Positions 1-64,000 of a stretch of DNA of 64,000 nucleotides are shown one piece after another; the first letter of the stretch is position 1, and each line of letters opens with the position of its first letter. Source of the stretch: Thecamonas trahens ATCC 50062 (taxonomy: Eukaryota > Protista > Apusomonadida); assembly GCF_000142905.1 (NCBI RefSeq), contig NW_013657625.1, forward strand, positions 97,690 through 161,689. Direction: 5' to 3'. The notes below the pieces were generated by a model that saw only the letters and a program-made list of their open reading frames with translations, was not told where the DNA came from and did no database searches. Position numbers and translations under genes: made by a program.

Positions 1-296
1 GCAAACTTTGCCGACCACTGCAGTGGGCTCTCTGAGCCGCGAGCCTTTGCCAACGCCGGACCAGGACAGATCTTGAGGTTGACGCCCGGCTGATGTGTGT
101 ACATGCCAACAGAAGAGACGATGGACTGGATGAAGATGACCGATCCGTCGTTGTTGAAGATGATGAACGTGCCCGTCTCCAAGTAGTCGGCATCGTCCAG
201 CAGGTGGGTAGTCAGTGGCTCTCCGTCAGCAATGTCCTCCAGTTCCGTTACCACCTCCTCTGCTTTCCATCCCCGTACAGGTGCTCCAGCAGCCAT
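1..296 (-). CDS. N-terminal part of a gene running off the window edge, possibly Svf1-like
   Basis: Open minus-strand frame from ATG at 296 to position 1: MAAGAPVRGWKAEEVVTELEDIADGEPLTTHLLDDADYLETGTFIIFNNDGSVIFIQSIVSSVGMYTHQPGVNLKI. The ET.TF...G..FIQ.I.S.VG pattern recalls the Svf1 N-terminus (from memory, weak). Confidence 0.5.
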   Translation of the reverse strand, partial: MAAGAPVRGWKAEEVVTELEDIADGEPLTTHLLDDADYLETGTFIIFNNDGSVIFIQSIVSSVGMYTHQPGVNLKICPGPALAKARGSESPLQWSAKF

Positions 297-839
297 TGGG
301 AGTAGTCGGGTGGGGTGGAAGGGGGGGGAAGGCGGTCGGTTGGTTGAGAACAGCTGCAGCGAAGCCAAGTCGTGCGATCAGAGAAAAAGGCCGGGTCAAA
401 CCCAGGTCATGGGATGGGTGTGAGTGTGAGGTGTAGCGATGGATATCTTACGGATTTATTGTTGTTAGATAATGAGATATGTGTTTGGAGAAGGGTTTGG
501 GAGGATTGAGTGATGATGACGTGGGTTGCTGATGTGTGTGACGATGTGTGTGTGATGTGTTTGACGAGATGGTAAAGTTGGTCGGACGTTGTTGGGGAAC
601 GTAGCTGTGATGTGATGGTGCACACGATGGTGCACTCGATTTAAAGGGTAGGAGGATGGATCGATCAAGTTGAGGAGGTGTGTATGTATGTGTATCGTGG
701 AGATGTGGTGGATGCAGCCGAAGTTGTTGACGGCTGCCGAATTTATTTGTGTGCAGCCCCTGTGCCCCGTGGTGCGGGAGGACAGGAAGGCTGTACACTT
801 GACCCTCTGCACACCTAGCCCGTGCAAAGGCTTGAAAGG

Positions 840-2092
840 ATGTCGTGGTCAAGTAGCTCTACGGCTAGTGAGTCCGGGACAACCCAGTGGGAGTGCTCTG
901 AGACGGGCACTTCGTCGACAGCAATGGGGACGGAGACATCGACGACCTCGATTGGGAAAAAGAGCGCCCTGGGCTGTTTCGGGACCTACCTGCCGTTGTG
1001 GGTAGTGGCATGCATGGTTGTCGGCGCGACGATCGGGTCGTTGTGGCCAGAGGTGGCGGAGAGGCTTGATGAGGCGACAGTGGAGCAGGTCTCGCTCCCG
1101 GTTGCTGTCCTCATCTGGATCATGGTCGTTCCCATGGCGCTCACGGTTGACTTTGATGCCATCCTTGGCGTCTTCCGATTCCCGCGCGGCCTCCTGGTCA
1201 CAACGGCCGTCAACTGGCTCGTTCAGCCGTTCCTTATGTACGGCCTCGCCACGCTGTTTTTCAGGCCATCTACACGTCGGTTGTGAACGATGTGTTGGCG
1301 AAGGAATATGTGGCAGGCGCTGTCATCCTCGGCGGCTCGCCGTGTACAGCGATGGTCTTTACGTGGTCAGTCCTTGCCCGCGGCGATGGTGCGTACACCC
1401 TCGTCCAGGTCGCGCTCAACGATGCGCTCATCTTTGTGCTTTATGCGCCGACGATGTTCCTTCTTCTCTCGGCATCCGACATCCACGTGCCGTACATCAC
1501 AGTCGTCATAGCGGTCCTTGTCTTTGTGGCCGTCCCCTTTGCCTTTGGCTTTGTCGTTCAGAAGTTCACCCCGTGGGCTGACTCTCTCGCCCGTATCCTC
1601 AAGCCGTTCACCATCGTCGCCCTCCTCGCCACCCTCCTGATCATCTTTGTCTTTCAGGGTGAGCGCTTGACCGATCGCTGGACAGACGTTCTTCTCATCG
1701 CCGTCCCGCTCACCCTGCAGACCTATCTGGTCTTTGCCATCGCAGCTGTCCTCGCCTGGTACGCCCGGCTTCCGTTCAATGTGGCTGCGCCTGCGACCTT
1801 TATCTCCGCTTCCAACTTTTTCGAGCTCGGCGTCGCCGTTGCCATCGCCTCGTACGGCCTTGATTCCGGTGCCGTGCTTGTCAATGTGGTCGGCGTTCTC
1901 GTCGAGGTTCCCATCATGCTTTCGCTTGTCTGGTCCATGAAGAAGGCGCACTCTATATTTGATGCGCGAGCCGGCCCGGCGAGTGACCATGATTCGGACA
2001 TTTCGTCCGAGGCATCGCCAAAGGACTATGGGTACAGTGAGGACACGATATACGATGCGTCGGCGTCGTCAGGTGGCGCTTCATCGAGTTAA
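840..2092 (+). CDS. ACR3: ACR3-family arsenite efflux transporter (BART superfamily), with an apparent 1-nt frameshift
   Basis: ORFs 822-1286 and 1283-2092 join into one protein: YLPLWVVACM, PVAVLIWIMVVPM, NWLVQPFLM, GGSPCTAMVFTWS, YTLVQVALND, ISASNFFELGVAVAI, VGVLVEVPIMLSLV. Adding one T at TTTTT 1257-1261 restores LFF-QAIYTSVVNDV. Confidence 0.92.
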
Positions 2093-2422
2093 ACCCAGAG
2101 CCTCTCTTGTGCCGTGATGGAGATAGACGCCAGCTGCGGCCGCTGGAATACATGAATCAAAGATCGAATGCGGCAGTATGGCAACAAAGTGAGTCTGCAA
2201 GTTATGAGAACAGTTGACGTCATTGTACAAAGTGGCGTATCCCTCGTTGGTCACTCGTACTCGTTCTGACTGTCCGACTGACCACCGACAGAGGCGGACC
2301 GGACCGACTGCTCGATCAACACCGCCACGTTGCCACAGCCGACAGGTCACACTGCCACAGGGTCCACAGATCTACAGAGGCACAACCACTTCTCTTCCCC
2401 CCCCCCTCCCTCCTCTTCCCTC

Positions 2423-2522
2423 NNNNNNNNNNNNNNNNNNNNNNNNNNNNNNNNNNNNNNNNNNNNNNNNNNNNNNNNNNNNNNNNNNNNNNNNNNNNNN
2501 NNNNNNNNNNNNNNNNNNNNNN
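2423..2522. other. Assembly gap (100 N) flanked by poly-C tracts
   Basis: Run of n characters in the sequence. Confidence 1.
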
Positions 2523-2629
2523 CGACTACCCTCCCGTCGGTCCCGTCCCAACGTAATAACCCCCCCCCTACCCCCCCCCACCCCCCCCCCCGACCCCCAC
2601 CCCTCCTCCCTCCACCCCTCCACCCAGCC

Positions 2630-5055
2630 ATGTCGTCCAGGGACGAGCTGTTGGCTGCTGGACGGGCAAAGGTACGAAGATTGTGATTGTGATAGAAGTA
2701 GAGGGATGGAGTATGTGTGTGTGGTTGTGGATTTGGTTGTGGCTGTGTGTGCTGGCGAGCTGGAGCCGTGTTACTGGCTGGGCTGGTGATGCAAGGGCCG
2801 CAAGCCGAGCTAGCTGGTGATGCAGGGCCGCAAGCCGAGCTGGAGCTGTCTTGGCGATGCAGGGCCGCAAGCCGAGCTGGAGCTGTCTTGCTGGCCAGCT
2901 TAACTGGCTCTCATCCCCTGCAAGATCTATGCTCGACCAACGCTATCGCTTATCCTCCCCCCCGTCCCCCCCTCCCCCCCCCACACACTTACATCTCAGG
3001 CCTGGCCCTGCCGAGAGACAGTTCAACAGATTGAGGTCAAAGAAGAGTAAGGGCCGTCGTAAGAAGAAGGCACAGGAGCCACCACCCAGTCAACCATCAA
3101 CCGTGGAGCCGACGCCTTCTCCCACCCCCACAACCCCCCCTGTCTCTGCCACCGCACTGAAACCCGCACCTGCACACGCCCCGGCAGCGTTGCCTCCTCC
3201 CACGTCTACTGTCCCCAAGTATGAAGAGGGCAAGTCCGTGAGCACCCGGATCCCGCGGCCCAAGGCGGCCGTCACAGCGCCGATCACCCCGCCCGCCCGC
3301 CCGGCCCACTTGCTACGGGAAGAGACCCCACCGCAGCACTCGCCACAGCCCGAGACGCCGAAGACGCCAGCACGCAAGCCCCCCCCACCAACTACCGCAG
3401 AATCACCAGCAACACGGGTCTTCAACCGCCACGCAGAAGCTATGGCCCGCTTTCAGGAGCACACCCAGGAATCGGCCCGCAAGGCGGCGCAGGCCCGCGA
3501 TCGTGTCGCCGCGTCGTCGGCCCAGGCATTGGCGGTTCGCCACGCCGTCTCTCCAGCCCCACCGGTGCCGGTCGTCCCCGCTCCGACAGCGCCAGCTTCC
3601 GTCGAAATCACTCATTACCTCGAACGGCTCGCCGAGCAAGAAGAGGCCATCATTGCACTCGAGCGCAAGGTTTCTGCCAAAGATGATGAGCTCGCCAATC
3701 AGGCCGAGCGTGTGGCCGAGCTGGAGGCCGACTGCCAGTCGCTGCGCACTGCTGCTGAGGCTGCGCGCGTGGCCAAGGAAGCCGCCGAAGGCGAGCAGGC
3801 CTCGCTGCGAGATGCGCTCCACATGAAGACTTCCGACTATGTCAAGCTCAAGGCCCAGCTGCACGAAAAGTCCATCAAGCTCCAGCAAATGCTCGAAGTT
3901 AACTCGATCACCGCTTCCACTGCAGCTGGAGACTCGCAGGAGGACATCCTCGCCGGCCTGCTCGGCCCCAAGCGTTCAGGCGCGTCGTCAGCCGGCTCGG
4001 CGTCTCCTGCCACCGCCAACTCGCCTCGCTCCGTCTCGTACACCGCAGTCATGGCCTCCAAGGAGACTGGTGCTGCTGCGGATGACCCCCAGCTCCAGGT
4101 TCGCAAGATGTATGAGAAGATGCATGTCTATCGCTCGCAGGTCAACAAGGCTCGCGACGCCAATGCCGCTTTGCAGGCTGAGCTCGACGCTGCCCGCAGC
4201 GACGCTTCGGTCGCCCGCGAGGAGCTAGCCACCATCAAGGCATCACTCCATGCCTCGCTCGAGGACCTCGTCGCCGAGCGTAACCGTCTCGTGAGCGAGC
4301 TTGTGCGAACCCAATCCGCACTCGAGTCAGCTCGCGCTGCCGCTGCCGAGCCCGCTCCAACCCCGACCCCGACCTTGACCCCGACCCCGGCTCCGATTCC
4401 GGTCTCGGTCCCTGCTCCAGAAGCACCGGCCCAGCCTCCCGCTTCAACTTCCGAGCCTCCAGCTCCCACTCCGCCCTCCACCGAACTCCAAGCCATCCGC
4501 GCTCGCCTCGAGGAGACCACGCGCGAGCTTGCCCAGGCCCAGACCCAGGAGGAAGCCCTGGTGATCAAGGTCCAGAAGCTCTCGGCCGATCTCGAGCTTG
4601 TCACTGAAGACCGTGACGCGCTGCTCGGTGCGCTTGAAAAGAACTTGGCCACCATTCAGGCACTCGAGCGCGACAACTCGCAGTTTGCAGAGACTATCAA
4701 CGCCACCGTGGCCATCCGGGCTGCGCCGTCTGGCCCGCCAGCACCACGCTCGTTCTACGATGCCAACCCGGTCCTCCAGCCGCCGCCGCACATCCCAGCC
4801 CGCCACACCCCGCGGCGCAGTGAGACCACGACAGCGACCACATCCGCCTACGCGGGCTCGTACTCGGCCTCGGGATCTGCCTCGGCCGCGGGCTCGATCT
4901 CACCCGCCCATGGTCACGCCCAAGGCCACGTAAGCCCGCATCCGGCACCTCACGCCCAGCCGCCGCGACCGCCATCACCCAAGCCTTTTGTGTTTTCGCT
5001 CCTCTCCTGGTTTACGCCCGCCTCACTCGCCGAAGATCGCCCCACCTTGGAATGA
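2630..5055 (+). CDS. Golgin/GM130-BLISTER-like coiled-coil protein; exons 2630-2671 and 3022-5055
   Basis: Exon 1 is MSSRDELLAAGRAK with donor gtacga; acceptor acag at 3018-3021 gives FNRLRSKKSKG. The LAAGR.K..RLR.KK start resembles golgin/AKAP9/BLISTER N-termini. Pro-rich region followed by long heptad repeats. Confidence 0.65.
2788..2890 (+). repeat. Intronic imperfect tandem repeat, 3 copies of gatgca(a)gggccgcaagccgagct
   Basis: Copies start at about 2788, 2819 and 2856 inside intron 2672-3021. Confidence 0.85.
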
Positions 5056-5124
5056 ACACACTGGCTCTATGTCGTCCGAGTCGCGCGCCTAATCGCCGTT
5101 CGTCGTCGTCCCCCTCCCCTCCCC

Positions 5125-8100
5125 TTGCCCAAACTCCCCACGTGCAAGACCACACCCCACCTCGCTTGCTCAAGGTACATGTACCGGGTAGACGCCCAGA
5201 CGGGGGCACTTGCCGCAGGAACGGTGCGGCTTCGTGCGGCACCGTCGCCTGCCCAGGTGGTGGACGGCTCGCGGGAGTTCGTCCAGCCGCGCGGTCTGGC
5301 GCGGCTTCCGCCACTTGCTCGCCATCATCAGCACGAGTCTGGTGAGGAGGCAAGGAAGGGAATGAGCGCGACGAAAGGCGGGCATGAGCCGGATGGTCAA
5401 GGCGGAGGAGCAGGAGGTGAAGATGTGCCGCTGGATGAGCTCGTCTCGCCAGCAGACATGACCGAGAGCATCCGCTACCTGCTCGACGTGCTCGACGACT
5501 CGGCCTCGGGCAAATGGAGGCTGCATCTGGCGGATCATCATCGCCGGGCAGACAACCTGCGTCGTCGAGCTCGGAGATTCGAGTCGACCAACTGGTCATC
5601 GTCAGAGTCGTCGTCGATCTCGTTGGACGGTATCGACGGCCTCTCGCCACGGCGTCGTCGTCGCCGTCGCCGTCGCCGGAGTGGCTCTCGCCGCGGCTCG
5701 GTGGCGCACTCGCGGAGCCACCACGGTGACGACGATGGCGAGTCGGACTCGGACCGCGGCCCGCTGCCAATGCATGAGCCGGTTGACTTGGAGGACACCA
5801 TCATGCGCACCTTCCCAGGTCTTTACGGCATCACTCGCGTGGCGCGCGAACTCGACGCTGTCTCCCGCGAAATCGATACTACCATGAAGCCGCTGGTCAT
5901 GCCCGGCCAGGAGTTTATCGACATTGACCAGACTGTGGCGGCCAACGAGATTCTGGTCGAAAAGCAAAAGCGCGCCATCCACATGGTGCTCGAGTGTTTC
6001 GAGAAGAACTCGGTCTACCGCGACAACGCCCTCGAGTCGCTTCGCGTCTGGTTTGAACTCACCCGCTTCTCAGAGCTCGAGGGCATCGAGAGTGAGTCAG
6101 TCGAGGACTTGCCGTCGCAGGCCTCCATTAACTCGGCCATACACCAGGTCACCTCCAACTCGCGAAGGCTCCGAAAGGTTCACCACGACACGCTCGAGTT
6201 CTGCAACTCACAGATCTCCCGTGCCACCGCTACCGTGGGCAGGATGTCGCAGGCGCAGATCGCCGATCTGCAGCATGCGCTCCAGATGGCGTCGTCGTCG
6301 CTCGAGCAGCTCAACGCGGAGAACACCACTCTGGGCCACCAGCTTGTAGCGGCCCAAGAGTCGGCCGCAAGTGCCAACGCCCAGCTCAAGGAGGCTCGGG
6401 TCCTGTTGCAAGACTCGCACGTCAAGTTTGACGCTGCGCTGCGCACGTCCGAGCAAGAGGCCGCCGCCAACATCGGCATGCTCCGCAAGGAGCTCGACGA
6501 CGCGCGCGTCGAGTTGAAGAAGACCGAGGAGGCGTACAAGGCGGCAGCCAAGGACAACACCGCTGCAGACCACCGCAAGATCATGCTGTTTCTCGAGGGC
6601 CAGTTTGGCTCGCAAGTGTCTATCAAGGGCTACATGCGCGCCATCATGACCACCGTCGCCGACGCTCGCAAAGCTCAGGCCGCGCCCCACGCTGGGACCA
6701 ACATGGCGCACGCCGCCGAGCTGCAGATGGTCCGCGAGCAGTACAAATCGGAGCTCAACCGTCTGCTGGCGCAGCACGAGCTTGAAATGCAGGACTTAGA
6801 AGCTGCGCGGGATGCGGCGCTTGCAGCCGTCTCGAAAGAGCTGGAGATCGCACGCGACGACATTGCCCGGCTGCAAGAAGAGCTGGACATGGTCGACATC
6901 CGGTGGCACGGCAAGATGGAGGCGCGCGAGAAGGAGCATGCGGCCCGACTTGATCTCGCCCAAGGCGGCGATGGCTCTGGCATTGGAGGAGGTGAGAGTG
7001 GTGGTGCAAGTGGCAGCGGCGGTGAGAAGGGCCACGAGCGCACCAGTGGCAAGGGAGGCACAGGCGGTAACCGTTCGCTTCGCGAGCAAGTCAAGCGCGC
7101 AACTGCCAACCTCAACGCACGCGTTGAGCGTCTTCAGCAAGAGCTGGCCGAGTCGAAGCGGTACGCTGCCGAGTTGAAACGCCAGCTCGAGCAGCTGCAG
7201 CATTCTTCAGTGCCGGATCGCTCGGTAGGGAGCACAGATGGCCGACGCCGACCGTCCGTGAGCTCGGTGACTGCGTCTGCCGCGGCTGGCGACTCAGATC
7301 GGCTCGCCAAGCGGACTCAAGTGCTCACCACCCAGTTGCGATCGGTAATGGCGTCGAAAAAGGAGCTGGAAGAAAAGGTTGAGGAGCTGGAAGCCAGGCT
7401 CACGGCTGCTAACCGCTTTCCGAAGGGAAATGGAGCCACTGAGGCCCAAGCCCCGGACAAAGTCGCTTCCGAGCCCCGGACAAAGTCGCTTCCGAGTGGC
7501 GAGCTGAACCCGAGCTCGAGCCCGAGCCCGAGCCCGAGTGGGACATTCGGGAACAACTCACAGCGGTGCTGCTCGACCTGCCATCCACGTCGGACGAGCT
7601 CATGATCTTCCTGGCGACCGCCTCTCAGTCGGAGCTCTTGGCCAAGTTCTACGAGCTCGAGGCGGCGCTGCAGACGTCGCTGGAGCGGGAGCACTCGCTT
7701 GAGTCCAAGTTGGTGGCGGCCAAGACCGAAGCTGCAGCCGAAGACCGAAGCTGCAGCCGAGGCTGCCCACGGAGCCACATTTGTGACGTCGGACGCTGCG
7801 ACGCAGACGCCGGCTTGGTTTGGAGACTCGAATCCCACGATGCCGCGCAGTGCAGACGTTCCGACATCGATCTCATCACCCGCGCTGCCAGGTGACGCCG
7901 ACTTGAGCGTCCCACAAGATGGCAACCTTCCACGGACGATGTCGGTGGCTGTGCGAAGCCACTGGCCGGCGCGCGAGACGTGGTCCGTCTCGTCGGGTGA
8001 GTGCTCAGACGACGACGCACAGTTTGTGTCACTTGCCGGCTCGCCACCGTCATTCTCGGGCTCGCCACCGACGTCGCTGGCATCGCCTCCTCCTCGTTCT

Positions 8101-11100
8101 ACGAGGCTTCCCCGGGCTGCCACAGTGGCCAGCATAGACTCGGACGATGATGGTGATGGCGACGACGCCATTAGCGTCGGAAGTAGCGAGGCGTCCGGCA
8201 GCGGTGGATGGGGGGGAGGCCCGGCGCTGCCTGCACCGGCGCCTATTCCCGACCTTGGCCCGGAAGCTGTTGCGATGATGGTGATGGCGACGACGCCATT
8301 AGCGTCGGAAGTAGCGAGGCGTCCGGCAGCGGTGGATGGGGGGGAGGCCCGGCGCTGCCTGCACCGGCGCCTATTCCCGACCTTGGCCCGGAAGCTGTTG
8401 CGCTACAGACACAGGCCGAGTGGGGCCCGTTTGAGACCCTCAAAGCTGTTGTGAACAAGTGGGATGAGCTACACGCGGCCGAGGACGAGTTGCAGAAGGA
8501 AATCGCTGAGCTGCAGAGCGAGAAGGCGATGGCGAGCTGGCCGACGCGGTGACCCGTGACGGAGTCGAGGCGCGGCTGGCAAAGCTGGAGCGGTCTATGC
8601 TTTTCCTTCGAGCGCATGGCTTTAACGAGGTGGATGTTCACGCATCGGTCGATGCATCGCTTGGAGTGCTGTTTGCGACGTCGCCGTCGTCCGTGGAGCA
8701 TGTGCGCGGGACTGTCCGCCCCATTCTGGAAGCGATGGTACGGGCGCGAACCGATCTCTCGCGAGAGCGGTGCAAACCAGCAGCGGTGGCGCGGCAGTTC
8801 AGCGAAGTGCTTGGCGAGGCATGGAGTGCGCTTGACGCCTGCCTGCATGAAAACGAGCTGGCAACACACGAGAGTGTGGCCAAGATGACGGCGATTCGGC
8901 AAGTGGTGGGTGACTTGCGCGGCCACCTCGGAACGCATGTTAAGGCTGTGACCAAGCATGGTCACTCTGCAGTGCCCGGTAAGACGGTGCGCAAGTTCCG
9001 CAAGCTTCTTGGCTACGCCGGCGAGTACATGGACGCACTGCCCGGGCGCGTGGCAGCCGCCGCCGTGCGGACGCTCTCTGCGCCACGGGACAAGATTGAT
9101 GTGAGACGCGATCCACGGGCGCACGAGCTTCTCTCGGCGTTTGCCACGTCTGTCTTGGAGCCGCTTGCTGAGCAGGTGCGTGAGGCACACCGTCTGGCTG
9201 GCGAGGCACGGCTAACGACGCGAGTGGAACGGCTGGAAAGGGCTCAAGAGCTGCGCGACTTGCTCCGCGGCATGGCGAGCGAGGTGAACAAGGTGGTGAG
9301 TGCTGCTGTGGCATACACGCCGCTGGCTCGGTACCTGGATGTGCATGCGACGGAGCTTGACCGAGCGCGGCGGGGGCTCAACGAGGCCACAATCCAGTTT
9401 GCACGGTCGCCTGTGACGCCGTCGTCGCGGGTCCGTGACGCCTTGATGGGGGCCGTTGCTGAGGTTACCAACGCGCTGCACTCATGGAGCCGCGAGAGCC
9501 TGGCTGAGGCAGGCTTGTGCCCCACCCAAGTCGAGCTTCTCAGCGAGGTTGTTTCCGCACGGGCAGCAGGCAGCTGGGCGCGCGTGCGTCTCAATGAGGC
9601 TGTGGCTGTGGCACGGAAGACCATTTTGAGCATCCGCGACGCGGCTGATCACCGAGCGCTGCAGAGTCTACAGGAGCGCGCGACCGATGTTGCTGCGCAG
9701 ATGGAGATGTACGCTGAGTGGCTGGTGGCGACAATGACCGACGGCAGTCAGCGTGGCGTCATTCTGGTCCGGGCTCGGATGCTGGCGGACTCTGTGCGTG
9801 ATGCGTATGCGGTGGCGGCTGGGCGCTATGATGGGAGGGCAGAGACAACTGCGTCGCATGCGCTCCGTGTACGGATGCTCGATGTCAAGGCGCGACTCAC
9901 TCAAGCTTTGCAAAAGCGCGAGATGCAGCAGATGGAGCTGGAGCGAGTTGTGGTCTCGTCGTTCACTCCGCTGGCCAAGCTGATGGTTCACAGCGGTGGC
10001 GGCGACAGTGGCCAGCCAAGCAGCGACCAGGGCTCACCTGGAGCCAAGCCGTTGCGCAGCGGTGGGGGTGGATCCGGCCCTGCTGCTGCCGACGCAGGCA
10101 GCAGCATGGCGGGCGCTGGCCCGAGCATTCCGCTGCCAGACAAGAACGCGTTGCTTGAGCAAGAGCTTCAGCGGACGGCAGAAGAGCTGAAAAACCTTGA
10201 CGCGGCAGGATACCAGGGCATTGGGCACGAGTACAAGAGCGCACGGAGCCGCAAGTTCCACGGATCAGGCTTTGGTGTCCATGTCGATGTCCAGGGGAGG
10301 CTGTTTGTGGGCCGGTCACTGCCGAAAGACTCTGCCTTTTACGGCATGGCAGAGCTAGCCGACGCTGTGGTGGTAGGATCGGCGCTGGGTCCGGTCAAAG
10401 ACGAGCCTACGTCGCCGCACGAGACTGAAGAAGCTCGCTCGTCACGAGTGCTGGCGCAGATGGAGGCGCTGACCCAGGCTGGCACGCTTGAGGAAGGGCC
10501 GGCGGCACTGATGCTGGAAGCTGTGCTTGGGGCCGACGACGAGGGCGAGGACAGCAGCAAGAGTGAGTTGAGCGATGAGGCGAGCAAGAGCAGCAAGGCT
10601 CGAGCGAATAGCAAGGTGCTGTTGGGCTTGCGGCGGCTGTACCTTTCGGCATTGCATGCAATGCGGGAGATGAATGACGGCTTTGCGGCGGTCCATCAGG
10701 CTGTCGGTGCGTTTGGCAGCTCTGTAAGACGGAGTCTTGGCACCGGTGCGAGGCTGCTTACGTTCAACGTAGGCGGCTTGGAGAGTAGCTTGCCGACAGA
10801 AGGCGAGCAGTTGAGCTGGCAAGAGTCTGTCCGCTCGGACATCGACTCGCTTACCGAGCTTGTCATCGCGATTCAGGCACGGATTGAGGGCTTGAGCGAG
10901 ATTGCGCGTCAGCAGCAGGAGCAACACGGAAGTAGCGGAGGCAGTGCCGGGCACAGCGGTGGGCCGTCTGCGGCGGCACAGGTGCTTGAGATGCAGCTCT
11001 CGCTTGCAGCGGCTCGGGCGGATGTCAAGGCGGCGCAGCGGATGGCAATGGAGCGGTCCCGCGGCGAAGAGCGAGCGCGGCGACAGCTCGATGGGTTCCG

Positions 11101-11647
11101 GCAACGTGAGGGCTTTTTGGTGCACACACTGCAGGCCAAGGACGCGGCGCTTCGCGAGCTGCGGGCGCAACTTGTCAAGCTCCAGCGGGCGATCGAGGCG
11201 CACGACAAGTGGCTTAAGCTGCATCGGGTCGACGAGGAGGCCATGCTTGCGGCGGTGGATGCCGAGCGTGAGCGGATGGTGCGACAGGCGGCGGTGGATG
11301 CGCAAGAGGTGGCGTACCAGCGAGAAGTGCGAGCATTGTACGCGCATGCTGAGCGGCGGGCTGGCGGCGAGCGGCGGGCTGGCGGGCGGCGGGCCGGCGA
11401 AGGCGGGGGAGTGATCGAGGTCGGTAAGCTGCGGTTTGAGCTTCCGCATTTGGCTTCACCGGTGATGGATCCCGCTGCGCGGAGGGTGGCGAGCAGCTCG
11501 CCGCCGCGGCGGTACTCTACAGTGCGGTCGCCGTCGCCACGGAGCAGCGGCGCCGGAGTCGGGCGAGGCCGCGGGATCGGGCGGACCCGTGTTCGTGGCG
11601 AGGCTGGCGGGCTGCGGATGAAGTCTTTCGCGTCCAAGTTTGTGTAG
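5125..11647 (+). CDS. Very large (~2000 aa) coiled-coil protein of unknown function, frame-interrupted (possible pseudogene or assembly errors)
   Basis: Consecutive overlapping ORFs 5125-7605, 7566-7895, 7699-8454, 8208-8552 and 8549-11647 with continuous heptad-like sequence. Breaks coincide with exact 23-, 19- and 128-bp tandem duplications plus a 1-nt shift near 8530. The start codon is uncertain. Confidence 0.65.
7449..7494 (+). repeat. Exact 23-bp tandem duplication (agccccggacaaagtcgcttccg x2)
   Basis: Copies at 7449-7471 and 7472-7494. Confidence 0.95.
7722..7759 (+). repeat. Exact 19-bp tandem duplication (aagaccgaagctgcagccg x2)
   Basis: Copies at 7722-7740 and 7741-7759. Confidence 0.95.
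8145..8400 (+). repeat. Exact 128-bp tandem duplication
   Basis: Copies at 8145-8272 and 8273-8400 (cgatgatggtgatggcgacgacgcc...gaagctgttg), identical including the G7 run. Confidence 0.95.
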
Positions 11648-11721
11648 CTCTCCACGGATGGCTAGTCTCCATGCTAGTGCAGGTGCAAGCGTTGTGCCAG
11701 TTTGTTTGTCGGGTAAAAAGG

Positions 11722-12738
11722 TTACAGCTCGTCGTCCGAGCCAAAGACAGGAGCGAGGCCGGCGCCGAAGCGATCGGCCTCAAGGTCCTCGTCCGAGTCA
11801 TCGACGAAGCGAGTGGGCGGGGCGGGGGCACCCGAGATGGCCATTGCCGGAAAACCAGAGGCCGGGCCACCGGTGAGCATGGGCATGAGGACCTTGACGG
11901 AGCCGACGCCGCCGACAACGCAGAGGACGGTGATGAGGAAGAGCGGGACGATGGCGACAGCCTTGGAGGTGGACTTGAGGTTGGCGGGGGCAGAAGCGGT
12001 GCGGACGGCGGTGGCGAGATCATCGGGGGTAGCCGTCACACGGTTGCCATTGACAAAGAGAGCAGGAACGTCATAGATGCCATCGGCAACGATGGCCTTC
12101 CAGCGGGCCTCCATGTTAGCATCGTGGCCCTTGAGGGCTTCCTTTGAGTCAACGCCCGTCACATCCTTCAGCTTGTCAAAAAAGGCATCGTCCGAAGTCG
12201 TTTCGACCAGTTCCGACTGCTTGGAGAAGACCTTTTCCGAGTAAGACCACCAAAGACTGTCAGCATCACCTTCACCCGACATGGCGGCGTCCAGCGAGGC
12301 CGTGGCCAGACGCCACGAGTGCTGAAACTGGGGCATAGGCAGAGGGTATCCCACCACATGCACATCATCCATGGTCTTCAGCCTGTTGTACAGCACTCGA
12401 GACTCTGGGCATGAGTAGTCTGCACCATATCACCCATACCCATCCCTGTGCTGTGAGTGTGTGTGTGTGTGTGGCGGGGGGAGGGGGAGGGGGGGGGGGA
12501 GGTGTGGTGGTGACAGGATCCGAACATTTCTCCAGGTGATGAACAAGTGTGCGGGGGAGGGGAAGGGAAAGAGGGAGGGGGGGAGGTGGGACAGTCAGGG
12601 CATACCAAGGTAGACTTCCACGAGGATCCCGTCCGAAGGGCCCTGGGAAAAACCAGACACAGGGGAGGCATGGCATTGGTTGGTGGTGGTGTAGAGGCAC
12701 AGGAGGAGAAGGAGATAGAGGTAGCTTTGGGTCGCCAT
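11722..12738 (-). CDS. Secreted/membrane DsbA-like thioredoxin-fold protein (CPES, CxxS); exons 12738-12606 and 12419-11722
   Basis: Signal peptide MATQSYLYLLLLLCL. Splicing the gtatg...tgcag intron (12420-12605) gives VEVYLDYSCPES. cis-Pro loop GIYDVPALFVNG, C-terminal TM helix, ends GSDDEL. Spliced length is 831 nt (3n). Confidence 0.75.
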
Positions 12739-12766
12739 GGTTAGGGGGCCGAGTGGTTGGTGGGCA

Positions 12767-12808
12767 GGTTGGTTGGTTGGTTGGTTGGTTGGTTGGTTGG
12801 TTGGTTGG
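12767..12808. repeat. (GGTT)n microsatellite, about 10 units, in a divergent promoter region
   Basis: ggttggttggtt... just upstream of the DsbA-like start codon. Confidence 0.9.
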
Positions 12809-13125
12809 GTGAGGTGCGAGTCGAAGCCGAGGCGAGGCTCAGTGAAGTGGGCCGGGGAAAGGGTTTCGGTCGCTCGAAAGAAATGAGTTCGGGGGGATTG
12901 GGCCTAAGGCTGCAGTAGAGGTGGAGAGGTTGGGAAAGGGGGAGGGAGGGGGAGGGGGGTATGAGTGTAACAGACGGTAGGTATATTTGATCGAATCGAA
13001 AAGTGTGGTAGCAGATGTGTTACATATTGATGGCTCTGTGCAGTGAGTATGGTGGAGATCGTGGTGGAAGGGGGTGCTACTGCTGGTGGCTTGTCCTTGC
13101 CACGTCGGACCGGTGTGCGAGGGCG

Positions 13126-13157
<32 letters not shown>

Positions 13158-13430
13158 AGTTACGACGTGTATATCAAAAGCTAGTCAATGGTGATCAAGC
13201 CCAAAGTGTGGTAGGTGGTGTATCACGCACTAAAAGCTATGTATGGCGAGTATGGTAGACATCGCGTTATGTATGGTGTCGTTGGCGGCCTTCCCGCACC
13301 ACGTAGGACCAGGCATCGGTGGACGGTTGTCGAGTGCGGGCGACCCTTCGCCAGCGACCGAGTCGAGGCTGTATAGGCGGGAGACAAGCGAAGCAAAGAT
13401 GAGGGATCACCTGACTACGTTCCACGCGGT

Positions 13431-13642
13431 ATGGCGCGTACGACAGTTGTGTTTGCGGTTGTCTGCGGGCTTGCCCTCCTACTCTGTGGCCTTCTCCCTG
13501 CCACCTCTGCTCACTCGGCCGACGACGAGTTTGACGACGACCTGACCGAGGTCGATTCTGATGTGGTCATTCTGGGCGATGACAACTTTGATGCCCGTGT
13601 CATGGACGGTTCCTGGCTTGTCAAGTTGTACGCTATGTCGAC

Positions 13643-13679
<37 letters not shown>

Positions 13680-15078
13680 AGGTGGGGGGGGGGGGGGAGA
13701 GGGGGTGTATCCTTGTTGGGCACTGTGCTTTTTCTGGAGGAAATGATGAGCAGGTATATGATGAGCAGGTTGATGAACAGGCTGATACACTCACGATGAG
13801 GCAACGTGATGCTGCTGCTGCTGCTGTTGTTGTTGTTGCTACTGCTTCTTCTGCTGCTGTGGTTTTGACTATGACGATGTTCGTCGTGGCTGCGTTCGAC
13901 ATGACACACATGGTTCTCCCGTTGTCCACTGGTCCTCTGCTCCACTGGTGCTTGCTGCTCACGCACACTATAGCTATGCCCCGTGGTGTGGCCACTGCAA
14001 GGCTATCGCTCCTGTGTGGAAGGAGACGGCCTCCCATCTCCTCGGCGTGACGTCGATGGGCAAGGTCGACTGCACCGTGCACTCGTCCATCTGCTCCCGC
14101 TACGGCGTTCGCGGCTATCCGACGCTCAAGTACTTCAAGGATGGTGTGCCGCGCGACTACCGCGGCGGCCGCTCGGTCGAGGCCCTTGTCGCCTACGCCG
14201 AGCGCATGGCTGGCCCACCTGTCGCTATCCTCGATGACGATGCCTCCGAGAAGGACTTTCTGAGCAAGGACGGCACCAAGTTTGTGGCCTACACTGCTGA
14301 CGACGACGCTGACCTTGCCGACGCGTTTGAGGACGTCGCCGAGCGCTTTGTCGAGCATGCATTCTTTGGCCTCACCTCTGACCCGGCCATCGCCACCAAC
14401 GTCTTCCTCAGCGACAAGTCCTCCGGCATCGTCGCCATCAAGTCGGACGAGACCGTTGTGTACGAGGGCGCCCTCGACAACGTCGACGCCATCCGCACCT
14501 TTGTTGACATTCACCGCTACCCGCTCCTTGCCGAGCTCACCGCCGCCAACGCTGCCGACTACACCGGCTCGTCCAAGATGATTGCCCTCACCATCGTCAA
14601 CGGCCGCCGCAAGAAGAAGACCTCCAAGTACCTCGAGGTCGTCGCAAAGATCGCCCAGGACAAGCGCGGCGACTTCCTCTTTGCCTACATCGACGGCACA
14701 CGCTGGTCCAAGTTTGCCGAGGACATGGGCGTAGCCGAGAAGGACATGCCGCGCACCGTCGTCTGGCACCCGTCCGAGTCGATCCACTACCACGATGTTA
14801 ACGTGACCAAGGCCTCGGCCGTCGCCGACTTTCTCGACCGCGTCGTCGCCGGCGAGGTCGAGGCCCAGGGTGCCGGCGCCGGCCTTGTCTCGCTCCTTCA
14901 GCGCTTTGCCTCTACCGCCATGGACGCCGTCGGACCCGTTGGCGTCGCTGTTGGCACCTTTGTCGCCATGGCTCTTTGCGGCCTCTGCGTCTGGGCCGTC
15001 TTCTCCGATGACGACGCCTTGCCCGACGCCGCCCCGCCGTCGACCCTCCCGCCGTCGACCAAGCCGAAGAACGAGTAA
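13431..15078 (+). CDS. TMX3: TMX3-like transmembrane protein disulfide isomerase; exons 13431-13627 and 13974-15078
   Basis: Signal peptide. Splicing gtacgc...tatag gives WLVKFYAPWCGHCK; VRGYPTLKYF; two non-catalytic Trx-like domains; TM helix; KPKNE dilysine-type ER retrieval end. Spliced length is 1302 nt (3n). Confidence 0.85.
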
Positions 15079-15084
15079 ATGAGT

Positions 15085-18000
15085 TTATCCTCTCGTCGCA
15101 GGCTTTGGCTTGGGTGCGGGCTTGGGCACGGGCTTGGGCGCAAGCTTGGGCACCGGCAGTGGCTTCTTCTTAGTTGTTGCCGCAGGCGGCGGCGGCGGCA
15201 GCGGCTTGTCCGGAATCGTCGCCGTTGTCTTGCGCGGCTTCGGCAACGGCTTGAGCACGGGCTTGGACTTGGCCTCTACAAGCATGGCCGGCGTCGGCGC
15301 TGCGTGAGTGGGCCGCTTTGCCTTGGGCTTGCTGGCGCCGCCGCTCGCAGCTGCGATCTCGGCCACGTACGTCATCGGGAAGATGCCTTCGGCCAACGAG
15401 CCCACCACATGCCCGAGGCCCCAGCCGTCGTCGTATGATTCTTGCACGACGAGCTTGTCGCCTGCGCAGAACGTGAGCTCATCGTCCTGCCGCCCGTTAA
15501 AGTCGTACAACGCCCGGTACCGCCTGCTGGTAGTGCCACCACGCCCGATGGTCACTAGCGGCGCATCATTGACCATCGGGAGAGGAGACGTGGCTGACGC
15601 CGATGCCATCGGCTTCCCCACCGCAAACCCGGCCATGTCGGTCAGCTCATCGTCAGTGGTCCCCAACCGCGATGTCGTCGACCATGCCCGGATGTTCTGC
15701 TCGTGCGCTCGCGCGCGGATCACAAGCACGACCACGACCACGACCACAATGCAGAGCAGGAGGCCGCCGGCAAGTGCGGCCCAAATCCAGGCTTTGCCTG
15801 CGGTCGCTGCAATCACCGAGGGCGACGGTGCCGCGGCGCCAGTCCCTGGCTCTGCCGCCGTAATCTGGAACCGCGCTCCGGTTACGCCGTCGGCGCGGAA
15901 GACCGAGACAAAGAGCAACCCCGATCGCGTCGAGTTGACTACAAACGAGTGTGTCTCCAGCTCGGCTCGCTCAGAGGTGTACTCGTGAATGACAAGGCCT
16001 GATGCCCGGTTAGGAATCTCAGAGAACGAGCCGTAGAGGTACACGCCCGACGCCGCCCGGGTCCCGGCCGTAGCGCTCGACGCCGAGGTCACACTGATCA
16101 CCACATCGACACCGCCCGGGAGAAGCACTGTGAATGCTCGTCCCTCCCGCTCCGAGTTGACGACACTTTCCAGCGGAAAGCCGAGCGAGAGTGGGTCCGG
16201 CCCGATCGAACACGTGGGCTCCGAGTCCCACCCAAACATGCACTCGCAGGCCGAGTGGCAGCAAATCCCGTGTAGCCCACAGCCTGCCGGGCACGAGTTC
16301 TCGCCGCGGCACACGCCGTCGACGCCAGAGCACACGTCATTGATTGTGCAGTCTTGCTGGTCGTCGCAGCTCGTGCCCGCAGGCGCCGGATCGTTGTGGC
16401 ACACCTCGTCACTGCCACAGGTGTCGATCGTGCAAGCGCGTCCGTCGTCACACTGCGCGTCAGTGAGGCAGCAGAACGGTTGCGTGATACAGCTACCGGC
16501 GCCGTTGCACATCCCATTGCACGATGCTGTCGCGCATGGCGTCGATGATGACTCAAATTGGCACGTCGCCGAGCAACAGTCGCCGTTGACCGTGTTGCCG
16601 TCATCACACTGCTCGCCTGGCTCGACCACGCCGTCGCCGCAGGTGAAAACGCACCCGGCCGGATTGCTTCCCACGCACGAGTTCGGCCCGGTGCCATCGC
16701 AGGTGTCGCTTGTGCCATCACAGGCTGCGCCGTTGTTACAAGGCGTTCCACTTGGGAGGAAGGTGTCAGGGGGACAGTCGTCAGAGCTCGACGAACAGAC
16801 CTCTGGCTGATCGCAAAGGCTTCCCGCAGCTGGGCGGCAGATCTCACCGGCACGCCGTGCGTTGGCGGGGCAGAGCGGCGACGAACCGGTGCACGACTCG
16901 GCCACGTCGCAAACGCCTGCGGCAAATCGGCACACCGTGGCCGAGCTGACAAAGTTGTCGGCCGGGCAGCTCGCCGACGTACCGGTGCAGGTCTCGGCGA
17001 CGTCGCACACACCCGCCACTTCCCGGCACACTATGCCAGTGGACACCAACACATCGCCCGGGCACGTCGGCGTCGTGCCGTCGCAGGTCTCGGCCACATC
17101 ACACGGACCGGCAGCCGCCCGACACACCGTGCCGAGACTCTCGATCTGGCAACTCGACGAGCAGCAGTCACCCGAGACAAGATTGCCATCGTCGCACTGC
17201 TCACCGACCTCGACCACTCCATTGCCGCATGCACAGATCGACGGGCCAGAGCAGATCCCGGCACCATTACAGGAATCGGGGCTCGAGCACACGTCACCAT
17301 CGTCGCACGACGTACCTGACGCCGCAAAGCTGTTGGCGGGGCAGGGCGCCGATGAGCCCGTGCAGGTCTCGGCCAGGTCACACACGCCCGTGGAGGCGCG
17401 GCAGACGACCGAGGTCGGCTGGAAGCTGTCCGCCGGGCAGCTTGCCGACGAGCCGGTGCAGGTCTCGGCCACATCACACACGCCCGCCGAAGCGCGGCAG
17501 ACGTACACCGTCGACCGGAAGCCGTTGGCCGGGCAGCTTGTGGAAGCGCCGTTGCAGGTCTCGGCCACGTCGCATGGGCCGGTCGATGCGCGGCAGGTCG
17601 TGCCCGCCGTCGCCACAGCGTTGGCCGGGCAGCCAGCCGACGAGCCGGTGCAGGTCTCGGCCACATCGCAAACGCCGACCGCCGACCGGCAGGTGTACGA
17701 CGACGGCCGGAACTGGCAGGTCGAGGTGCAGCAGGCCTGTGATGGCGGATCGCACTGTTCGCCAGCCTCGACGATCGAGTTGCCGCACACCGAGCCGGAG
17801 CCTGAGGCCGGGCCCGAGTACAAGATCTCGTATTCGCCGAGCGAGCCGTAGTCTGTGTATCCGGCTCCAGTTGCGGAGCCCTTGCCGACGCCGTCGACAC
17901 GGAGGTGGTAGGTAGTGCCGGCGACGCCCGAGTAGGTGACGATGGCCTTGACATCGGCCGACGGGTTGACAGTCGAAACGAGCGAAGAGTCGGCATACAG

Positions 18001-19512
18001 CCGGGCCTCGATGTCGAGATTGTAGTAGTTGGTAGAGGTCGGCTGGATGGTAAAGGTCATTGAACCGGAGGCACCCAGCGTGATGGTAAAATAGTCGACA
18101 TCAGCGCGGGTCGAGATGTAGCCCGCACCAGCCGGCGTAGCGCCGTCGGTGAGTGTGGTAGCAAGCGCCAAGGTATCGCCGTGGTCATCGGCGCGGAAGC
18201 CGAAGCCGTTTGAGGAGCCACCAACGATGGCCAGATCGTCCTGCTGCTCGTTGGCGTCGGCGTACTCACCACGAGACCACTGAATGAGGTCCTGGTAGTA
18301 GCCGACACCCATGATCGGGCCCCAGCCGGTGATGCCCGAGCCGTGGCCGGTGTAGTAGCCGACCGACGAGGTGCCATCGTGGGAGAGGCCCATGTTGTGG
18401 CCGACCTCGTGCGAGCCGGCCTCGCCGCACGACTTGGAGCTGCCGCCCGAGAGCCGCTTGGTGAAGACCCACGACGGCTGGAGATTGTTGGAAGGGCGCG
18501 AGAAGACGCCAACGTAGGCAACGCCGCCAGCATTGGGATACCACGCGTCAGTGATGGTGAAGACGCAGCGGACACGGCGTGATTCCGACACAGCGTTGTA
18601 GACCGACTCGATGGTGGTGACAGTGATCTCGAACGGGGCGTAGTCCTCGGCCATGAGCTCCCAAATCTGAGAGATGCGCGTGAGCTCGGTGGTCGAGAAC
18701 GAGTTGGTGTTGGAATCAATGTCGTACGGGCCAGCAACAATGTCGCCCCACGCCGAGCCGGACGCGTCGTGGCCGTCAAAGTCGAGGAAGATGACGTACG
18801 GCGAGCCCGGCTTTGAGTTGTGGCTGGGCGGATTGAGGACCCGAGTCGCAATGGTATCCTGGGCCGGGTCGTAGTCGCTGTCACCGGCCGAAGGAGGAAT
18901 GGCGTCCTGGCGACAGATGTGCTCGTCGATGTGGATGCGCCGAAGTAGAACGTGGCCGTCGCCGGCCTCGGCATTCGTCTCCCATCGGAACGCAGTGTCG
19001 TGATCAAAGAGCGAGACCTCGCCCGAGACGTGCTCGCCAGAGTGGGAGACATGAAGAGTGAACCGCCCGCCAGCGGCAAAGTGCGACGGTGAGCCGGCGA
19101 GCCGGTCCTCGGCAGACAGCGGCGTGTCTGGCGAGTCGACAACCCGACCGATGATCATCAGCTCTGCGCCGTCGTCCGAGTGGCTGACCGAGACCACGCG
19201 GCCGTAGATCGGGCCGAGGTCGGGCACCATGTCCGCCGAGAGCACTTTGAGCACAGGGATCTCGTGGAGAAGCAGATTGGTGTTCCGCAGATGCGGGTGC
19301 AGGTGGGCAGCATGAACAGTGCGCGCCATGCTGGCAGCAAACCGGCCTTGGACCGGATGCTCATGGTGCGGCGAGGAGACATCGTGATGGGTCACAAGCA
19401 CAGCAGAGGAGAACAGCGAGAGCGGAGCAGCTAAGTGATCAGACGAGGCCGATGTCTTCGGGAGCAGGACCAGGGAGATCAGAGCAACCAGAATGAGGAT
19501 CCAACGAGACAT
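15085..19512 (-). CDS. Type I membrane zinc metalloprotease with PPC domain, disintegrin-like/Cys-rich repeats, EGF-like domain, TM, cytoplasmic SH3 and Pro-rich tail
   Basis: Signal MSRWILILVALISLVLL; HEVGHNMGLSH with PIMG Met-turn; 8 x CRxxxGxCDxxExC..CP; CGNGVVEVGEQCDDGN repeats; TM WIWAALAGGLLLCIVVVVVVVLVI; SH3 YRALYDFNGRQDDELTF..DDGWG..GIFPMTYV. Confidence 0.88.
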   Translation of the reverse strand: MSRWILILVALISLVLLPKTSASSDHLAAPLSLFSSAVLVTHHDVSSPHHEHPVQGRFAASMARTVHAAHLHPHLRNTNLLLHEIPVLKVLSADMVPDLGPIYGRVVSVSHSDDGAELMIIGRVVDSPDTPLSAEDRLAGSPSHFAAGGRFTLHVSHSGEHVSGEVSLFDHDTAFRWETNAEAGDGHVLLRRIHIDEHICRQDAIPPSAGDSDYDPAQDTIATRVLNPPSHNSKPGSPYVIFLDFDGHDASGSAWGDIVAGPYDIDSNTNSFSTTELTRISQIWELMAEDYAPFEITVTTIESVYNAVSESRRVRCVFTITDAWYPNAGGVAYVGVFSRPSNNLQPSWVFTKRLSGGSSKSCGEAGSHEVGHNMGLSHDGTSSVGYYTGHGSGITGWGPIMGVGYYQDLIQWSRGEYADANEQQDDLAIVGGSSNGFGFRADDHGDTLALATTLTDGATPAGAGYISTRADVDYFTITLGASGSMTFTIQPTSTNYYNLDIEARLYADSSLVSTVNPSADVKAIVTYSGVAGTTYHLRVDGVGKGSATGAGYTDYGSLGEYEILYSGPASGSGSVCGNSIVEAGEQCDPPSQACCTSTCQFRPSSYTCRSAVGVCDVAETCTGSSAGCPANAVATAGTTCRASTGPCDVAETCNGASTSCPANGFRSTVYVCRASAGVCDVAETCTGSSASCPADSFQPTSVVCRASTGVCDLAETCTGSSAPCPANSFAASGTSCDDGDVCSSPDSCNGAGICSGPSICACGNGVVEVGEQCDDGNLVSGDCCSSSCQIESLGTVCRAAAGPCDVAETCDGTTPTCPGDVLVSTGIVCREVAGVCDVAETCTGTSASCPADNFVSSATVCRFAAGVCDVAESCTGSSPLCPANARRAGEICRPAAGSLCDQPEVCSSSSDDCPPDTFLPSGTPCNNGAACDGTSDTCDGTGPNSCVGSNPAGCVFTCGDGVVEPGEQCDDGNTVNGDCCSATCQFESSSTPCATASCNGMCNGAGSCITQPFCCLTDAQCDDGRACTIDTCGSDEVCHNDPAPAGTSCDDQQDCTINDVCSGVDGVCRGENSCPAGCGLHGICCHSACECMFGWDSEPTCSIGPDPLSLGFPLESVVNSEREGRAFTVLLPGGVDVVISVTSASSATAGTRAASGVYLYGSFSEIPNRASGLVIHEYTSERAELETHSFVVNSTRSGLLFVSVFRADGVTGARFQITAAEPGTGAAAPSPSVIAATAGKAWIWAALAGGLLLCIVVVVVVVLVIRARAHEQNIRAWSTTSRLGTTDDELTDMAGFAVGKPMASASATSPLPMVNDAPLVTIGRGGTTSRRYRALYDFNGRQDDELTFCAGDKLVVQESYDDGWGLGHVVGSLAEGIFPMTYVAEIAAASGGASKPKAKRPTHAAPTPAMLVEAKSKPVLKPLPKPRKTTATIPDKPLPPPPPAATTKKKPLPVPKLAPKPVPKPAPKPKPATRG

Positions 19513-20433
19513 AATGGTTAACCTGTGGCATTGCATGTTAAAGGTGGAGGCAATGGATGGCGATGATGATGATGGTTGCTGGTGGTGGAGGCGGCAGCGG
19601 TGGTGGAGCTGTGAGTGCGGGTAGGGGGGGGGGGCAAGAAGCATATTGGCCTATTTGGGCAACAGGCGCACGGATGATGGACACCGGTGGACGGCAGGAT
19701 GGGGGTTAGGGAGAGCAACTACATACTCTGGTATATATCCCCTCCCTCTAGAGTGTGATTGTGCCTGTCTTGCAATGTCCAATGTGTGGACAGGAAAGGA
19801 GTGAGTGGAATGTCTCCTGCTCTCCTGCTATGTGTCGTGGTCGTGCTTGTCGCTTATGTGGCATTGTCGAACACTCTCGGTTGACGGCCGAGCGGCTCGA
19901 CGGCTTGAGATTTCCTCGCATTTACTGTGCCGGCCATCTTTGCCAGCACATCGTGCCAATTGGCACGGGCCTCACGTGTACATGAGCGCCTGTCGCTAGC
20001 TCGCGTACACGCGATATCAAGGTGAGAATTGGGCGTCGAACTGTTCCGCGCACTGCTGACTGTGGCTCGCGACATGGTGAGCAACAATGGTCAACACATC
20101 TGCTTCTACTGTCAACACCATCACTACTTTATCTTATCGCCACGATGCTGTGGTATCGCCATCGCCATGGCCATGGCCATGGCCATCATCGCCATTGTCA
20201 TCGCCATCCCTACCACCACTACCGTTGTGGCACCACCACCACCGCCACCACCACCACCACCATCACCATCATCGCCATCATCATCATCATTGCCAGCACT
20301 ACCTTATCATGCCCACTGCCAGCAATGGCTGTTGCGGTGCGGAACACGGCGCGCGCGCGCTGCCGAGCCAAGTCGTTGACAACCTTCATGGGCAGAGTGA
20401 CCACCCACCACCGACACACGTCTCTTCACGGTC

Positions 20434-23351
20434 ATGGAGTGGGAGACGTTAGAGCGACTGGAGCCCCCGCGGCCGAGAGTGTTCGAGTACACCGAGGTGT
20501 TGCCACAGCTGCAGCAGGAGGCCAAGGGCGAGTGCGTCCGCTGTGTGCGGCGGGAGCAGGTGGCCGACGCTCGCCAGACGGAAGACTGCTCCGCGGACGA
20601 TGTGGCCGGGAGGGTTCAGGCTGTGCTGGCATCTGGTGGCGCGGCAAGCTCGGAGAGCTACCGCTGGGAACTGGCGTTTCGGACTGCAGTGACTGAGGTT
20701 AGCGAGAGCAGGCCACACATCAAGCGAGCTGAGGGCGCGTTTGCACTGCTGGATCAGCTCGCCAGGGAACTCCGCCCGGCGCTGGCTAACGCGCTCAAGG
20801 CCATCAAGGACGAGCTGGAGGCCTCGGTCTACTCGGACGACTTTACCTCGACTGGCATTCGCCCGTACTACACTAAGATCCCGTACTTTGGCTTGTGTAA
20901 GCGTATGAACGTGGAGCGACTCTCGCATGAGCTTGTTCTTCACAGTGAGCGCGATGAGCTCGAGTCTGCGTTGCTGCGCAAGAGCGATGAAGTCGAAGAG
21001 CTGCGTCAACTGTTTTTGGCGACCAAACGCGAACTCGGCGATGTTCGCTCGAGGTTGGAGGCAGCCGAGGGCGAGCTGGACAAGGCCCAGGCTAAGCTGG
21101 GCATCGCCCACGACGATCTGGACGACGCCCGTAACGCGCTGGCTGTACTCCGTGGAGAGTACGAGGATGCACTTGAGATACTGCGAGACGAGCTGCGGGC
21201 GGAGAGAAGTCGGGCAGCGCAGCTGCGTGGGTATAAGCAGCTGCTGGAAGACTTTGGCGTTGCGTCTTCGCTTACCGTATCCAAAGACGCCGAGCTACCT
21301 GCACCTGTGGCGGTGCAGTTGGCTCCTCCACCTCCGCTTCCGACTCGGTTTGTGCCAGAAAGACTAGCGAGCGAGAACGGGTCGGACGACGAGATTATTC
21401 CCAACCTTAACGCCGGTGAGCTGTCGCCAGAGACCATGTCCGAAGTCACACGGCAAGCCAAGATCAAGGAGCAGCTGGCGGCTCTGACCGGTATTTCCAG
21501 CGAGAGCTACGGGACGCGCAACCAGGCCAAGTTCAACCGGTGGTCGCTGTTGATGGCTCAGGCCGACCAAGCCAAACGGCTGCTCAAGCAACTCTCAGTC
21601 CTTCGCATGGCGCAGCTGGCCGAGTACGAGGCAGCGACAGGCCAACTCGATGCGCAGCTGGCTGGCGCGGGCGTCGCGTCGAGGAATATCGACTACCACG
21701 GGCCGAGCCACGACGAGCTGGTTGCAGCCAAGGCCGCGCGATACTCGACGTTTGTTCGCGAGATGGCTGCACTGGAGACGGAGATCAAGCAACTGGAGAG
21801 CCACCTGGAACACCTGGATCTCGCAATGGCCCGCAATCCACTCGCAATTGCCGCAAAGGCGGCTCGTCATTGGCGCAAGTGGGCTCGTGTGCGCGCGACC
21901 GAGCGATCCAGCCTTGGCTCGGACCCCTCGCTCAACACCTCGTATGGCGAGAGCCGGAGCTTGTCGCGGCGAAATGTGTCGGTACGGCAGAGCTCGGATG
22001 GCTCGGGCGACGACCGCCTGTCACACGTCCGCGAGGCAGAGCGGGGAGGAGCGTATCCATCACGGTATGCCATCGCCGGTTTTGTTCAACTGACCGCGGC
22101 GCGAGCTGGACGCCACTTGCGTCGACTCGTAGCTGCGAGTTCTGCGGCGGGGCTGTTGTCCTAGTCTGTCCACATCGCCTCTTCCAGCCGTCCACCTTGG
22201 TGCTGCCGCCAAATGCGACTCACATCAAGTTGTCACGACCAGAGCTCCGAATGGCACGGCGCGGGCTTGGACTGAGCCGCGATCACAAGCCCGACATGGA
22301 GAAGCTGGTCAAGACGTCGCGGCATAGCGAGCTCTGGCGCGGGCTTGCGGCACGGTCGCTCTCGCCGCCGACTCATGCGCGTCCGTACACGTTGGAGGGC
22401 CTACTGAGGGTTATTCACGATGTGCGGAGGCACCACACGGCCGAGGTGCCGGGCATGTACGTGGTCAACGACGAGACCGGCGATTGGATGCTGCAGCTAC
22501 CGTCACGGTCGCATGCAACGAGCTCGGGCCTTGTTGACGGAGCATACACGCTACAAGACGAGTTCTTTGACGTACTCCAGGCGGCCTACGGGCTTGACGA
22601 CGTTGTTGCCTTTGTGGCGTTCTCAGTTGTCAGCGCTGTGGACGCCATGTGGGAGGCTGAGGCCGAGATCGGGTTCTTTGGGCGGGCGCTGACTGCTGAG
22701 CTCCCCCTCGCAGCCTGGTCGCACGCCGAGCTTGTCTCACAGCTTGTGGAGCGGGTAGCAGGCACTGTGCCAGCGCTGGGTACATCGGCGGTTGCTGCGG
22801 CGCACTTTCTGTATCCAGACACGCCTGCGACGGCACTGCAGGATGCAACAACGTCATTGCGGATGGCGGGCGTATCGCTCGATGCCGACGGCCTGCGCGC
22901 GTTTGTGCGTAACGAACTAGTTCGTGGCTCCGAGATCCGCTACATGTCCATGCTCGATGCCGTCCGCCGGTATGATCTGCTCAACCATGGTTGGCTGACA
23001 GAGGCCGAGTTTCTCGACTGCATGGAGGTGAGTCTCAAGACCAACACGCTCTCTCGCCTTGGCCGGGTCTACTTTGCATCGGCACTGGCGAGCCAGAAGA
23101 CAGTTTCGGCGGAAAGTGGCGATGGCGCAGTCGCGGGAGCGACCGCAGGTGGCGAGACACTCCGTCTCCCAAACCCACAGGCCGCCCACATCCTAGGCTA
23201 CCTCTCGCTTGTGGCAGCGGCGCGCCAAGGCAAGTTTGACGCCGAGACCGCTGTGGCCCGTCTCCGGCCGATCAGTCTCCCTTCTGCCAACGCCAGCGAG
23301 GACAAGGCCGAGGTCGAGAGTCGCAAGTCGAGCGATGACGAGAGTACATGA
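20434..23351 (+). CDS. Coiled-coil protein with a Cys-rich motif and C-terminal EF-hand-like motif (possibly TSNAXIP1-like); 1-nt frameshift at ~22080
   Basis: ORFs 20434-22164 and 21540-23351 join if TTTT 22080-22083 gains a T (YAIAG-FCSTDRGASWTPL..SCEFCG..VCPH). EF-hand-like YDLLNHGWLTEAEF. Family assignment is weak. Confidence 0.6.
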
Positions 23352-23986
23352 GATATCTGCTTGCGTGGTGGTGGTGGTGGTGGGTGGGGGGGGGGGGGGT
23401 GCGGGAGTGCGGAAGGATCATAATTTTTAGTCAACGCTCATTCCCGGAAAGGAGAACGCGTGCGGTGGAGCCAAATGTCAGCACCCGCACCCGCGACAGC
23501 GGCTCGTTACGGCCCCGGTGCAGCCGACGGGCAACACCTCGCTCGAGGACTCATAGGACAGGCATCTGACGGCCTCGTGTGCACCACCACCACCAAAAGT
23601 ACAACTGCTCATTTGTGAGGGGAGGGGAGTTAATAACTTTCTGCCTCGAGCAAAGCGGCAGCAGAGTCACCAGCCGAGGCGTGTGTGGCAGAGAACCGGC
23701 GCGCGTGGGGGGCGGTGGTTGTTGTAGCTCACTTTGGACCTTTGCCTGCAAAGGAGAGTGGCACAGCGTTGTTAGCTGGTATTGGAGTGTCCAGGTCAAA
23801 CCGGAGCGGAGAGGAGTTCTTCAGAAGGGAAGGGAAGAGAAGGGCAAGAGGCGTACGAGGGGACAACGTGCTACGTAGGTACCCCAAAGGGGCCAAGGGC
23901 AAGGAAGTTCTCATTCGGGTCCTTGAGAGAAGGCAAAGTGTGTGAGGTTATTAGGAAGGGGACTTTTGCAACACCTTGTGGTCGTC

Positions 23987-26269
23987 ATGGGCTGTGCTTC
24001 CTCAAGAAGGGGCAAGTCCTCGAATCAAGTACGACCTGAAGGCTTTGTTACACGACCGGTGGGTGGCGGAGGTGGAAGCGCGGGGAACATGCAGCGGAAC
24101 GGGACAGGGCTGAGTGGTGGATCGAGTGGCTTCCCCGCTGATGGGGCGTGCTCGGTCGGAGCGCCGCAGAGCTGGCAAAAGGGCTCGTTGCTAGGTCAGG
24201 GTGGCTACGGCAAGGTGTACATGGCGCTCAACTCGGAGACGGGCGAGCTGCTGGCGGTCAAGGAGGTGACGCTTGAGGCCTCGTCGGTGCTCTCGGGCGG
24301 CTCGTCGGCTGCGCTCGCGTCACATGTGGTGTCTTTGGAGCACGAGATCGATATGCTTTCGCGGCTGACGCATCCCAACATTGTGCGATACCGAGGAACA
24401 TCGCGCGATGAGGCTGCGCTGTACATTTTCCTCGAGTACATGCCGTGCGGCTCGATTGCGTCGCTGCTCTCCAAGTTTGGACCGCTCTCGGAAGGCGTCA
24501 TCTCCAAGTACAGTCGGCAGATCCTGATGGGCCTCGACTATCTCCATCGCAATTCGGTTGTCCACCGCGACATCAAGGGCTCGAACTTGCTGCTCAACAC
24601 GGACGGGGCGGTCAAGTTGGCGGACTTTGGCGCGTCCAAGACAATGTCCAAGCTCACGACGCGCAAGGCCGGGCGGCGGCGCGGCGACGATCCGACGGGC
24701 CGGACGGCGCAACTCCTGATGGGCACGCCGCAGTACATGGCACCCGAGGCGATTGCGTCGCCGGAGGCTTTTTCACCCAAGACAGATGTTTGGGCGCTTG
24801 GGTGCACGGTGATCGAGATGCTTACGGCGCGGCTCCCATGGGCCGACGCCGGCAACAACGCAGTGGCCACCATGTATGCGGTGGCGGATACTAAGACGCA
24901 TCCACCATATCCAAGCTCTGTCTCGCCGCTGGTGAATTCGTTCCTCCGGCGGTGCTTTGCCATCAAGCCATCGTCGCGGGACACTGCGGCGGAACTGCTA
25001 GTGCACATGTTTATTACGACGGCGCCGTCGGCGCTGTCTGCGGTTCCGCTCGCAGATCTGAGGCCGGGTCTCGGGACCGACCTTAGCTTTGATGTGCGGA
25101 GCGGTGCGTCCGACGCTGGTTCGACGGGCGAGTTCTCGCACGTCTCGGTTCCTGGGCTCTCGGCCACATTCGTGGCGTCTGGGCAGTCGTCGCCGATGGA
25201 GGCGCTTGTCCCGCGTCGGTCGTCGGGCGCGTCGGCCAACCGTGCGGTGATGAGGTTGCGGTCACCGTCGGCGACGCGGCGGTCGCTGGACATTTCGCCA
25301 CGTTCGCGGTTTCCGCCTGGGCAGAGCCCGTCGGGATCGACGACGACGACGACGTCGGTGCACGGGCGGGCCGAGTCTGTTGTCTCGGCGTGCGAGGACG
25401 GGATGGACGTGCTGACTGCGGTCACGTCATCGCCGTCGCTCTCGACTCTTGGGGCGCGTGCGGCGCAGCAGCGGCGTGGTGACTCGCGTGAATCGGGCGA
25501 CGCCGGCATGCTCAAGGGTACGCAGTCGTTTTACACACCACGGGCCGGTGGAGCCGCGCTTGCCAACGTCCCGCACCCGCCGGCGTCGCGGACGTCGCGG
25601 CGGGCCATGTCGCCGCCGGCGTCTGCAGTTGTCGAGTACGTGTACTCGCCGCCGCAGCCTGCGTCGCCCAAGAGCGGGCGGTCGGACTCGCGGGTCTTCC
25701 GCTACAATGGCGGCGCCTCGCACGAGAGCGAGGACGACACCGAGCCGATTTCGCCGCTCTCACGCGCGTTTTCGCCGGCGGAATCGCGGCGGAACCGCAA
25801 CTCCTCAGTCTCGCGCTATTCGCCGACGACGCCCGGCACATCGCAGCCGGTGACGCCGGTGGTGGCGCGGACGCCGGTCTCGCCGCACATTCCGTCGCGG
25901 TCGTCGCAGCGGTCTTCGCAGCAGACTGTGTCGAACAACTCGATAGGGCACCGGCACTCGCCGCATCCTCGGTCACCACACACACCGCACTTTTCGCCGC
26001 CGTTCAAGCAGCTGACTATCGACGTCAAGGCCGACGAGGCCGCGCTCCCGCGGGCAGTTCTCGTCTCGGACGAGTTCGAAGGCGGCGGCGGGCGCGGCAT
26101 TCTGTCGCGAATCGCATCGCCGCGATCGGGCGCGACGACGCCCAATGGCTCGATCCGCAAGAGGCGCACGCTCTCCATCTCAATCCAGAACGCGTCGATC
26201 GCTATGTCGCCGCAGCAAGACGACTCGCCGTCTGACCACGTCCGCTCGCAATCCCACGACGTAACGTAA
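23987..26269 (+). CDS. STE11/NPK1-type MAP kinase kinase kinase with N-terminal acylation motif
   Basis: MGCASS start; WQKGSLLGQGGYGKVY, AVKEV, HPNIVRY, IFLEYMPCGSI, HRDIKGSN, LADFG, GTPQYMAPE, DVWALGCTVIEM; Ser/Pro-rich C-tail. Confidence 0.92.
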   Translation: MGCASSRRGKSSNQVRPEGFVTRPVGGGGGSAGNMQRNGTGLSGGSSGFPADGACSVGAPQSWQKGSLLGQGGYGKVYMALNSETGELLAVKEVTLEASSVLSGGSSAALASHVVSLEHEIDMLSRLTHPNIVRYRGTSRDEAALYIFLEYMPCGSIASLLSKFGPLSEGVISKYSRQILMGLDYLHRNSVVHRDIKGSNLLLNTDGAVKLADFGASKTMSKLTTRKAGRRRGDDPTGRTAQLLMGTPQYMAPEAIASPEAFSPKTDVWALGCTVIEMLTARLPWADAGNNAVATMYAVADTKTHPPYPSSVSPLVNSFLRRCFAIKPSSRDTAAELLVHMFITTAPSALSAVPLADLRPGLGTDLSFDVRSGASDAGSTGEFSHVSVPGLSATFVASGQSSPMEALVPRRSSGASANRAVMRLRSPSATRRSLDISPRSRFPPGQSPSGSTTTTTSVHGRAESVVSACEDGMDVLTAVTSSPSLSTLGARAAQQRRGDSRESGDAGMLKGTQSFYTPRAGGAALANVPHPPASRTSRRAMSPPASAVVEYVYSPPQPASPKSGRSDSRVFRYNGGASHESEDDTEPISPLSRAFSPAESRRNRNSSVSRYSPTTPGTSQPVTPVVARTPVSPHIPSRSSQRSSQQTVSNNSIGHRHSPHPRSPHTPHFSPPFKQLTIDVKADEAALPRAVLVSDEFEGGGGRGILSRIASPRSGATTPNGSIRKRRTLSISIQNASIAMSPQQDDSPSDHVRSQSHDVT

Positions 26270-26277
26270 CAGGAAGG

Positions 26278-27369
26278 TCACAGACGTTGCACCGGCTCTG
26301 GCTGCCTCCAGGTGAGCCACGCGTCGAGTCGGCGCCAAACAAGGCCGAGCGTGGCTGCGAGAACAACCGAGGCTAGAACTAGCGAGCGAACAGCGTGCGC
26401 CTCGGAAATGAGGCCCGAGCCTGTTGACCACCCGCCGCCTAGCCACACGCCACTGACCAAGAGCGTGGCGTGGGCGGCCGCGTAAACGAGGCTCGCCGGC
26501 ATCGCCCCATACGCTGCAAGCATCACACTCCAGCCGAGGGTCATGGCGAGCAGCGCAGCAGTGGCGACGGTAGCCTGGCCGGCCAGCTCAGCAAGCGGCG
26601 CCAGCGGGAGCGAGATCGCGCCAGTGAGGACGGTCGCCACGCCGACTACCGCCCCGCCGCAGCCAACAGCGGCAGCAGCGAGAGACGAGTACGGTGCGGT
26701 CGACGAGGCGACGCGCGGGAGCGACGAGAGCCACACAAGACGAGCGCACATGGCCAGCAGGAGAAGCATACTGCCGAGCGATGTTATGACGGCAGCGCGG
26801 AGCGCATCGGCCTTGGCCGCCACCAATGCGGCGGCGACTAAGGCAGCCAGCGCTGCGCCGCCGGATGGAGTGGCGATGAACGCCAAAGACCGCGCGTCCG
26901 ACGGTGTTGGCTGCGGTGGGAGCTGTGCAGTGGCGACAAGCATGACGTCCACCAGAGCCGGCGCAGATGCCGCCACCCAGACCAGCCACAGCAGCGGGAG
27001 CAGGACGGCAGCCACGATCCAGGGCAGGAGCGAGAGGTGGAGGCGGGCGAGAAGCGATGCAGCCAGGGCGATGGCCGAGGCCACAGCTGGCACCAGACCT
27101 GTGCTTGCCACTAAATCTGGAAGCTCTCGAAGCGGAAGAGGTTGCGCAGCTACGGCCAGCACGCCGCCAGCCAGCATCATGGCCAGTGCCAGTCCCGGGA
27201 GGGCCGGCAGCAAAGGCGTCACCGACCAGTTGGTATGGTCAGGAATGAGGGCGCTGAGGAGAAAGAGCTCGCCGCCAGCTGTGGCCAACCCACCCAGGCA
27301 CAGCACCAGCCAGTGTGGTAGTGTAGCACTGAGTTGGTTGCTGAGTCGGATTCGCCTGGCGCCGAGCAT
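26278..27369 (-). CDS. Polytopic membrane protein, possibly a divergent MFS-like transporter
   Basis: About 360-aa ORF with roughly 9-10 hydrophobic Ala/Leu-rich segments. No diagnostic motif; start uncertain. Confidence 0.5.
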   Translation of the reverse strand: MLGARRIRLSNQLSATLPHWLVLCLGGLATAGGELFLLSALIPDHTNWSVTPLLPALPGLALAMMLAGGVLAVAAQPLPLRELPDLVASTGLVPAVASAIALAASLLARLHLSLLPWIVAAVLLPLLWLVWVAASAPALVDVMLVATAQLPPQPTPSDARSLAFIATPSGGAALAALVAAALVAAKADALRAAVITSLGSMLLLLAMCARLVWLSSLPRVASSTAPYSSLAAAAVGCGGAVVGVATVLTGAISLPLAPLAELAGQATVATAALLAMTLGWSVMLAAYGAMPASLVYAAAHATLLVSGVWLGGGWSTGSGLISEAHAVRSLVLASVVLAATLGLVWRRLDAWLTWRQPEPVQRL

Positions 27370-28061
27370 GGCAGTGTGACTGACCTGGGCGTGGCTTGGC
27401 GTTGAGTGCAAGGTCACTTGTTGGCGCTGTGGGGGGTTTGGGGTTTGGGAGGGTGTGGGGGTGTGGGGGGGAAGGCAGGTGTGCCATACCCTGAACAAGT
27501 GAACAAGTTACGATCGCAGGTGCAGATTGTATGTGTGTGTGTGTATGTGTATGTGTGTGGTGGGCTTGTGGTCCTTGATCGTGGGATTGGGTTGCCTGAG
27601 AAGTCTGTGGATGGGATCGAGTGTGTACGTCTGTGTTGCGATGGCTCGAATCCAGTTGTGCTGCGGCCATGCTGTAGTGATAGCCATCGCAGGTGCTGAT
27701 TGTATGTGTGTGTGTGTGATCGGATCTGGAGGAGGTCTGGACAGCCTGTGATACGACTGGCGGGAGCGATTGAAGCACCGAGGAACACGAATCATGGCGA
27801 GAGGGCTGAGGGGGGGGGGGGGGGGGGGCGTGGGATGTGGCAGGAGCGAAGGAGCCCAGCCCCGATGACCCAAAGTGGGTACGCACCACACTCCAGTCCG
27901 AGGTAGATAGAGATCCACCGGGTCTACTCTGTGGCCAGCGGACTGTGGTGTGGCTTGGCTAGGCGAGGACTGGTTGGCGCGTACCCTACCCCCTCCCCTC
28001 TCTACCACCGCACTGCTACCACCTTCACCTTCTGCGCCACCCAGTCGATAAGGCAGGGAAC

Positions 28062-28583
28062 ATGGCAAGGCGTAGCGGCAGAAGGTCAGGCAAGGGCAAG
28101 GACAAGGGAAAGAATAAGAGCAAGGGCAAGAGCAAGCGGTCAGGCAAGGGCAAGAGCAAGCAGTCAGGCAAGGGCAAGAGCAAGCGGTCAGGCAAGGGCA
28201 AGAGCAAGCGGTCAGGCAAGGCGCGGAAGCGGGGAATGGGCGGTGGGGATGGCTCGGATTCGGTCATTGAAGGCTTTGTGGAACAGGAGCAGATGATGCT
28301 GTCCAAGATCGAGTCGATGGAAAGCCAGTTGAAGGCCATGGAGAAGCGGATCAAGCGAGCTGAGGGTGGTATCGACCCGGACACGCAGCTTTACCTCGAG
28401 ACAAAGCTCAAGAAGGCGCTAGAGCAGGAGGAAGCGCTTGAATTGCGGGTCGAGGCCCTAGCCCAGCGCATCGATCATCTCGACGATGGCTCGCTCCGCC
28501 GGAAGCGCAACTCCAGGAGCAGCAAGGGCAAGACCAAGGCCAAGGCCAAGACCAAAGGCAAGACCAAGCTGCGGAAGCGGTGA
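28062..28583 (+). CDS. Small Lys-rich protein with central coiled coil
   Basis: KGKSKRSG repeats, central heptads (MLSKIESMESQLKAMEKRIKR), basic C-terminus. Confidence 0.6.
   Translation: MARRSGRRSGKGKDKGKNKSKGKSKRSGKGKSKQSGKGKSKRSGKGKSKRSGKARKRGMGGGDGSDSVIEGFVEQEQMMLSKIESMESQLKAMEKRIKRAEGGIDPDTQLYLETKLKKALEQEEALELRVEALAQRIDHLDDGSLRRKRNSRSSKGKTKAKAKTKGKTKLRKR
28122..28220 (+). repeat. In-frame 24-bp coding tandem repeat x4 (KGKSK[R/Q]SG)
   Basis: aagggcaagagcaagc[g/a]gtcaggc units. Confidence 0.9.
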
Positions 28584-28994
28584 TACCCCACTCGATCTTC
28601 ATCGAGAGGTCGTCATCCAGTGAAACGCCAGCCGAATGTCTGAAAGTAACCCATGTCCACGACTTTGCAAGACGCGCGGCCATGACGCCATCATCATGAC
28701 CTCCTACGAGACCCACTGCCGACCTGCCGCATCGAGCCGCAGCCCAGGCTACGCCGGTTTCCAGCATCTACTCTAGCACCGGAATTTACGTAGCAACAGG
28801 TACTACCTTGCGCGAGGTCGGCGATCTCCCTCTGGGCAGGGTGTGGGCCAAAGGCGGCCGGTCGTCTGATTGCTCATGATTGTTCCAATTAATCGATGCA
28901 ATCGCGATGACGCCACCTCCACCATTAAAACTATGAGCTCGCCGGGCAACAGCCTTCCCCACCCAGCCGGCCACACTTCACCCTTCTCACTATC

Positions 28995-29677
28995 ATGTCC
29001 ACCGGTTCTGTCCACCACGTTACCTCGTCTGATGAGTTTGACAACTTTATCAAGGAGCATGCCGGCCTTGTACGTACCCCACAGCTACCTCTTTCCCCCT
29101 ACCTCTCCCGTTGCGCAAAGGCCTTGCGACCGGCGGAACATGCGGCCTTTCTCTCGTGTCGCCTCCCACTTGTATCCTCCTTCCTCAGTCCCTCCTCCCA
29201 ACCCATCACGCTCTACTCACCCTCTCTACCCATGCACCCACTACTACAGGTTGTCGTCGACTTTTCCGCCACCTGGTGCGGTCCGTGCCGCATGTACGCC
29301 TCCTCCAGTGCCTTTGCCACCATGGGCGACCTCGCCCCATTTTTCGTCCTGATCAACCCCTGATCGCCCCACTGATGACGATCAATATTCCCCCCCCCCC
29401 CCCCCTTGCCCCTCTCCCCCACCCGCCCCCATCCATACTCACGCTCCCCCTCCACCTCCACAGGATCGGCCCCAAGTACGAGGCTGCTGCCGCTTCTGAC
29501 GACTACAGCTCGGTCCTCTTCCTCAAGGTCGACGTCGATGAGCTCGACGATGTTGCCGGCCGCTGCGGTGTCCGTGCCATGCCGACCTTCCAGTTCTACA
29601 AGGGCGGCGAGATGGTTGGCGAGTTCTCGGGCGCTGCCGAGGCCAAGCTCCACGAGAACCTCAAGAAGCACATGTGA
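28995..29677 (+). CDS. TXN: Thioredoxin; exons 28995-29069, 29250-29293, 29464-29677
   Basis: Spliced 110 aa: ...[47 protein letters not shown]. Two GT-AG introns; total 333 nt. Confidence 0.95.
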
Positions 29678-29753
29678 GGAATCGACCCCTTAAACTTCTC
29701 CTCCTCCCCCCCTCCACCTTCGTACTGTAGCCGTCTTTACCTGCTTCCAGCAT

Positions 29754-31144
29754 CTAGCGCGCAGCAGTGCGCGACCGCCGGGGCGACATGGCCTGGGACC
29801 TGTCCAGCGCAGAGTCGATCTGGGCCTGGGCACGGAGGAGCTTTTCAAGAAGCTCGTTCTCAGTCTCGAGCAGCTCCGGATCCACAAAGCTGGCATTCGA
29901 CTGGAGTTGTGAGACGTCAGCTGACGCGGCGCGCGCGGCCTGCAGCTGCGCACGCAGGCTCGCGTTGATGCCTTCCAAGTGCTCGACGTCGTCCTCGAGG
30001 CCGGCAATGGTCTCGCGGGCGGCTTCCAGCTCCGCCGTCGCGTTTGCAGCGGCGTCTTCAAGCGCGGCCATGTCTGCGGCGGAGGCGGGCGCTGCCGCTG
30101 TACTCGGCTCGCCAGGCGATGCTGGCAAGCTGTCGAGTGTGTTGGGGACGGAGATGTGCATGCGGAGCGCGTCGTTGAGAAGCTGGGCAACCCGCGCCTG
30201 AACAGCCTCCTCCAGCTCATCGGTGTCTGCGTTGCGCAGCGCGTCGCGGGCAATAGCCGTCTCCAGCAGCTTGCGCTGCGCGTCGCGGAGCGCCGAGTTG
30301 AGCGACGTCCGTCCGGAATCAGCAGCCAGCTCAGCCTCCAGCTCGGCAACCCGCCCCTCGAGTGCCACAATTCGCCGCTCGTACATAGCTGCATCGTCTT
30401 TGGCCAGCTCGTCACGCTCCTTGGCCAGCGCAAAGAACTTCATCTTGATCGCGCTCTCAGCCTCAAGCCGTTGCGCCATCTCCGACTCGCCCACGGCGCC
30501 CGATGCAAAAACAGGATCGCGGGCCTGCGCCAAGAGTTCCAAGCTTGCCTCATGCCGTCGCTCTTCCAAGTCTAGCCGCTTCCGCAGTGATGCCAGCTCG
30601 TCGGCCGCATCATCGCCGCTTCCGCCGCGTCCCGCCCCGGCGCCCTCACCTCCACTCCGCCGCGCCGCTGCACTCTGCGCCCGCGCAATCTCCGCCCTCG
30701 CTGCAGCCAACTTGGCTTCGAGCTCAGTAACTCGAGCGTGCAGCCGCCGGGCCTCACGCTCTCCGCCCCCACCGTCTGCGCCCCACGACCACGAGAACAA
30801 GCCCGAGCCGTGTTCTGTCCCCCCCACCACCGAGCACCACCGCCGTCAGCCCCAACGCGACCCACCAAAACAAACAACAGCAGTGAGTACCATATCTCCC
30901 CCCCTCTCTCCCCCCCCCTCCCCTGCTTCCTCCAAACATCACACATACCAGAGTTCCGCAGCGCCTCGACCTCGCGGCGCAGGTCATGGTTTGACTCACG
31001 TTCGGCAGCAAGAGCCGCCTCTGCCACCTCGAGCTGCTTGCGATGCTGGTCAAGCATCGATCGGTAGACTTTGAGCTCGGCAGCAAGAGCATCTCGGTCG
31101 TCTGTCGCACCACTCCCGCCGCTGAACGATGACATGAGGTCCAT
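29754..31144 (-). CDS. Coiled-coil protein; exons 31144-30949 and 30814-29754
   Basis: Intron gtatgt...gctgac...acag (30815-30948) joins EALRNS to EHGSGLFSWSW; extensive heptads. The true start may lie slightly upstream. Confidence 0.65.
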
Positions 31145-32133
31145 CAACGTCAAGTGATACTCTCGCTCCTCCTCCTGCTCCCCAACATCGCCGTCGACTG
31201 GAAACCGCCGTTCGCGCCTCGTCCATCAGTTGGCGTGTGAATTGCGGGTCAACGGCTGGCGGCAGTTGCTTCCCACTTCCACTTTATCCAATTCTGACAG
31301 ATAGGTCGAGCAACTGTTTTCGGCACCTTGCTGCGTATTAACTGTGCTCGCCAATTCGCTAGCTCGTGCAACAGAACGTTCACTCATGCGATGGTGCCTC
31401 TTCTCACCTCTATTGCCTCATATCGCAGTTTCTCATCCACAACTCTGATCCTGAACCGGCGATCGTGTCAATGGCCCTGGCTCGATCTCAAATGGTTCTG
31501 CCAAGCCTTGCCAACCCACATGTTGCATCGAGTCATAAATCTGAATATTTCCTCCCTTCATGTCAAGCGGAGCTTCGACCACTCATCAACTTCACCCTTA
31601 TGTTGCCCATACGTCAACAGCCTCTACCTACTCGCATCTGGCTCCCTCTCTCCTCGCTGTCTTCTGTCCAACAACCGCCCACACCACAAACGATCACCCG
31701 TCTCGAGGCAAGTCTTGCGCGAGTTTTACCGACAGTTGGCGCAAACGTTTTCGGGCGTTGACCGGTCGGAGTCGGTTTGCAGTCGAATTGTGCCGCCTCT
31801 CCCCACCTACCCACTCTCTCCGCCTTTCCCTTCCGACCTACCAGTCCTCCCCCCTCCTCCTCCCCCCTCCCTCCTCCCCCCTCCCCCCCCCCCTCTCACT
31901 ACATTCACCAACCTTACATTGACCATCTAGCGGTTGCTTGTCTCGTGCCTCGCCCTTGCCCCGTCCCCGTCTGTTTGTCTGTCTGTTCCCTCTTTTGGGA
32001 GAAGGTGTGACCAGGAACCAACCCAATCAGGAGCAGTCGCTCTCGATCAAGAGCACACCACGAACAGCCGCTATCCCTGCTACTGGTGCGGTTGCTAACC
32101 AATTTTCATATACTGCTGCACTCGCTAGTTGGA

Positions 32134-34980
32134 ATGTCGATGGCAGAAGCTGGGGCCCTGGTTGCTGAGCCTGCTGTGGCGGTAGAACGTGCCAGGACAA
32201 AGTCCGGGAGCTCATCAGCCGACGATGACATGGACCTCAACGTCTTGGTGCGGAGCCAAGAGCCGGAGCCGGTCCCTTCACGGGAGCTGGCAAGAGGCAA
32301 CGTCTCGTCAGAACGAACTGGGCCTGGTGGCGCAGCCTCGCCTGTTGCGAGCATGTCGGACGATGAGCTTGCGCCCTCACCTGGCGTCGCGTCGCCACCG
32401 CTCTCGGAAGAGGCGCTGTTCTCAAACGCGGCCACGCCCACACCCTCAGAGCCAGGCGACTTGGACGAGAATGACAACCTTCGTACTGATGCTGCGGGCT
32501 TGACTGTCACGCGTCGTCGCTCTGGAACCGATTCCTTGGCTGTTGCCGTGTCTGTCGTGTGCTCTGACGCCCTCGCAGGCCCCCCACCGCTGGAGTCCTC
32601 ACCCTGTCGATGCCTTCTGACACGGCCGACGTGTACCTGTGGGCTCTCATCGAGCACAGCCACTCTATCCAGATTCGGCAACTCTTCGGCCACCATGGGC
32701 TCATCGATTGACACCGTGTTTGTAGCCTCGGGTGCGCTCGACACGCTCGATGCCGATTCGAACGGGCCATCACCATCTTGTAGGAGCTCAAGTAGCGACG
32801 CATTTTCATCGTCGTCACGGACTGCATCGCCAACATGCGGGCGTTCATCTGCCTCGTCGACGCGGATTGTGAGCTCGACCGAGTCGGACTCGGGCTCGTT
32901 CACTGCCTCGTCCGGAAGCTTTGCTGCTTCTGATGACGACCGCCCGCCTGCCCACACCATCCTTGCCGCCTCGGGCCTGCCGCTCGGGTTTGAGGCCAAG
33001 TTTATGGAGCGGACCACCGGAATTCCGCTCTTCACCCTCGACGACTTGCTCAAGACCGGTGATGGACCCACGCCGTCCAAGCTCGCCTGGCGTGACCTTA
33101 TCTCGCACCTGCTGCACTGGGGTCGGCTTGACCCCGCTGCGGCGCTCTTTCTCCTCACTTCGGCGCGCGCCGTCCTCGCCGATCTGCCCAACATCATCCA
33201 AGTCTCCGGCCCCACTGTGGTGGTCGGCGACGTGCACGGACAGCTATTTGACTTGCTCCTTGCCTTTGCGCTGGGCGGGCCGGTGACCAAGACCTCATAC
33301 CTGTTCCTGGGCGACTACGTTGACCGTGGCGCCTTTTCTTCCGAAGTTTTGTTTATTCTCTGCGCCTTTGTCATCGAGTTTCCGCAAACCTTCCACCTTC
33401 TTCGAGGCAACCATGAGTGCCGGTTCATTTCGTCGACCCATGGCTTTCTCCACGAGCTCGAGTTCAAGTACTCTGACGCGAGCCGCGAGATCTTTGATGC
33501 CGCCAACAACATGTTTGATGCGCTCCCGCTTGCCGCCGTTTACACCTCACCCCACAAAGAGCGGCTGTTCTGCTGCCATGGTGGCATTTCGCCGGTCCTC
33601 ATGACCCTCGACGACCTGGCCAACGTCGACCGCTTTGCGGAAGTGCCGCAATCGGGCCTTGTGACCGACTTGTTGTGGGCCGACCCCATGGAACGCGCCT
33701 CACTCTCGCCTAGCACCCGCACGCAGTGGAAGTCGCGCGAGTGGGATCCAAACTGCGATCGCGGCGTCTCGTACAAGTACGGGCCGACGGCCTTGGTCGA
33801 CTTTCTCAACCTCAACAATTTCGTCGGCATCATTCGCGCCCATCAAGTTCAGGCCAATGGCTTCTCCGACCACGCTGACTTTTCCGACGTCAACCGCCTC
33901 GCCAACATCGACTCGGGCTGGCCGCTCATCATGACTGTCTTCTCTGCGCCCAACTACTGCGCCATGTATCAGAACCGTGCTGCCGTCCTCCGTCTCCTCT
34001 CCGAGCCCGATGCGTCCGGCAAGCTCTGGTCTGCCACTTGCTTTGACTCGCAGTCTCTGCCACACCTGGACCACGCTGCGTGCTGCTCCGGCCATGGCCT
34101 CAATCCCAACTCTTCGACCAAGTGCTCCCTCATCGCCGACACCTACTCGCCTCTTCACGGTTCGACATCCCCGCCGCCATCCGACGAGGTCAACCTGCGT
34201 GTCAACGTCAATTCTGACGTTGTTCGCTCGACTGAGACCAACTCATTGAGCACACCGGCCTTTACGCCAAATTCGCAGCTACTCTCGGCCCTTGTGTCGG
34301 ACCCTGTCGGTGTTTTCCTCCCGTCGGGTGACTCGCCGCCTGCCGAGTCGGCCAACTCGCGAGCCAAAGACATGATCACCGAGGCTGCCGTGGTTGACGC
34401 CATCACACCGTCGCCTGAAGACGAGGAGGCCATCAAGGGTGTCCGCATGCTAGACGGTCTCTCGGAACAGTCGTCGCTCGACTCGTCGTTCCAGCTATCA
34501 CTCCATTTCGTACCCATGTTTGACTTTTCCGGACAGCTCGCTGCCGCTCGTGTTTACCGGGCCGACAAGGACCGTGGCAAGCGCAAGCGCAAGCGAACCA
34601 AGCGCCGCCGTCGTGCCACTGATGGCGATGTAACCTCACTTGTCGGACCAGTATCCAAGCTAGAAACGGTTGCTTCCCTCTCCAGCTCGCTCGAATCCTC
34701 GCTCGTCGTCGTCAACGGCGCCCAGACGTCATCATGCATCCCATCTCTGACCTTTCCAGTCTCCTCAGCCTCAACCTCAACCTCAACCTCAACCGCGACG
34801 TCGCCGTCGGCCTCGTCGACGACCACCTCCTCCTCCTCGTCGTCGTCGACCCCGTCGTCGTCGAGAACTGTGACTGGAGGTCGGTCTTCAACGGGCCGTG
34901 AACGCCCGCCATTGTCGCCGGCTGCGGATGTTCGCGACACGCCGGCCTCATCGGACCAGCCCCACTCGGATACCTTGTGA
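32134..34980 (+). CDS. Calcineurin A-like PPP Ser/Thr phosphatase with long Ser-rich extensions
   Basis: GDVHGQ, GDYVDRG, LRGNHE, HGGISP, DLLWADP, RAHQ, FSAPNY..YQNRAAVL; the HLLHWGRL helix is typical of the calcineurin subfamily. Confidence 0.88.
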   Translation: MSMAEAGALVAEPAVAVERARTKSGSSSADDDMDLNVLVRSQEPEPVPSRELARGNVSSERTGPGGAASPVASMSDDELAPSPGVASPPLSEEALFSNAATPTPSEPGDLDENDNLRTDAAGLTVTRRRSGTDSLAVAVSVVCSDALAGPPPLESSPCRCLLTRPTCTCGLSSSTATLSRFGNSSATMGSSIDTVFVASGALDTLDADSNGPSPSCRSSSSDAFSSSSRTASPTCGRSSASSTRIVSSTESDSGSFTASSGSFAASDDDRPPAHTILAASGLPLGFEAKFMERTTGIPLFTLDDLLKTGDGPTPSKLAWRDLISHLLHWGRLDPAAALFLLTSARAVLADLPNIIQVSGPTVVVGDVHGQLFDLLLAFALGGPVTKTSYLFLGDYVDRGAFSSEVLFILCAFVIEFPQTFHLLRGNHECRFISSTHGFLHELEFKYSDASREIFDAANNMFDALPLAAVYTSPHKERLFCCHGGISPVLMTLDDLANVDRFAEVPQSGLVTDLLWADPMERASLSPSTRTQWKSREWDPNCDRGVSYKYGPTALVDFLNLNNFVGIIRAHQVQANGFSDHADFSDVNRLANIDSGWPLIMTVFSAPNYCAMYQNRAAVLRLLSEPDASGKLWSATCFDSQSLPHLDHAACCSGHGLNPNSSTKCSLIADTYSPLHGSTSPPPSDEVNLRVNVNSDVVRSTETNSLSTPAFTPNSQLLSALVSDPVGVFLPSGDSPPAESANSRAKDMITEAAVVDAITPSPEDEEAIKGVRMLDGLSEQSSLDSSFQLSLHFVPMFDFSGQLAAARVYRADKDRGKRKRKRTKRRRRATDGDVTSLVGPVSKLETVASLSSSLESSLVVVNGAQTSSCIPSLTFPVSSASTSTSTSTATSPSASSTTTSSSSSSSTPSSSRTVTGGRSSTGRERPPLSPAADVRDTPASSDQPHSDTL

Positions 34981-35203
34981 AGCGCACGGCCCAGCCTTTG
35001 GCGCATTCTCCACAGAGTGGTCAGCTTTGCGGCCACAAGTGTGTGCAACGTCTCTGGCAAAGGTCCCACTCTACGCAGCGCACGGCACGCGCATAGTGGC
35101 GGCCGCAGGGGTTACTGCAAGACTTGGTACTGTGCTGTGTTGTTCACTTTGATGCGCGCGCGACAATGTGCCAAATCGACCGCACATTGGAGACTGTGGA
35201 GGG

Positions 35204-37677
35204 CTACATCACAATGCAGTTCTTCTTTCCGCTCCGTACCGGCCTCCGCGTCCCATCGTTGGCAATCCGCATGCGAACTCGCTCCCGCCGACGCCACTGC
35301 CAGTCGTCAGGCACCGCGCCGGTCTCCTTGGCTTCGGCGACCTGGCCCTCCCATGCATCCAGCTCGTCGAGGTAGTCTGCAGGCGGCCATTGGTGGGACC
35401 GGACCCACGCCAAGTTGTCCGGGCCAAGAGCGCCCGGCGTGATGTGCGGTGCGAGCGGAACAACGTTCGATGCCAGAAAGTGGAGGAGAAAGGCCGCAAG
35501 CTGGCTCGCACCCTGGGCTTGCGACGCGTGCAACAGAGCCACGACGTCGATGCCCGACTGGCCGACAGACGCTGTCGTCGCCCGCTCGAGGATCTTGGAC
35601 CCGTACAGCTCAGTAAACTGCAAGAGCCGGAACAAGTTACAGTGCGCCGCCGCTGCCGCAATCGAGAACACATGCGACTCGCCATGGAGCACGGTCTCGA
35701 CGGTGCACTCGGAGACGCTCTCGCAGTGTGCGGTGTAGACAAACTCGAGACACGCACCAAGATCGGCTGCACCGAGCCGGGCATCCTCCACCACTACCGA
35801 TCCACCGCACGGCAGCTCGCGGACCAGCGAGTGGAGCCACGCGCACCGCGCCGCGAGCAGCGCCCGGTGAACCGGCACCCGCGCCTTGCCCACCTCGAGC
35901 CACGCATCCGCTCGGAGCGGACGGCCCAGGAACAATTCTTTGAGCCGCTCGCCCACAAGATCGTTCTTGTACGTCGTGATCGACGGGTTGAGCTCGTCGA
36001 GCGAGCCTGCCACGTTGTTGCAGCTTGTCAACAGGTGCTCAGCGCCAAACAGCTCGGCAGCAGCCCGGACCAGACCGAGTCGCTCCGAGCCGCGCGCACC
36101 CAGGTCGGTAGCGCCCGAGTAGAGGAACTCCAGCAGGGCGCCAAATCCGTCTGCGGTCACCTCGGCCGCGTCCAGGACTACCACAAGGCTCCATCCGAGC
36201 TCGTTGTTGGGCGGCGCTGCCAGCGACGAGCTCGCCTCACCGGCCGACTGGCTGCTGACCTCCTCGGGGCTCCCGTGCTCGGCATCGAGATGTGCCACCA
36301 GAGTCGACCTGGCCGCCACGTGCTCGCACCCATCCTCGGGACAATGAGCCTCTAGCTTGTCAACAAGGTTGCGGATGATGCGCGAGGCCGGCGCGACGGC
36401 GCTGGCGGCAACAGTTCCGCGGCAGGCCGGGCAGTTGGCGTGCTGGAAGAGCCAGTCCTTGAGGCATGTGGCACAAAAAATGTGCTCGCAGCCGGGTACA
36501 GCCACAGGCTCCAGAAACGGAAGCGTGCAGATGGAGCAAAGGAGCTCGTCGTCAATGTCCTCGTCGACGTACTCGAGCTCTGTAAGCCGAGCATCGACGC
36601 CAAGATCGAGGAGCGCGGCCGAGCTCGACGACGCTGCCCCGGCACCCCTGCCCCATCTAGCGCTGCCACCGACGCACCGGAGCCGTCAGGTGCCTCGACT
36701 CTGTAGAGGACGTTGTCGACTCGAGCAATCCACGACACCCCGCGTGGAAGCGCAATCCGCGCCACCTCATCGGCCTCGTTCGCCGAGAGCGCAGGGAGGA
36801 GGAGCCGGGCCAGCAGTGTCGACGCCGCGAGTACGATCGGCGAGTGGGCAAAGAATGAGGTCTCGGGTGCAGAGCCGAGAGACGGGACCACAAACCGGAG
36901 GTCGGCGTGGAGCGAGTTGTTGTACAGCGTGTGCAGATCGGCGCCAAAGGTCGCGGTCTCGATGTTGATCCATGGCGCGTGGAGGTCAACTACCTCGGGC
37001 AGTGCCGGCGGGGCAGGAATGCCAGCGTTGTGATCTTCGACCCCATCGTCCGAGTCGTACTCGTACTCGTAGTCATAGTCGGGCACAGCCGACGACGACG
37101 AGCCAGCACCCGAGCCCGAGGACTTGAAGAGCGAGAAGCGCGACTTCCTGCGCGAGCCTGCGCTGTTGATCACCGCCATGATTGCCGTGTCAAAGGCGGC
37201 CTTGAGCCCAGTGCCCACCAGCGCTGACGTCTCTGCATAGCTCACAGCACCGATACCATTGGCAAGTGCCTGAGCCTCGTCCCGAGAGACCAGCCGCTCG
37301 GCGTCAACGTCCCCCGCCCGCAAGTCCGCCTTTGTTCCGACCAGAATGATCGGGGTGTTGGGACAGTGGTGGAGGATCTCGGGCATCCACTTTGAGGAAA
37401 CGTTCTGAAACGAGGCGCGCGAAACAACCGAGAAGCAAAGCATGAAAACGTCTGTCTGTGGATACGAGAGCGGACGGAGGCGATCGTAGTCCTCCTGTCC
37501 TGCCGTGTCCCACAGACCGAGGCTGATCGGCTTGCCGTCGACCATGACATTGGCCGAGTAGTTGTCAAAGACCGTCGGCACGTACTCGCCCGGAAACGCA
37601 TTGGTCGTGTACGCAATGAGCATGCATGACTTGCCCACTGCCCCATCACCCACAACCACACACTTGATGGCCTGCAT
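35204..37677 (-). CDS. RHOBTB: RhoBTB-family protein (Rac-like GTPase + 2 BTB + C-terminal domain + CAAX) with inserted RING and Zn finger; 1-nt frameshift at ~36645
   Basis: Rac-like [34 protein letters not shown]; Pro-rich linker; [20 protein letters not shown] / [11 protein letters not shown]; BTB2 [10 protein letters not shown]; WPPADYL; [25 protein letters not shown] lies in the second frame. Confidence 0.88.
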
Positions 37678-37939
37678 CCTGACTACAACGCTCGTCGAGC
37701 TCGAGTTGGCGTGATGAGTGCCGTTCTGCTACCACCAGTTGCCCATTGTCGTGTCATGTTTTATGGTGTTGGGGCACTCCCCCCAAATGGGGGCACCCCC
37801 CTCCCCCCCCTCCCCGCGCTGTCCTCTCTGCTGACCTAGAAGTGGGCCGCGAGGGGCAGGGATGATCTATCGCTTGATGTTGGAACGATGAGCGAGCTTT
37901 ATCTGTACCATTATCACCATTGGCATGGGGTGTTGTGTG

Positions 37940-37975
<36 letters not shown>

Positions 37976-38680
37976 GCGGGGGAGGAGGGGAAGGGGGGGG
38001 TGAGGGGGCGCTTGTTGCGTGTTGTGTGCCCAGCTTGCTGCTGCCTGCATCCAGGGGTCGACGGCCTAGGCCAAAGCGTCTGATACGAGGAGCGATGACA
38101 TAGACGGGTGCATAGACAGCCGATTGTGAGTTGTTTTACTCAATAGGGCCGATCTACTGCTGTAGCCTGGGCTTTGATGGGCCAACGTGGCCGAACGCTA
38201 GCTTCGTCATGTCCTGCTCAGAGCACGATGTACCGATACAGGGCCAGGATGGATTCTTCGATGGGAGGACATGCTGCTGACACGACTGAGGAGGAAAAAG
38301 GTCAGCTCCGAGGTTGACAACGCCCGGCTTCCGATGCGGTGACAATGAACACGTCGCAGCCGGATTGTCAATGAGCACCCGCGATTTCAACTTCCGCTCA
38401 AACTGAAAGTACGAGACAACGGCTGAGACCATTCTTGGTGGACGCCGCCATGACTTGCCGACGATCATGTGGACGAAGCCTGACGAGTTTCCCTCGTCCC
38501 GGCGATGAAGGGCATCGTGCTCGTGTCGTGCTCGCTGTCGGCAGCTATCGACTCAAATCAGCGACCATTGTCTCCTGGGTGCGGCTCGAGCTCCCGAGTG
38601 CACGACTCGCGCTCGTACTCGGACGGCTGGTTTGTGTGAAGCCAGCAGCTCATTCGACTCCAGGCATAGAGGAGGAGTCA

Positions 38681-39258
38681 ATGGCTGTGGAGTATGTGAA
38701 TGTGGTGGTTGTGGGCGACGACGGTGTGGGAAAGACATCGCTGCTGTTGACCTTCTTCTGTGGGCGTTTCCTGGACGAGTTGGGAGCGAGGTGGTGCCGA
38801 CGGTGATGGAGAACGTGCAGATGCCTGTGACTGTGGACGGGAAATCGATGACCTTGACGCTGCGGGATACGGCAGGGGGCGATGACTTTGCTCGCATCCG
38901 GCCGTTGAGCTACCAGCGCGCAAGCGTAGCCCTTGTCTGCTTCTCTGTTGCCTCGCGATCGTCGTACGACCGCGTGAGCTCGGTGTGGGCGCCCGAGCTC
39001 GACGCACACTGCCCGAGCGTCCCGCGGCTTGTTGTCGGCCTCGCTACCGACGTCGGCGACGATCGGGTGGTGACAGCTGCTGAGGGCCGAGCGCTGAGCG
39101 AAGCCATCGGGGCGGCAGAATATGTCGAGGCATCGGCCAAGACCGGCGGCGTAGAGGCAGCCAGCGCGGTGCTGGACGCCGCGCTAGCGGTTGCGAGCGA
39201 GAGGAGGGCGGCGGCGGCAGCGGCAACATCAGCAACAAGAAGGTGTGCAGTGATGTGA
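38681..39258 (+). CDS. Atypical Rho-family small GTPase; 1-nt frameshift at GGG 38782-38784
   Basis: VVVGDDGVGKTSLL; after the shift EVVPTVMEN, DTAGGDDFARIRPLSY, YVEASAK, CAVM CAAX. Confidence 0.85.
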
Positions 39259-39315
39259 CGAGATACAAGTGGAGAGGCAGTTGCAAATGGTGTGTGTTAC
39301 GATGAAGCAAAAACG

Positions 39316-41179
39316 TTAGTCCATGTGCTTGATGATGGCCGAGCCAAACTCGGAGCACTTGAGAAGGGTGGCGCCCTCGGTGAGGCGGTGGAAGTCGTAG
39401 GTGACCTGGCCGGTGGAGATGGCACCGTTCATGCCCTTGATGATGAGGTCGGCAGCCTCGTTCCAGCCGAGGTAGCGGAGCATCATCTCGCCGGAGAGGA
39501 CAACAGAGCCGGGGTTGACCTTGTCGAGGCCGGCGTACTTGGGGGCGGTGCCGTGGGTGGCCTCGGCGATAAAGTGGCCGGTGGTGTAGTTGACGTTGGC
39601 GCCCGGGGCAATGCCGATGCCTCCGACGAGGGCCGCGGCCGAGTCGGAGAGGTAGTCACCGTTGAGGTTGAGGGTGGCGATGACGTCAAACTCCTTGGAG
39701 CGGGTGAGGATCTGCTGCAGGGCAATGTCAGCGATGGCATCCTTGACGATGACCTTGTTCTTCCACTGGGCGTTGCCGTGGGTGGCGCCGATGGCCTCGA
39801 TGACACCGGCGACCTCGTTGCGGAGCGCCTCCTGCTGGGTGGAGGTCATGAGGTTGTATCCGGGCTCGATGGCGCGGGCGTTGTCCTCCACAGACATGTC
39901 CGGGTTGCTGTCGAGGTTGCCGAGAATCCACGACTCGCGCTCGGTCACAATCTCGTTGCGGTACTCGGACTTGGCGAGGGCGTAGCCCCAGTCCTTGAAG
40001 CCACCCTCGGTGAACTTCATGATGTTGCCCTTGTGGACAAGGGTGACCGACTTGCGCGAGTTGTCAAGCGCGTACTGGATGGCCGACTTGACCAGGCGCT
40101 CGGTGCCCTCACGCGAGACCGGCTTGACGCCCATGGCGGCAGTGTCCGGGAAGCGGACCTTGTCGGCCACGCCCTTGTCCTGCAGCCAGCCAAGGAGCTC
40201 CTTGACCTCGTCCGAGCCCGACTGGAACTCGATGCCGGCGTAGATGTCCTCGGTGTTCTCGCGGAAGATGACAAAGTCGACGTCCTCGGGCTTCTTGATC
40301 GGCGTCGGCACGCCGGCAAAGTGGACAACAGGGCGGAGGCAGGTGTACAGATCCAGGATCTGGCGGAGTGCGACGTTGAGCGACCGGATGCCGCCGCCAA
40401 CAGGCGTCGTCAGCGGGCCCTTGATACCCACAAGGTACTCGCGGAAGGCGTCAATGGTCTCCTGCGGGAGCCACTCGCCGGTCTCGTTGAAAGCCTTCTC
40501 GCCGGCGAGCACCTCCATCCACTCGATCTTGCGCTCGCCACCGTACGCCTTCTCGACAGACGCGTCGATAACACGCGACGCGGACGCCCAGATGTCTGCG
40601 CCAGTACCGTCACCCTCGACGTACACCAGCGTCGGGTTGTTGGGCACATTCAGCTTGCCGGGCCCGTCCAACGTGATCTTGGCCTGCGCCACAGCGGCGG
40701 CCGAGAACGCACGCGCCGACGACCTGAAAGCCAGCCAACAACCAGCAATAGAGTAAGTATCGCCCGCCAATGCCACAGCGGTGGAGGTTGCACATCAACG
40801 CGCGTGGATGATCGCGGTGATCGCGGTAGCAATGCCAGGGAGCAGAGAGCCTCGGCTGTAGCTTGCGCTGGTGCAAGAGACGGCCGCCCGGCTAGTGGCA
40901 AGAGGCTTAAAAAAAGAAAACGCCCAAGTGCAGCCCAACAACCTAGCCATCGTCGTTGGCTTGTCCCCGACCCGCCTCCCCCCCTTCTCCACAGCCGGAG
41001 CTAGGAGGAACCAAGACGAGGTGAAAGAAAAGGGGAAGCAACCAAGGAGCAAGTAGTTTCCGCAACTGCTATCACCATTTCTCTCGCCTTCCAAACGGCC
41101 ACAACCGTAGGTACCAGAGGATGGCAGAGGTGACAAAGGCAGAGCGCGTCACCATGACTCGTCTAACCAGTTTATGCAT
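39316..41179 (-). CDS. icd: NADP-dependent isocitrate dehydrogenase, bacterial homodimeric (icd) type, with predicted mitochondrial transit peptide; exons ~41179-41115 and 40723-39316
   Basis: [80 protein letters not shown]. Proposed exon 1 is [21 protein letters not shown](W), spliced at gtacct...ttcag (exon 1 is inferred). Confidence 0.93.
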
Positions 41180-41656
41180 AACCATTGCATTGTTCATGCA
41201 TAAACTCTGGTCGCTCTCCCACGCCGCCCCAGCCCAGCCACCCCCCCCCAACACCCACCCACACATCCTTCCTCATCACTACTTCCCCTTACAGCACAAA
41301 CTCTTTCCACATAAGGTACACCGTAAAGGAGGGGGGGGGGGGGGAGGGAAAAGACAAAGGGGGTACGGTACGTACGCGAGCATGGTCATGGTCTGGGGGT
41401 TGAGGCGGCGAACAAACATTGTGTGTATCGACGTTAAGTGGTGGCGAATGGCGATGGTATTGGTCAACAATCGATGCCCAATGGTTGGCCATGTTGGCCA
41501 TACTGGCCCATCCTCCTCCCCCCCCCCCCCCCCTTCGCATCCTCTCCTCCTCCCCCCCCCACCCCACCGCCCACCGATACGCAGACTCACTCGACGCATC
41601 CGACGTGGCTGGAAAAGGGCAAGGGACGTGTGCTGGTGTGGAGGTAGCGGTGAAGA

Positions 41657-42493
41657 ATGGACGACGCTGAGGAAGTGGTGCGTGCCGCGCGGAATGAGCT
41701 TGCTGTGCTGGACAAGCTGGCGTACACCCATAGCAACCAGTATCGGGCGGTGTGCTTCTTCAAGTCATTGAAGAACATGCGGCGGATGGCAAAGAAGGTG
41801 CTCGACACGATCGAGCTCCCAGCAAGCTCGGGTGCTCGTCCATCGCCAGAGCGGGTGGTTGCAGCGGTCCGGATAGTCATCGAGCTCGCCAGAACGTGCT
41901 TTGATCAGGCCGGCAGCTACCTCGATCTCGGCCACCTCGGGCCAATGTCGGTCACTGTAATGGCCAGTGCAGCAGCAATGAGCAATCAGTTTGCCAAACT
42001 CAGGGATGTTCTGGTCAAGCAGGGAATCCCTTCTGAAGACCTCGGCTCCGGCGTGGCGCTGTCGAGATCGGCGTCGGCGTCCAAGAAGCGTCGCCGCGGT
42101 GGCATACCGTCGTCAACAACCTCGCGGCTGGCTGTCGAGCTCTCGTCCGGCGAGGAGAGCGATGACGAGCCCGTGGCTGCGCATTGGTCCCCTGCTGATG
42201 ATGTCCGACCGCGCAAGCGACCCAAGGTTGCGCCGGTGGGAGCCACGTTACGCGGCGACGACGTCATGAACCTGCTCAGGCTCGATGTGTTCCCGCCGAG
42301 CGGGTCGAGCGGGTCGAAGGAATCGCGGGGCAGCAAGGAGAGGCGAGAGAACAGGTTGAAGGGCAAGGGCAAGGATGGGGGTAAGGACAAGAACAAGGGC
42401 AAGGAGAAGGGCAAAAAGAAGAAGAAGGGAAAAGCCAAGGGCAAGAGCAAGGCGCAGTCAGAGATCGACTTGTTGTTTGCTGGCGTGATGTGA
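41657..42493 (+). CDS. Putative nucleolar protein, NEPRO/Rmp1 (RNase MRP subunit)-like
   Basis: LAVLDKLAYTHSNQYRAVCFFKSLKNMRR resembles the Rmp1/DUF4477 motif; Lys-rich tail ending EIDLLF. Confidence 0.55.
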   Translation: MDDAEEVVRAARNELAVLDKLAYTHSNQYRAVCFFKSLKNMRRMAKKVLDTIELPASSGARPSPERVVAAVRIVIELARTCFDQAGSYLDLGHLGPMSVTVMASAAAMSNQFAKLRDVLVKQGIPSEDLGSGVALSRSASASKKRRRGGIPSSTTSRLAVELSSGEESDDEPVAAHWSPADDVRPRKRPKVAPVGATLRGDDVMNLLRLDVFPPSGSSGSKESRGSKERRENRLKGKGKDGGKDKNKGKEKGKKKKKGKAKGKSKAQSEIDLLFAGVM

Positions 42494-42574
42494 CGCAGGC
42501 TGTGGCCCAAGCTGTGTCGCAAGCTATGGCGGACCCGATGGTTGTTGGGCGAGGGCAATGCCAAGCGGTACGCA

Positions 42575-43749
42575 CTACAGTCTGTTGAACTCGGACGAGA
42601 GCGCGTTACGCTTCTCGACAAGATTGAGGAGCTGGGTGTCCATGGCGCTGAGCTTGGTGTCCAGCTTCATGCGCTCCTCCATGAGCGAGTTGTATGAGTG
42701 AGTCGTCTCCTCGATCAGCCGTACCAGGGCAAGCTTGCGCTCGAGTGTCTCGGGCGTGAAATTGGCAATGACCTCGTTCTCGAGCTCGACAATGTCAGGT
42801 GTCGGCGCGGTCTCGGGAGCAACGACGCCGCCGAGCTCGCCACTGGAGGGCTCGCCATTGGGCGGCTCGCCATTGGGCAGCGGCGGTGTGGCGCTCTTGA
42901 TCTTGGTCCTGGCTCGCTTGACTTCAGCCTGCGGCTCGGGTGAGAGTGAACGCGAGCGCTTGCGGCTCGGATGCTCCTCGATCGCGCTGCTGATGGCAGG
43001 AAAGGGGAGCGGCACAAACTTGGCGATCTTGGACGGCTTGATCTTGGTGACAAAGCGGATGTCCTTGCCTTCAACAAAGTCAAGGCGAATGTGCTGAAAG
43101 TAGAAATGGCCCGGCGCGGCATCGGTGGCGGCGACAGTGACGTCCACGATGCCGTACTTGGCGAGGTATGCCGTAAAGGTCTCCCAGAGCGTCCGCGGCA
43201 GGCAAGAATGCGCGTAGACAGGCATCGAGAACTCGATCTCCAGGACCTGCGCCACAAACTGGGTTTGCGAGAAAATGACAAAGCCAAGCTGGTCGTGCCA
43301 CTTGCAGACCGAGTCAAAGGCCTCGTGTGAGAGAACCAGACTAAGAGCGTCGAGCAGCTCGCGGTTCTGGAAGAGCGGCCGTGCGAGCGCCACCAGCGAC
43401 GCCCCGGGCTGCACAATCGGCGGGCCTCGCTCGAGCTGGACCGACTCGCCGCGCCGGAACTTTGACCTACGCGCGTACACGAGCTTCACCGCCGACGTGT
43501 ACTGCTTGAGCGGATCGTTGACGGCCACAAAGCCAAACTCTTCCATGACCCGGATCAGGAGCCAAACGTGCGATGTTGGCAGCTCTTTGCCCGCTTGCCG
43601 CCACTCTTCAACCACGCTTGCGAGCATGACTGGCTTCTTCTTCCTCCTTTTCTTCGTTGTCTTACTCGCCTTGTCCGCCTTGCCCGCCTTGCCCGCCTTG
43701 CCCGAGCCCGATCCCGAGCCCGATACCGATCCCGAGTCTGCTTTTGATA

Positions 43750-43785
<36 letters not shown>

Positions 43786-44302
43786 TGGAGCTAGAGCTGG
43801 AGCTGGAGCTGGAGCTAGAGCTAGAGCTAGAGCCGGAGCCGGAGTCAGAGCTCGAGCTAGAGCTCGAGGTAGGGCTAGAGCTAGCACTCGACCTCTCTCC
43901 TGCATCCGAGTCCGAGTTTGAGTTGGGATCCGAGCCGGAGCTTGAACTCGCACTAGCACTCGAGCTGGCACTCGAGCTGGAGTTGTCATCGGACGAGTCT
44001 GTGCCCGCGGAGCTGGTGACAAGAGTGGTGGGCTTGGACGAGGTCGAGCCGATGCGAGCGAGGCGGAACGGATCTGCAGCGCTGTTGGCGGCTTCCGCTG
44101 TAAAGCAGGTCTTGGCGCAAAAGGTTTGATGCAAGCTGCATGAGCTCAGCTTTGACTCCAACAGGGCGGCATTGATGATGATGATAGCAGAGCCATCCTT
44201 TGTCCACTCTGCCGCGCCAGCCAAGACATTGCCAGTCTGGAGCAGCTGGTGAAGTCTGACCAATAGAGCCTCTGCCCTCGACTTTGGTCTCTTCTTTCCC
44301 AT
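42575..44302 (-). CDS. Protein with two degenerate HSF-type DNA-binding domains, Ser-rich insert and C-terminal coiled coil
   Basis: WTKDGSAIIIINAALLESKL...IRVMEEFGF..SKFRRG and SHEAFDSVCKWHDQLGFVIFSQTQFVAQVL..WETFTAYLAKYG..YFQH..F follow the HSF DBD pattern. Confidence 0.6.
43700..43982 (-). repeat. Hexamer low-complexity coding repeat (poly-Ser/Ser-Gly)
   Basis: gagcta/gagctg/gagccc units on the + strand. Confidence 0.85.
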
Positions 44303-44783
44303 CCACTCTGCTCTGACAACTACCTACGCTCCCTGGTCTTGCCTCCACCTCCCTTGAGCTACTCTCCGTCTCACGTGAGCTAATGCGAAGGAGTGAGAGC
44401 AATGTTCCTGGTGCCCACCACGGCCGCCCACTCGCTCGCCCTCGAGAGGATCTTGATGGATGGGAACCGGCGACGGTCCGAGGCGCAGGCCGAGGCGCAG
44501 GCTGAGTCGCATGCCGAGGTGGTAGACATGCGCATCGTGTAGTCAAACGATGAAGATAGACAGCTTGCGTTCATCACCAGAACGTAGGTCTCATCATCAG
44601 CTTCGTCTGATACTGCATCTGATCGAGCTGCTGCCGATGGCGAGCACAATGATCACAATGAGCTTGCCATCGCCAACGCAATCGTCACACCACAACCACA
44701 CGCAAGGACGCAGAGCCACAGCCACAGCCACAATCACAGCCACAGCCACTCGACTTGCTCCCCCCCCCCTTCACCGCCTCTCA

Positions 44784-46274
44784 ATGGGCTCCGTTCTACT
44801 AGAAACCACCCTCGGCAACATAGTCGTACGCAACCCCCTTCCCTTTCCTCCCCTCCCCTCCCCCTCCCCCTCTTCCCTCGCCACTCTCTCTTACCACTGC
44901 TCGACATGGACACAGATTGATGTGCATGCCGAAGTTGCACCTGTGGCGAGCTACAACTTTCTCAAGCTGAGCAAAATCAAGTTCTACGTTGGATCGCTGT
45001 TCTTCAACGTGCTCAAGGGCTTTGTGGTTGAGACGGGCGATCCGGTCGGCATCGGCTGTGGCGGCACCTCGGTGTTTGGCCTCTTGGGCAAACCGCCACC
45101 ACTACCGATGGCGGCAAAGATGGCTCCCGCCGCTCCAGCATCTGACGAGGGTGTGGCGCAGGGCCAGGTGCTGGCAGAGTGCGAGGGCGGATCGCAGGTG
45201 CTAGCCGGTATGGATTCGGCGCATCGCTGGTTCGGCGACGAGATCTCCGTCCTGCTTCGGCATGACGCGCGCGGCGCGGTGGCAATGGCCAACAAGGCGC
45301 CCGGTAAGAACGGCTCGCAGTTCTACATTACGCTTGCGGATCGTTCTGCCTCTCTGGACGCGCTCAACGGGAAACACACCGTGTTTGGGCAGGTTGCCGA
45401 AGGCTTTGACGTTCTCGACGCGCTTGACGCCGCCGTTGTCGACGACGCGGGACGGCCGTTCCATAACCTCCGAATCCGCGACACCCATGTGCTTGTCGAT
45501 CCGTTTCCGGACCCACCGGGCCTTGCGGCGCTTGCGCCGGTTGAGCTCCGCTCACCATGGCGCTTCCGTCCCGCCGAGACGGCACTCTTTGGTGACTCGC
45601 GCATCGACGACTCTGAGGCCGAGACGACCGCGCTGGCAGCCGCTGAGGCTGAAGCCGACGCCGAGGGCGAAGACGCTGAAGAGCGCAGGCTTGCCCGCGA
45701 GGCTCGCAAGCGTGCACAAGTCCTCGAGATCATCGGCGATCTGCCGTCGGCCGACGTCGCGCCGCCAGACACCGTCCTGTTTGTTTGCAAGCTCAATCCG
45801 GTGACCCAGGACGACGATCTGCACACCATCTTCTCGCAGTTTGGACCCATTGTCGAGTGCGCCGTCGTCCGCGACCGTGCCACTGGCGACTCACTCTGCT
45901 ACGCCTTTATCGAGTTTGCCACCAAGGACGACTGCGAGCGCGCGTACTTTAAGATGGACAATGCCCTCATCGACGACCGCCGCATCAAGGTTGACTTTTC
46001 ACAGTCGGTCGCCAAGCTCAAGTGGCAGGCGTTCAAGCACCAGCAGGGTGGCAGCACCCGCCGCTCTCGCCCGCCTCCCACCGCCCGCCCCCCACCTACC
46101 CGTCTTGAGCACAAGCGCTCGCGCTCTCGCTCGCGCTCGCGCTCGCCACCCCGCCACCGCTCTACGTCTTCGTCCCACGATCATCGCCGGCGACGTCACC
46201 GCCATGGTCACCGCCACCGCCACCGCCATGGTCATGGCCACCGCCACCGCCACCGCCACCGCCACCGTGACTAG
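44784..46274 (+). CDS. PPIL4: Cyclophilin-RRM protein (PPIL4/Cyp59/Rct1); exons 44784-44825 and 44916-46274
   Basis: SVLLETTLGNIV-IDV, NFLKL.K, GSQFYITL, GKHTVFGQVAEG, VLFVCKLNPVT..YAFIEF..MDNALIDDRRIKVDFSQSV, RS/RH tail. 90-nt intron gtacgc...acag. Confidence 0.93.
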   Translation: MGSVLLETTLGNIVVRNPLPFPPLPSPSPSSLATLSYHCSTWTQIDVHAEVAPVASYNFLKLSKIKFYVGSLFFNVLKGFVVETGDPVGIGCGGTSVFGLLGKPPPLPMAAKMAPAAPASDEGVAQGQVLAECEGGSQVLAGMDSAHRWFGDEISVLLRHDARGAVAMANKAPGKNGSQFYITLADRSASLDALNGKHTVFGQVAEGFDVLDALDAAVVDDAGRPFHNLRIRDTHVLVDPFPDPPGLAALAPVELRSPWRFRPAETALFGDSRIDDSEAETTALAAAEAEADAEGEDAEERRLAREARKRAQVLEIIGDLPSADVAPPDTVLFVCKLNPVTQDDDLHTIFSQFGPIVECAVVRDRATGDSLCYAFIEFATKDDCERAYFKMDNALIDDRRIKVDFSQSVAKLKWQAFKHQQGGSTRRSRPPPTARPPPTRLEHKRSRSRSRSRSPPRHRSTSSSHDHRRRRHRHGHRHRHRHGHGHRHRHRHRHRD

Positions 46275-47982
46275 TCGGTCGCGCCAACCAGCGAGCTTGC
46301 GCCGTGCGCAACTGGACACCGGCGCCAGTCGATGGGAAGGTCGACGCCCGTCCATTCGCCGGCAGTCACCTTTGCGTCGACAGCAGCAAACCGTGCACGC
46401 CAGGCCTCGCGCTCGCGCGCTACGTCTGCCTGCAAGCTGGCAAAGGCAGCGGCCAGTTTGGACTGCGGCCGCGAGGCGGTGAGCGTCGCCACGTCGCGGA
46501 AAAGCGCAAGCAGCTGAGCCCATGCCTTTTCCAGCTGGGCCACCCGCTCCGGCCAGTAGGCCAGCCCGCGCTGGAGCTTGTGGTGCGTTGCGCCGTGCCA
46601 CCAGTACTGGCGGATCCACTCAAACTCCAAGACCAGAAACGACTCGCAGAGCAGGTCCCAAGTCGAGCCCGGTCGCGGAAGCAGCGCCCGCAGCGCCGCC
46701 GGCGACTTGGTCAGCTTCTTGGCCTTGCGAACCGCCCGGGTCAGCCGTGGAAAGACTCGGTCGAAGTGGTTGTGCTCGGTCGTGGTCACTCGATGTGTCG
46801 ACGAGTACCGGTGCGACGAGCCGCAGACCACGACGTGCTGGTGGTGGTGGTTAAAGTCGCCGAGGAGAAAGTACATCGCGCCGTGGTCGAGCGGGAGCGC
46901 CAGCTTGGGCGTCACCTCGTCGTAGATGACCCTTAAGCCGACGTGCCACGGCGCAGTCTCGTTCTCGGCCGTCAGCTGGTACACCCCGATCGTCGACCAG
47001 TCCTCCAGCGATGTGTCCTGGTGCCACGAGACGACGGCGCGCCCAAGGCCCTCAAACGGTGGTGGCTTGCCCTCGCCCTCGCCTGTCAGCACGTCCATGT
47101 CGTTGATGAGGGTGAGATTGAACAACGTCGAGCCGGGTGTACCTGCTGCTTCCAGATGCGCATTGCCCTTGGCAATCATGACCTCGTTGAGCTCGCGGAT
47201 GGCGCCCAGTGCGCCTGCAACCGCGGCATCGGCAGCCTCGAGCGCCGGCCCAGCCCACGGCACTGCAAACACCCGTGCGTTGAGGTACTTGTATGTCATT
47301 CCCGGCTCGCCCACCACCACTCGCCGCACATACGTCGGCCCCAGCTCTTCGATTTTGCCCGGCTGCACAAAGTCGAACTTGAACCACCCGCGGGCTTTGA
47401 GCACCTTCATCGCCGCGTGGAACTTGGCGTGGTCGCTCGCCGCCAGCGAGCTTGCCCCGTCCTCGATCACCGCTCCGGCATAGCTTGTCGCCATCAGCTT
47501 CTCCACAAGCTTAGGATGCGAGCTCGGTGTGCAGAAGAGCGGTCGTGGCGACGGCAGTGCCTCGATCGGATACGGCTTGGGCCGTATCGACGTCATCGCC
47601 ACACCAGCCCCAGCGCCATTGCCAGATGAAGATGCAGCGTCGCCTCCGACCTGCTCGTTGCCCCACCCCGCTTTTGCTTCTTCGTCTTCTTGCTGTTGCT
47701 CTTGCCATCGCTTCCACATCGCTTATCCCTCGCATCGCCGATGCCATCACCATTGCTGTCCCTCTTGCGCTTCCGTGCCCGCTTGCCGCTCTCAGCGCCT
47801 CGCCCATCCTGCCCACTGCTGCCAGTCAGCGTCTCCTTGCCCTTGCCCTTGCCCTTGCCCTTGCCCTTGCCCTTGCCCTTGCTCTTATTCTTGCCCTTGC
47901 CCTTGTCCTTGCTCTTCCCAGCTTCATCTTTGCTCTTTCCCGAGCCCAGTAGCTCCCGCTGGAGCGCGGCCCAGTTGGACAT
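46271..47982 (-). CDS. FTO: FTO-like alpha-ketoglutarate-dependent nucleic acid demethylase; probable Lys-rich N-terminus joined by a 1-nt frameshift at ~47661-47669
   Basis: VGEPGMTYKYLNARVFAVPW, FNLTLIN, VSWHQD, WHVGLR..TPKLALPL, HQHVV..RYSSTHRV, EFEWIRQYWWHG match the FTO catalytic and C-terminal domains. Confidence 0.9.
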
Positions 47983-48434
47983 GCCTCGAGTTGAGTCGTA
48001 TCACACCGTCACCGTCGCCAGAACCGAGGATGGACGCTGCGAAATGCCCCAAACTGACCGGGTGTGACTGATGCGGGTGCGACGGGCCACGGCAAAAGGA
48101 CGCACGCCGCAGGGGAGGGATTTCATTTTGTAGCCACATATTGCATCATCCCAGTCATGCCGAGCCGAGCACCATCATCCCCTAATCGACCATCGTTGCT
48201 CTTACCATTATCTACAGCTTCTCCTCCTCCCTCCCCCCCCCTCCACACACACAAACACCCCACACCCTCTCATGGTCATGTTGAACACAGCGATGGCCAT
48301 CAGTATTCTGCCTTGAGGAAGTGAAAGTGGGGTTTTTTTTCCTTGAGCTGAAAACGTTTCTCTACCAGCTTGCCCAGCCCCTTGCGTTGACCCCTAGCAA
48401 AGCCCGCACCACTCGTCTTTACTTGTGTAGAGAC

Positions 48435-48893
48435 ATGGGTCACTCGGCTACTTCTAGCCACAAGTACAATGGTGCCGGTGGGAGGATACGGCGGAGGAGG
48501 AGGAAGCGGAAGCCGGTGGGTGGCGTCGCGGGCGGTCGGCGTGGGTCTCTGGTCGTCGGGCGGTGCGGAGCGAGTGCGCGGTCATTACGGCGGCAGAGGC
48601 TGAGTTGGAGCCAGGAAGAGCAAGAGGAGGAGGGTGACCTCTCCTCGACACTCACGCCTTCGTCTGACATTCTGGAGAAGAACGGGCGTGAGCTCGCAGG
48701 TCTTTTCCCCCCGACATTGGCTCAGCCAGGCAAGGTGCCCTTCTCGGAATTGGAACGAGCGTCCGGGCCTGTCGAGCTGGTTTCAGCCTCGGCTCTCGGC
48801 CATGGCCCGCACTCGGCTTCGACAACCGAGACAGTCACCACAGCGTCATCTACTGCGTCCAGGTCTTCAGCTTCGAGCCTGTCGTCGTCATCG

Positions 48894-48928
<35 letters not shown>

Positions 48929-50885
48929 ATCGTCGTCAGCGCCGACCCGCCGCAAGGTCCACACCTATCGCAGGGTCTCGGTCTCGTCGTCGATGGACGA
49001 GTGGGCAGAGTCGGTAACCAACCAGAATGAGCTTCAGGTGCTGACGCGGCGGCGGGCCAAAGCCAAGACCAAAGTTGCCAAGGCCGCCAAGACATCTTCT
49101 GCCGCGCGGCGTGGCGCCAATGCGGGCGATGGGCAAGCTGCAAGCACAACTGTACCCATTGCTGTCCGCGTGGGGAGCAACTCGGACAACGTGCAGGTCA
49201 TCATGCCGCAGAAGCCGGTCCGTGCCGAGTTTGAAGCCGTCGCCCGGTACCTTTCCGGACCTGGCGCGCGGAGCATCGGATCAGACTCATCGCGAAGCGT
49301 GTTCTGGCGCAAGCTCAAGTCGCGGGCCAAGCGGAAAGCGAGGCGGTCGTCAAACAACGCACTGTTTTCGACGTCTGGCCGGACGTCAAACCTTGACAAC
49401 TCGACCGCATCGGTGGGCTCAGCCACTTCGGCCACCTCGGCTGCTTCGGTCGCGTCGAGCAGTGGCCTCCCGCCGACCTCGTCCCGCGAAGCGCGACTCT
49501 TGCGCAAGTTTGAAAAGAAGGTCGGCAGTGTGGCGTCGCGACGCAAGGAGAAGGCGCGACAGATGGCACGTGGCAAGCTGGCGTCGATCAAGCACAAGAA
49601 AAAGGCGAGCATCGACCCAGCAAAGTACACCATGCCGTGGGGCTCGATCCGTGACTACGACATCAACAAGCGCGCACTTGTCGGCGAGGGCTCGTACGGC
49701 CGTGTCTTCCTCGCCTCGCACAAGTCGTCAAGCGACCTCGTTGTGGCCAAGGAAATCAAGCCGGCCAAGGAGAATCCGGTGCGGCTCAAGCTCGAGGTCA
49801 TGATTCTAGAGGCGCTGGCGGCGGCAGCGCTGGACAAGCCAAAAAAGCCTGGTGCCGACTGCATCGTCGGCCTCAACGACGTCGTGCGCGACACCAAGTC
49901 GGGCACCAAGTACATCATCATGCCGCACGTCAAGTCGCGGGCGTTCCGCAACCTGGCACCGTCGCTCAGCTCGGGCTCGGGCGGGCCGCTTGCTCTCAAG
50001 CACTACCTGTTCTCGCTGGTCAAGGCGCTGGCCTTTGCGCACTCACACGGTATTGTCCACCGGGATATCAAGGGTGGCAACACACTGTACGACCCCAAGA
50101 CTGGCAAGTTTGGCCTTATCGACTGGGGCTTTGCTACCTGGTACTCGCCCAAAACCGTCCAGACCTCATTTCCGGGAACCCGCCACTTTAAGGCGCCCGA
50201 GATGTTCCTGCACTACCGCAAGTACGACTACGCCGTCGACATGTGGTCGTTCGGCGTGCTCATGGCCGCCCTCGTCACCGACCGTCCGGCCTTTTTTCCG
50301 GTCGGCCACACCTCGAGCAACTTTTCCCAGATGCTGGCAGTCGTCGCCTTTCTCGGCCTCGATGCCTACGAGGCCTGGCTCGACAAGTACTCGGTCCCCG
50401 ACGACTACCTGCTCAAGTACCATCCGGCCATCTTCCGCGAGCTCGGCTGCTCGGCCTCGCGCATCGCGTGGGCCGACCTTGTCAACGGCGCCAACCGCGC
50501 CTCGGTCTCGCCGCTCGCCCGCGATCTCATCGACCGCCTCGTCATCTTTGACCACGAGGCCCGACTCACTGCTGCCGAGGCTCTCAACCATCCGTTTTTT
50601 GACGACGTCCGCTCCAAGGGCTTCAGCTCCGGCATAACCACCGCCTCAACGCCCACCCTGGTGGCTCCGCCTTCACGTTCCTCGCGCAGGCGCTCCTCTC
50701 GCGCTGCGTCTACCCCTCTCCTCGATGTCAATGTCTCGGACGACATCCACGCGCACCCTCGTAAGCTCACCTCGATCTCGGTCTCGTCGTCCAGCTCGCG
50801 TCCGTCGTCAGCCTCTTCCTCGTCGGCATCCTCCTCCTCCTCCTCATCGTCGCCGTCGTCCTCCTCCTCGTCGTCCTCATCCTAG
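48435..50885 (+). CDS. Divergent casein kinase II alpha-like kinase with long Ser/basic N-terminus
   Basis: GEGSYGRV, VAKEIKP, HRDIKGGN, LIDWGFA, RHFKAPE, YDYAVDMWSFG, RLTAAEALNHPFF; DWG is the CK2 hallmark. Confidence 0.85.
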
Positions 50886-51146
50886 CCTGTTGCCGTGACC
50901 GTGGCTTGTCCTTCCCTTCAATTGGTGGAGAACAAACAGCCGTGCGAGCTCCAAGCAATGAAAGCGTCCCATCACTCAGCGTCCCATCACTCAGCGGACC
51001 CTCCACAGAGCCATTCCATCGCTTCGATAAGGCATCTTTCTTTTCGGTTTTTTCGTCAACCTCAAAACCCCGCTCGCCTTTCAGCCAGCTGCTGGACCCA
51101 AAGGCATCCCCTCACAACCACTTCACGCCCAAGGTCAAACTTGCAC

Positions 51147-54100
51147 ATGAGCGACATTGGAGAGCGCATTGCAGCCCTTGTCGTGCTAAAGGATGCGCTG
51201 CCGGGCTCTGTGGTGGACGGCCAGGTGGCTGATCTGGTAGCCCTGGTGGCAGCAGGCCCGCTGGCAGCAGCAGCAGGCCACCTCAAGGCCATGTTTGATG
51301 CCGGCCTGCTGACTCAGGACGAGCTAGTCGTCCACACTACGGCACTCATGGCAACTGCCTCGCCGCAGGCGACTGCCACGGGAGCGCACGCCTCATCGGT
51401 GCCACTTGCGGACTCGCTCGATCTGCTCATCGAGACTGGAAAGGTGCCGGATGGTACAGACGCTGCCTTTGCTGACATGGCTGCCGCGCTCAAGGCTCTG
51501 GCCGGCGTAGAGACGCTCGATGACGCCACTTGGCTGTTTCTTGCGCCAGATCGGGATGCCAAGCTTGTCACCATGGACATGGCGCTGACAGATGTATTTG
51601 TTGCACTGGGTGATGCACTTGTGGCTGCCGCCCCGGCGGCGGCAGCAGCAGCAGCCGAGGATGCGGCTGCCGCGACGGCGTCGGCCCAGGCCCATTCGCT
51701 CCAGACGCGATCGCTCGGCCTCTCGCAGCGATCAACCAACGAGCTCGATGGTGGCGCCGCTGGCCCGTCGTCACCGCCTGCAAGCGCGCTCTCGATCGGT
51801 GGCGAGACGGCGTCGCCGGACTCGATGGCGTTTATCGGAAGTGTGGCCCTGGCGGCGCCAGGTGCGTCGGCCGACGCTCAGAAGGCCGGCGCATCGGTCA
51901 ACGCGGAACTTGCAGCGCAACTTGGAGTGCCTGATCCAGGCATGCCCGGAATGGCATCGCTCCTGCTGGTGCCCGACGCGCACGACCCGAGTGCGCTCTA
52001 CGCCTACATCCAGGCGCCCGTGGTTGACGACGGGGCGTCGGCGTCGAGCCAGATTGAGCACATTCACGGCGGCTCGAGCAGCGAGGAGCCTGGAACAGGT
52101 GAGCGGCTGGTCATCTCGCTCGACATCTCGTCGTCGATGAACCACGACGAGGCCGGAGTTTACCTCGCGCCAGGCTCGCCGGATCACCCCGCGTCATCGA
52201 TCGCCAAGGCCCGGTCGCTGCTGCCGGATCTCATTGCCGCGTCGCTCCGGTCGGATGTCTCAGTCACAGTTGTTGTGTGGAACCACGACATTGTGCGTGA
52301 GATCGACGTGGCGGCAGCCACTTACCGCGACGCTGCAACTGGCGAGTTTCCGGAGAACCTTGCGGAGCTCGTTGCGCCGCTTGTCTCCGAGAGTGCGTTT
52401 GTGGCCGACGGCGCAACCGATACTGAGATTGCGCTCCACGCCACACTGGCGCGCGCCGGCGGCTTTGCCTCCGCTGGTACCAACAAGGTCACGGTCTGGT
52501 TCCTCACCGACGGCGAGCAGACGTACTACCACAAGAACGGCAAGGTACGGAGCATCAAGAATACGCCGCGGTTCCAGAACCCGATCGACGCCAGCGGGGT
52601 GACCCAGTACCAGCGCGAGGTGCTCGACACGGCGATGCCGAGTGTCGTGGCCATCGGCGAGCGAAAGTGCCAGCTCGAGTTTCACATTTGCCACTTTGGC
52701 GACGCTGATCCTGTCTTCCTCCGCGCACTCCGCGAGAGCGTCGACGGCCACTTTCACGCCTTTACCTCACTCGATGCTATCGCTGATGAGATGGCCATGT
52801 CTGCGGTCTCGACCTCGGGCAGCGTGGCGGTTGTCGCTGGCGCAGACTCGTTCGACATCCCCGTGGCCATCGACGCCACCGCCGGCGTATACTGCGGCCG
52901 GCGTTCGGGTGTACCGCGGTCGCTCATCGGCTTCCTCACCTCGCCGAAGAGCACGACAAAGCCGCTGACGCTCACGCTGCCAACAGGCGAGCCCGTAGCG
53001 CTTCCGTTCTTCCGGCCGACGGTCCTCAGCGCGGCGCAGACCGATGTGCTGAGCAAGGTGCACTCGCTCGAGCCGCGGCTGCGGACAACAATGGATGAGC
53101 TCTCAGGCAATCTGTCTGCTGCTTCGCTCGACGATGCGGCGCAGGCGCTGGCATCTCTGCGGCGGGCGCGCGGCGAGCTTGTGCGCAGCGCCGTGCGGGC
53201 GTTCCGTGATGGTTCGCTTGTGTTTTCATACCTCGAGCGCGTGCTGGAGGCGGTTGGTGCCCACATCGAGGGCATGACACGGACGATCAACCAGTTTCTG
53301 CGGAGCCAGGGTGCCGAGTTTAACGCCAAGGCTGCCGAGGCGACGCAGCTGTTCTCAGCCAAGGAGCAGATGGCGATTGCGGCGTCGGTCGACTCAATGC
53401 GGGTCCGAATTGGGTCGGGCATCCGACAGCGGTGCATGGAGAAGCGGGTGGCACGGCTGGTGGCCGAGGGCGGCTCGCGGGCAGCGCGGGCGCTGGCGCG
53501 GGTGGTGACGGCGACGTGGACCCCGCTCGACGACGGCTCGGCGCTGATCTCGCTCCGCATCATGGAAGGTGGCGCCGCAACAGCAGCAAGGCGCGCGTTT
53601 CTTGCGGCATACGTGGCCAAGCATCCGAATCCCGATGCTACGAGCGTCATGGCCGCGACACGGTGGGACATTGTCGAGTGGACCGAGACGGTGAGCCACG
53701 ACGTGGCGCGGTTCGCGGCGGCGGTGGCCGGGACCGGCATCGGGTCTGTGGGGAGCAACAGCGCCATTCCGCCACACCTCCGTGCGCTTTCGTCAGAGAT
53801 CTCCGCCGTGTTTTCGGCGCCAGGTGTGCCGGCAGCGCGAATCGGCCCGGTCTCTGTTCCGACAGCAGCGGTGTACGATGTGAGCGGCGAGGCCGGAACC
53901 GGCACAGTGTTCACGTACACACCGACCGAGGTCGTGCGGACTGTGGATGTTGAGGCGGCCGTGGACAAGTACGTGGATCCGCTGTCGTGCCTCGACCTGT
54001 TTGATCTCATGAACGAGGGCTCGCTGCCGGCCGCGCTGTACACGGTAGGCTCTGTCGGCTCACCGGGCCTGCTGTACAATGCTAAGGAGTCGCTGACCGT

Positions 54101-56969
54101 GGAGGGCGGTGGACGGCAGCTGACGTCGTTTGACTACTTTCGGCTCTTCTGGCGGATGCAGCACTCGGCGGACGGATCGCGGCAGGTGCTGATGCCTGGT
54201 GCGTTTGAGCCGGCCAACTTTGCGCTGCCGCTTGCGCCGGAGCCGATGTCGGGCGCGGTACTTGTAGCCGTGCTACCGTCCCTGGTGGGCGAGTTTGTGA
54301 CCGGGACGCCGATGGCGCCGCTCTCGGGCGTTGGCGACTTTTACATTCCGTTTGTGGTGTACCACATGAAGCTTGCGCAGCCGACGACGCTCGACTTTGA
54401 GCGGATGCTTGAGGAGCTTGCCACGCTTGCGTGCTGGGTCTACAACCCGCGGACCCAGCCGCGGCCTGTGGACGCACTCGCAGTGGTACAGGGTATGGTG
54501 GACGAGGGACGCATCCGCCGGCGCGACTCGCCGGGACGGCAGCTCCCGCTCAAGGGCTTGATCTACTCGCTGATCTTCAACGATCTTCCGCTCGCGCCGC
54601 GATTCACGGCGCTCTTCAACGAATGCCTGGTCCGGTCGGTGGGCATGCTCCTCGAGACGCCGCAGAAGGCCAAGTACCAGGTTCGCAAGGTCTCGCTTGT
54701 TCCGATCGAGGCCTGGGTCGGCGACGTGGTCTCTGCGCTAGCTCCGGTTGCTCACGCGGAGATTCCGGACATGGACGACGACGGGGTGCCTGTCCGCGCC
54801 ATGGCAACGGTATCAATGCTGGCCGAGTGGATGACTCGCGCCGATGAGACCGGGTTCTCGGGCGAGGCTGTGGCATGGCTGCAGGAGCATCCGGATGCGG
54901 TGAACGTGCTAGCCGGCGCGCTCGAAGCGCTGCTCATCACCTCGGGCGATGCTGGGTTTGGCGTGGGCAAGGCCGGTCGGGATCTGCTGCGGTGGCGCAA
55001 GGTGCTGCGGCTGCTGTGCGCGTGGCATGTTGTTGCGCGCAGCTCGCTGGGCGACGCGCTGGCAGCTTATCGTGCTTTTGCGCACCCGCAGGCGACGCTT
55101 GACGAGATTGCTGCCGGCTTTGCGGACCTGGCGTTCGATGCCTCTGTCGACGGCGCACCGACAATGCTGGCGTCGGCGCTGGGGCTGACGATGGCCAGCG
55201 ACGGCTCGACGATGACAGTGGTGAGCTTTGCCGACGGGGCTGTGAGCGCGAAGAGCTTTGCGCCGGCAGTCGGTAGTGAGATTGTGGACGCAGGCAGGTT
55301 CGAGGTTGTGGCGCTGGTGTGGCGGATGTTTCACACGGTGGCCTCGGCGTGGAGCTGGTCTGTGGAGAGTGCCGAGACGACGCTCTGTGGCCTCCATGAT
55401 GTCGACTACGCGGTGGCGCGGGTCCTGCTCTACCCGGACACGGTGGTTTCCGCGGGGCTGACCCCGGCGCAGACGAGCGTTCTGCTGGCGGTCAAGGCGT
55501 ACAAGCCTGTGTGGCACCGGTACGCGCGGTTTGTGGTGCCGCCGCCAGAGCTTCCGACGGTCCCGGGCTCGTCGACGCGGCTCAAGTCGTCCGAGGGCCA
55601 GTACTCGAATGCCGACAAGCCGCACGTGGCACTCTCGCTGATTGGTGAGATCGACTCGGGCAAGTCGACGACGGCTGGAAACCTGCTGGTGCAGTGCGGC
55701 ATCGTTCCGGAGCAGAGCGTACGCAAGATCGAGCGTGAGGCTGCGGAGATCGGGCGAGGCGACTTCAAGTTTGCGTGGATTACCGACTCGCAGGCGGCTG
55801 AGCGGGCGCGCGGAGTGACAATCGACTGCGCGTTTTGGAAGCTGGAGACGCCAGAGCGGTTCATCACGCTTGTGGATGGGCCTGGGCACCGGTCGTTTCT
55901 CAAGAACGCAGTGATGGGCATGGCGCAAGCGGACCTTGCGCTGCTCGTCGTCGACGCGTCGCCGGGTGCGTTTGAGGCGTCGATCTCGCGCGGTGGGATG
56001 GTACGCGACCACCTGACTGTGGCCAAGTCGATGTCGATGACGCGGCTGGTGGTGGCAATCAACAAGATGGACGCGGCAGGGTACGATGAGGCACGGTTTG
56101 TGGAGGTGGGTAGCGAGCTGGAGCGACTGCTCCGCAAGTCTGGCTTTTCGAAGCGGTCTGTGGCAATGGTCCCGATTGCGGCCTTTGCCGGAGTCAACCT
56201 CTGCGACGAGGCGCGCGACGTCATGCCGTGGTACTACTCGGGCAAGTACGGGTCCGGCCCTACGCTCGTGGCGGCGCTGGACGCGGTGGCGATTCCAGTG
56301 CGCGCTGTGGAGAAGCCGTTCCGGATGGCAATTGCCGAGTCGTTCGTGGTGTCGGGCGTGGGAACAGTGGTCGGCGGGCGGGTACTGTCTGGTAAGATCG
56401 CACCAGGCGACGATCTGGTGGTGGCGCCAATTGACATGCCGACAGCAGTGCGGTCTGTCGAGATGCACCACGTGCAGCTAGCGCAGGGCGTGGCTGGCGA
56501 CATTGTCGGGCTGCACCTGAAGAAGGTGGGTGTGGCGCAGGTCCCGCGCGGGTACGTGGTGGCGGCGGCCAGCAACCCGCCACGGGCTGTGACCTCGTTC
56601 CGGGCGCGTATCGTGGTTGTTGTTCGCCATCCGGGCATGATCAAGGTCGGCTTCAAGCCGACGATGCACATCCACACCGCGCAGGTCCCGGTCCGGATCA
56701 CCGCCATCCACACCATCCTGGACAAGCGGACGTTCGAGGTCATCGACGACTCGCCGAGTGTGCTCAAGGCTGGGCAGGCTGCCGAGGTCACCCTCGAGCC
56801 GACCAAGCTCCTTGTGGCCGAGCCGTTTGCCGACTCGCCGGCGCTGGGCTCCTTTGTCCTCCGCGCCACGTCTTTCCTCTGCGGATCGGGCATCATCCTC
56901 GACGTGACCACTTACGACGGACCGTCGCGAGCGGCGGCATCGTCGTCTTCATCGCGGCGGCGGCGGTGA
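51147..56969 (+). CDS. SHOCT + vWA + unknown helical region + C-terminal EF-1alpha-like translational GTPase (~1940 aa)
   Basis: Single uninterrupted ORF. LKAMFDAGLLTQDE; LDISSSM, GATD, FLTDGE (MIDAS); GEIDSGKST, ERARGVTID, DGPGH, NKMD, SVEMHH, HPG. Confidence 0.88.
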   Translation: MSDIGERIAALVVLKDALPGSVVDGQVADLVALVAAGPLAAAAGHLKAMFDAGLLTQDELVVHTTALMATASPQATATGAHASSVPLADSLDLLIETGKVPDGTDAAFADMAAALKALAGVETLDDATWLFLAPDRDAKLVTMDMALTDVFVALGDALVAAAPAAAAAAAEDAAAATASAQAHSLQTRSLGLSQRSTNELDGGAAGPSSPPASALSIGGETASPDSMAFIGSVALAAPGASADAQKAGASVNAELAAQLGVPDPGMPGMASLLLVPDAHDPSALYAYIQAPVVDDGASASSQIEHIHGGSSSEEPGTGERLVISLDISSSMNHDEAGVYLAPGSPDHPASSIAKARSLLPDLIAASLRSDVSVTVVVWNHDIVREIDVAAATYRDAATGEFPENLAELVAPLVSESAFVADGATDTEIALHATLARAGGFASAGTNKVTVWFLTDGEQTYYHKNGKVRSIKNTPRFQNPIDASGVTQYQREVLDTAMPSVVAIGERKCQLEFHICHFGDADPVFLRALRESVDGHFHAFTSLDAIADEMAMSAVSTSGSVAVVAGADSFDIPVAIDATAGVYCGRRSGVPRSLIGFLTSPKSTTKPLTLTLPTGEPVALPFFRPTVLSAAQTDVLSKVHSLEPRLRTTMDELSGNLSAASLDDAAQALASLRRARGELVRSAVRAFRDGSLVFSYLERVLEAVGAHIEGMTRTINQFLRSQGAEFNAKAAEATQLFSAKEQMAIAASVDSMRVRIGSGIRQRCMEKRVARLVAEGGSRAARALARVVTATWTPLDDGSALISLRIMEGGAATAARRAFLAAYVAKHPNPDATSVMAATRWDIVEWTETVSHDVARFAAAVAGTGIGSVGSNSAIPPHLRALSSEISAVFSAPGVPAARIGPVSVPTAAVYDVSGEAGTGTVFTYTPTEVVRTVDVEAAVDKYVDPLSCLDLFDLMNEGSLPAALYTVGSVGSPGLLYNAKESLTVEGGGRQLTSFDYFRLFWRMQHSADGSRQVLMPGAFEPANFALPLAPEPMSGAVLVAVLPSLVGEFVTGTPMAPLSGVGDFYIPFVVYHMKLAQPTTLDFERMLEELATLACWVYNPRTQPRPVDALAVVQGMVDEGRIRRRDSPGRQLPLKGLIYSLIFNDLPLAPRFTALFNECLVRSVGMLLETPQKAKYQVRKVSLVPIEAWVGDVVSALAPVAHAEIPDMDDDGVPVRAMATVSMLAEWMTRADETGFSGEAVAWLQEHPDAVNVLAGALEALLITSGDAGFGVGKAGRDLLRWRKVLRLLCAWHVVARSSLGDALAAYRAFAHPQATLDEIAAGFADLAFDASVDGAPTMLASALGLTMASDGSTMTVVSFADGAVSAKSFAPAVGSEIVDAGRFEVVALVWRMFHTVASAWSWSVESAETTLCGLHDVDYAVARVLLYPDTVVSAGLTPAQTSVLLAVKAYKPVWHRYARFVVPPPELPTVPGSSTRLKSSEGQYSNADKPHVALSLIGEIDSGKSTTAGNLLVQCGIVPEQSVRKIEREAAEIGRGDFKFAWITDSQAAERARGVTIDCAFWKLETPERFITLVDGPGHRSFLKNAVMGMAQADLALLVVDASPGAFEASISRGGMVRDHLTVAKSMSMTRLVVAINKMDAAGYDEARFVEVGSELERLLRKSGFSKRSVAMVPIAAFAGVNLCDEARDVMPWYYSGKYGSGPTLVAALDAVAIPVRAVEKPFRMAIAESFVVSGVGTVVGGRVLSGKIAPGDDLVVAPIDMPTAVRSVEMHHVQLAQGVAGDIVGLHLKKVGVAQVPRGYVVAAASNPPRAVTSFRARIVVVVRHPGMIKVGFKPTMHIHTAQVPVRITAIHTILDKRTFEVIDDSPSVLKAGQAAEVTLEPTKLLVAEPFADSPALGSFVLRATSFLCGSGIILDVTTYDGPSRAAASSSSSRRRR

Positions 56970-57173
56970 GTCCGGAGTCGTGGTACGGGATAAATATGAG
57001 CAAGTGGTCATGTCGAAAGGGAGTGAGCTCGAGCGTGCACCTGCCATTGCCAAAGTGGTCAGCGCCGCAGTTTACTGTTGATCGGAGCGGTGACTTGTGT
57101 CATACGAGCATTGAAGCATTGGAGGCATTGTCTTCTCTTTCGGCGGTATTCGGTAAAGGTGCCAAAGAGCGAC

Positions 57174-58819
57174 ATGGCAGCCTACGATGAGTACTCCAGT
57201 AGGTTGCCAAAGGGGGGGGGGGGGGCTACACAGAAGAACTGCTGGTCGGTGGAGGCTTCGTCTTGGAACACTCGCGAGCGGTCGCTTCGGGAATGGACGG
57301 CGAGGGGTTTTGGGGAGGAGGGGGAAGAGAGGCTGGGGGCAGGGAGAGGCAGGGATGCAGGGGGGCTGACAATGGTGTGGAGGATGGGTGGTATGGGGGA
57401 GTAGGTGAGGTGGAGTTTGAGTTTGAGCTGGAGTCGGACGACGACGGGATTGGAGTGGAGGACGACGATGAGGGCGAGTACGACGAGGCGCCCGAGGTGC
57501 TGGACGCGACCCAGCTGAGTGTAAGGCAGTGGACATTCATGGCCGAGGTGGGCAACCTGCTTGCGATCTCACAGCCGCTGGCCGGGCTGCTCCTGCATCA
57601 CTTTGGGTGGTCGAAAGAGCGACTTCGGGCGCGGTACTTTGAGAACACGGAGGAGGTGCTGGAGAAGGCCGGAGTCAAACTGGAGATGGTGGCCGGATAC
57701 AGTGTACCGGAGGAGTGCGAGATCTGCTGCGACGATGTAGATGCGTCGACGGTGTTTGCACCCAACTGTGGGCATGCCTTCTGCAAGGGGTGCTGGCAGG
57801 ACCATCTTGCGTCGCAGATTGCGCTCGGACCGAGCTGCCTCACGACGCGGTGCATGATGACCGACTGCCCTGTAGCGCTAGACTACGCAGACGTCAAGGC
57901 GTTGGCTGCCGGCGACGACTTTGCCAAGTACGAGAACATGTTTGTCAACTCATTTGTCGACGGCTCCAAGTCGCTGCGGTGGTGTGCAAACCCCACGTCG
58001 TGTGGACGGGCGATCTCGTACACCGGGCCGAAGGTGGGCAAGGTTGTCGAGTGCGGGTGTGGCTTTCTGATGTGCTTTTCGTGTGGCGCCGAGGGCCACG
58101 CGCCAGCCAAGTGTGCTATGGTTCGCGAGTGGAACCTCAAGGCGGCATCCGAGGCCGAGAACACGCGGTGGATCCTGTCTAACTCAAAGCCGTGTCCCAA
58201 GTGCGGGGTCTTTATCGAGAAGAACAAGGGCTGCATGCACATGACGTGCAAGGCGCCGGGGTGCACCCACGAGTGGTGTTGGCTCTGCCGCGGGCCGTGG
58301 ACAGAGCACGGGTCGGAGACCGGCGGGTACTACAAGTGCAATCGGTACGACGAGTCTGCCGCACGCGAGGATGACCTTCAGGCCGCAGCCATCAAGTCGT
58401 CGCACGACCGCTACCTGCACTACTTTAACCGATGGTACAACCACGGCAAGTCGAAGGAGTTTGCCTCGCAGTACGTTGTCGAGATCAAGTCGCGGATGGA
58501 GGAGTACCAGTCGACAACCGGCTGGTCGCCCGAGTTCCTCATGGAGGCTGCTGAGCTCGTCATGGAGTGCCGGCAGGTGCTCAAGTGGACCTATGTCCTC
58601 GCCTTTAACCTCGAGTCGGACTCGGAGCGCAACCTCTTTGAGTTTCTGCAGGAGGATCTCGAGAAGAACACCGAGCGGCTCAACTCGATGACCGAATCGC
58701 CTGTCGATGAGCTCGACCCATCGCAGCTCAAGAACTACACCCGAGTCACCCGCAACTTTCTGCACAAGCTCATTCAAGGCTGCGAGTCTGGACTCACCAT
58801 CGTTGCTGATGTGGAATGA
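57174..58819 (+). CDS. ARIH1: Ariadne-family RBR E3 ubiquitin ligase; exons 57174-57198 and 57405-58819
   Basis: Acidic N-terminus after splicing gtaggt...gctgac...gtag; RING1 CEICC..CGHAFCKGCW; IBR RWCANP..CFSC..H.PAKC; RING2 KPCPKC..IEKNKGCMHMTC..WCWLC; Ariadne domain RYLHYFNRWYNH, LKWTY, LFEFLQEDLE. Confidence 0.93.
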
Positions 58820-58942
58820 ACGAACAAGCGAGAGAGCACGCATAGTTTGGGAGCGGAACACAACGAGCTCGGCACAGCGGCCCTGGCCTACACTGCCTCT
58901 CGCACTCACACTCGACTCAGGCAACAACCTAACTTGGTGGCT

Positions 58943-60505
58943 ATGCTCCGACTTGGGATGCAGGTTGCGGCGGCGATGGGCGCAGGAGCGAGCAGAGGTG
59001 CGTGGGCAGCTGCGGCGCAGCGGGCTCGGCTGACGAGCGCAGCAGGGGCACGGTCGGCATCGGCGTCGGGCGAATACGACCTAGCGGTGCTGGGCGGCGG
59101 GTCGGGCGGACTGGCGACTGCGCGGCGGGCGGCAGAGCACGGGGCCCGGGTGGTACTGGCCGAGGGTGGGAGGCTCGGCGGGACGTGCGTCAACGTCGGG
59201 TGCGTGCCCAAGAAGGTGACGTGGGAGGCCGTGAACACGCTCGAGGCGGCCAACCACGATTTGGGGGCGTTTGGCGGATACTCTGGCCCGGACGATGCGC
59301 GAAGCCACGTTGAGGCCAAGATCCACTACCCTACGCTCAAGGCCCGCCGCGATGCGTACGTCGAGCGACTCAACGGGATCTACGCCTCGGCGCTTAAGAA
59401 CGCCGGCGGCAGCGGCGGCTCGATCGACATTCTGCGCGAGGACGCGCGCCTGTGGAAGGACAGCGATGGCCACGTGGCTGGCGTTGAAGGTAAGGAGACA
59501 GGCACCGTTGCCAGCGCGTCGTCGGTGGTCATCGCCACGGGCTCGACGCCGCTGTTTCCGGCGTCGGTGGCCGGCGCCGCCGAGCTGGGTTCGGACTCGG
59601 ACGCCTTTTTCACCTGGTCCAAGCCGCCGGCATCGGTGGCGGTTGTCGGCGGCGGGTACATTGCTGTCGAGCTAGCAGGCATGCTGGCGGCGCTCGGCTC
59701 TGAGACCACCATGCTTGTCCGCGGCCCGCAGGTGCTTCGCCACATCGACCCGCAGATCGCAGACGTGCTCCACTCCCAGCTCACCAGCGCAGGCGTCGAC
59801 CTCCGCCTCAACACCGGGGTCTCGGCAGTGACCAAAGGAAGCGACGGCCTGCTGGAGGTGGCCTCGCCCGATGCACAGCTCCCGCTCGGCATGTGGGACA
59901 AGGTTCTCTTTGCCACCGGGCGTGCGCCGCTGACACAGGGCCTCGGCCTCCGCGACGCAGGCATCGAGCTCAACGACGCCGGAGCCATTGTGGTTGATCC
60001 ACACCACCAGACCTCGATCCCGCACGTCTTCGCCATCGGCGACGTGGCTAACACGCCCGGCGACCTCACGCCGGTGGCGATCAAGGCCGGGCGGACGCTC
60101 GCGGAGTGGCTTTTCAACCCGGCGGCTGCCGGCGCGCCGCCCCTCGACTATGCCACCATCCCCACGGTCATGTTCACCCACCCGCCGATCGGCTCGGTTG
60201 GGCTCTCGGAGGCCGAGGCCGTGGCCAAGTTTGGCGCCGACGCCGTCAAGGTCTACTCGGCGTCGTTCACCAACCTCTTCTACGGCCTCCATGAGCCGGC
60301 AGACAAGCAGCCGACGTTGATGCGCATTGTAGTCAACACCGCCGACTCGGAGCGGGTCCTCGGCATCCACGGCATTGGGCGTGGCATGGACGAGATCATG
60401 CAGGGCTTTGGCGTCGCTGTCACCATGGGCGCCACCAAGGCCGATCTCGACGCCACCATCGCCATCCATCCCACAGCCGGCGAAGAACTGGTGACCATGC
60501 GGTGA
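58943..60505 (+). CDS. GSR: Glutathione reductase with N-terminal transit-like peptide
   Basis: GGGSGG, GGTCVNVGCVPKK, GGGYIAVE, LTPVAIKAGR, IPTVMFTHPP, IHPTAGEELVTMR. Confidence 0.93.
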   Translation: MLRLGMQVAAAMGAGASRGAWAAAAQRARLTSAAGARSASASGEYDLAVLGGGSGGLATARRAAEHGARVVLAEGGRLGGTCVNVGCVPKKVTWEAVNTLEAANHDLGAFGGYSGPDDARSHVEAKIHYPTLKARRDAYVERLNGIYASALKNAGGSGGSIDILREDARLWKDSDGHVAGVEGKETGTVASASSVVIATGSTPLFPASVAGAAELGSDSDAFFTWSKPPASVAVVGGGYIAVELAGMLAALGSETTMLVRGPQVLRHIDPQIADVLHSQLTSAGVDLRLNTGVSAVTKGSDGLLEVASPDAQLPLGMWDKVLFATGRAPLTQGLGLRDAGIELNDAGAIVVDPHHQTSIPHVFAIGDVANTPGDLTPVAIKAGRTLAEWLFNPAAAGAPPLDYATIPTVMFTHPPIGSVGLSEAEAVAKFGADAVKVYSASFTNLFYGLHEPADKQPTLMRIVVNTADSERVLGIHGIGRGMDEIMQGFGVAVTMGATKADLDATIAIHPTAGEELVTMR

Positions 60506-60690
60506 GGCGCGGTGGGTCGAGATAAAAGCGAGCAACAGTTCCCGAGGCCAGTGACAGGAGCAGCAGGCCGGGCGAGCTGGCCGAGTGCCGAGTGCCGAGG
60601 CGTCGGGCGAGCGCAGACTTTGTTGGCTAAACACCGAACATTGCACTCGCAACGAGGAAGAAGACCAGTGCCGGGCTTTGGGGGGAGGGC

Positions 60691-62084
60691 ATGCTGCGCC
60701 CGCTGCGTGTAGTCCAGGCTCTCGGCGTTGGCGTGCGTACGTCAGGAGAAAAGGGGGGGGGGGGGGGGGGGGAGGGGAGGGGGGGGTATTGACTCATGGG
60801 CGTGCGGACGACATGGCGACGTGGCGACATGGCTACGTGGCGGCGGCGTGGCGTGGCGGGACGGCGATGGACGGATCGGAGGGGGTAGGAGGCGTCAAGA
60901 CCAAGATCAACAGGAGGGCGGCTGAGCTGAGGGTGAAGCACAAGGGTTTGCTCATGCCTGAGCGGGTGTTTCTGGTCCGGCACGGCGAGTCTGAGGCCAA
61001 TCTGGACCGGACAGTGTACTTCGAGACGCCCGACAACGAGCACGCACTCTCGCTCCGTGGCTTCCAGCAGGCCAAGGCCGCCGGTGAGCTCATCTCGCGG
61101 TACGTGCCGCCGGGCGAGGACTTTATGATCTACCACTCGCCGTTTGAGCGCGCGCTGCAAACGTGCGCCGGCATCTACGCCGTCCTCGCCCAGACGCACG
61201 GCGAGGCAAATCTGCATGTGCGCGAGGATCCGCGTCTCCGCGAGCAAGAGTGGGGCAACTACCAGACGCCATCTGCGCTACAGGCCATCCAGGACGAGCG
61301 GGCCAACGTCGGCCGCTTCTACTACCGCTTCCCAACCGGCGAATCGGGGTGCGACGTCTTTGACCGCGTCTCATCCATGCTCAACACTTTTGTCCGCGAC
61401 GCATTCGGCACCAAGCGCAAGAACAATGTTGTCATCGTCTCACACGGTCTCACGCTCCGCCTCTTCCTCATGCGCTTCTTCCGCTGGAACGTCGACACCT
61501 TTGAGGCGCTGATGAACTTTGACAACGGCCAAGTGCTGCTCATGAAAAAGGCACCCCACCATGGGATGGAGATCATGGTCGATCCGCCGGTCGAAAACAT
61601 CTTTGAAGACCTGCTCATCAACACACCGCTCCCGCCAGGCGCCACGTCGTACAACAGCCTCTTTGAGAACGGGGAGTGGACGTCACTGCCGGTCATCCGC
61701 GACCTCGCCCGCTCGCTCTATGGCATGCCGCCCGACCGCTCCGGTCGCTCGCTCCTCGGTCACGCTGAGCCCGAGACCCATGGCGACTACGGCCCCGACA
61801 CCCTCGACATCGCGATGGAGGTCTCGCGCGAGCCCGATGACATGGCCGGCCCGCTCGGCCCGCTGCCCGAGACCGACGACCTCGACCGCGCGCCCACAGA
61901 GTTTGATGCCATCCATGATGCCATCCACCAGGATGTCAACGACTTTGACGCGCCGGCTTTCCCTCGCCGCAAGTCTCCCATCCGGACGAGGCAAGCAGCT
62001 CCAACCCGACGGCGACGGCCCATTCCACCAATCACAAACCCAAGCCCAAGCCCAAGCCCAAGCCGCCGCATACGTTTGCGGTAG
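60691..62084 (+). CDS. Histidine phosphatase / phosphoglycerate mutase-like protein (Det1-like); exons 60691-60736 and 60889-62084
   Basis: LVRHGESEAN, SPFERALQT, EDPRLREQEWGN, FYYRFPTGESG, VSHG. Splicing gtacgt...gtag yields the transit-like MLRPLRVVQALGVGVRGVKTK. Confidence 0.85.
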
Positions 62085-62193
62085 AGCACAAGTAAGAAGC
62101 GACGTCTCCGGACCGCGACAGCGTAGGAAAGTAATCAAAAGCATACTCACCAAGCTAGCGCGCTCTCGGAACAGGAGCCATGATCCACATCCG

Positions 62194-62916
62194 CTACAGC
62201 AGCCCGCACGCGCCGATGACGACGGGTGCCGTCGGGGCGCCAGTACTCGATCCTACGGCCTCGATGGCGTCAAGGACGTCTAGCCCGTCGACGACAGAGC
62301 CAAAGACGACATGTTTGCCATCGCACTGTGGCGCAGGTGCAAGAGTGAGGAAAAACTGCGAGGTGTTCGAGTTGCGGCCCGAGTTGGCCATAGAGACCAC
62401 GCCGCGGGCATCGTGCTTGCCCTTGAGCCCGGCCTTCTCGTCCTTGAACTTCTTTCCGTAGATCGACTCGCCACCCGAACCATCGCCGCGGACAAAGTCG
62501 CCGCCCTGCGCCACAAAGCCCGGGACAATGCGGTGGATGGGAGTGCCGGCGTACGACAGCGCTTTGCCCGAGGCCTTGGACACGCCCTTCTCGCCCGAGC
62601 AGAGCGCGGCAAAGTTGGCCACAGCCTTGGGCGCCACCTCGTCATGCAGCTCAATGACTAGCCGTCCTGCACACAGCGACGCCGGCGGCGTCGTCCGCAT
62701 CCGCCCCTGGCTGCTGTACTTTGGGTTGCTTGTGTACAGCTCAGCTGCCAGAGCAGCCTGCTCCTCATCAAGCGCAGCCAGCTCGGCGCCGAGCCCGTAC
62801 GCGCCGCCCTCGGCCGCCACAAACGCACACCCTCGCGCATACGCCGCGTTCTCCTCGCTCCATGCCGCAGCGTCGCCGATGTGGATGTCCATATACACCC
62901 GCGTCCGGCTTGCCAT
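62194..62916 (-). CDS. Cyclophilin-type PPIase with a ~55-aa insertion after the first strand
   Basis: RVYMDIHIG..GRLVIEL..PKAVANFAALC, HRIVPGFVAQGGD, GESIYG, SMANSG.NSNTSQFFLTL, DGKHVVFG. Confidence 0.9.
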   Translation of the reverse strand: MASRTRVYMDIHIGDAAAWSEENAAYARGCAFVAAEGGAYGLGAELAALDEEQAALAAELYTSNPKYSSQGRMRTTPPASLCAGRLVIELHDEVAPKAVANFAALCSGEKGVSKASGKALSYAGTPIHRIVPGFVAQGGDFVRGDGSGGESIYGKKFKDEKAGLKGKHDARGVVSMANSGRNSNTSQFFLTLAPAPQCDGKHVVFGSVVDGLDVLDAIEAVGSSTGAPTAPVVIGACGLL

Positions 62917-63013
62917 GGTCGACCACCGGCGGCACGAGTCGAGTGGCTCCGCTGCGCTCTCATTCATTACGCTCCGATTCATTACGCTCCGCTCGACTCG
63001 ATCTTGCGGCCCA

Positions 63014-64000
63014 TCAATCGTCGAGGAGGGGGTGAAAGCCGGTGGCGCGGGGCGGAAGCGATGCTTGCGGCGTAGCCGCCGCGGCGAGGCCAGATAGGCG
63101 GCGTACTGGCGGCCCAGATCGGCGCGGAGCTCCAGGCGGGCACATCGGCCGGCGGCGCGGGTGATGACGTGCAACTGGCTCAGCACCATGTCGCGGACAT
63201 CAAGCGGTGGCATGTCGTCTAAGCCTTCACGCTCGATAGCGGCTAGCACCTCAAAGACAACCTGCCGTCCGAGAGCAACCATGAACCCACAGTTCTGAGA
63301 TGCGCCCGACTGCTGCACAAAGTTGGAGACGCGGCGAAGGCCAAGATCCGCCCCATCGTCGACATTGCCGAGCACGCCAGTTCGCAGTAGGCCGGCAAGC
63401 GTGTCCTCGGCGGCGGTGTCGTTGAGGAAGTGGCCGTGCCCGGTCGGCAGCGAGTCGAGCGAGACAATGTCGATGACGCCGCTTGTTGTGTCCATCGTGC
63501 ACAGCAGCTGCGAATAGTGGCCGCCGTGGAGCCCAGTGACCGGGATCGAGACCAGGATGTGGCGCCAGAGCTCGCGCTCAACGAGCTCCTTGGCAGTGTC
63601 AGGCTCGTCAAGCGAGAGGAACGGAACAACGTCGTAGACGCCGAGCCAAGCAAACGGCGCGCGCTCGTCATCACCCACGGTCCACTCCTTCGGGCCAAGC
63701 TGGTGGGCGAGTCGCTGGCTCAGATACTCCATCCAGTCGACCTCGATTTGCTCCTCCTCTTCAAGCTGCTCCAGCGAGTCGCCCATCAGCGCGAGGTTGT
63801 ACATCTCCGACAAAGCCGCCAGGAACGCCCGCCGCGGCTGCTCATCGGCATCCAGCAGCTCGGCATACAGCTCTGCACCCGACGCCGACGATGACTCGAC
63901 CGCCACCACGTACGAACCGCTAGACTCGCTCTCCGCCGACCCCGATCTCACCAGCTCCGACTCGGACGTCCGCTCCGAGAACGATGGATAGGGTGAGGAC
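63014..64000 (-). CDS. Ulp1/SENP-like (clan CE) cysteine protease, N-terminus beyond the window; reads in frame into the cyclophilin as assembled
   Basis: Catalytic order His (GGHYSQL), Asp (SLDSL), oxyanion Gln and Cys (QQSGASQNCGFMV). The frame is open to the window end. Confidence 0.55.

Follow-up and report, generated by a model that had tools for sequence, protein, structure and literature searches.

The gene at 51147-56969 on the forward strand of the window, by which we mean the whole stretch of 64,000 nucleotides of Thecamonas trahens DNA analysed here, codes for a predicted cytosolic multidomain protein of 1,940 residues that ends in a complete EF1A-like GTPase. On the basis of its sequence, this protein is assigned to a conserved, previously unclassified subfamily of EF1-type translational GTPases. 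By analogy, and with a probability that we put at roughly 0.5, it would be an HBS1/eRF3-style factor aimed at the ribosome or at tRNA, with a giant N-terminus that recruits or modifies partners. A translation- or tRNA-surveillance factor is most likely, rather than a bulk elongation factor. The parts of the gene are given below with their window positions and, where needed, with the residues of the protein.

51147..56969, + strand: whole coding sequence, a single exon of 1,940 aa plus stop codon (uninterrupted ORF, colinear with homologues from N- to C-terminus, no indels in DNA-like contigs).
51159..51329, + strand: N-terminal SHOCT-like helical motif, residues ~5-61, with LKAMFDAGLLTQDE at 46-59 (weak Pfam SHOCT match, conserved in 6 of 10 aligned members).
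51330..52094, + strand: Ala/Ser-rich, poorly conserved linker, residues 62-316 (mean identity to homologues 9%, pLDDT <50).
52095..52811, + strand: vWA domain with intact MIDAS, residues 317-555 (D326-x-S328-x-S330, T424, D455; pLDDT ~90, VIA Z 18.3/18.1, Foldseek E 1e-7).
52815..53006, + strand: beta-sandwich after the vWA domain, residues 557-620, as in ArnB and the Sec23/24 trunk plus sandwich (model strands at 277-340, model numbering).
53031..53495, + strand: long helical, coiled-coil-like region, residues 629-783 (model helices 349-503, model numbering; pLDDT 70-90, mean identity 28%).
53502..53936, + strand: variable alpha/beta region, residues 786-930 (low pLDDT, mean identity 12%).
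53976..54476, + strand: most conserved block, residues 944-1110, at the position of the hemiRING and first UZI helices of UBR4 (mean identity 45%).
54477..55352, + strand: bundle of helices, residues 1111-1402, with a match to the UZI subdomain of UBR4/Ubr1 (helix pLDDT 83-92, pTM 0.72; VIA-align).
55353..55616, + strand: conserved linker of helices leading into the GTPase, residues 1403-1490, with L1438, Q1442 and Y1459 invariant (family alignment, model).
55617..56201, + strand: EF1A-type G domain, residues 1491-1685, with G1 GEIDSGKST at 55644-55670, G3 DGPGH at 55875-55889 and G4 NKMD at 56061-56072 (Pfam GTP_EFTU E 8e-39).
56361..56561, + strand: EF1A domain II, residues 1739-1805, with SVEMHH (Pfam GTP_EFTU_D2 E 2e-11).
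56580..56906, + strand: EF1A domain III, residues 1812-1920, with HPG (Pfam GTP-eEF1A_C E 2e-24, GTP_EFTU_D3 E 5e-12).

The frame is open from 50895 to 56969 (+), and from its first ATG at 51147 it runs for 1,940 codons without a stop or frameshift. This start is supported by the alignment of the protein N-terminus with the N-termini of homologues. DNA-like contigs (run type not recorded) covered 51050-55354 and 56331-56623 with zero insertions, deletions or joints; the contigs were short and of uncertain type, skipped the low-complexity segment 51623-51697, and did not bridge 55612-55680. The original prediction of one uninterrupted frame of about 1,940 aa, in which a vWA domain and some 930 further residues precede a full EF1A module, was borne out by this codon count together with Pfam and fold matches.

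All three domains of the EF1A module were matched by Pfam, and every motif that had been read from the sequence beforehand (GEIDSGKST, RGVTID, DGPGH, NKMD, SVEMHH and HPG) was present. The P-loop, DxPG and NKxD do not vary among family members, and the module is, as far as its sequence tells, competent to bind GTP. The catalytic His is kept in eight of ten members including T. trahens, the exceptions being Thr in P0008 and Asp in P0074, and the Glu of VEMHH is kept in all nine members compared. None of nine members retains the G1 His or the GRVE Glu, each position of the QDxY motif upstream of VEMHH is kept in only zero to two of nine members, and Q125 and H129, which are invariant in eEF1A, aEF1A and EFL, are among the residues lost across the family. 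EFL also lacks QDxY, yet is thought to carry aminoacyl-tRNA, so a protein without this motif may still deliver tRNA. In domain II, the family has retained G239, G290 and R303, three residues that HBS1 and eRF3 have lost.

In phylogenetic analyses the GTPase modules of the family formed a clade of their own (support 82/93). They were excluded from the clades of eEF1A (100/99), aEF1A (97/100), EFL (100/100) and HBS1 plus eRF3 (97/95). The original prediction placed the module nearer to EF1A than to HBS1/eRF3. This was supported by bit scores, which for T. trahens were 384 with eEF1A, 270 with HBS1 and 231 with eRF3, but AU tests did not discriminate, as neither a position as sister to eEF1A (p 0.41) nor one as sister to HBS1/eRF3 (p 0.53) was rejected. 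T. trahens has separate genes for a canonical-type eEF1A (C16), four copies of EFL, an HBS1-like protein (C2) and eRF3-like proteins (C51 and C27); the intron-containing ones (eEF1A C16, eRF3-like C51/C27), like the Rad6 gene considered below, were used as single open-frame pieces with their exons not joined. Because these genes exist separately, the T. trahens module is not the orthologue of eEF1A, EFL, HBS1 or eRF3. The earlier view that it is not an ordinary HBS1/eRF3 orthologue was thereby confirmed, the HBS1-like and eRF3-like genes lying elsewhere in the genome and the HBS1 plus eRF3 clade excluding the module. Likewise, the proposed co-option of an EF1A paralogue into a larger protein agrees with a separate clade of GTPases fused to ~1,490 residues. 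A recent origin from the T. trahens eEF1A itself was considered as well; an AU test on the GTPase alone did not formally reject it (p 0.13), but we reject it on account of the homologous N-terminal architecture that the family shares.

When 1.84 billion representative proteins were searched exhaustively, 61 relatives were returned, and every long relative had the same order of parts, ending in the EF1A module. The named members belong to Pelomyxa, Mastigella and Copromyxa, and in the last two the whole architecture is found on single transcripts. Over 95% of T. trahens residues 300-1490, one relative, P0006, shows 31% identity. Each genome carries one copy, and expansion of the family was not seen. 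The fusion of vWA and EF1A had been thought to be without precedent, and this did not hold: the family already stands in public databases with the same architecture, under the label 'elongation factor 1-alpha'. We found no description of a vWA-EF1A protein family in the literature, and this small conserved family is apparently undescribed. For giant viruses, a scan of IMG/VR identified no fused architecture, only stand-alone eEF1A proteins that were 433-434 aa long and fell within the eukaryotic eEF1A clade. The gene neighbourhood was also considered as a functional partner and was rejected, the downstream gene being an ordinary Ariadne-type RBR ligase and synteny not being conserved in two homologous loci.

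The vWA domain was weakly recognised by sequence (Pfam VWA_2 E 0.13) and clearly by fold. Its AlphaFold2 model reached Z 18.3 with an rmsd of 2.5 over 178 residues, and the MIDAS residues D326, S328, S330, T424 and D455 are invariant or at least 90% conserved across the family. Together with the Foldseek match at E 1e-7, these data substantiate the intact MIDAS that had been read from the sequence. Alignments with ArnB (8s05, 5a8j) and with 4fx5 cover 285-317 residues and take in both the vWA domain and the sandwich. The same succession of a MIDAS-containing vWA domain and a beta-sandwich characterises the ArnB, Sec23/24 trunk, ITIH and RGLG-type proteins, although these are only 9-17% identical to the family and none of them has a GTPase. 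Plant RGLG ligases join a vWA domain to an E3-like module. The proposed SHOCT-like motif at the N-terminus fared less well: its helices are conserved in six of ten aligned members, but the Pfam model (PF09851) gave 12.4 bits against a cut-off of 27 in T. trahens (E 0.13), and E 0.011 in the best family member.

At the position of the poorly conserved linker (residues 62-316), the homologues P0011, P0014 and P0015 carry a 2H phosphoesterase, and with P0007/P0077 such a fusion is present in at least four homologues. The T. trahens protein has no such domain (Pfam 2_5_RNA_ligase2, defined by two HxT/S motifs). A 2H phosphoesterase that acts in ribosome and RNA-damage quality control is ASCC1. The 2H theme of this component of the ASC-1/RQT complex recurs in family members that fuse 2H, a ribosome-type GTPase and a ubiquitin-system-like module, whereas the T. 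trahens protein lacks 2H; such homology as is seen is that of the 2H fold in some members.

The roughly 930 aa between the vWA domain and the GTPase had been described as unassigned. For Pfam this is still so: at E up to 10, searches with four pieces of the protein and ten aligned members returned nothing for residues 560-1490, and E3_UbLigase_R4 (PF13764) gave no match at E up to 10. However, a fold resembling the hemiRING-UZI module of UBR4 was predicted for part of the region. In the model, a beta-containing subdomain precedes some 11 bundled helices within residues ~951-1402, in the order in which the hemiRING(RING) and UZI subdomains occur in UBR4 and Ubr1 (PDB 8btl, 7mey; PMC10873205). 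VIA-align matched the middle model to UBR4 (8btl_A) with Z 11.4, 275 of 354 residues aligned and an rmsd of 5.1, and to Ubr1 (7mey_A) with Z 7.1, far above a background in which the hits at ranks 3 and 50 had Z 5.0 and 3.6. This match is that of one AlphaFold2 model built from 21 sequences, with pLDDT 50-70 in the hemiRING-like part, and a Z of about 11 for a mostly helical model falls in the range flagged by the structure-comparison tool as needing caution. Foldseek found no match of the middle model in the PDB at E <= 0.001, and hhalign detected no similarity of the family to a single UBR4 C-terminus or to a 15-sequence UBR4 C-terminal profile (Prob 0.1-0.2%).

The block at residues 944-1110, which aligned to UBR4 from residue 4841 onward, has the highest mean identity of the whole protein, above that of the GTPase, and its invariant residues include DPLS, LPA-LY, FR, PG-F--N-ALP and TG---A-L. 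The C2HC zinc ligands of the hemiRING are essential for UBR4 activity (PMC10873205). In the family alignment of this block no Cys is conserved, and H1073 alone of the potential ligands is. The fold predicted for the middle module resembles that of the UBR4/Ubr1 hemiRING-UZI E3 module without its zinc ligands, and binding of an E2 by the family is putative. When residues 925-1414 were modelled in complex with the T. trahens Rad6/UBE2A (L016:1429-1929:-), the score was 0.00, in a prediction made by ESMFold2 without the family alignment and without controls.

Plausibly, the protein works in the manner of the other N-extended eEF1A paralogues, HBS1, eRF3 and Ski7, with which it has in common a C-terminal three-domain EF1A-like GTPase preceded by an N-terminal adaptor. 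The extension of HBS1 and eRF3 is short or disordered, whereas that of the family comprises ~1,490 aa of folded domains, including the vWA domain and the predicted UBR-like module, and the family retains domain II residues that HBS1 and eRF3 have lost. The C-terminal GTPase would dock at the ribosomal GTPase centre or A site, or would bind the 3' end of tRNA. This is supported by the retained Glu, which in EF-Tu stacks on A76, combined with the lost QDxY of the aminoacyl pocket. GTP binding and hydrolysis may gate the activity of the N-terminal part, in which the MIDAS site of the vWA domain would hold a protein ligand and the UBR-like module would recruit a partner, for which a ubiquitin E2 is a candidate. 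The 2H phosphoesterase fused in some lineages may trim RNA ends. A bolder version, which we consider improbable, makes the protein a ubiquitin ligase under the control of a translational GTPase: the EF1A-like module would read the state of the A site or of a tRNA 3' end and, by way of GTP hydrolysis, would license a zinc-less, U-box-like hemiRING-UZI module, and the substrate held by the MIDAS would become ubiquitinated.

The original prediction also raised the idea of an integrated decoy or sensor for pathogen effectors that target EF1A. Here the EF1A mimic would be modified or bound by bacterial or viral effectors, and the vWA and E3-like parts would signal the attack, as in plant NLR decoys. 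The organisms known to have the family are amoebae and flagellates that feed on bacteria and are exposed to EF1A-targeting toxins. The Legionella Lgt enzymes, for instance, glucosylate Ser53 of eEF1A, and the GKxSFKxAW region is present with this Ser in about half of the homologues. In addition, the module evolves fast (end branches of 0.5-1.5), and vWA and SHOCT-like parts are frequent in conflict systems. In T. trahens, however, the equivalent of Ser53 is Asp (GRGDFKFAW), and the module is only ~40% identical to the organism's own eEF1A, whereas decoys usually stay near their target; for these two reasons the idea is less likely. Furthermore, the strict conservation of the GTP motifs would be needless for a passive bait, the single copy per genome shows no expansion, and translation in T. 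trahens is mainly carried out by EFL (PMC3699394). We regard a decoy as improbable.

About as improbable is a role outside translation, where the GTPase would contribute one of the moonlighting activities of eEF1A (actin or microtubule bundling, membrane traffic, protein degradation) to a large scaffold. It is compatible with the vWA domain and sandwich, which resemble ArnB and Sec23/24 over ~290 residues, with the long coiled coil of the model, and with the known bundling of actin by eEF1A (PMC2121097). Nevertheless, the conserved GTPase motifs and the mostly retained His, through which ribosomes activate such enzymes, fit a ribosome-stimulated GTPase better, Pfam found no membrane or trafficking domains, and the 2H phosphoesterase fused in homologues points to RNA.

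That the module is a working carrier of aminoacyl-tRNA, tethered or regulated by the N-terminus, for example for localised translation, appears still less likely. The family shares with eEF1A and EFL the three domains and intact G1-G4 motifs, T. trahens retains SVEMHH and HPG, the highest similarity is to eEF1A, and a clade with eEF1A was not rejected in the AU test mentioned above; QDxY, moreover, is dispensable for a carrier, as EFL shows. Yet the family lies outside both the eEF1A and the EFL clades, it lacks the G1 His and QDxY, and together with that His carriers' otherwise invariant Q125, H129, GRVE Glu and other residues are lost family-wide. The T. trahens module also scored below the cut-offs of the curated EF-1alpha models TIGR00483 (412.5 versus 540.1) and NF008969 (423.2 versus 502), two members have another residue in place of the catalytic His, and the genome is already equipped with four EFL copies plus a canonical-type eEF1A. 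Lastly, an assembly or annotation error, or read-through of two neighbouring genes, is largely refuted. In its favour, the exact 1,940-aa sequence had no entry in an identity look-up of a 15-billion-protein collection, the T. trahens protein of the locus was absent from the results of both homology searches, and 55612-55680 is bridged by no contig, a single transcript in T. trahens being predicted from the sequence, but the same colinear architecture recurs in at least ten clusters from independent genomes and transcriptomes, the frame continues for 6 kb without a stop, a conserved linker motif connects the middle region to the GTPase, and independent DNA-like contigs match the window wherever they cover it.

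Reviews of translational GTPases count eRF3, HBS1 and EFL as the three ancient eukaryotic eEF1A paralogues, and Ski7 as a further, lineage-restricted one (PMC4342817). To these the present family would add another, patchily distributed lineage of eEF1A paralogues. Its architecture unites a ribosome-type GTPase, a MIDAS domain, a module with the predicted shape of the catalytic end of UBR N-degron ligases and, in part of the species, an RNA-end phosphoesterase. The UZI fold, which the authors of the UBR4 structure saw only in UBR1-4 (PMC10873205), would then extend beyond the UBR ligases. If the GTPase-gated ligase proved true, a translational GTPase and an E3 ligase would for the first time be seen fused, and the protein would stand for a new branch of quality control of ribosomes or tRNA, or of immunity, in Amorphea. 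On our preferred reading of a surveillance factor, a GTPase that docks on ribosomes or tRNA would make the family a ready example of the coupling of translation status to protein or RNA modification. It would also offer a concrete candidate role for the 'extra' divergent EF-1alpha genes of organisms that translate with EFL (PMC3699394).

Our analyses showed that the fused T. trahens protein belongs to a real and conserved subfamily within the EF1-type GTPases, one that is unclassified and whose N-terminus has a fixed multi-domain make-up. The original prediction of one uninterrupted ORF of ~1,940 residues at 51147-56969 was confirmed. Within the window (G000:C55:97690-161689 of the 28.7 Mb genome), the frame was open without interruption from 50895 to 56969, and the first ATG, at 51147, yields 1,940 residues. 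The alignment of the N-terminus with those of the homologues makes this start codon credible. DNA-like assembled contigs covered 51050-55354 and 56331-56623 and were free of indels and joints. Eight short contigs, possibly from an RNA run, were spread over 52651-56556 to either side of the GTPase boundary, and none of them bridged 55612-55680. The presumed single transcript in T. trahens rests on the continuous frame, the conserved linker and the full-length single transcripts of homologues. Separately, the N-terminal linker has a low-complexity stretch rich in Ala (51623-51697) that was skipped as a repeat in read mapping, and contigs appear to be cut there. The neighbouring genes are the following:

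48321-50885, protein kinase gene, upstream neighbour
57263-58819 (+), Ariadne/ARIH1-type RBR ubiquitin ligase (UBA_ARI1, RING, two IBR and an Ariadne domain), immediate downstream neighbour

The RBR ligase was not kept next to family members in other genomes (two homologous loci compared); since the neighbours at these loci were unrelated, the gene context was uninformative. The window also contains an FTO-type ORF of this non-animal protist at 46271-47719 (-), containing the catalytic (FTO_NTD, E 7e-60) as well as the C-terminal domain (FTO_CTD, E 1e-11).

When residues 300-1490 were used as query in a word-indexed search, two full-length relatives were retrieved. An exhaustive phmmer search with residues 299-1488 against 1.84 billion representative proteins gave only 61 matches, 14 of them below E 1e-30. 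The EF1A module was located at the end of every long match, and the architecture was colinear throughout. Family members include:

Pelomyxa schiedti, two paralogues (KAH3759243.1, KAH3765923.1), labelled simply elongation factor 1-alpha
Mastigella eilhardi and Copromyxa protea, Trinity transcripts in which a single ORF covers the full architecture
an MMETSP transcript
several metagenomic contigs
GCA_040384145.1, JAWVHD010001133.1 (locus L013:3001-8742), called as two adjacent genes of 1,472 aa and 414 aa

The short gap between the latter two calls, inside the G domain, is most likely an intron, and similar splits may conceal other family members in annotations. A 2H phosphoesterase (2_5_RNA_ligase2/LigT) is added in at least four members, where it lies close to the N-terminus or directly ahead of the GTPase. 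At the position of the N-terminal copy, T. trahens has a linker of low conservation. The N-terminal and middle region is single-copy in its genome. Thus, the vWA-EF1A fusion, for which the original prediction knew of no other example, is not unique but represents a conserved family in public databases. A survey defining 57 trGTPase subfamilies, whose entries for the cytoplasm of eukaryotes are eEF1A, EFL, Hbs1, Ski7, eRF3, eRF3-2, GTPBP1/2, eIF2gamma and SelB, mentions no vWA-fused lineage (PMC4342817). Papers on the EF-1alpha/EFL dual status of T. trahens mention no EF-1alpha/eEF1A fusion or N-terminal extension (PMC3699394, PMC3938643), the latter noting only an apparent eEF1B-kinase fusion. 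No description of the family was found in the full-text literature, coverage of which was incomplete, so that novelty is unproven.

As predicted, all three EF1A domains were recognized by Pfam:

residues 1491-1685, GTP_EFTU (E 8e-39)
residues 1739-1805, EF1A domain 2
residues 1812-1920, EF1A domain 3

NCBIfam EF-1alpha models matched end to end at 412-423 bits, below their curated cut-offs of 502-540. Among solved structures, yeast and mammalian eEF1A ranked highest (384-364 bits), followed by archaeal aEF1A (360-321), HBS1 (270) and eRF3 (231). These scores favour the proposed affinity to EF1A over HBS1/eRF3, although the tree backbone cannot decide the matter. The P-loop GxxxxGKS, DxPG and NKMD were invariant in nine family members. 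The catalytic His after DxPG was kept in all aligned members except a Pelomyxa copy (Thr) and the MMETSP transcript (Asp), and the His of canonical GHVDSGKS was replaced in every member. G239, G290 and R303 of domain II (barley numbering) were kept in the family and are lost in HBS1 and eRF3. The Glu of VEMHH, the counterpart of the EF-Tu Glu stacking on A76, was retained in 9/9 members. The QDxY motif before domain II, the counterpart of EDVF in the aminoacyl pocket of EF-Tu, was retained in 0-2 of the nine per position. Since EFL also lacks QDxY, this loss alone does not prove that tRNA delivery was lost, and a residual carrier role for the module is possible.

Forty GTPase-module sequences were analysed with IQ-TREE (LG+C20 PMSF), intron-containing reference genes being represented by single open-frame pieces with exons left unjoined. 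The family formed its own clade (ultrafast bootstrap 82, SH-aLRT 93; 99/94 for the eight members without T. trahens). It was excluded from the separate clades of eEF1A (100/99), aEF1A (97/100), EFL (100/100) and HBS1+eRF3 (97/95), while the deep backbone was unsettled. In AU tests, sister positions to HBS1/eRF3 (p 0.53) and to eEF1A (p 0.41) were both retained. Pairing the T. trahens module with T. trahens eEF1A was 24 log-likelihood units worse and not formally rejected (p 0.13). Independently of the tree, the homologous N-terminal 1,200 residues common to the family argue that the fusion arose once. T. trahens additionally encodes four EFL genes, one identical to KNC48312/XP_013756138, a canonical-type eEF1A, an HBS1-like protein and two eRF3-like genes:

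G000:C18:477765-480860 and 497831-499225, EFL copies, three clustered on this contig (part of loci L002-L010)
C35:302040-303431, EF1-family locus (part of L002-L010)
C16:162266-163489, canonical-type eEF1A, intron-split
C2:581395-582438, locus of the HBS1-like ORF (960 aa)
C51:245982-247325, eRF3-like gene
C27:187400-188773, second eRF3-like paralogue with a very long branch, pairing with the C51 gene at 100/99

The fused protein is therefore not the ordinary orthologue of any of these. Among the eEF1A genes seen in giant-virus metagenome-assembled genomes (IMG/VR), the fused architecture was absent; these were stand-alone genes of 433-434 aa (L037:2992-4293, L038:2992-4296 and L039), nested in the eukaryotic eEF1A clade and unrelated to the family.

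In the N-terminal half, an AlphaFold2 model of residues 281-930 (19-row alignment) reached a pLDDT of ~90 over residues 317-555, which form a vWA domain (VIA Z 18.3, rmsd 2.5 over 178 residues; Foldseek E 1e-7). Its MIDAS residues were invariant or nearly so across the family, in agreement with the intact MIDAS originally proposed. In the model, the vWA domain is followed by a beta-sandwich, in the arrangement known from ArnB, Sec23/24 and 4fx5; long helices come next. The SHOCT-like motif was conserved in 6/10 members and scored weakly against Pfam (E 0.13; one homologue reached 0.011). We also observed a conserved Cys/His cluster (52668-52757; C508, H513, C515, H516, H535 and H537, within residues 508-537) on a pair of neighbouring strands at the C-terminal edge of the vWA domain. 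H513 and H537 were invariant (10/10), and the cluster may be an extra metal site.

The AlphaFold2 model of residues 925-1490 (21-row alignment; pTM 0.72) showed a bundle of ~12 helices (pLDDT 83-92) preceded by a beta-containing part (50-70). Foldseek gave no match with this model. By VIA alignment against all representatives, the best match was the UBR4 E3 module with UBE2A (8btl_A, Z 11.4; 275/354 residues aligned, chain range 4841-5183 versus model range 27-478). Yeast Ubr1 was second (7mey_A, residues 1222-1645; Z 7.1), whereas the third and fiftieth matches scored 5.0 and 3.6. In UBR4, the module combines a one-zinc hemiRING (4835-4948), whose C2HC site is essential for activity, with an 11-helix UZI subdomain, a fold found by the authors of that structure in UBR1-4 only (PMC10873205). 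Residues 944-1110, aligned to the hemiRING and first UZI helices, were the most conserved part of the protein (45% identity versus 35% in the G domain). Three findings speak against membership of the UBR group. These residues contain no conserved Cys, and the C2HC site is therefore absent; Pfam E3_UbLigase_R4 matched neither the T. trahens protein nor the aligned members; and hhalign detected no similarity either to the T. trahens UBR4 C-terminus or to a 15-sequence UBR4 profile. We therefore use UBR4-like for the predicted fold of the region, which may be a U-box-style UBR derivative without zinc and is not a demonstrated E3. T. trahens has a UBR4/BIG orthologue of its own, a 4,871-aa open frame on G000:C62 ending near 79404 (L012:31-4155), with an intact CxxC...HxxC hemiRING.

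As rival readings, the EF1A-like module is conceivably a decoy, or the fused protein may have a non-translational role. By analogy, we infer that the subfamily acts in the manner of HBS1, eRF3 and Ski7. The GTPase module would contact the ribosome or the end of a tRNA, while the N-terminus would bind partners via the vWA MIDAS and perhaps modify them through the UBR-like module or, in some lineages, the 2H phosphoesterase.
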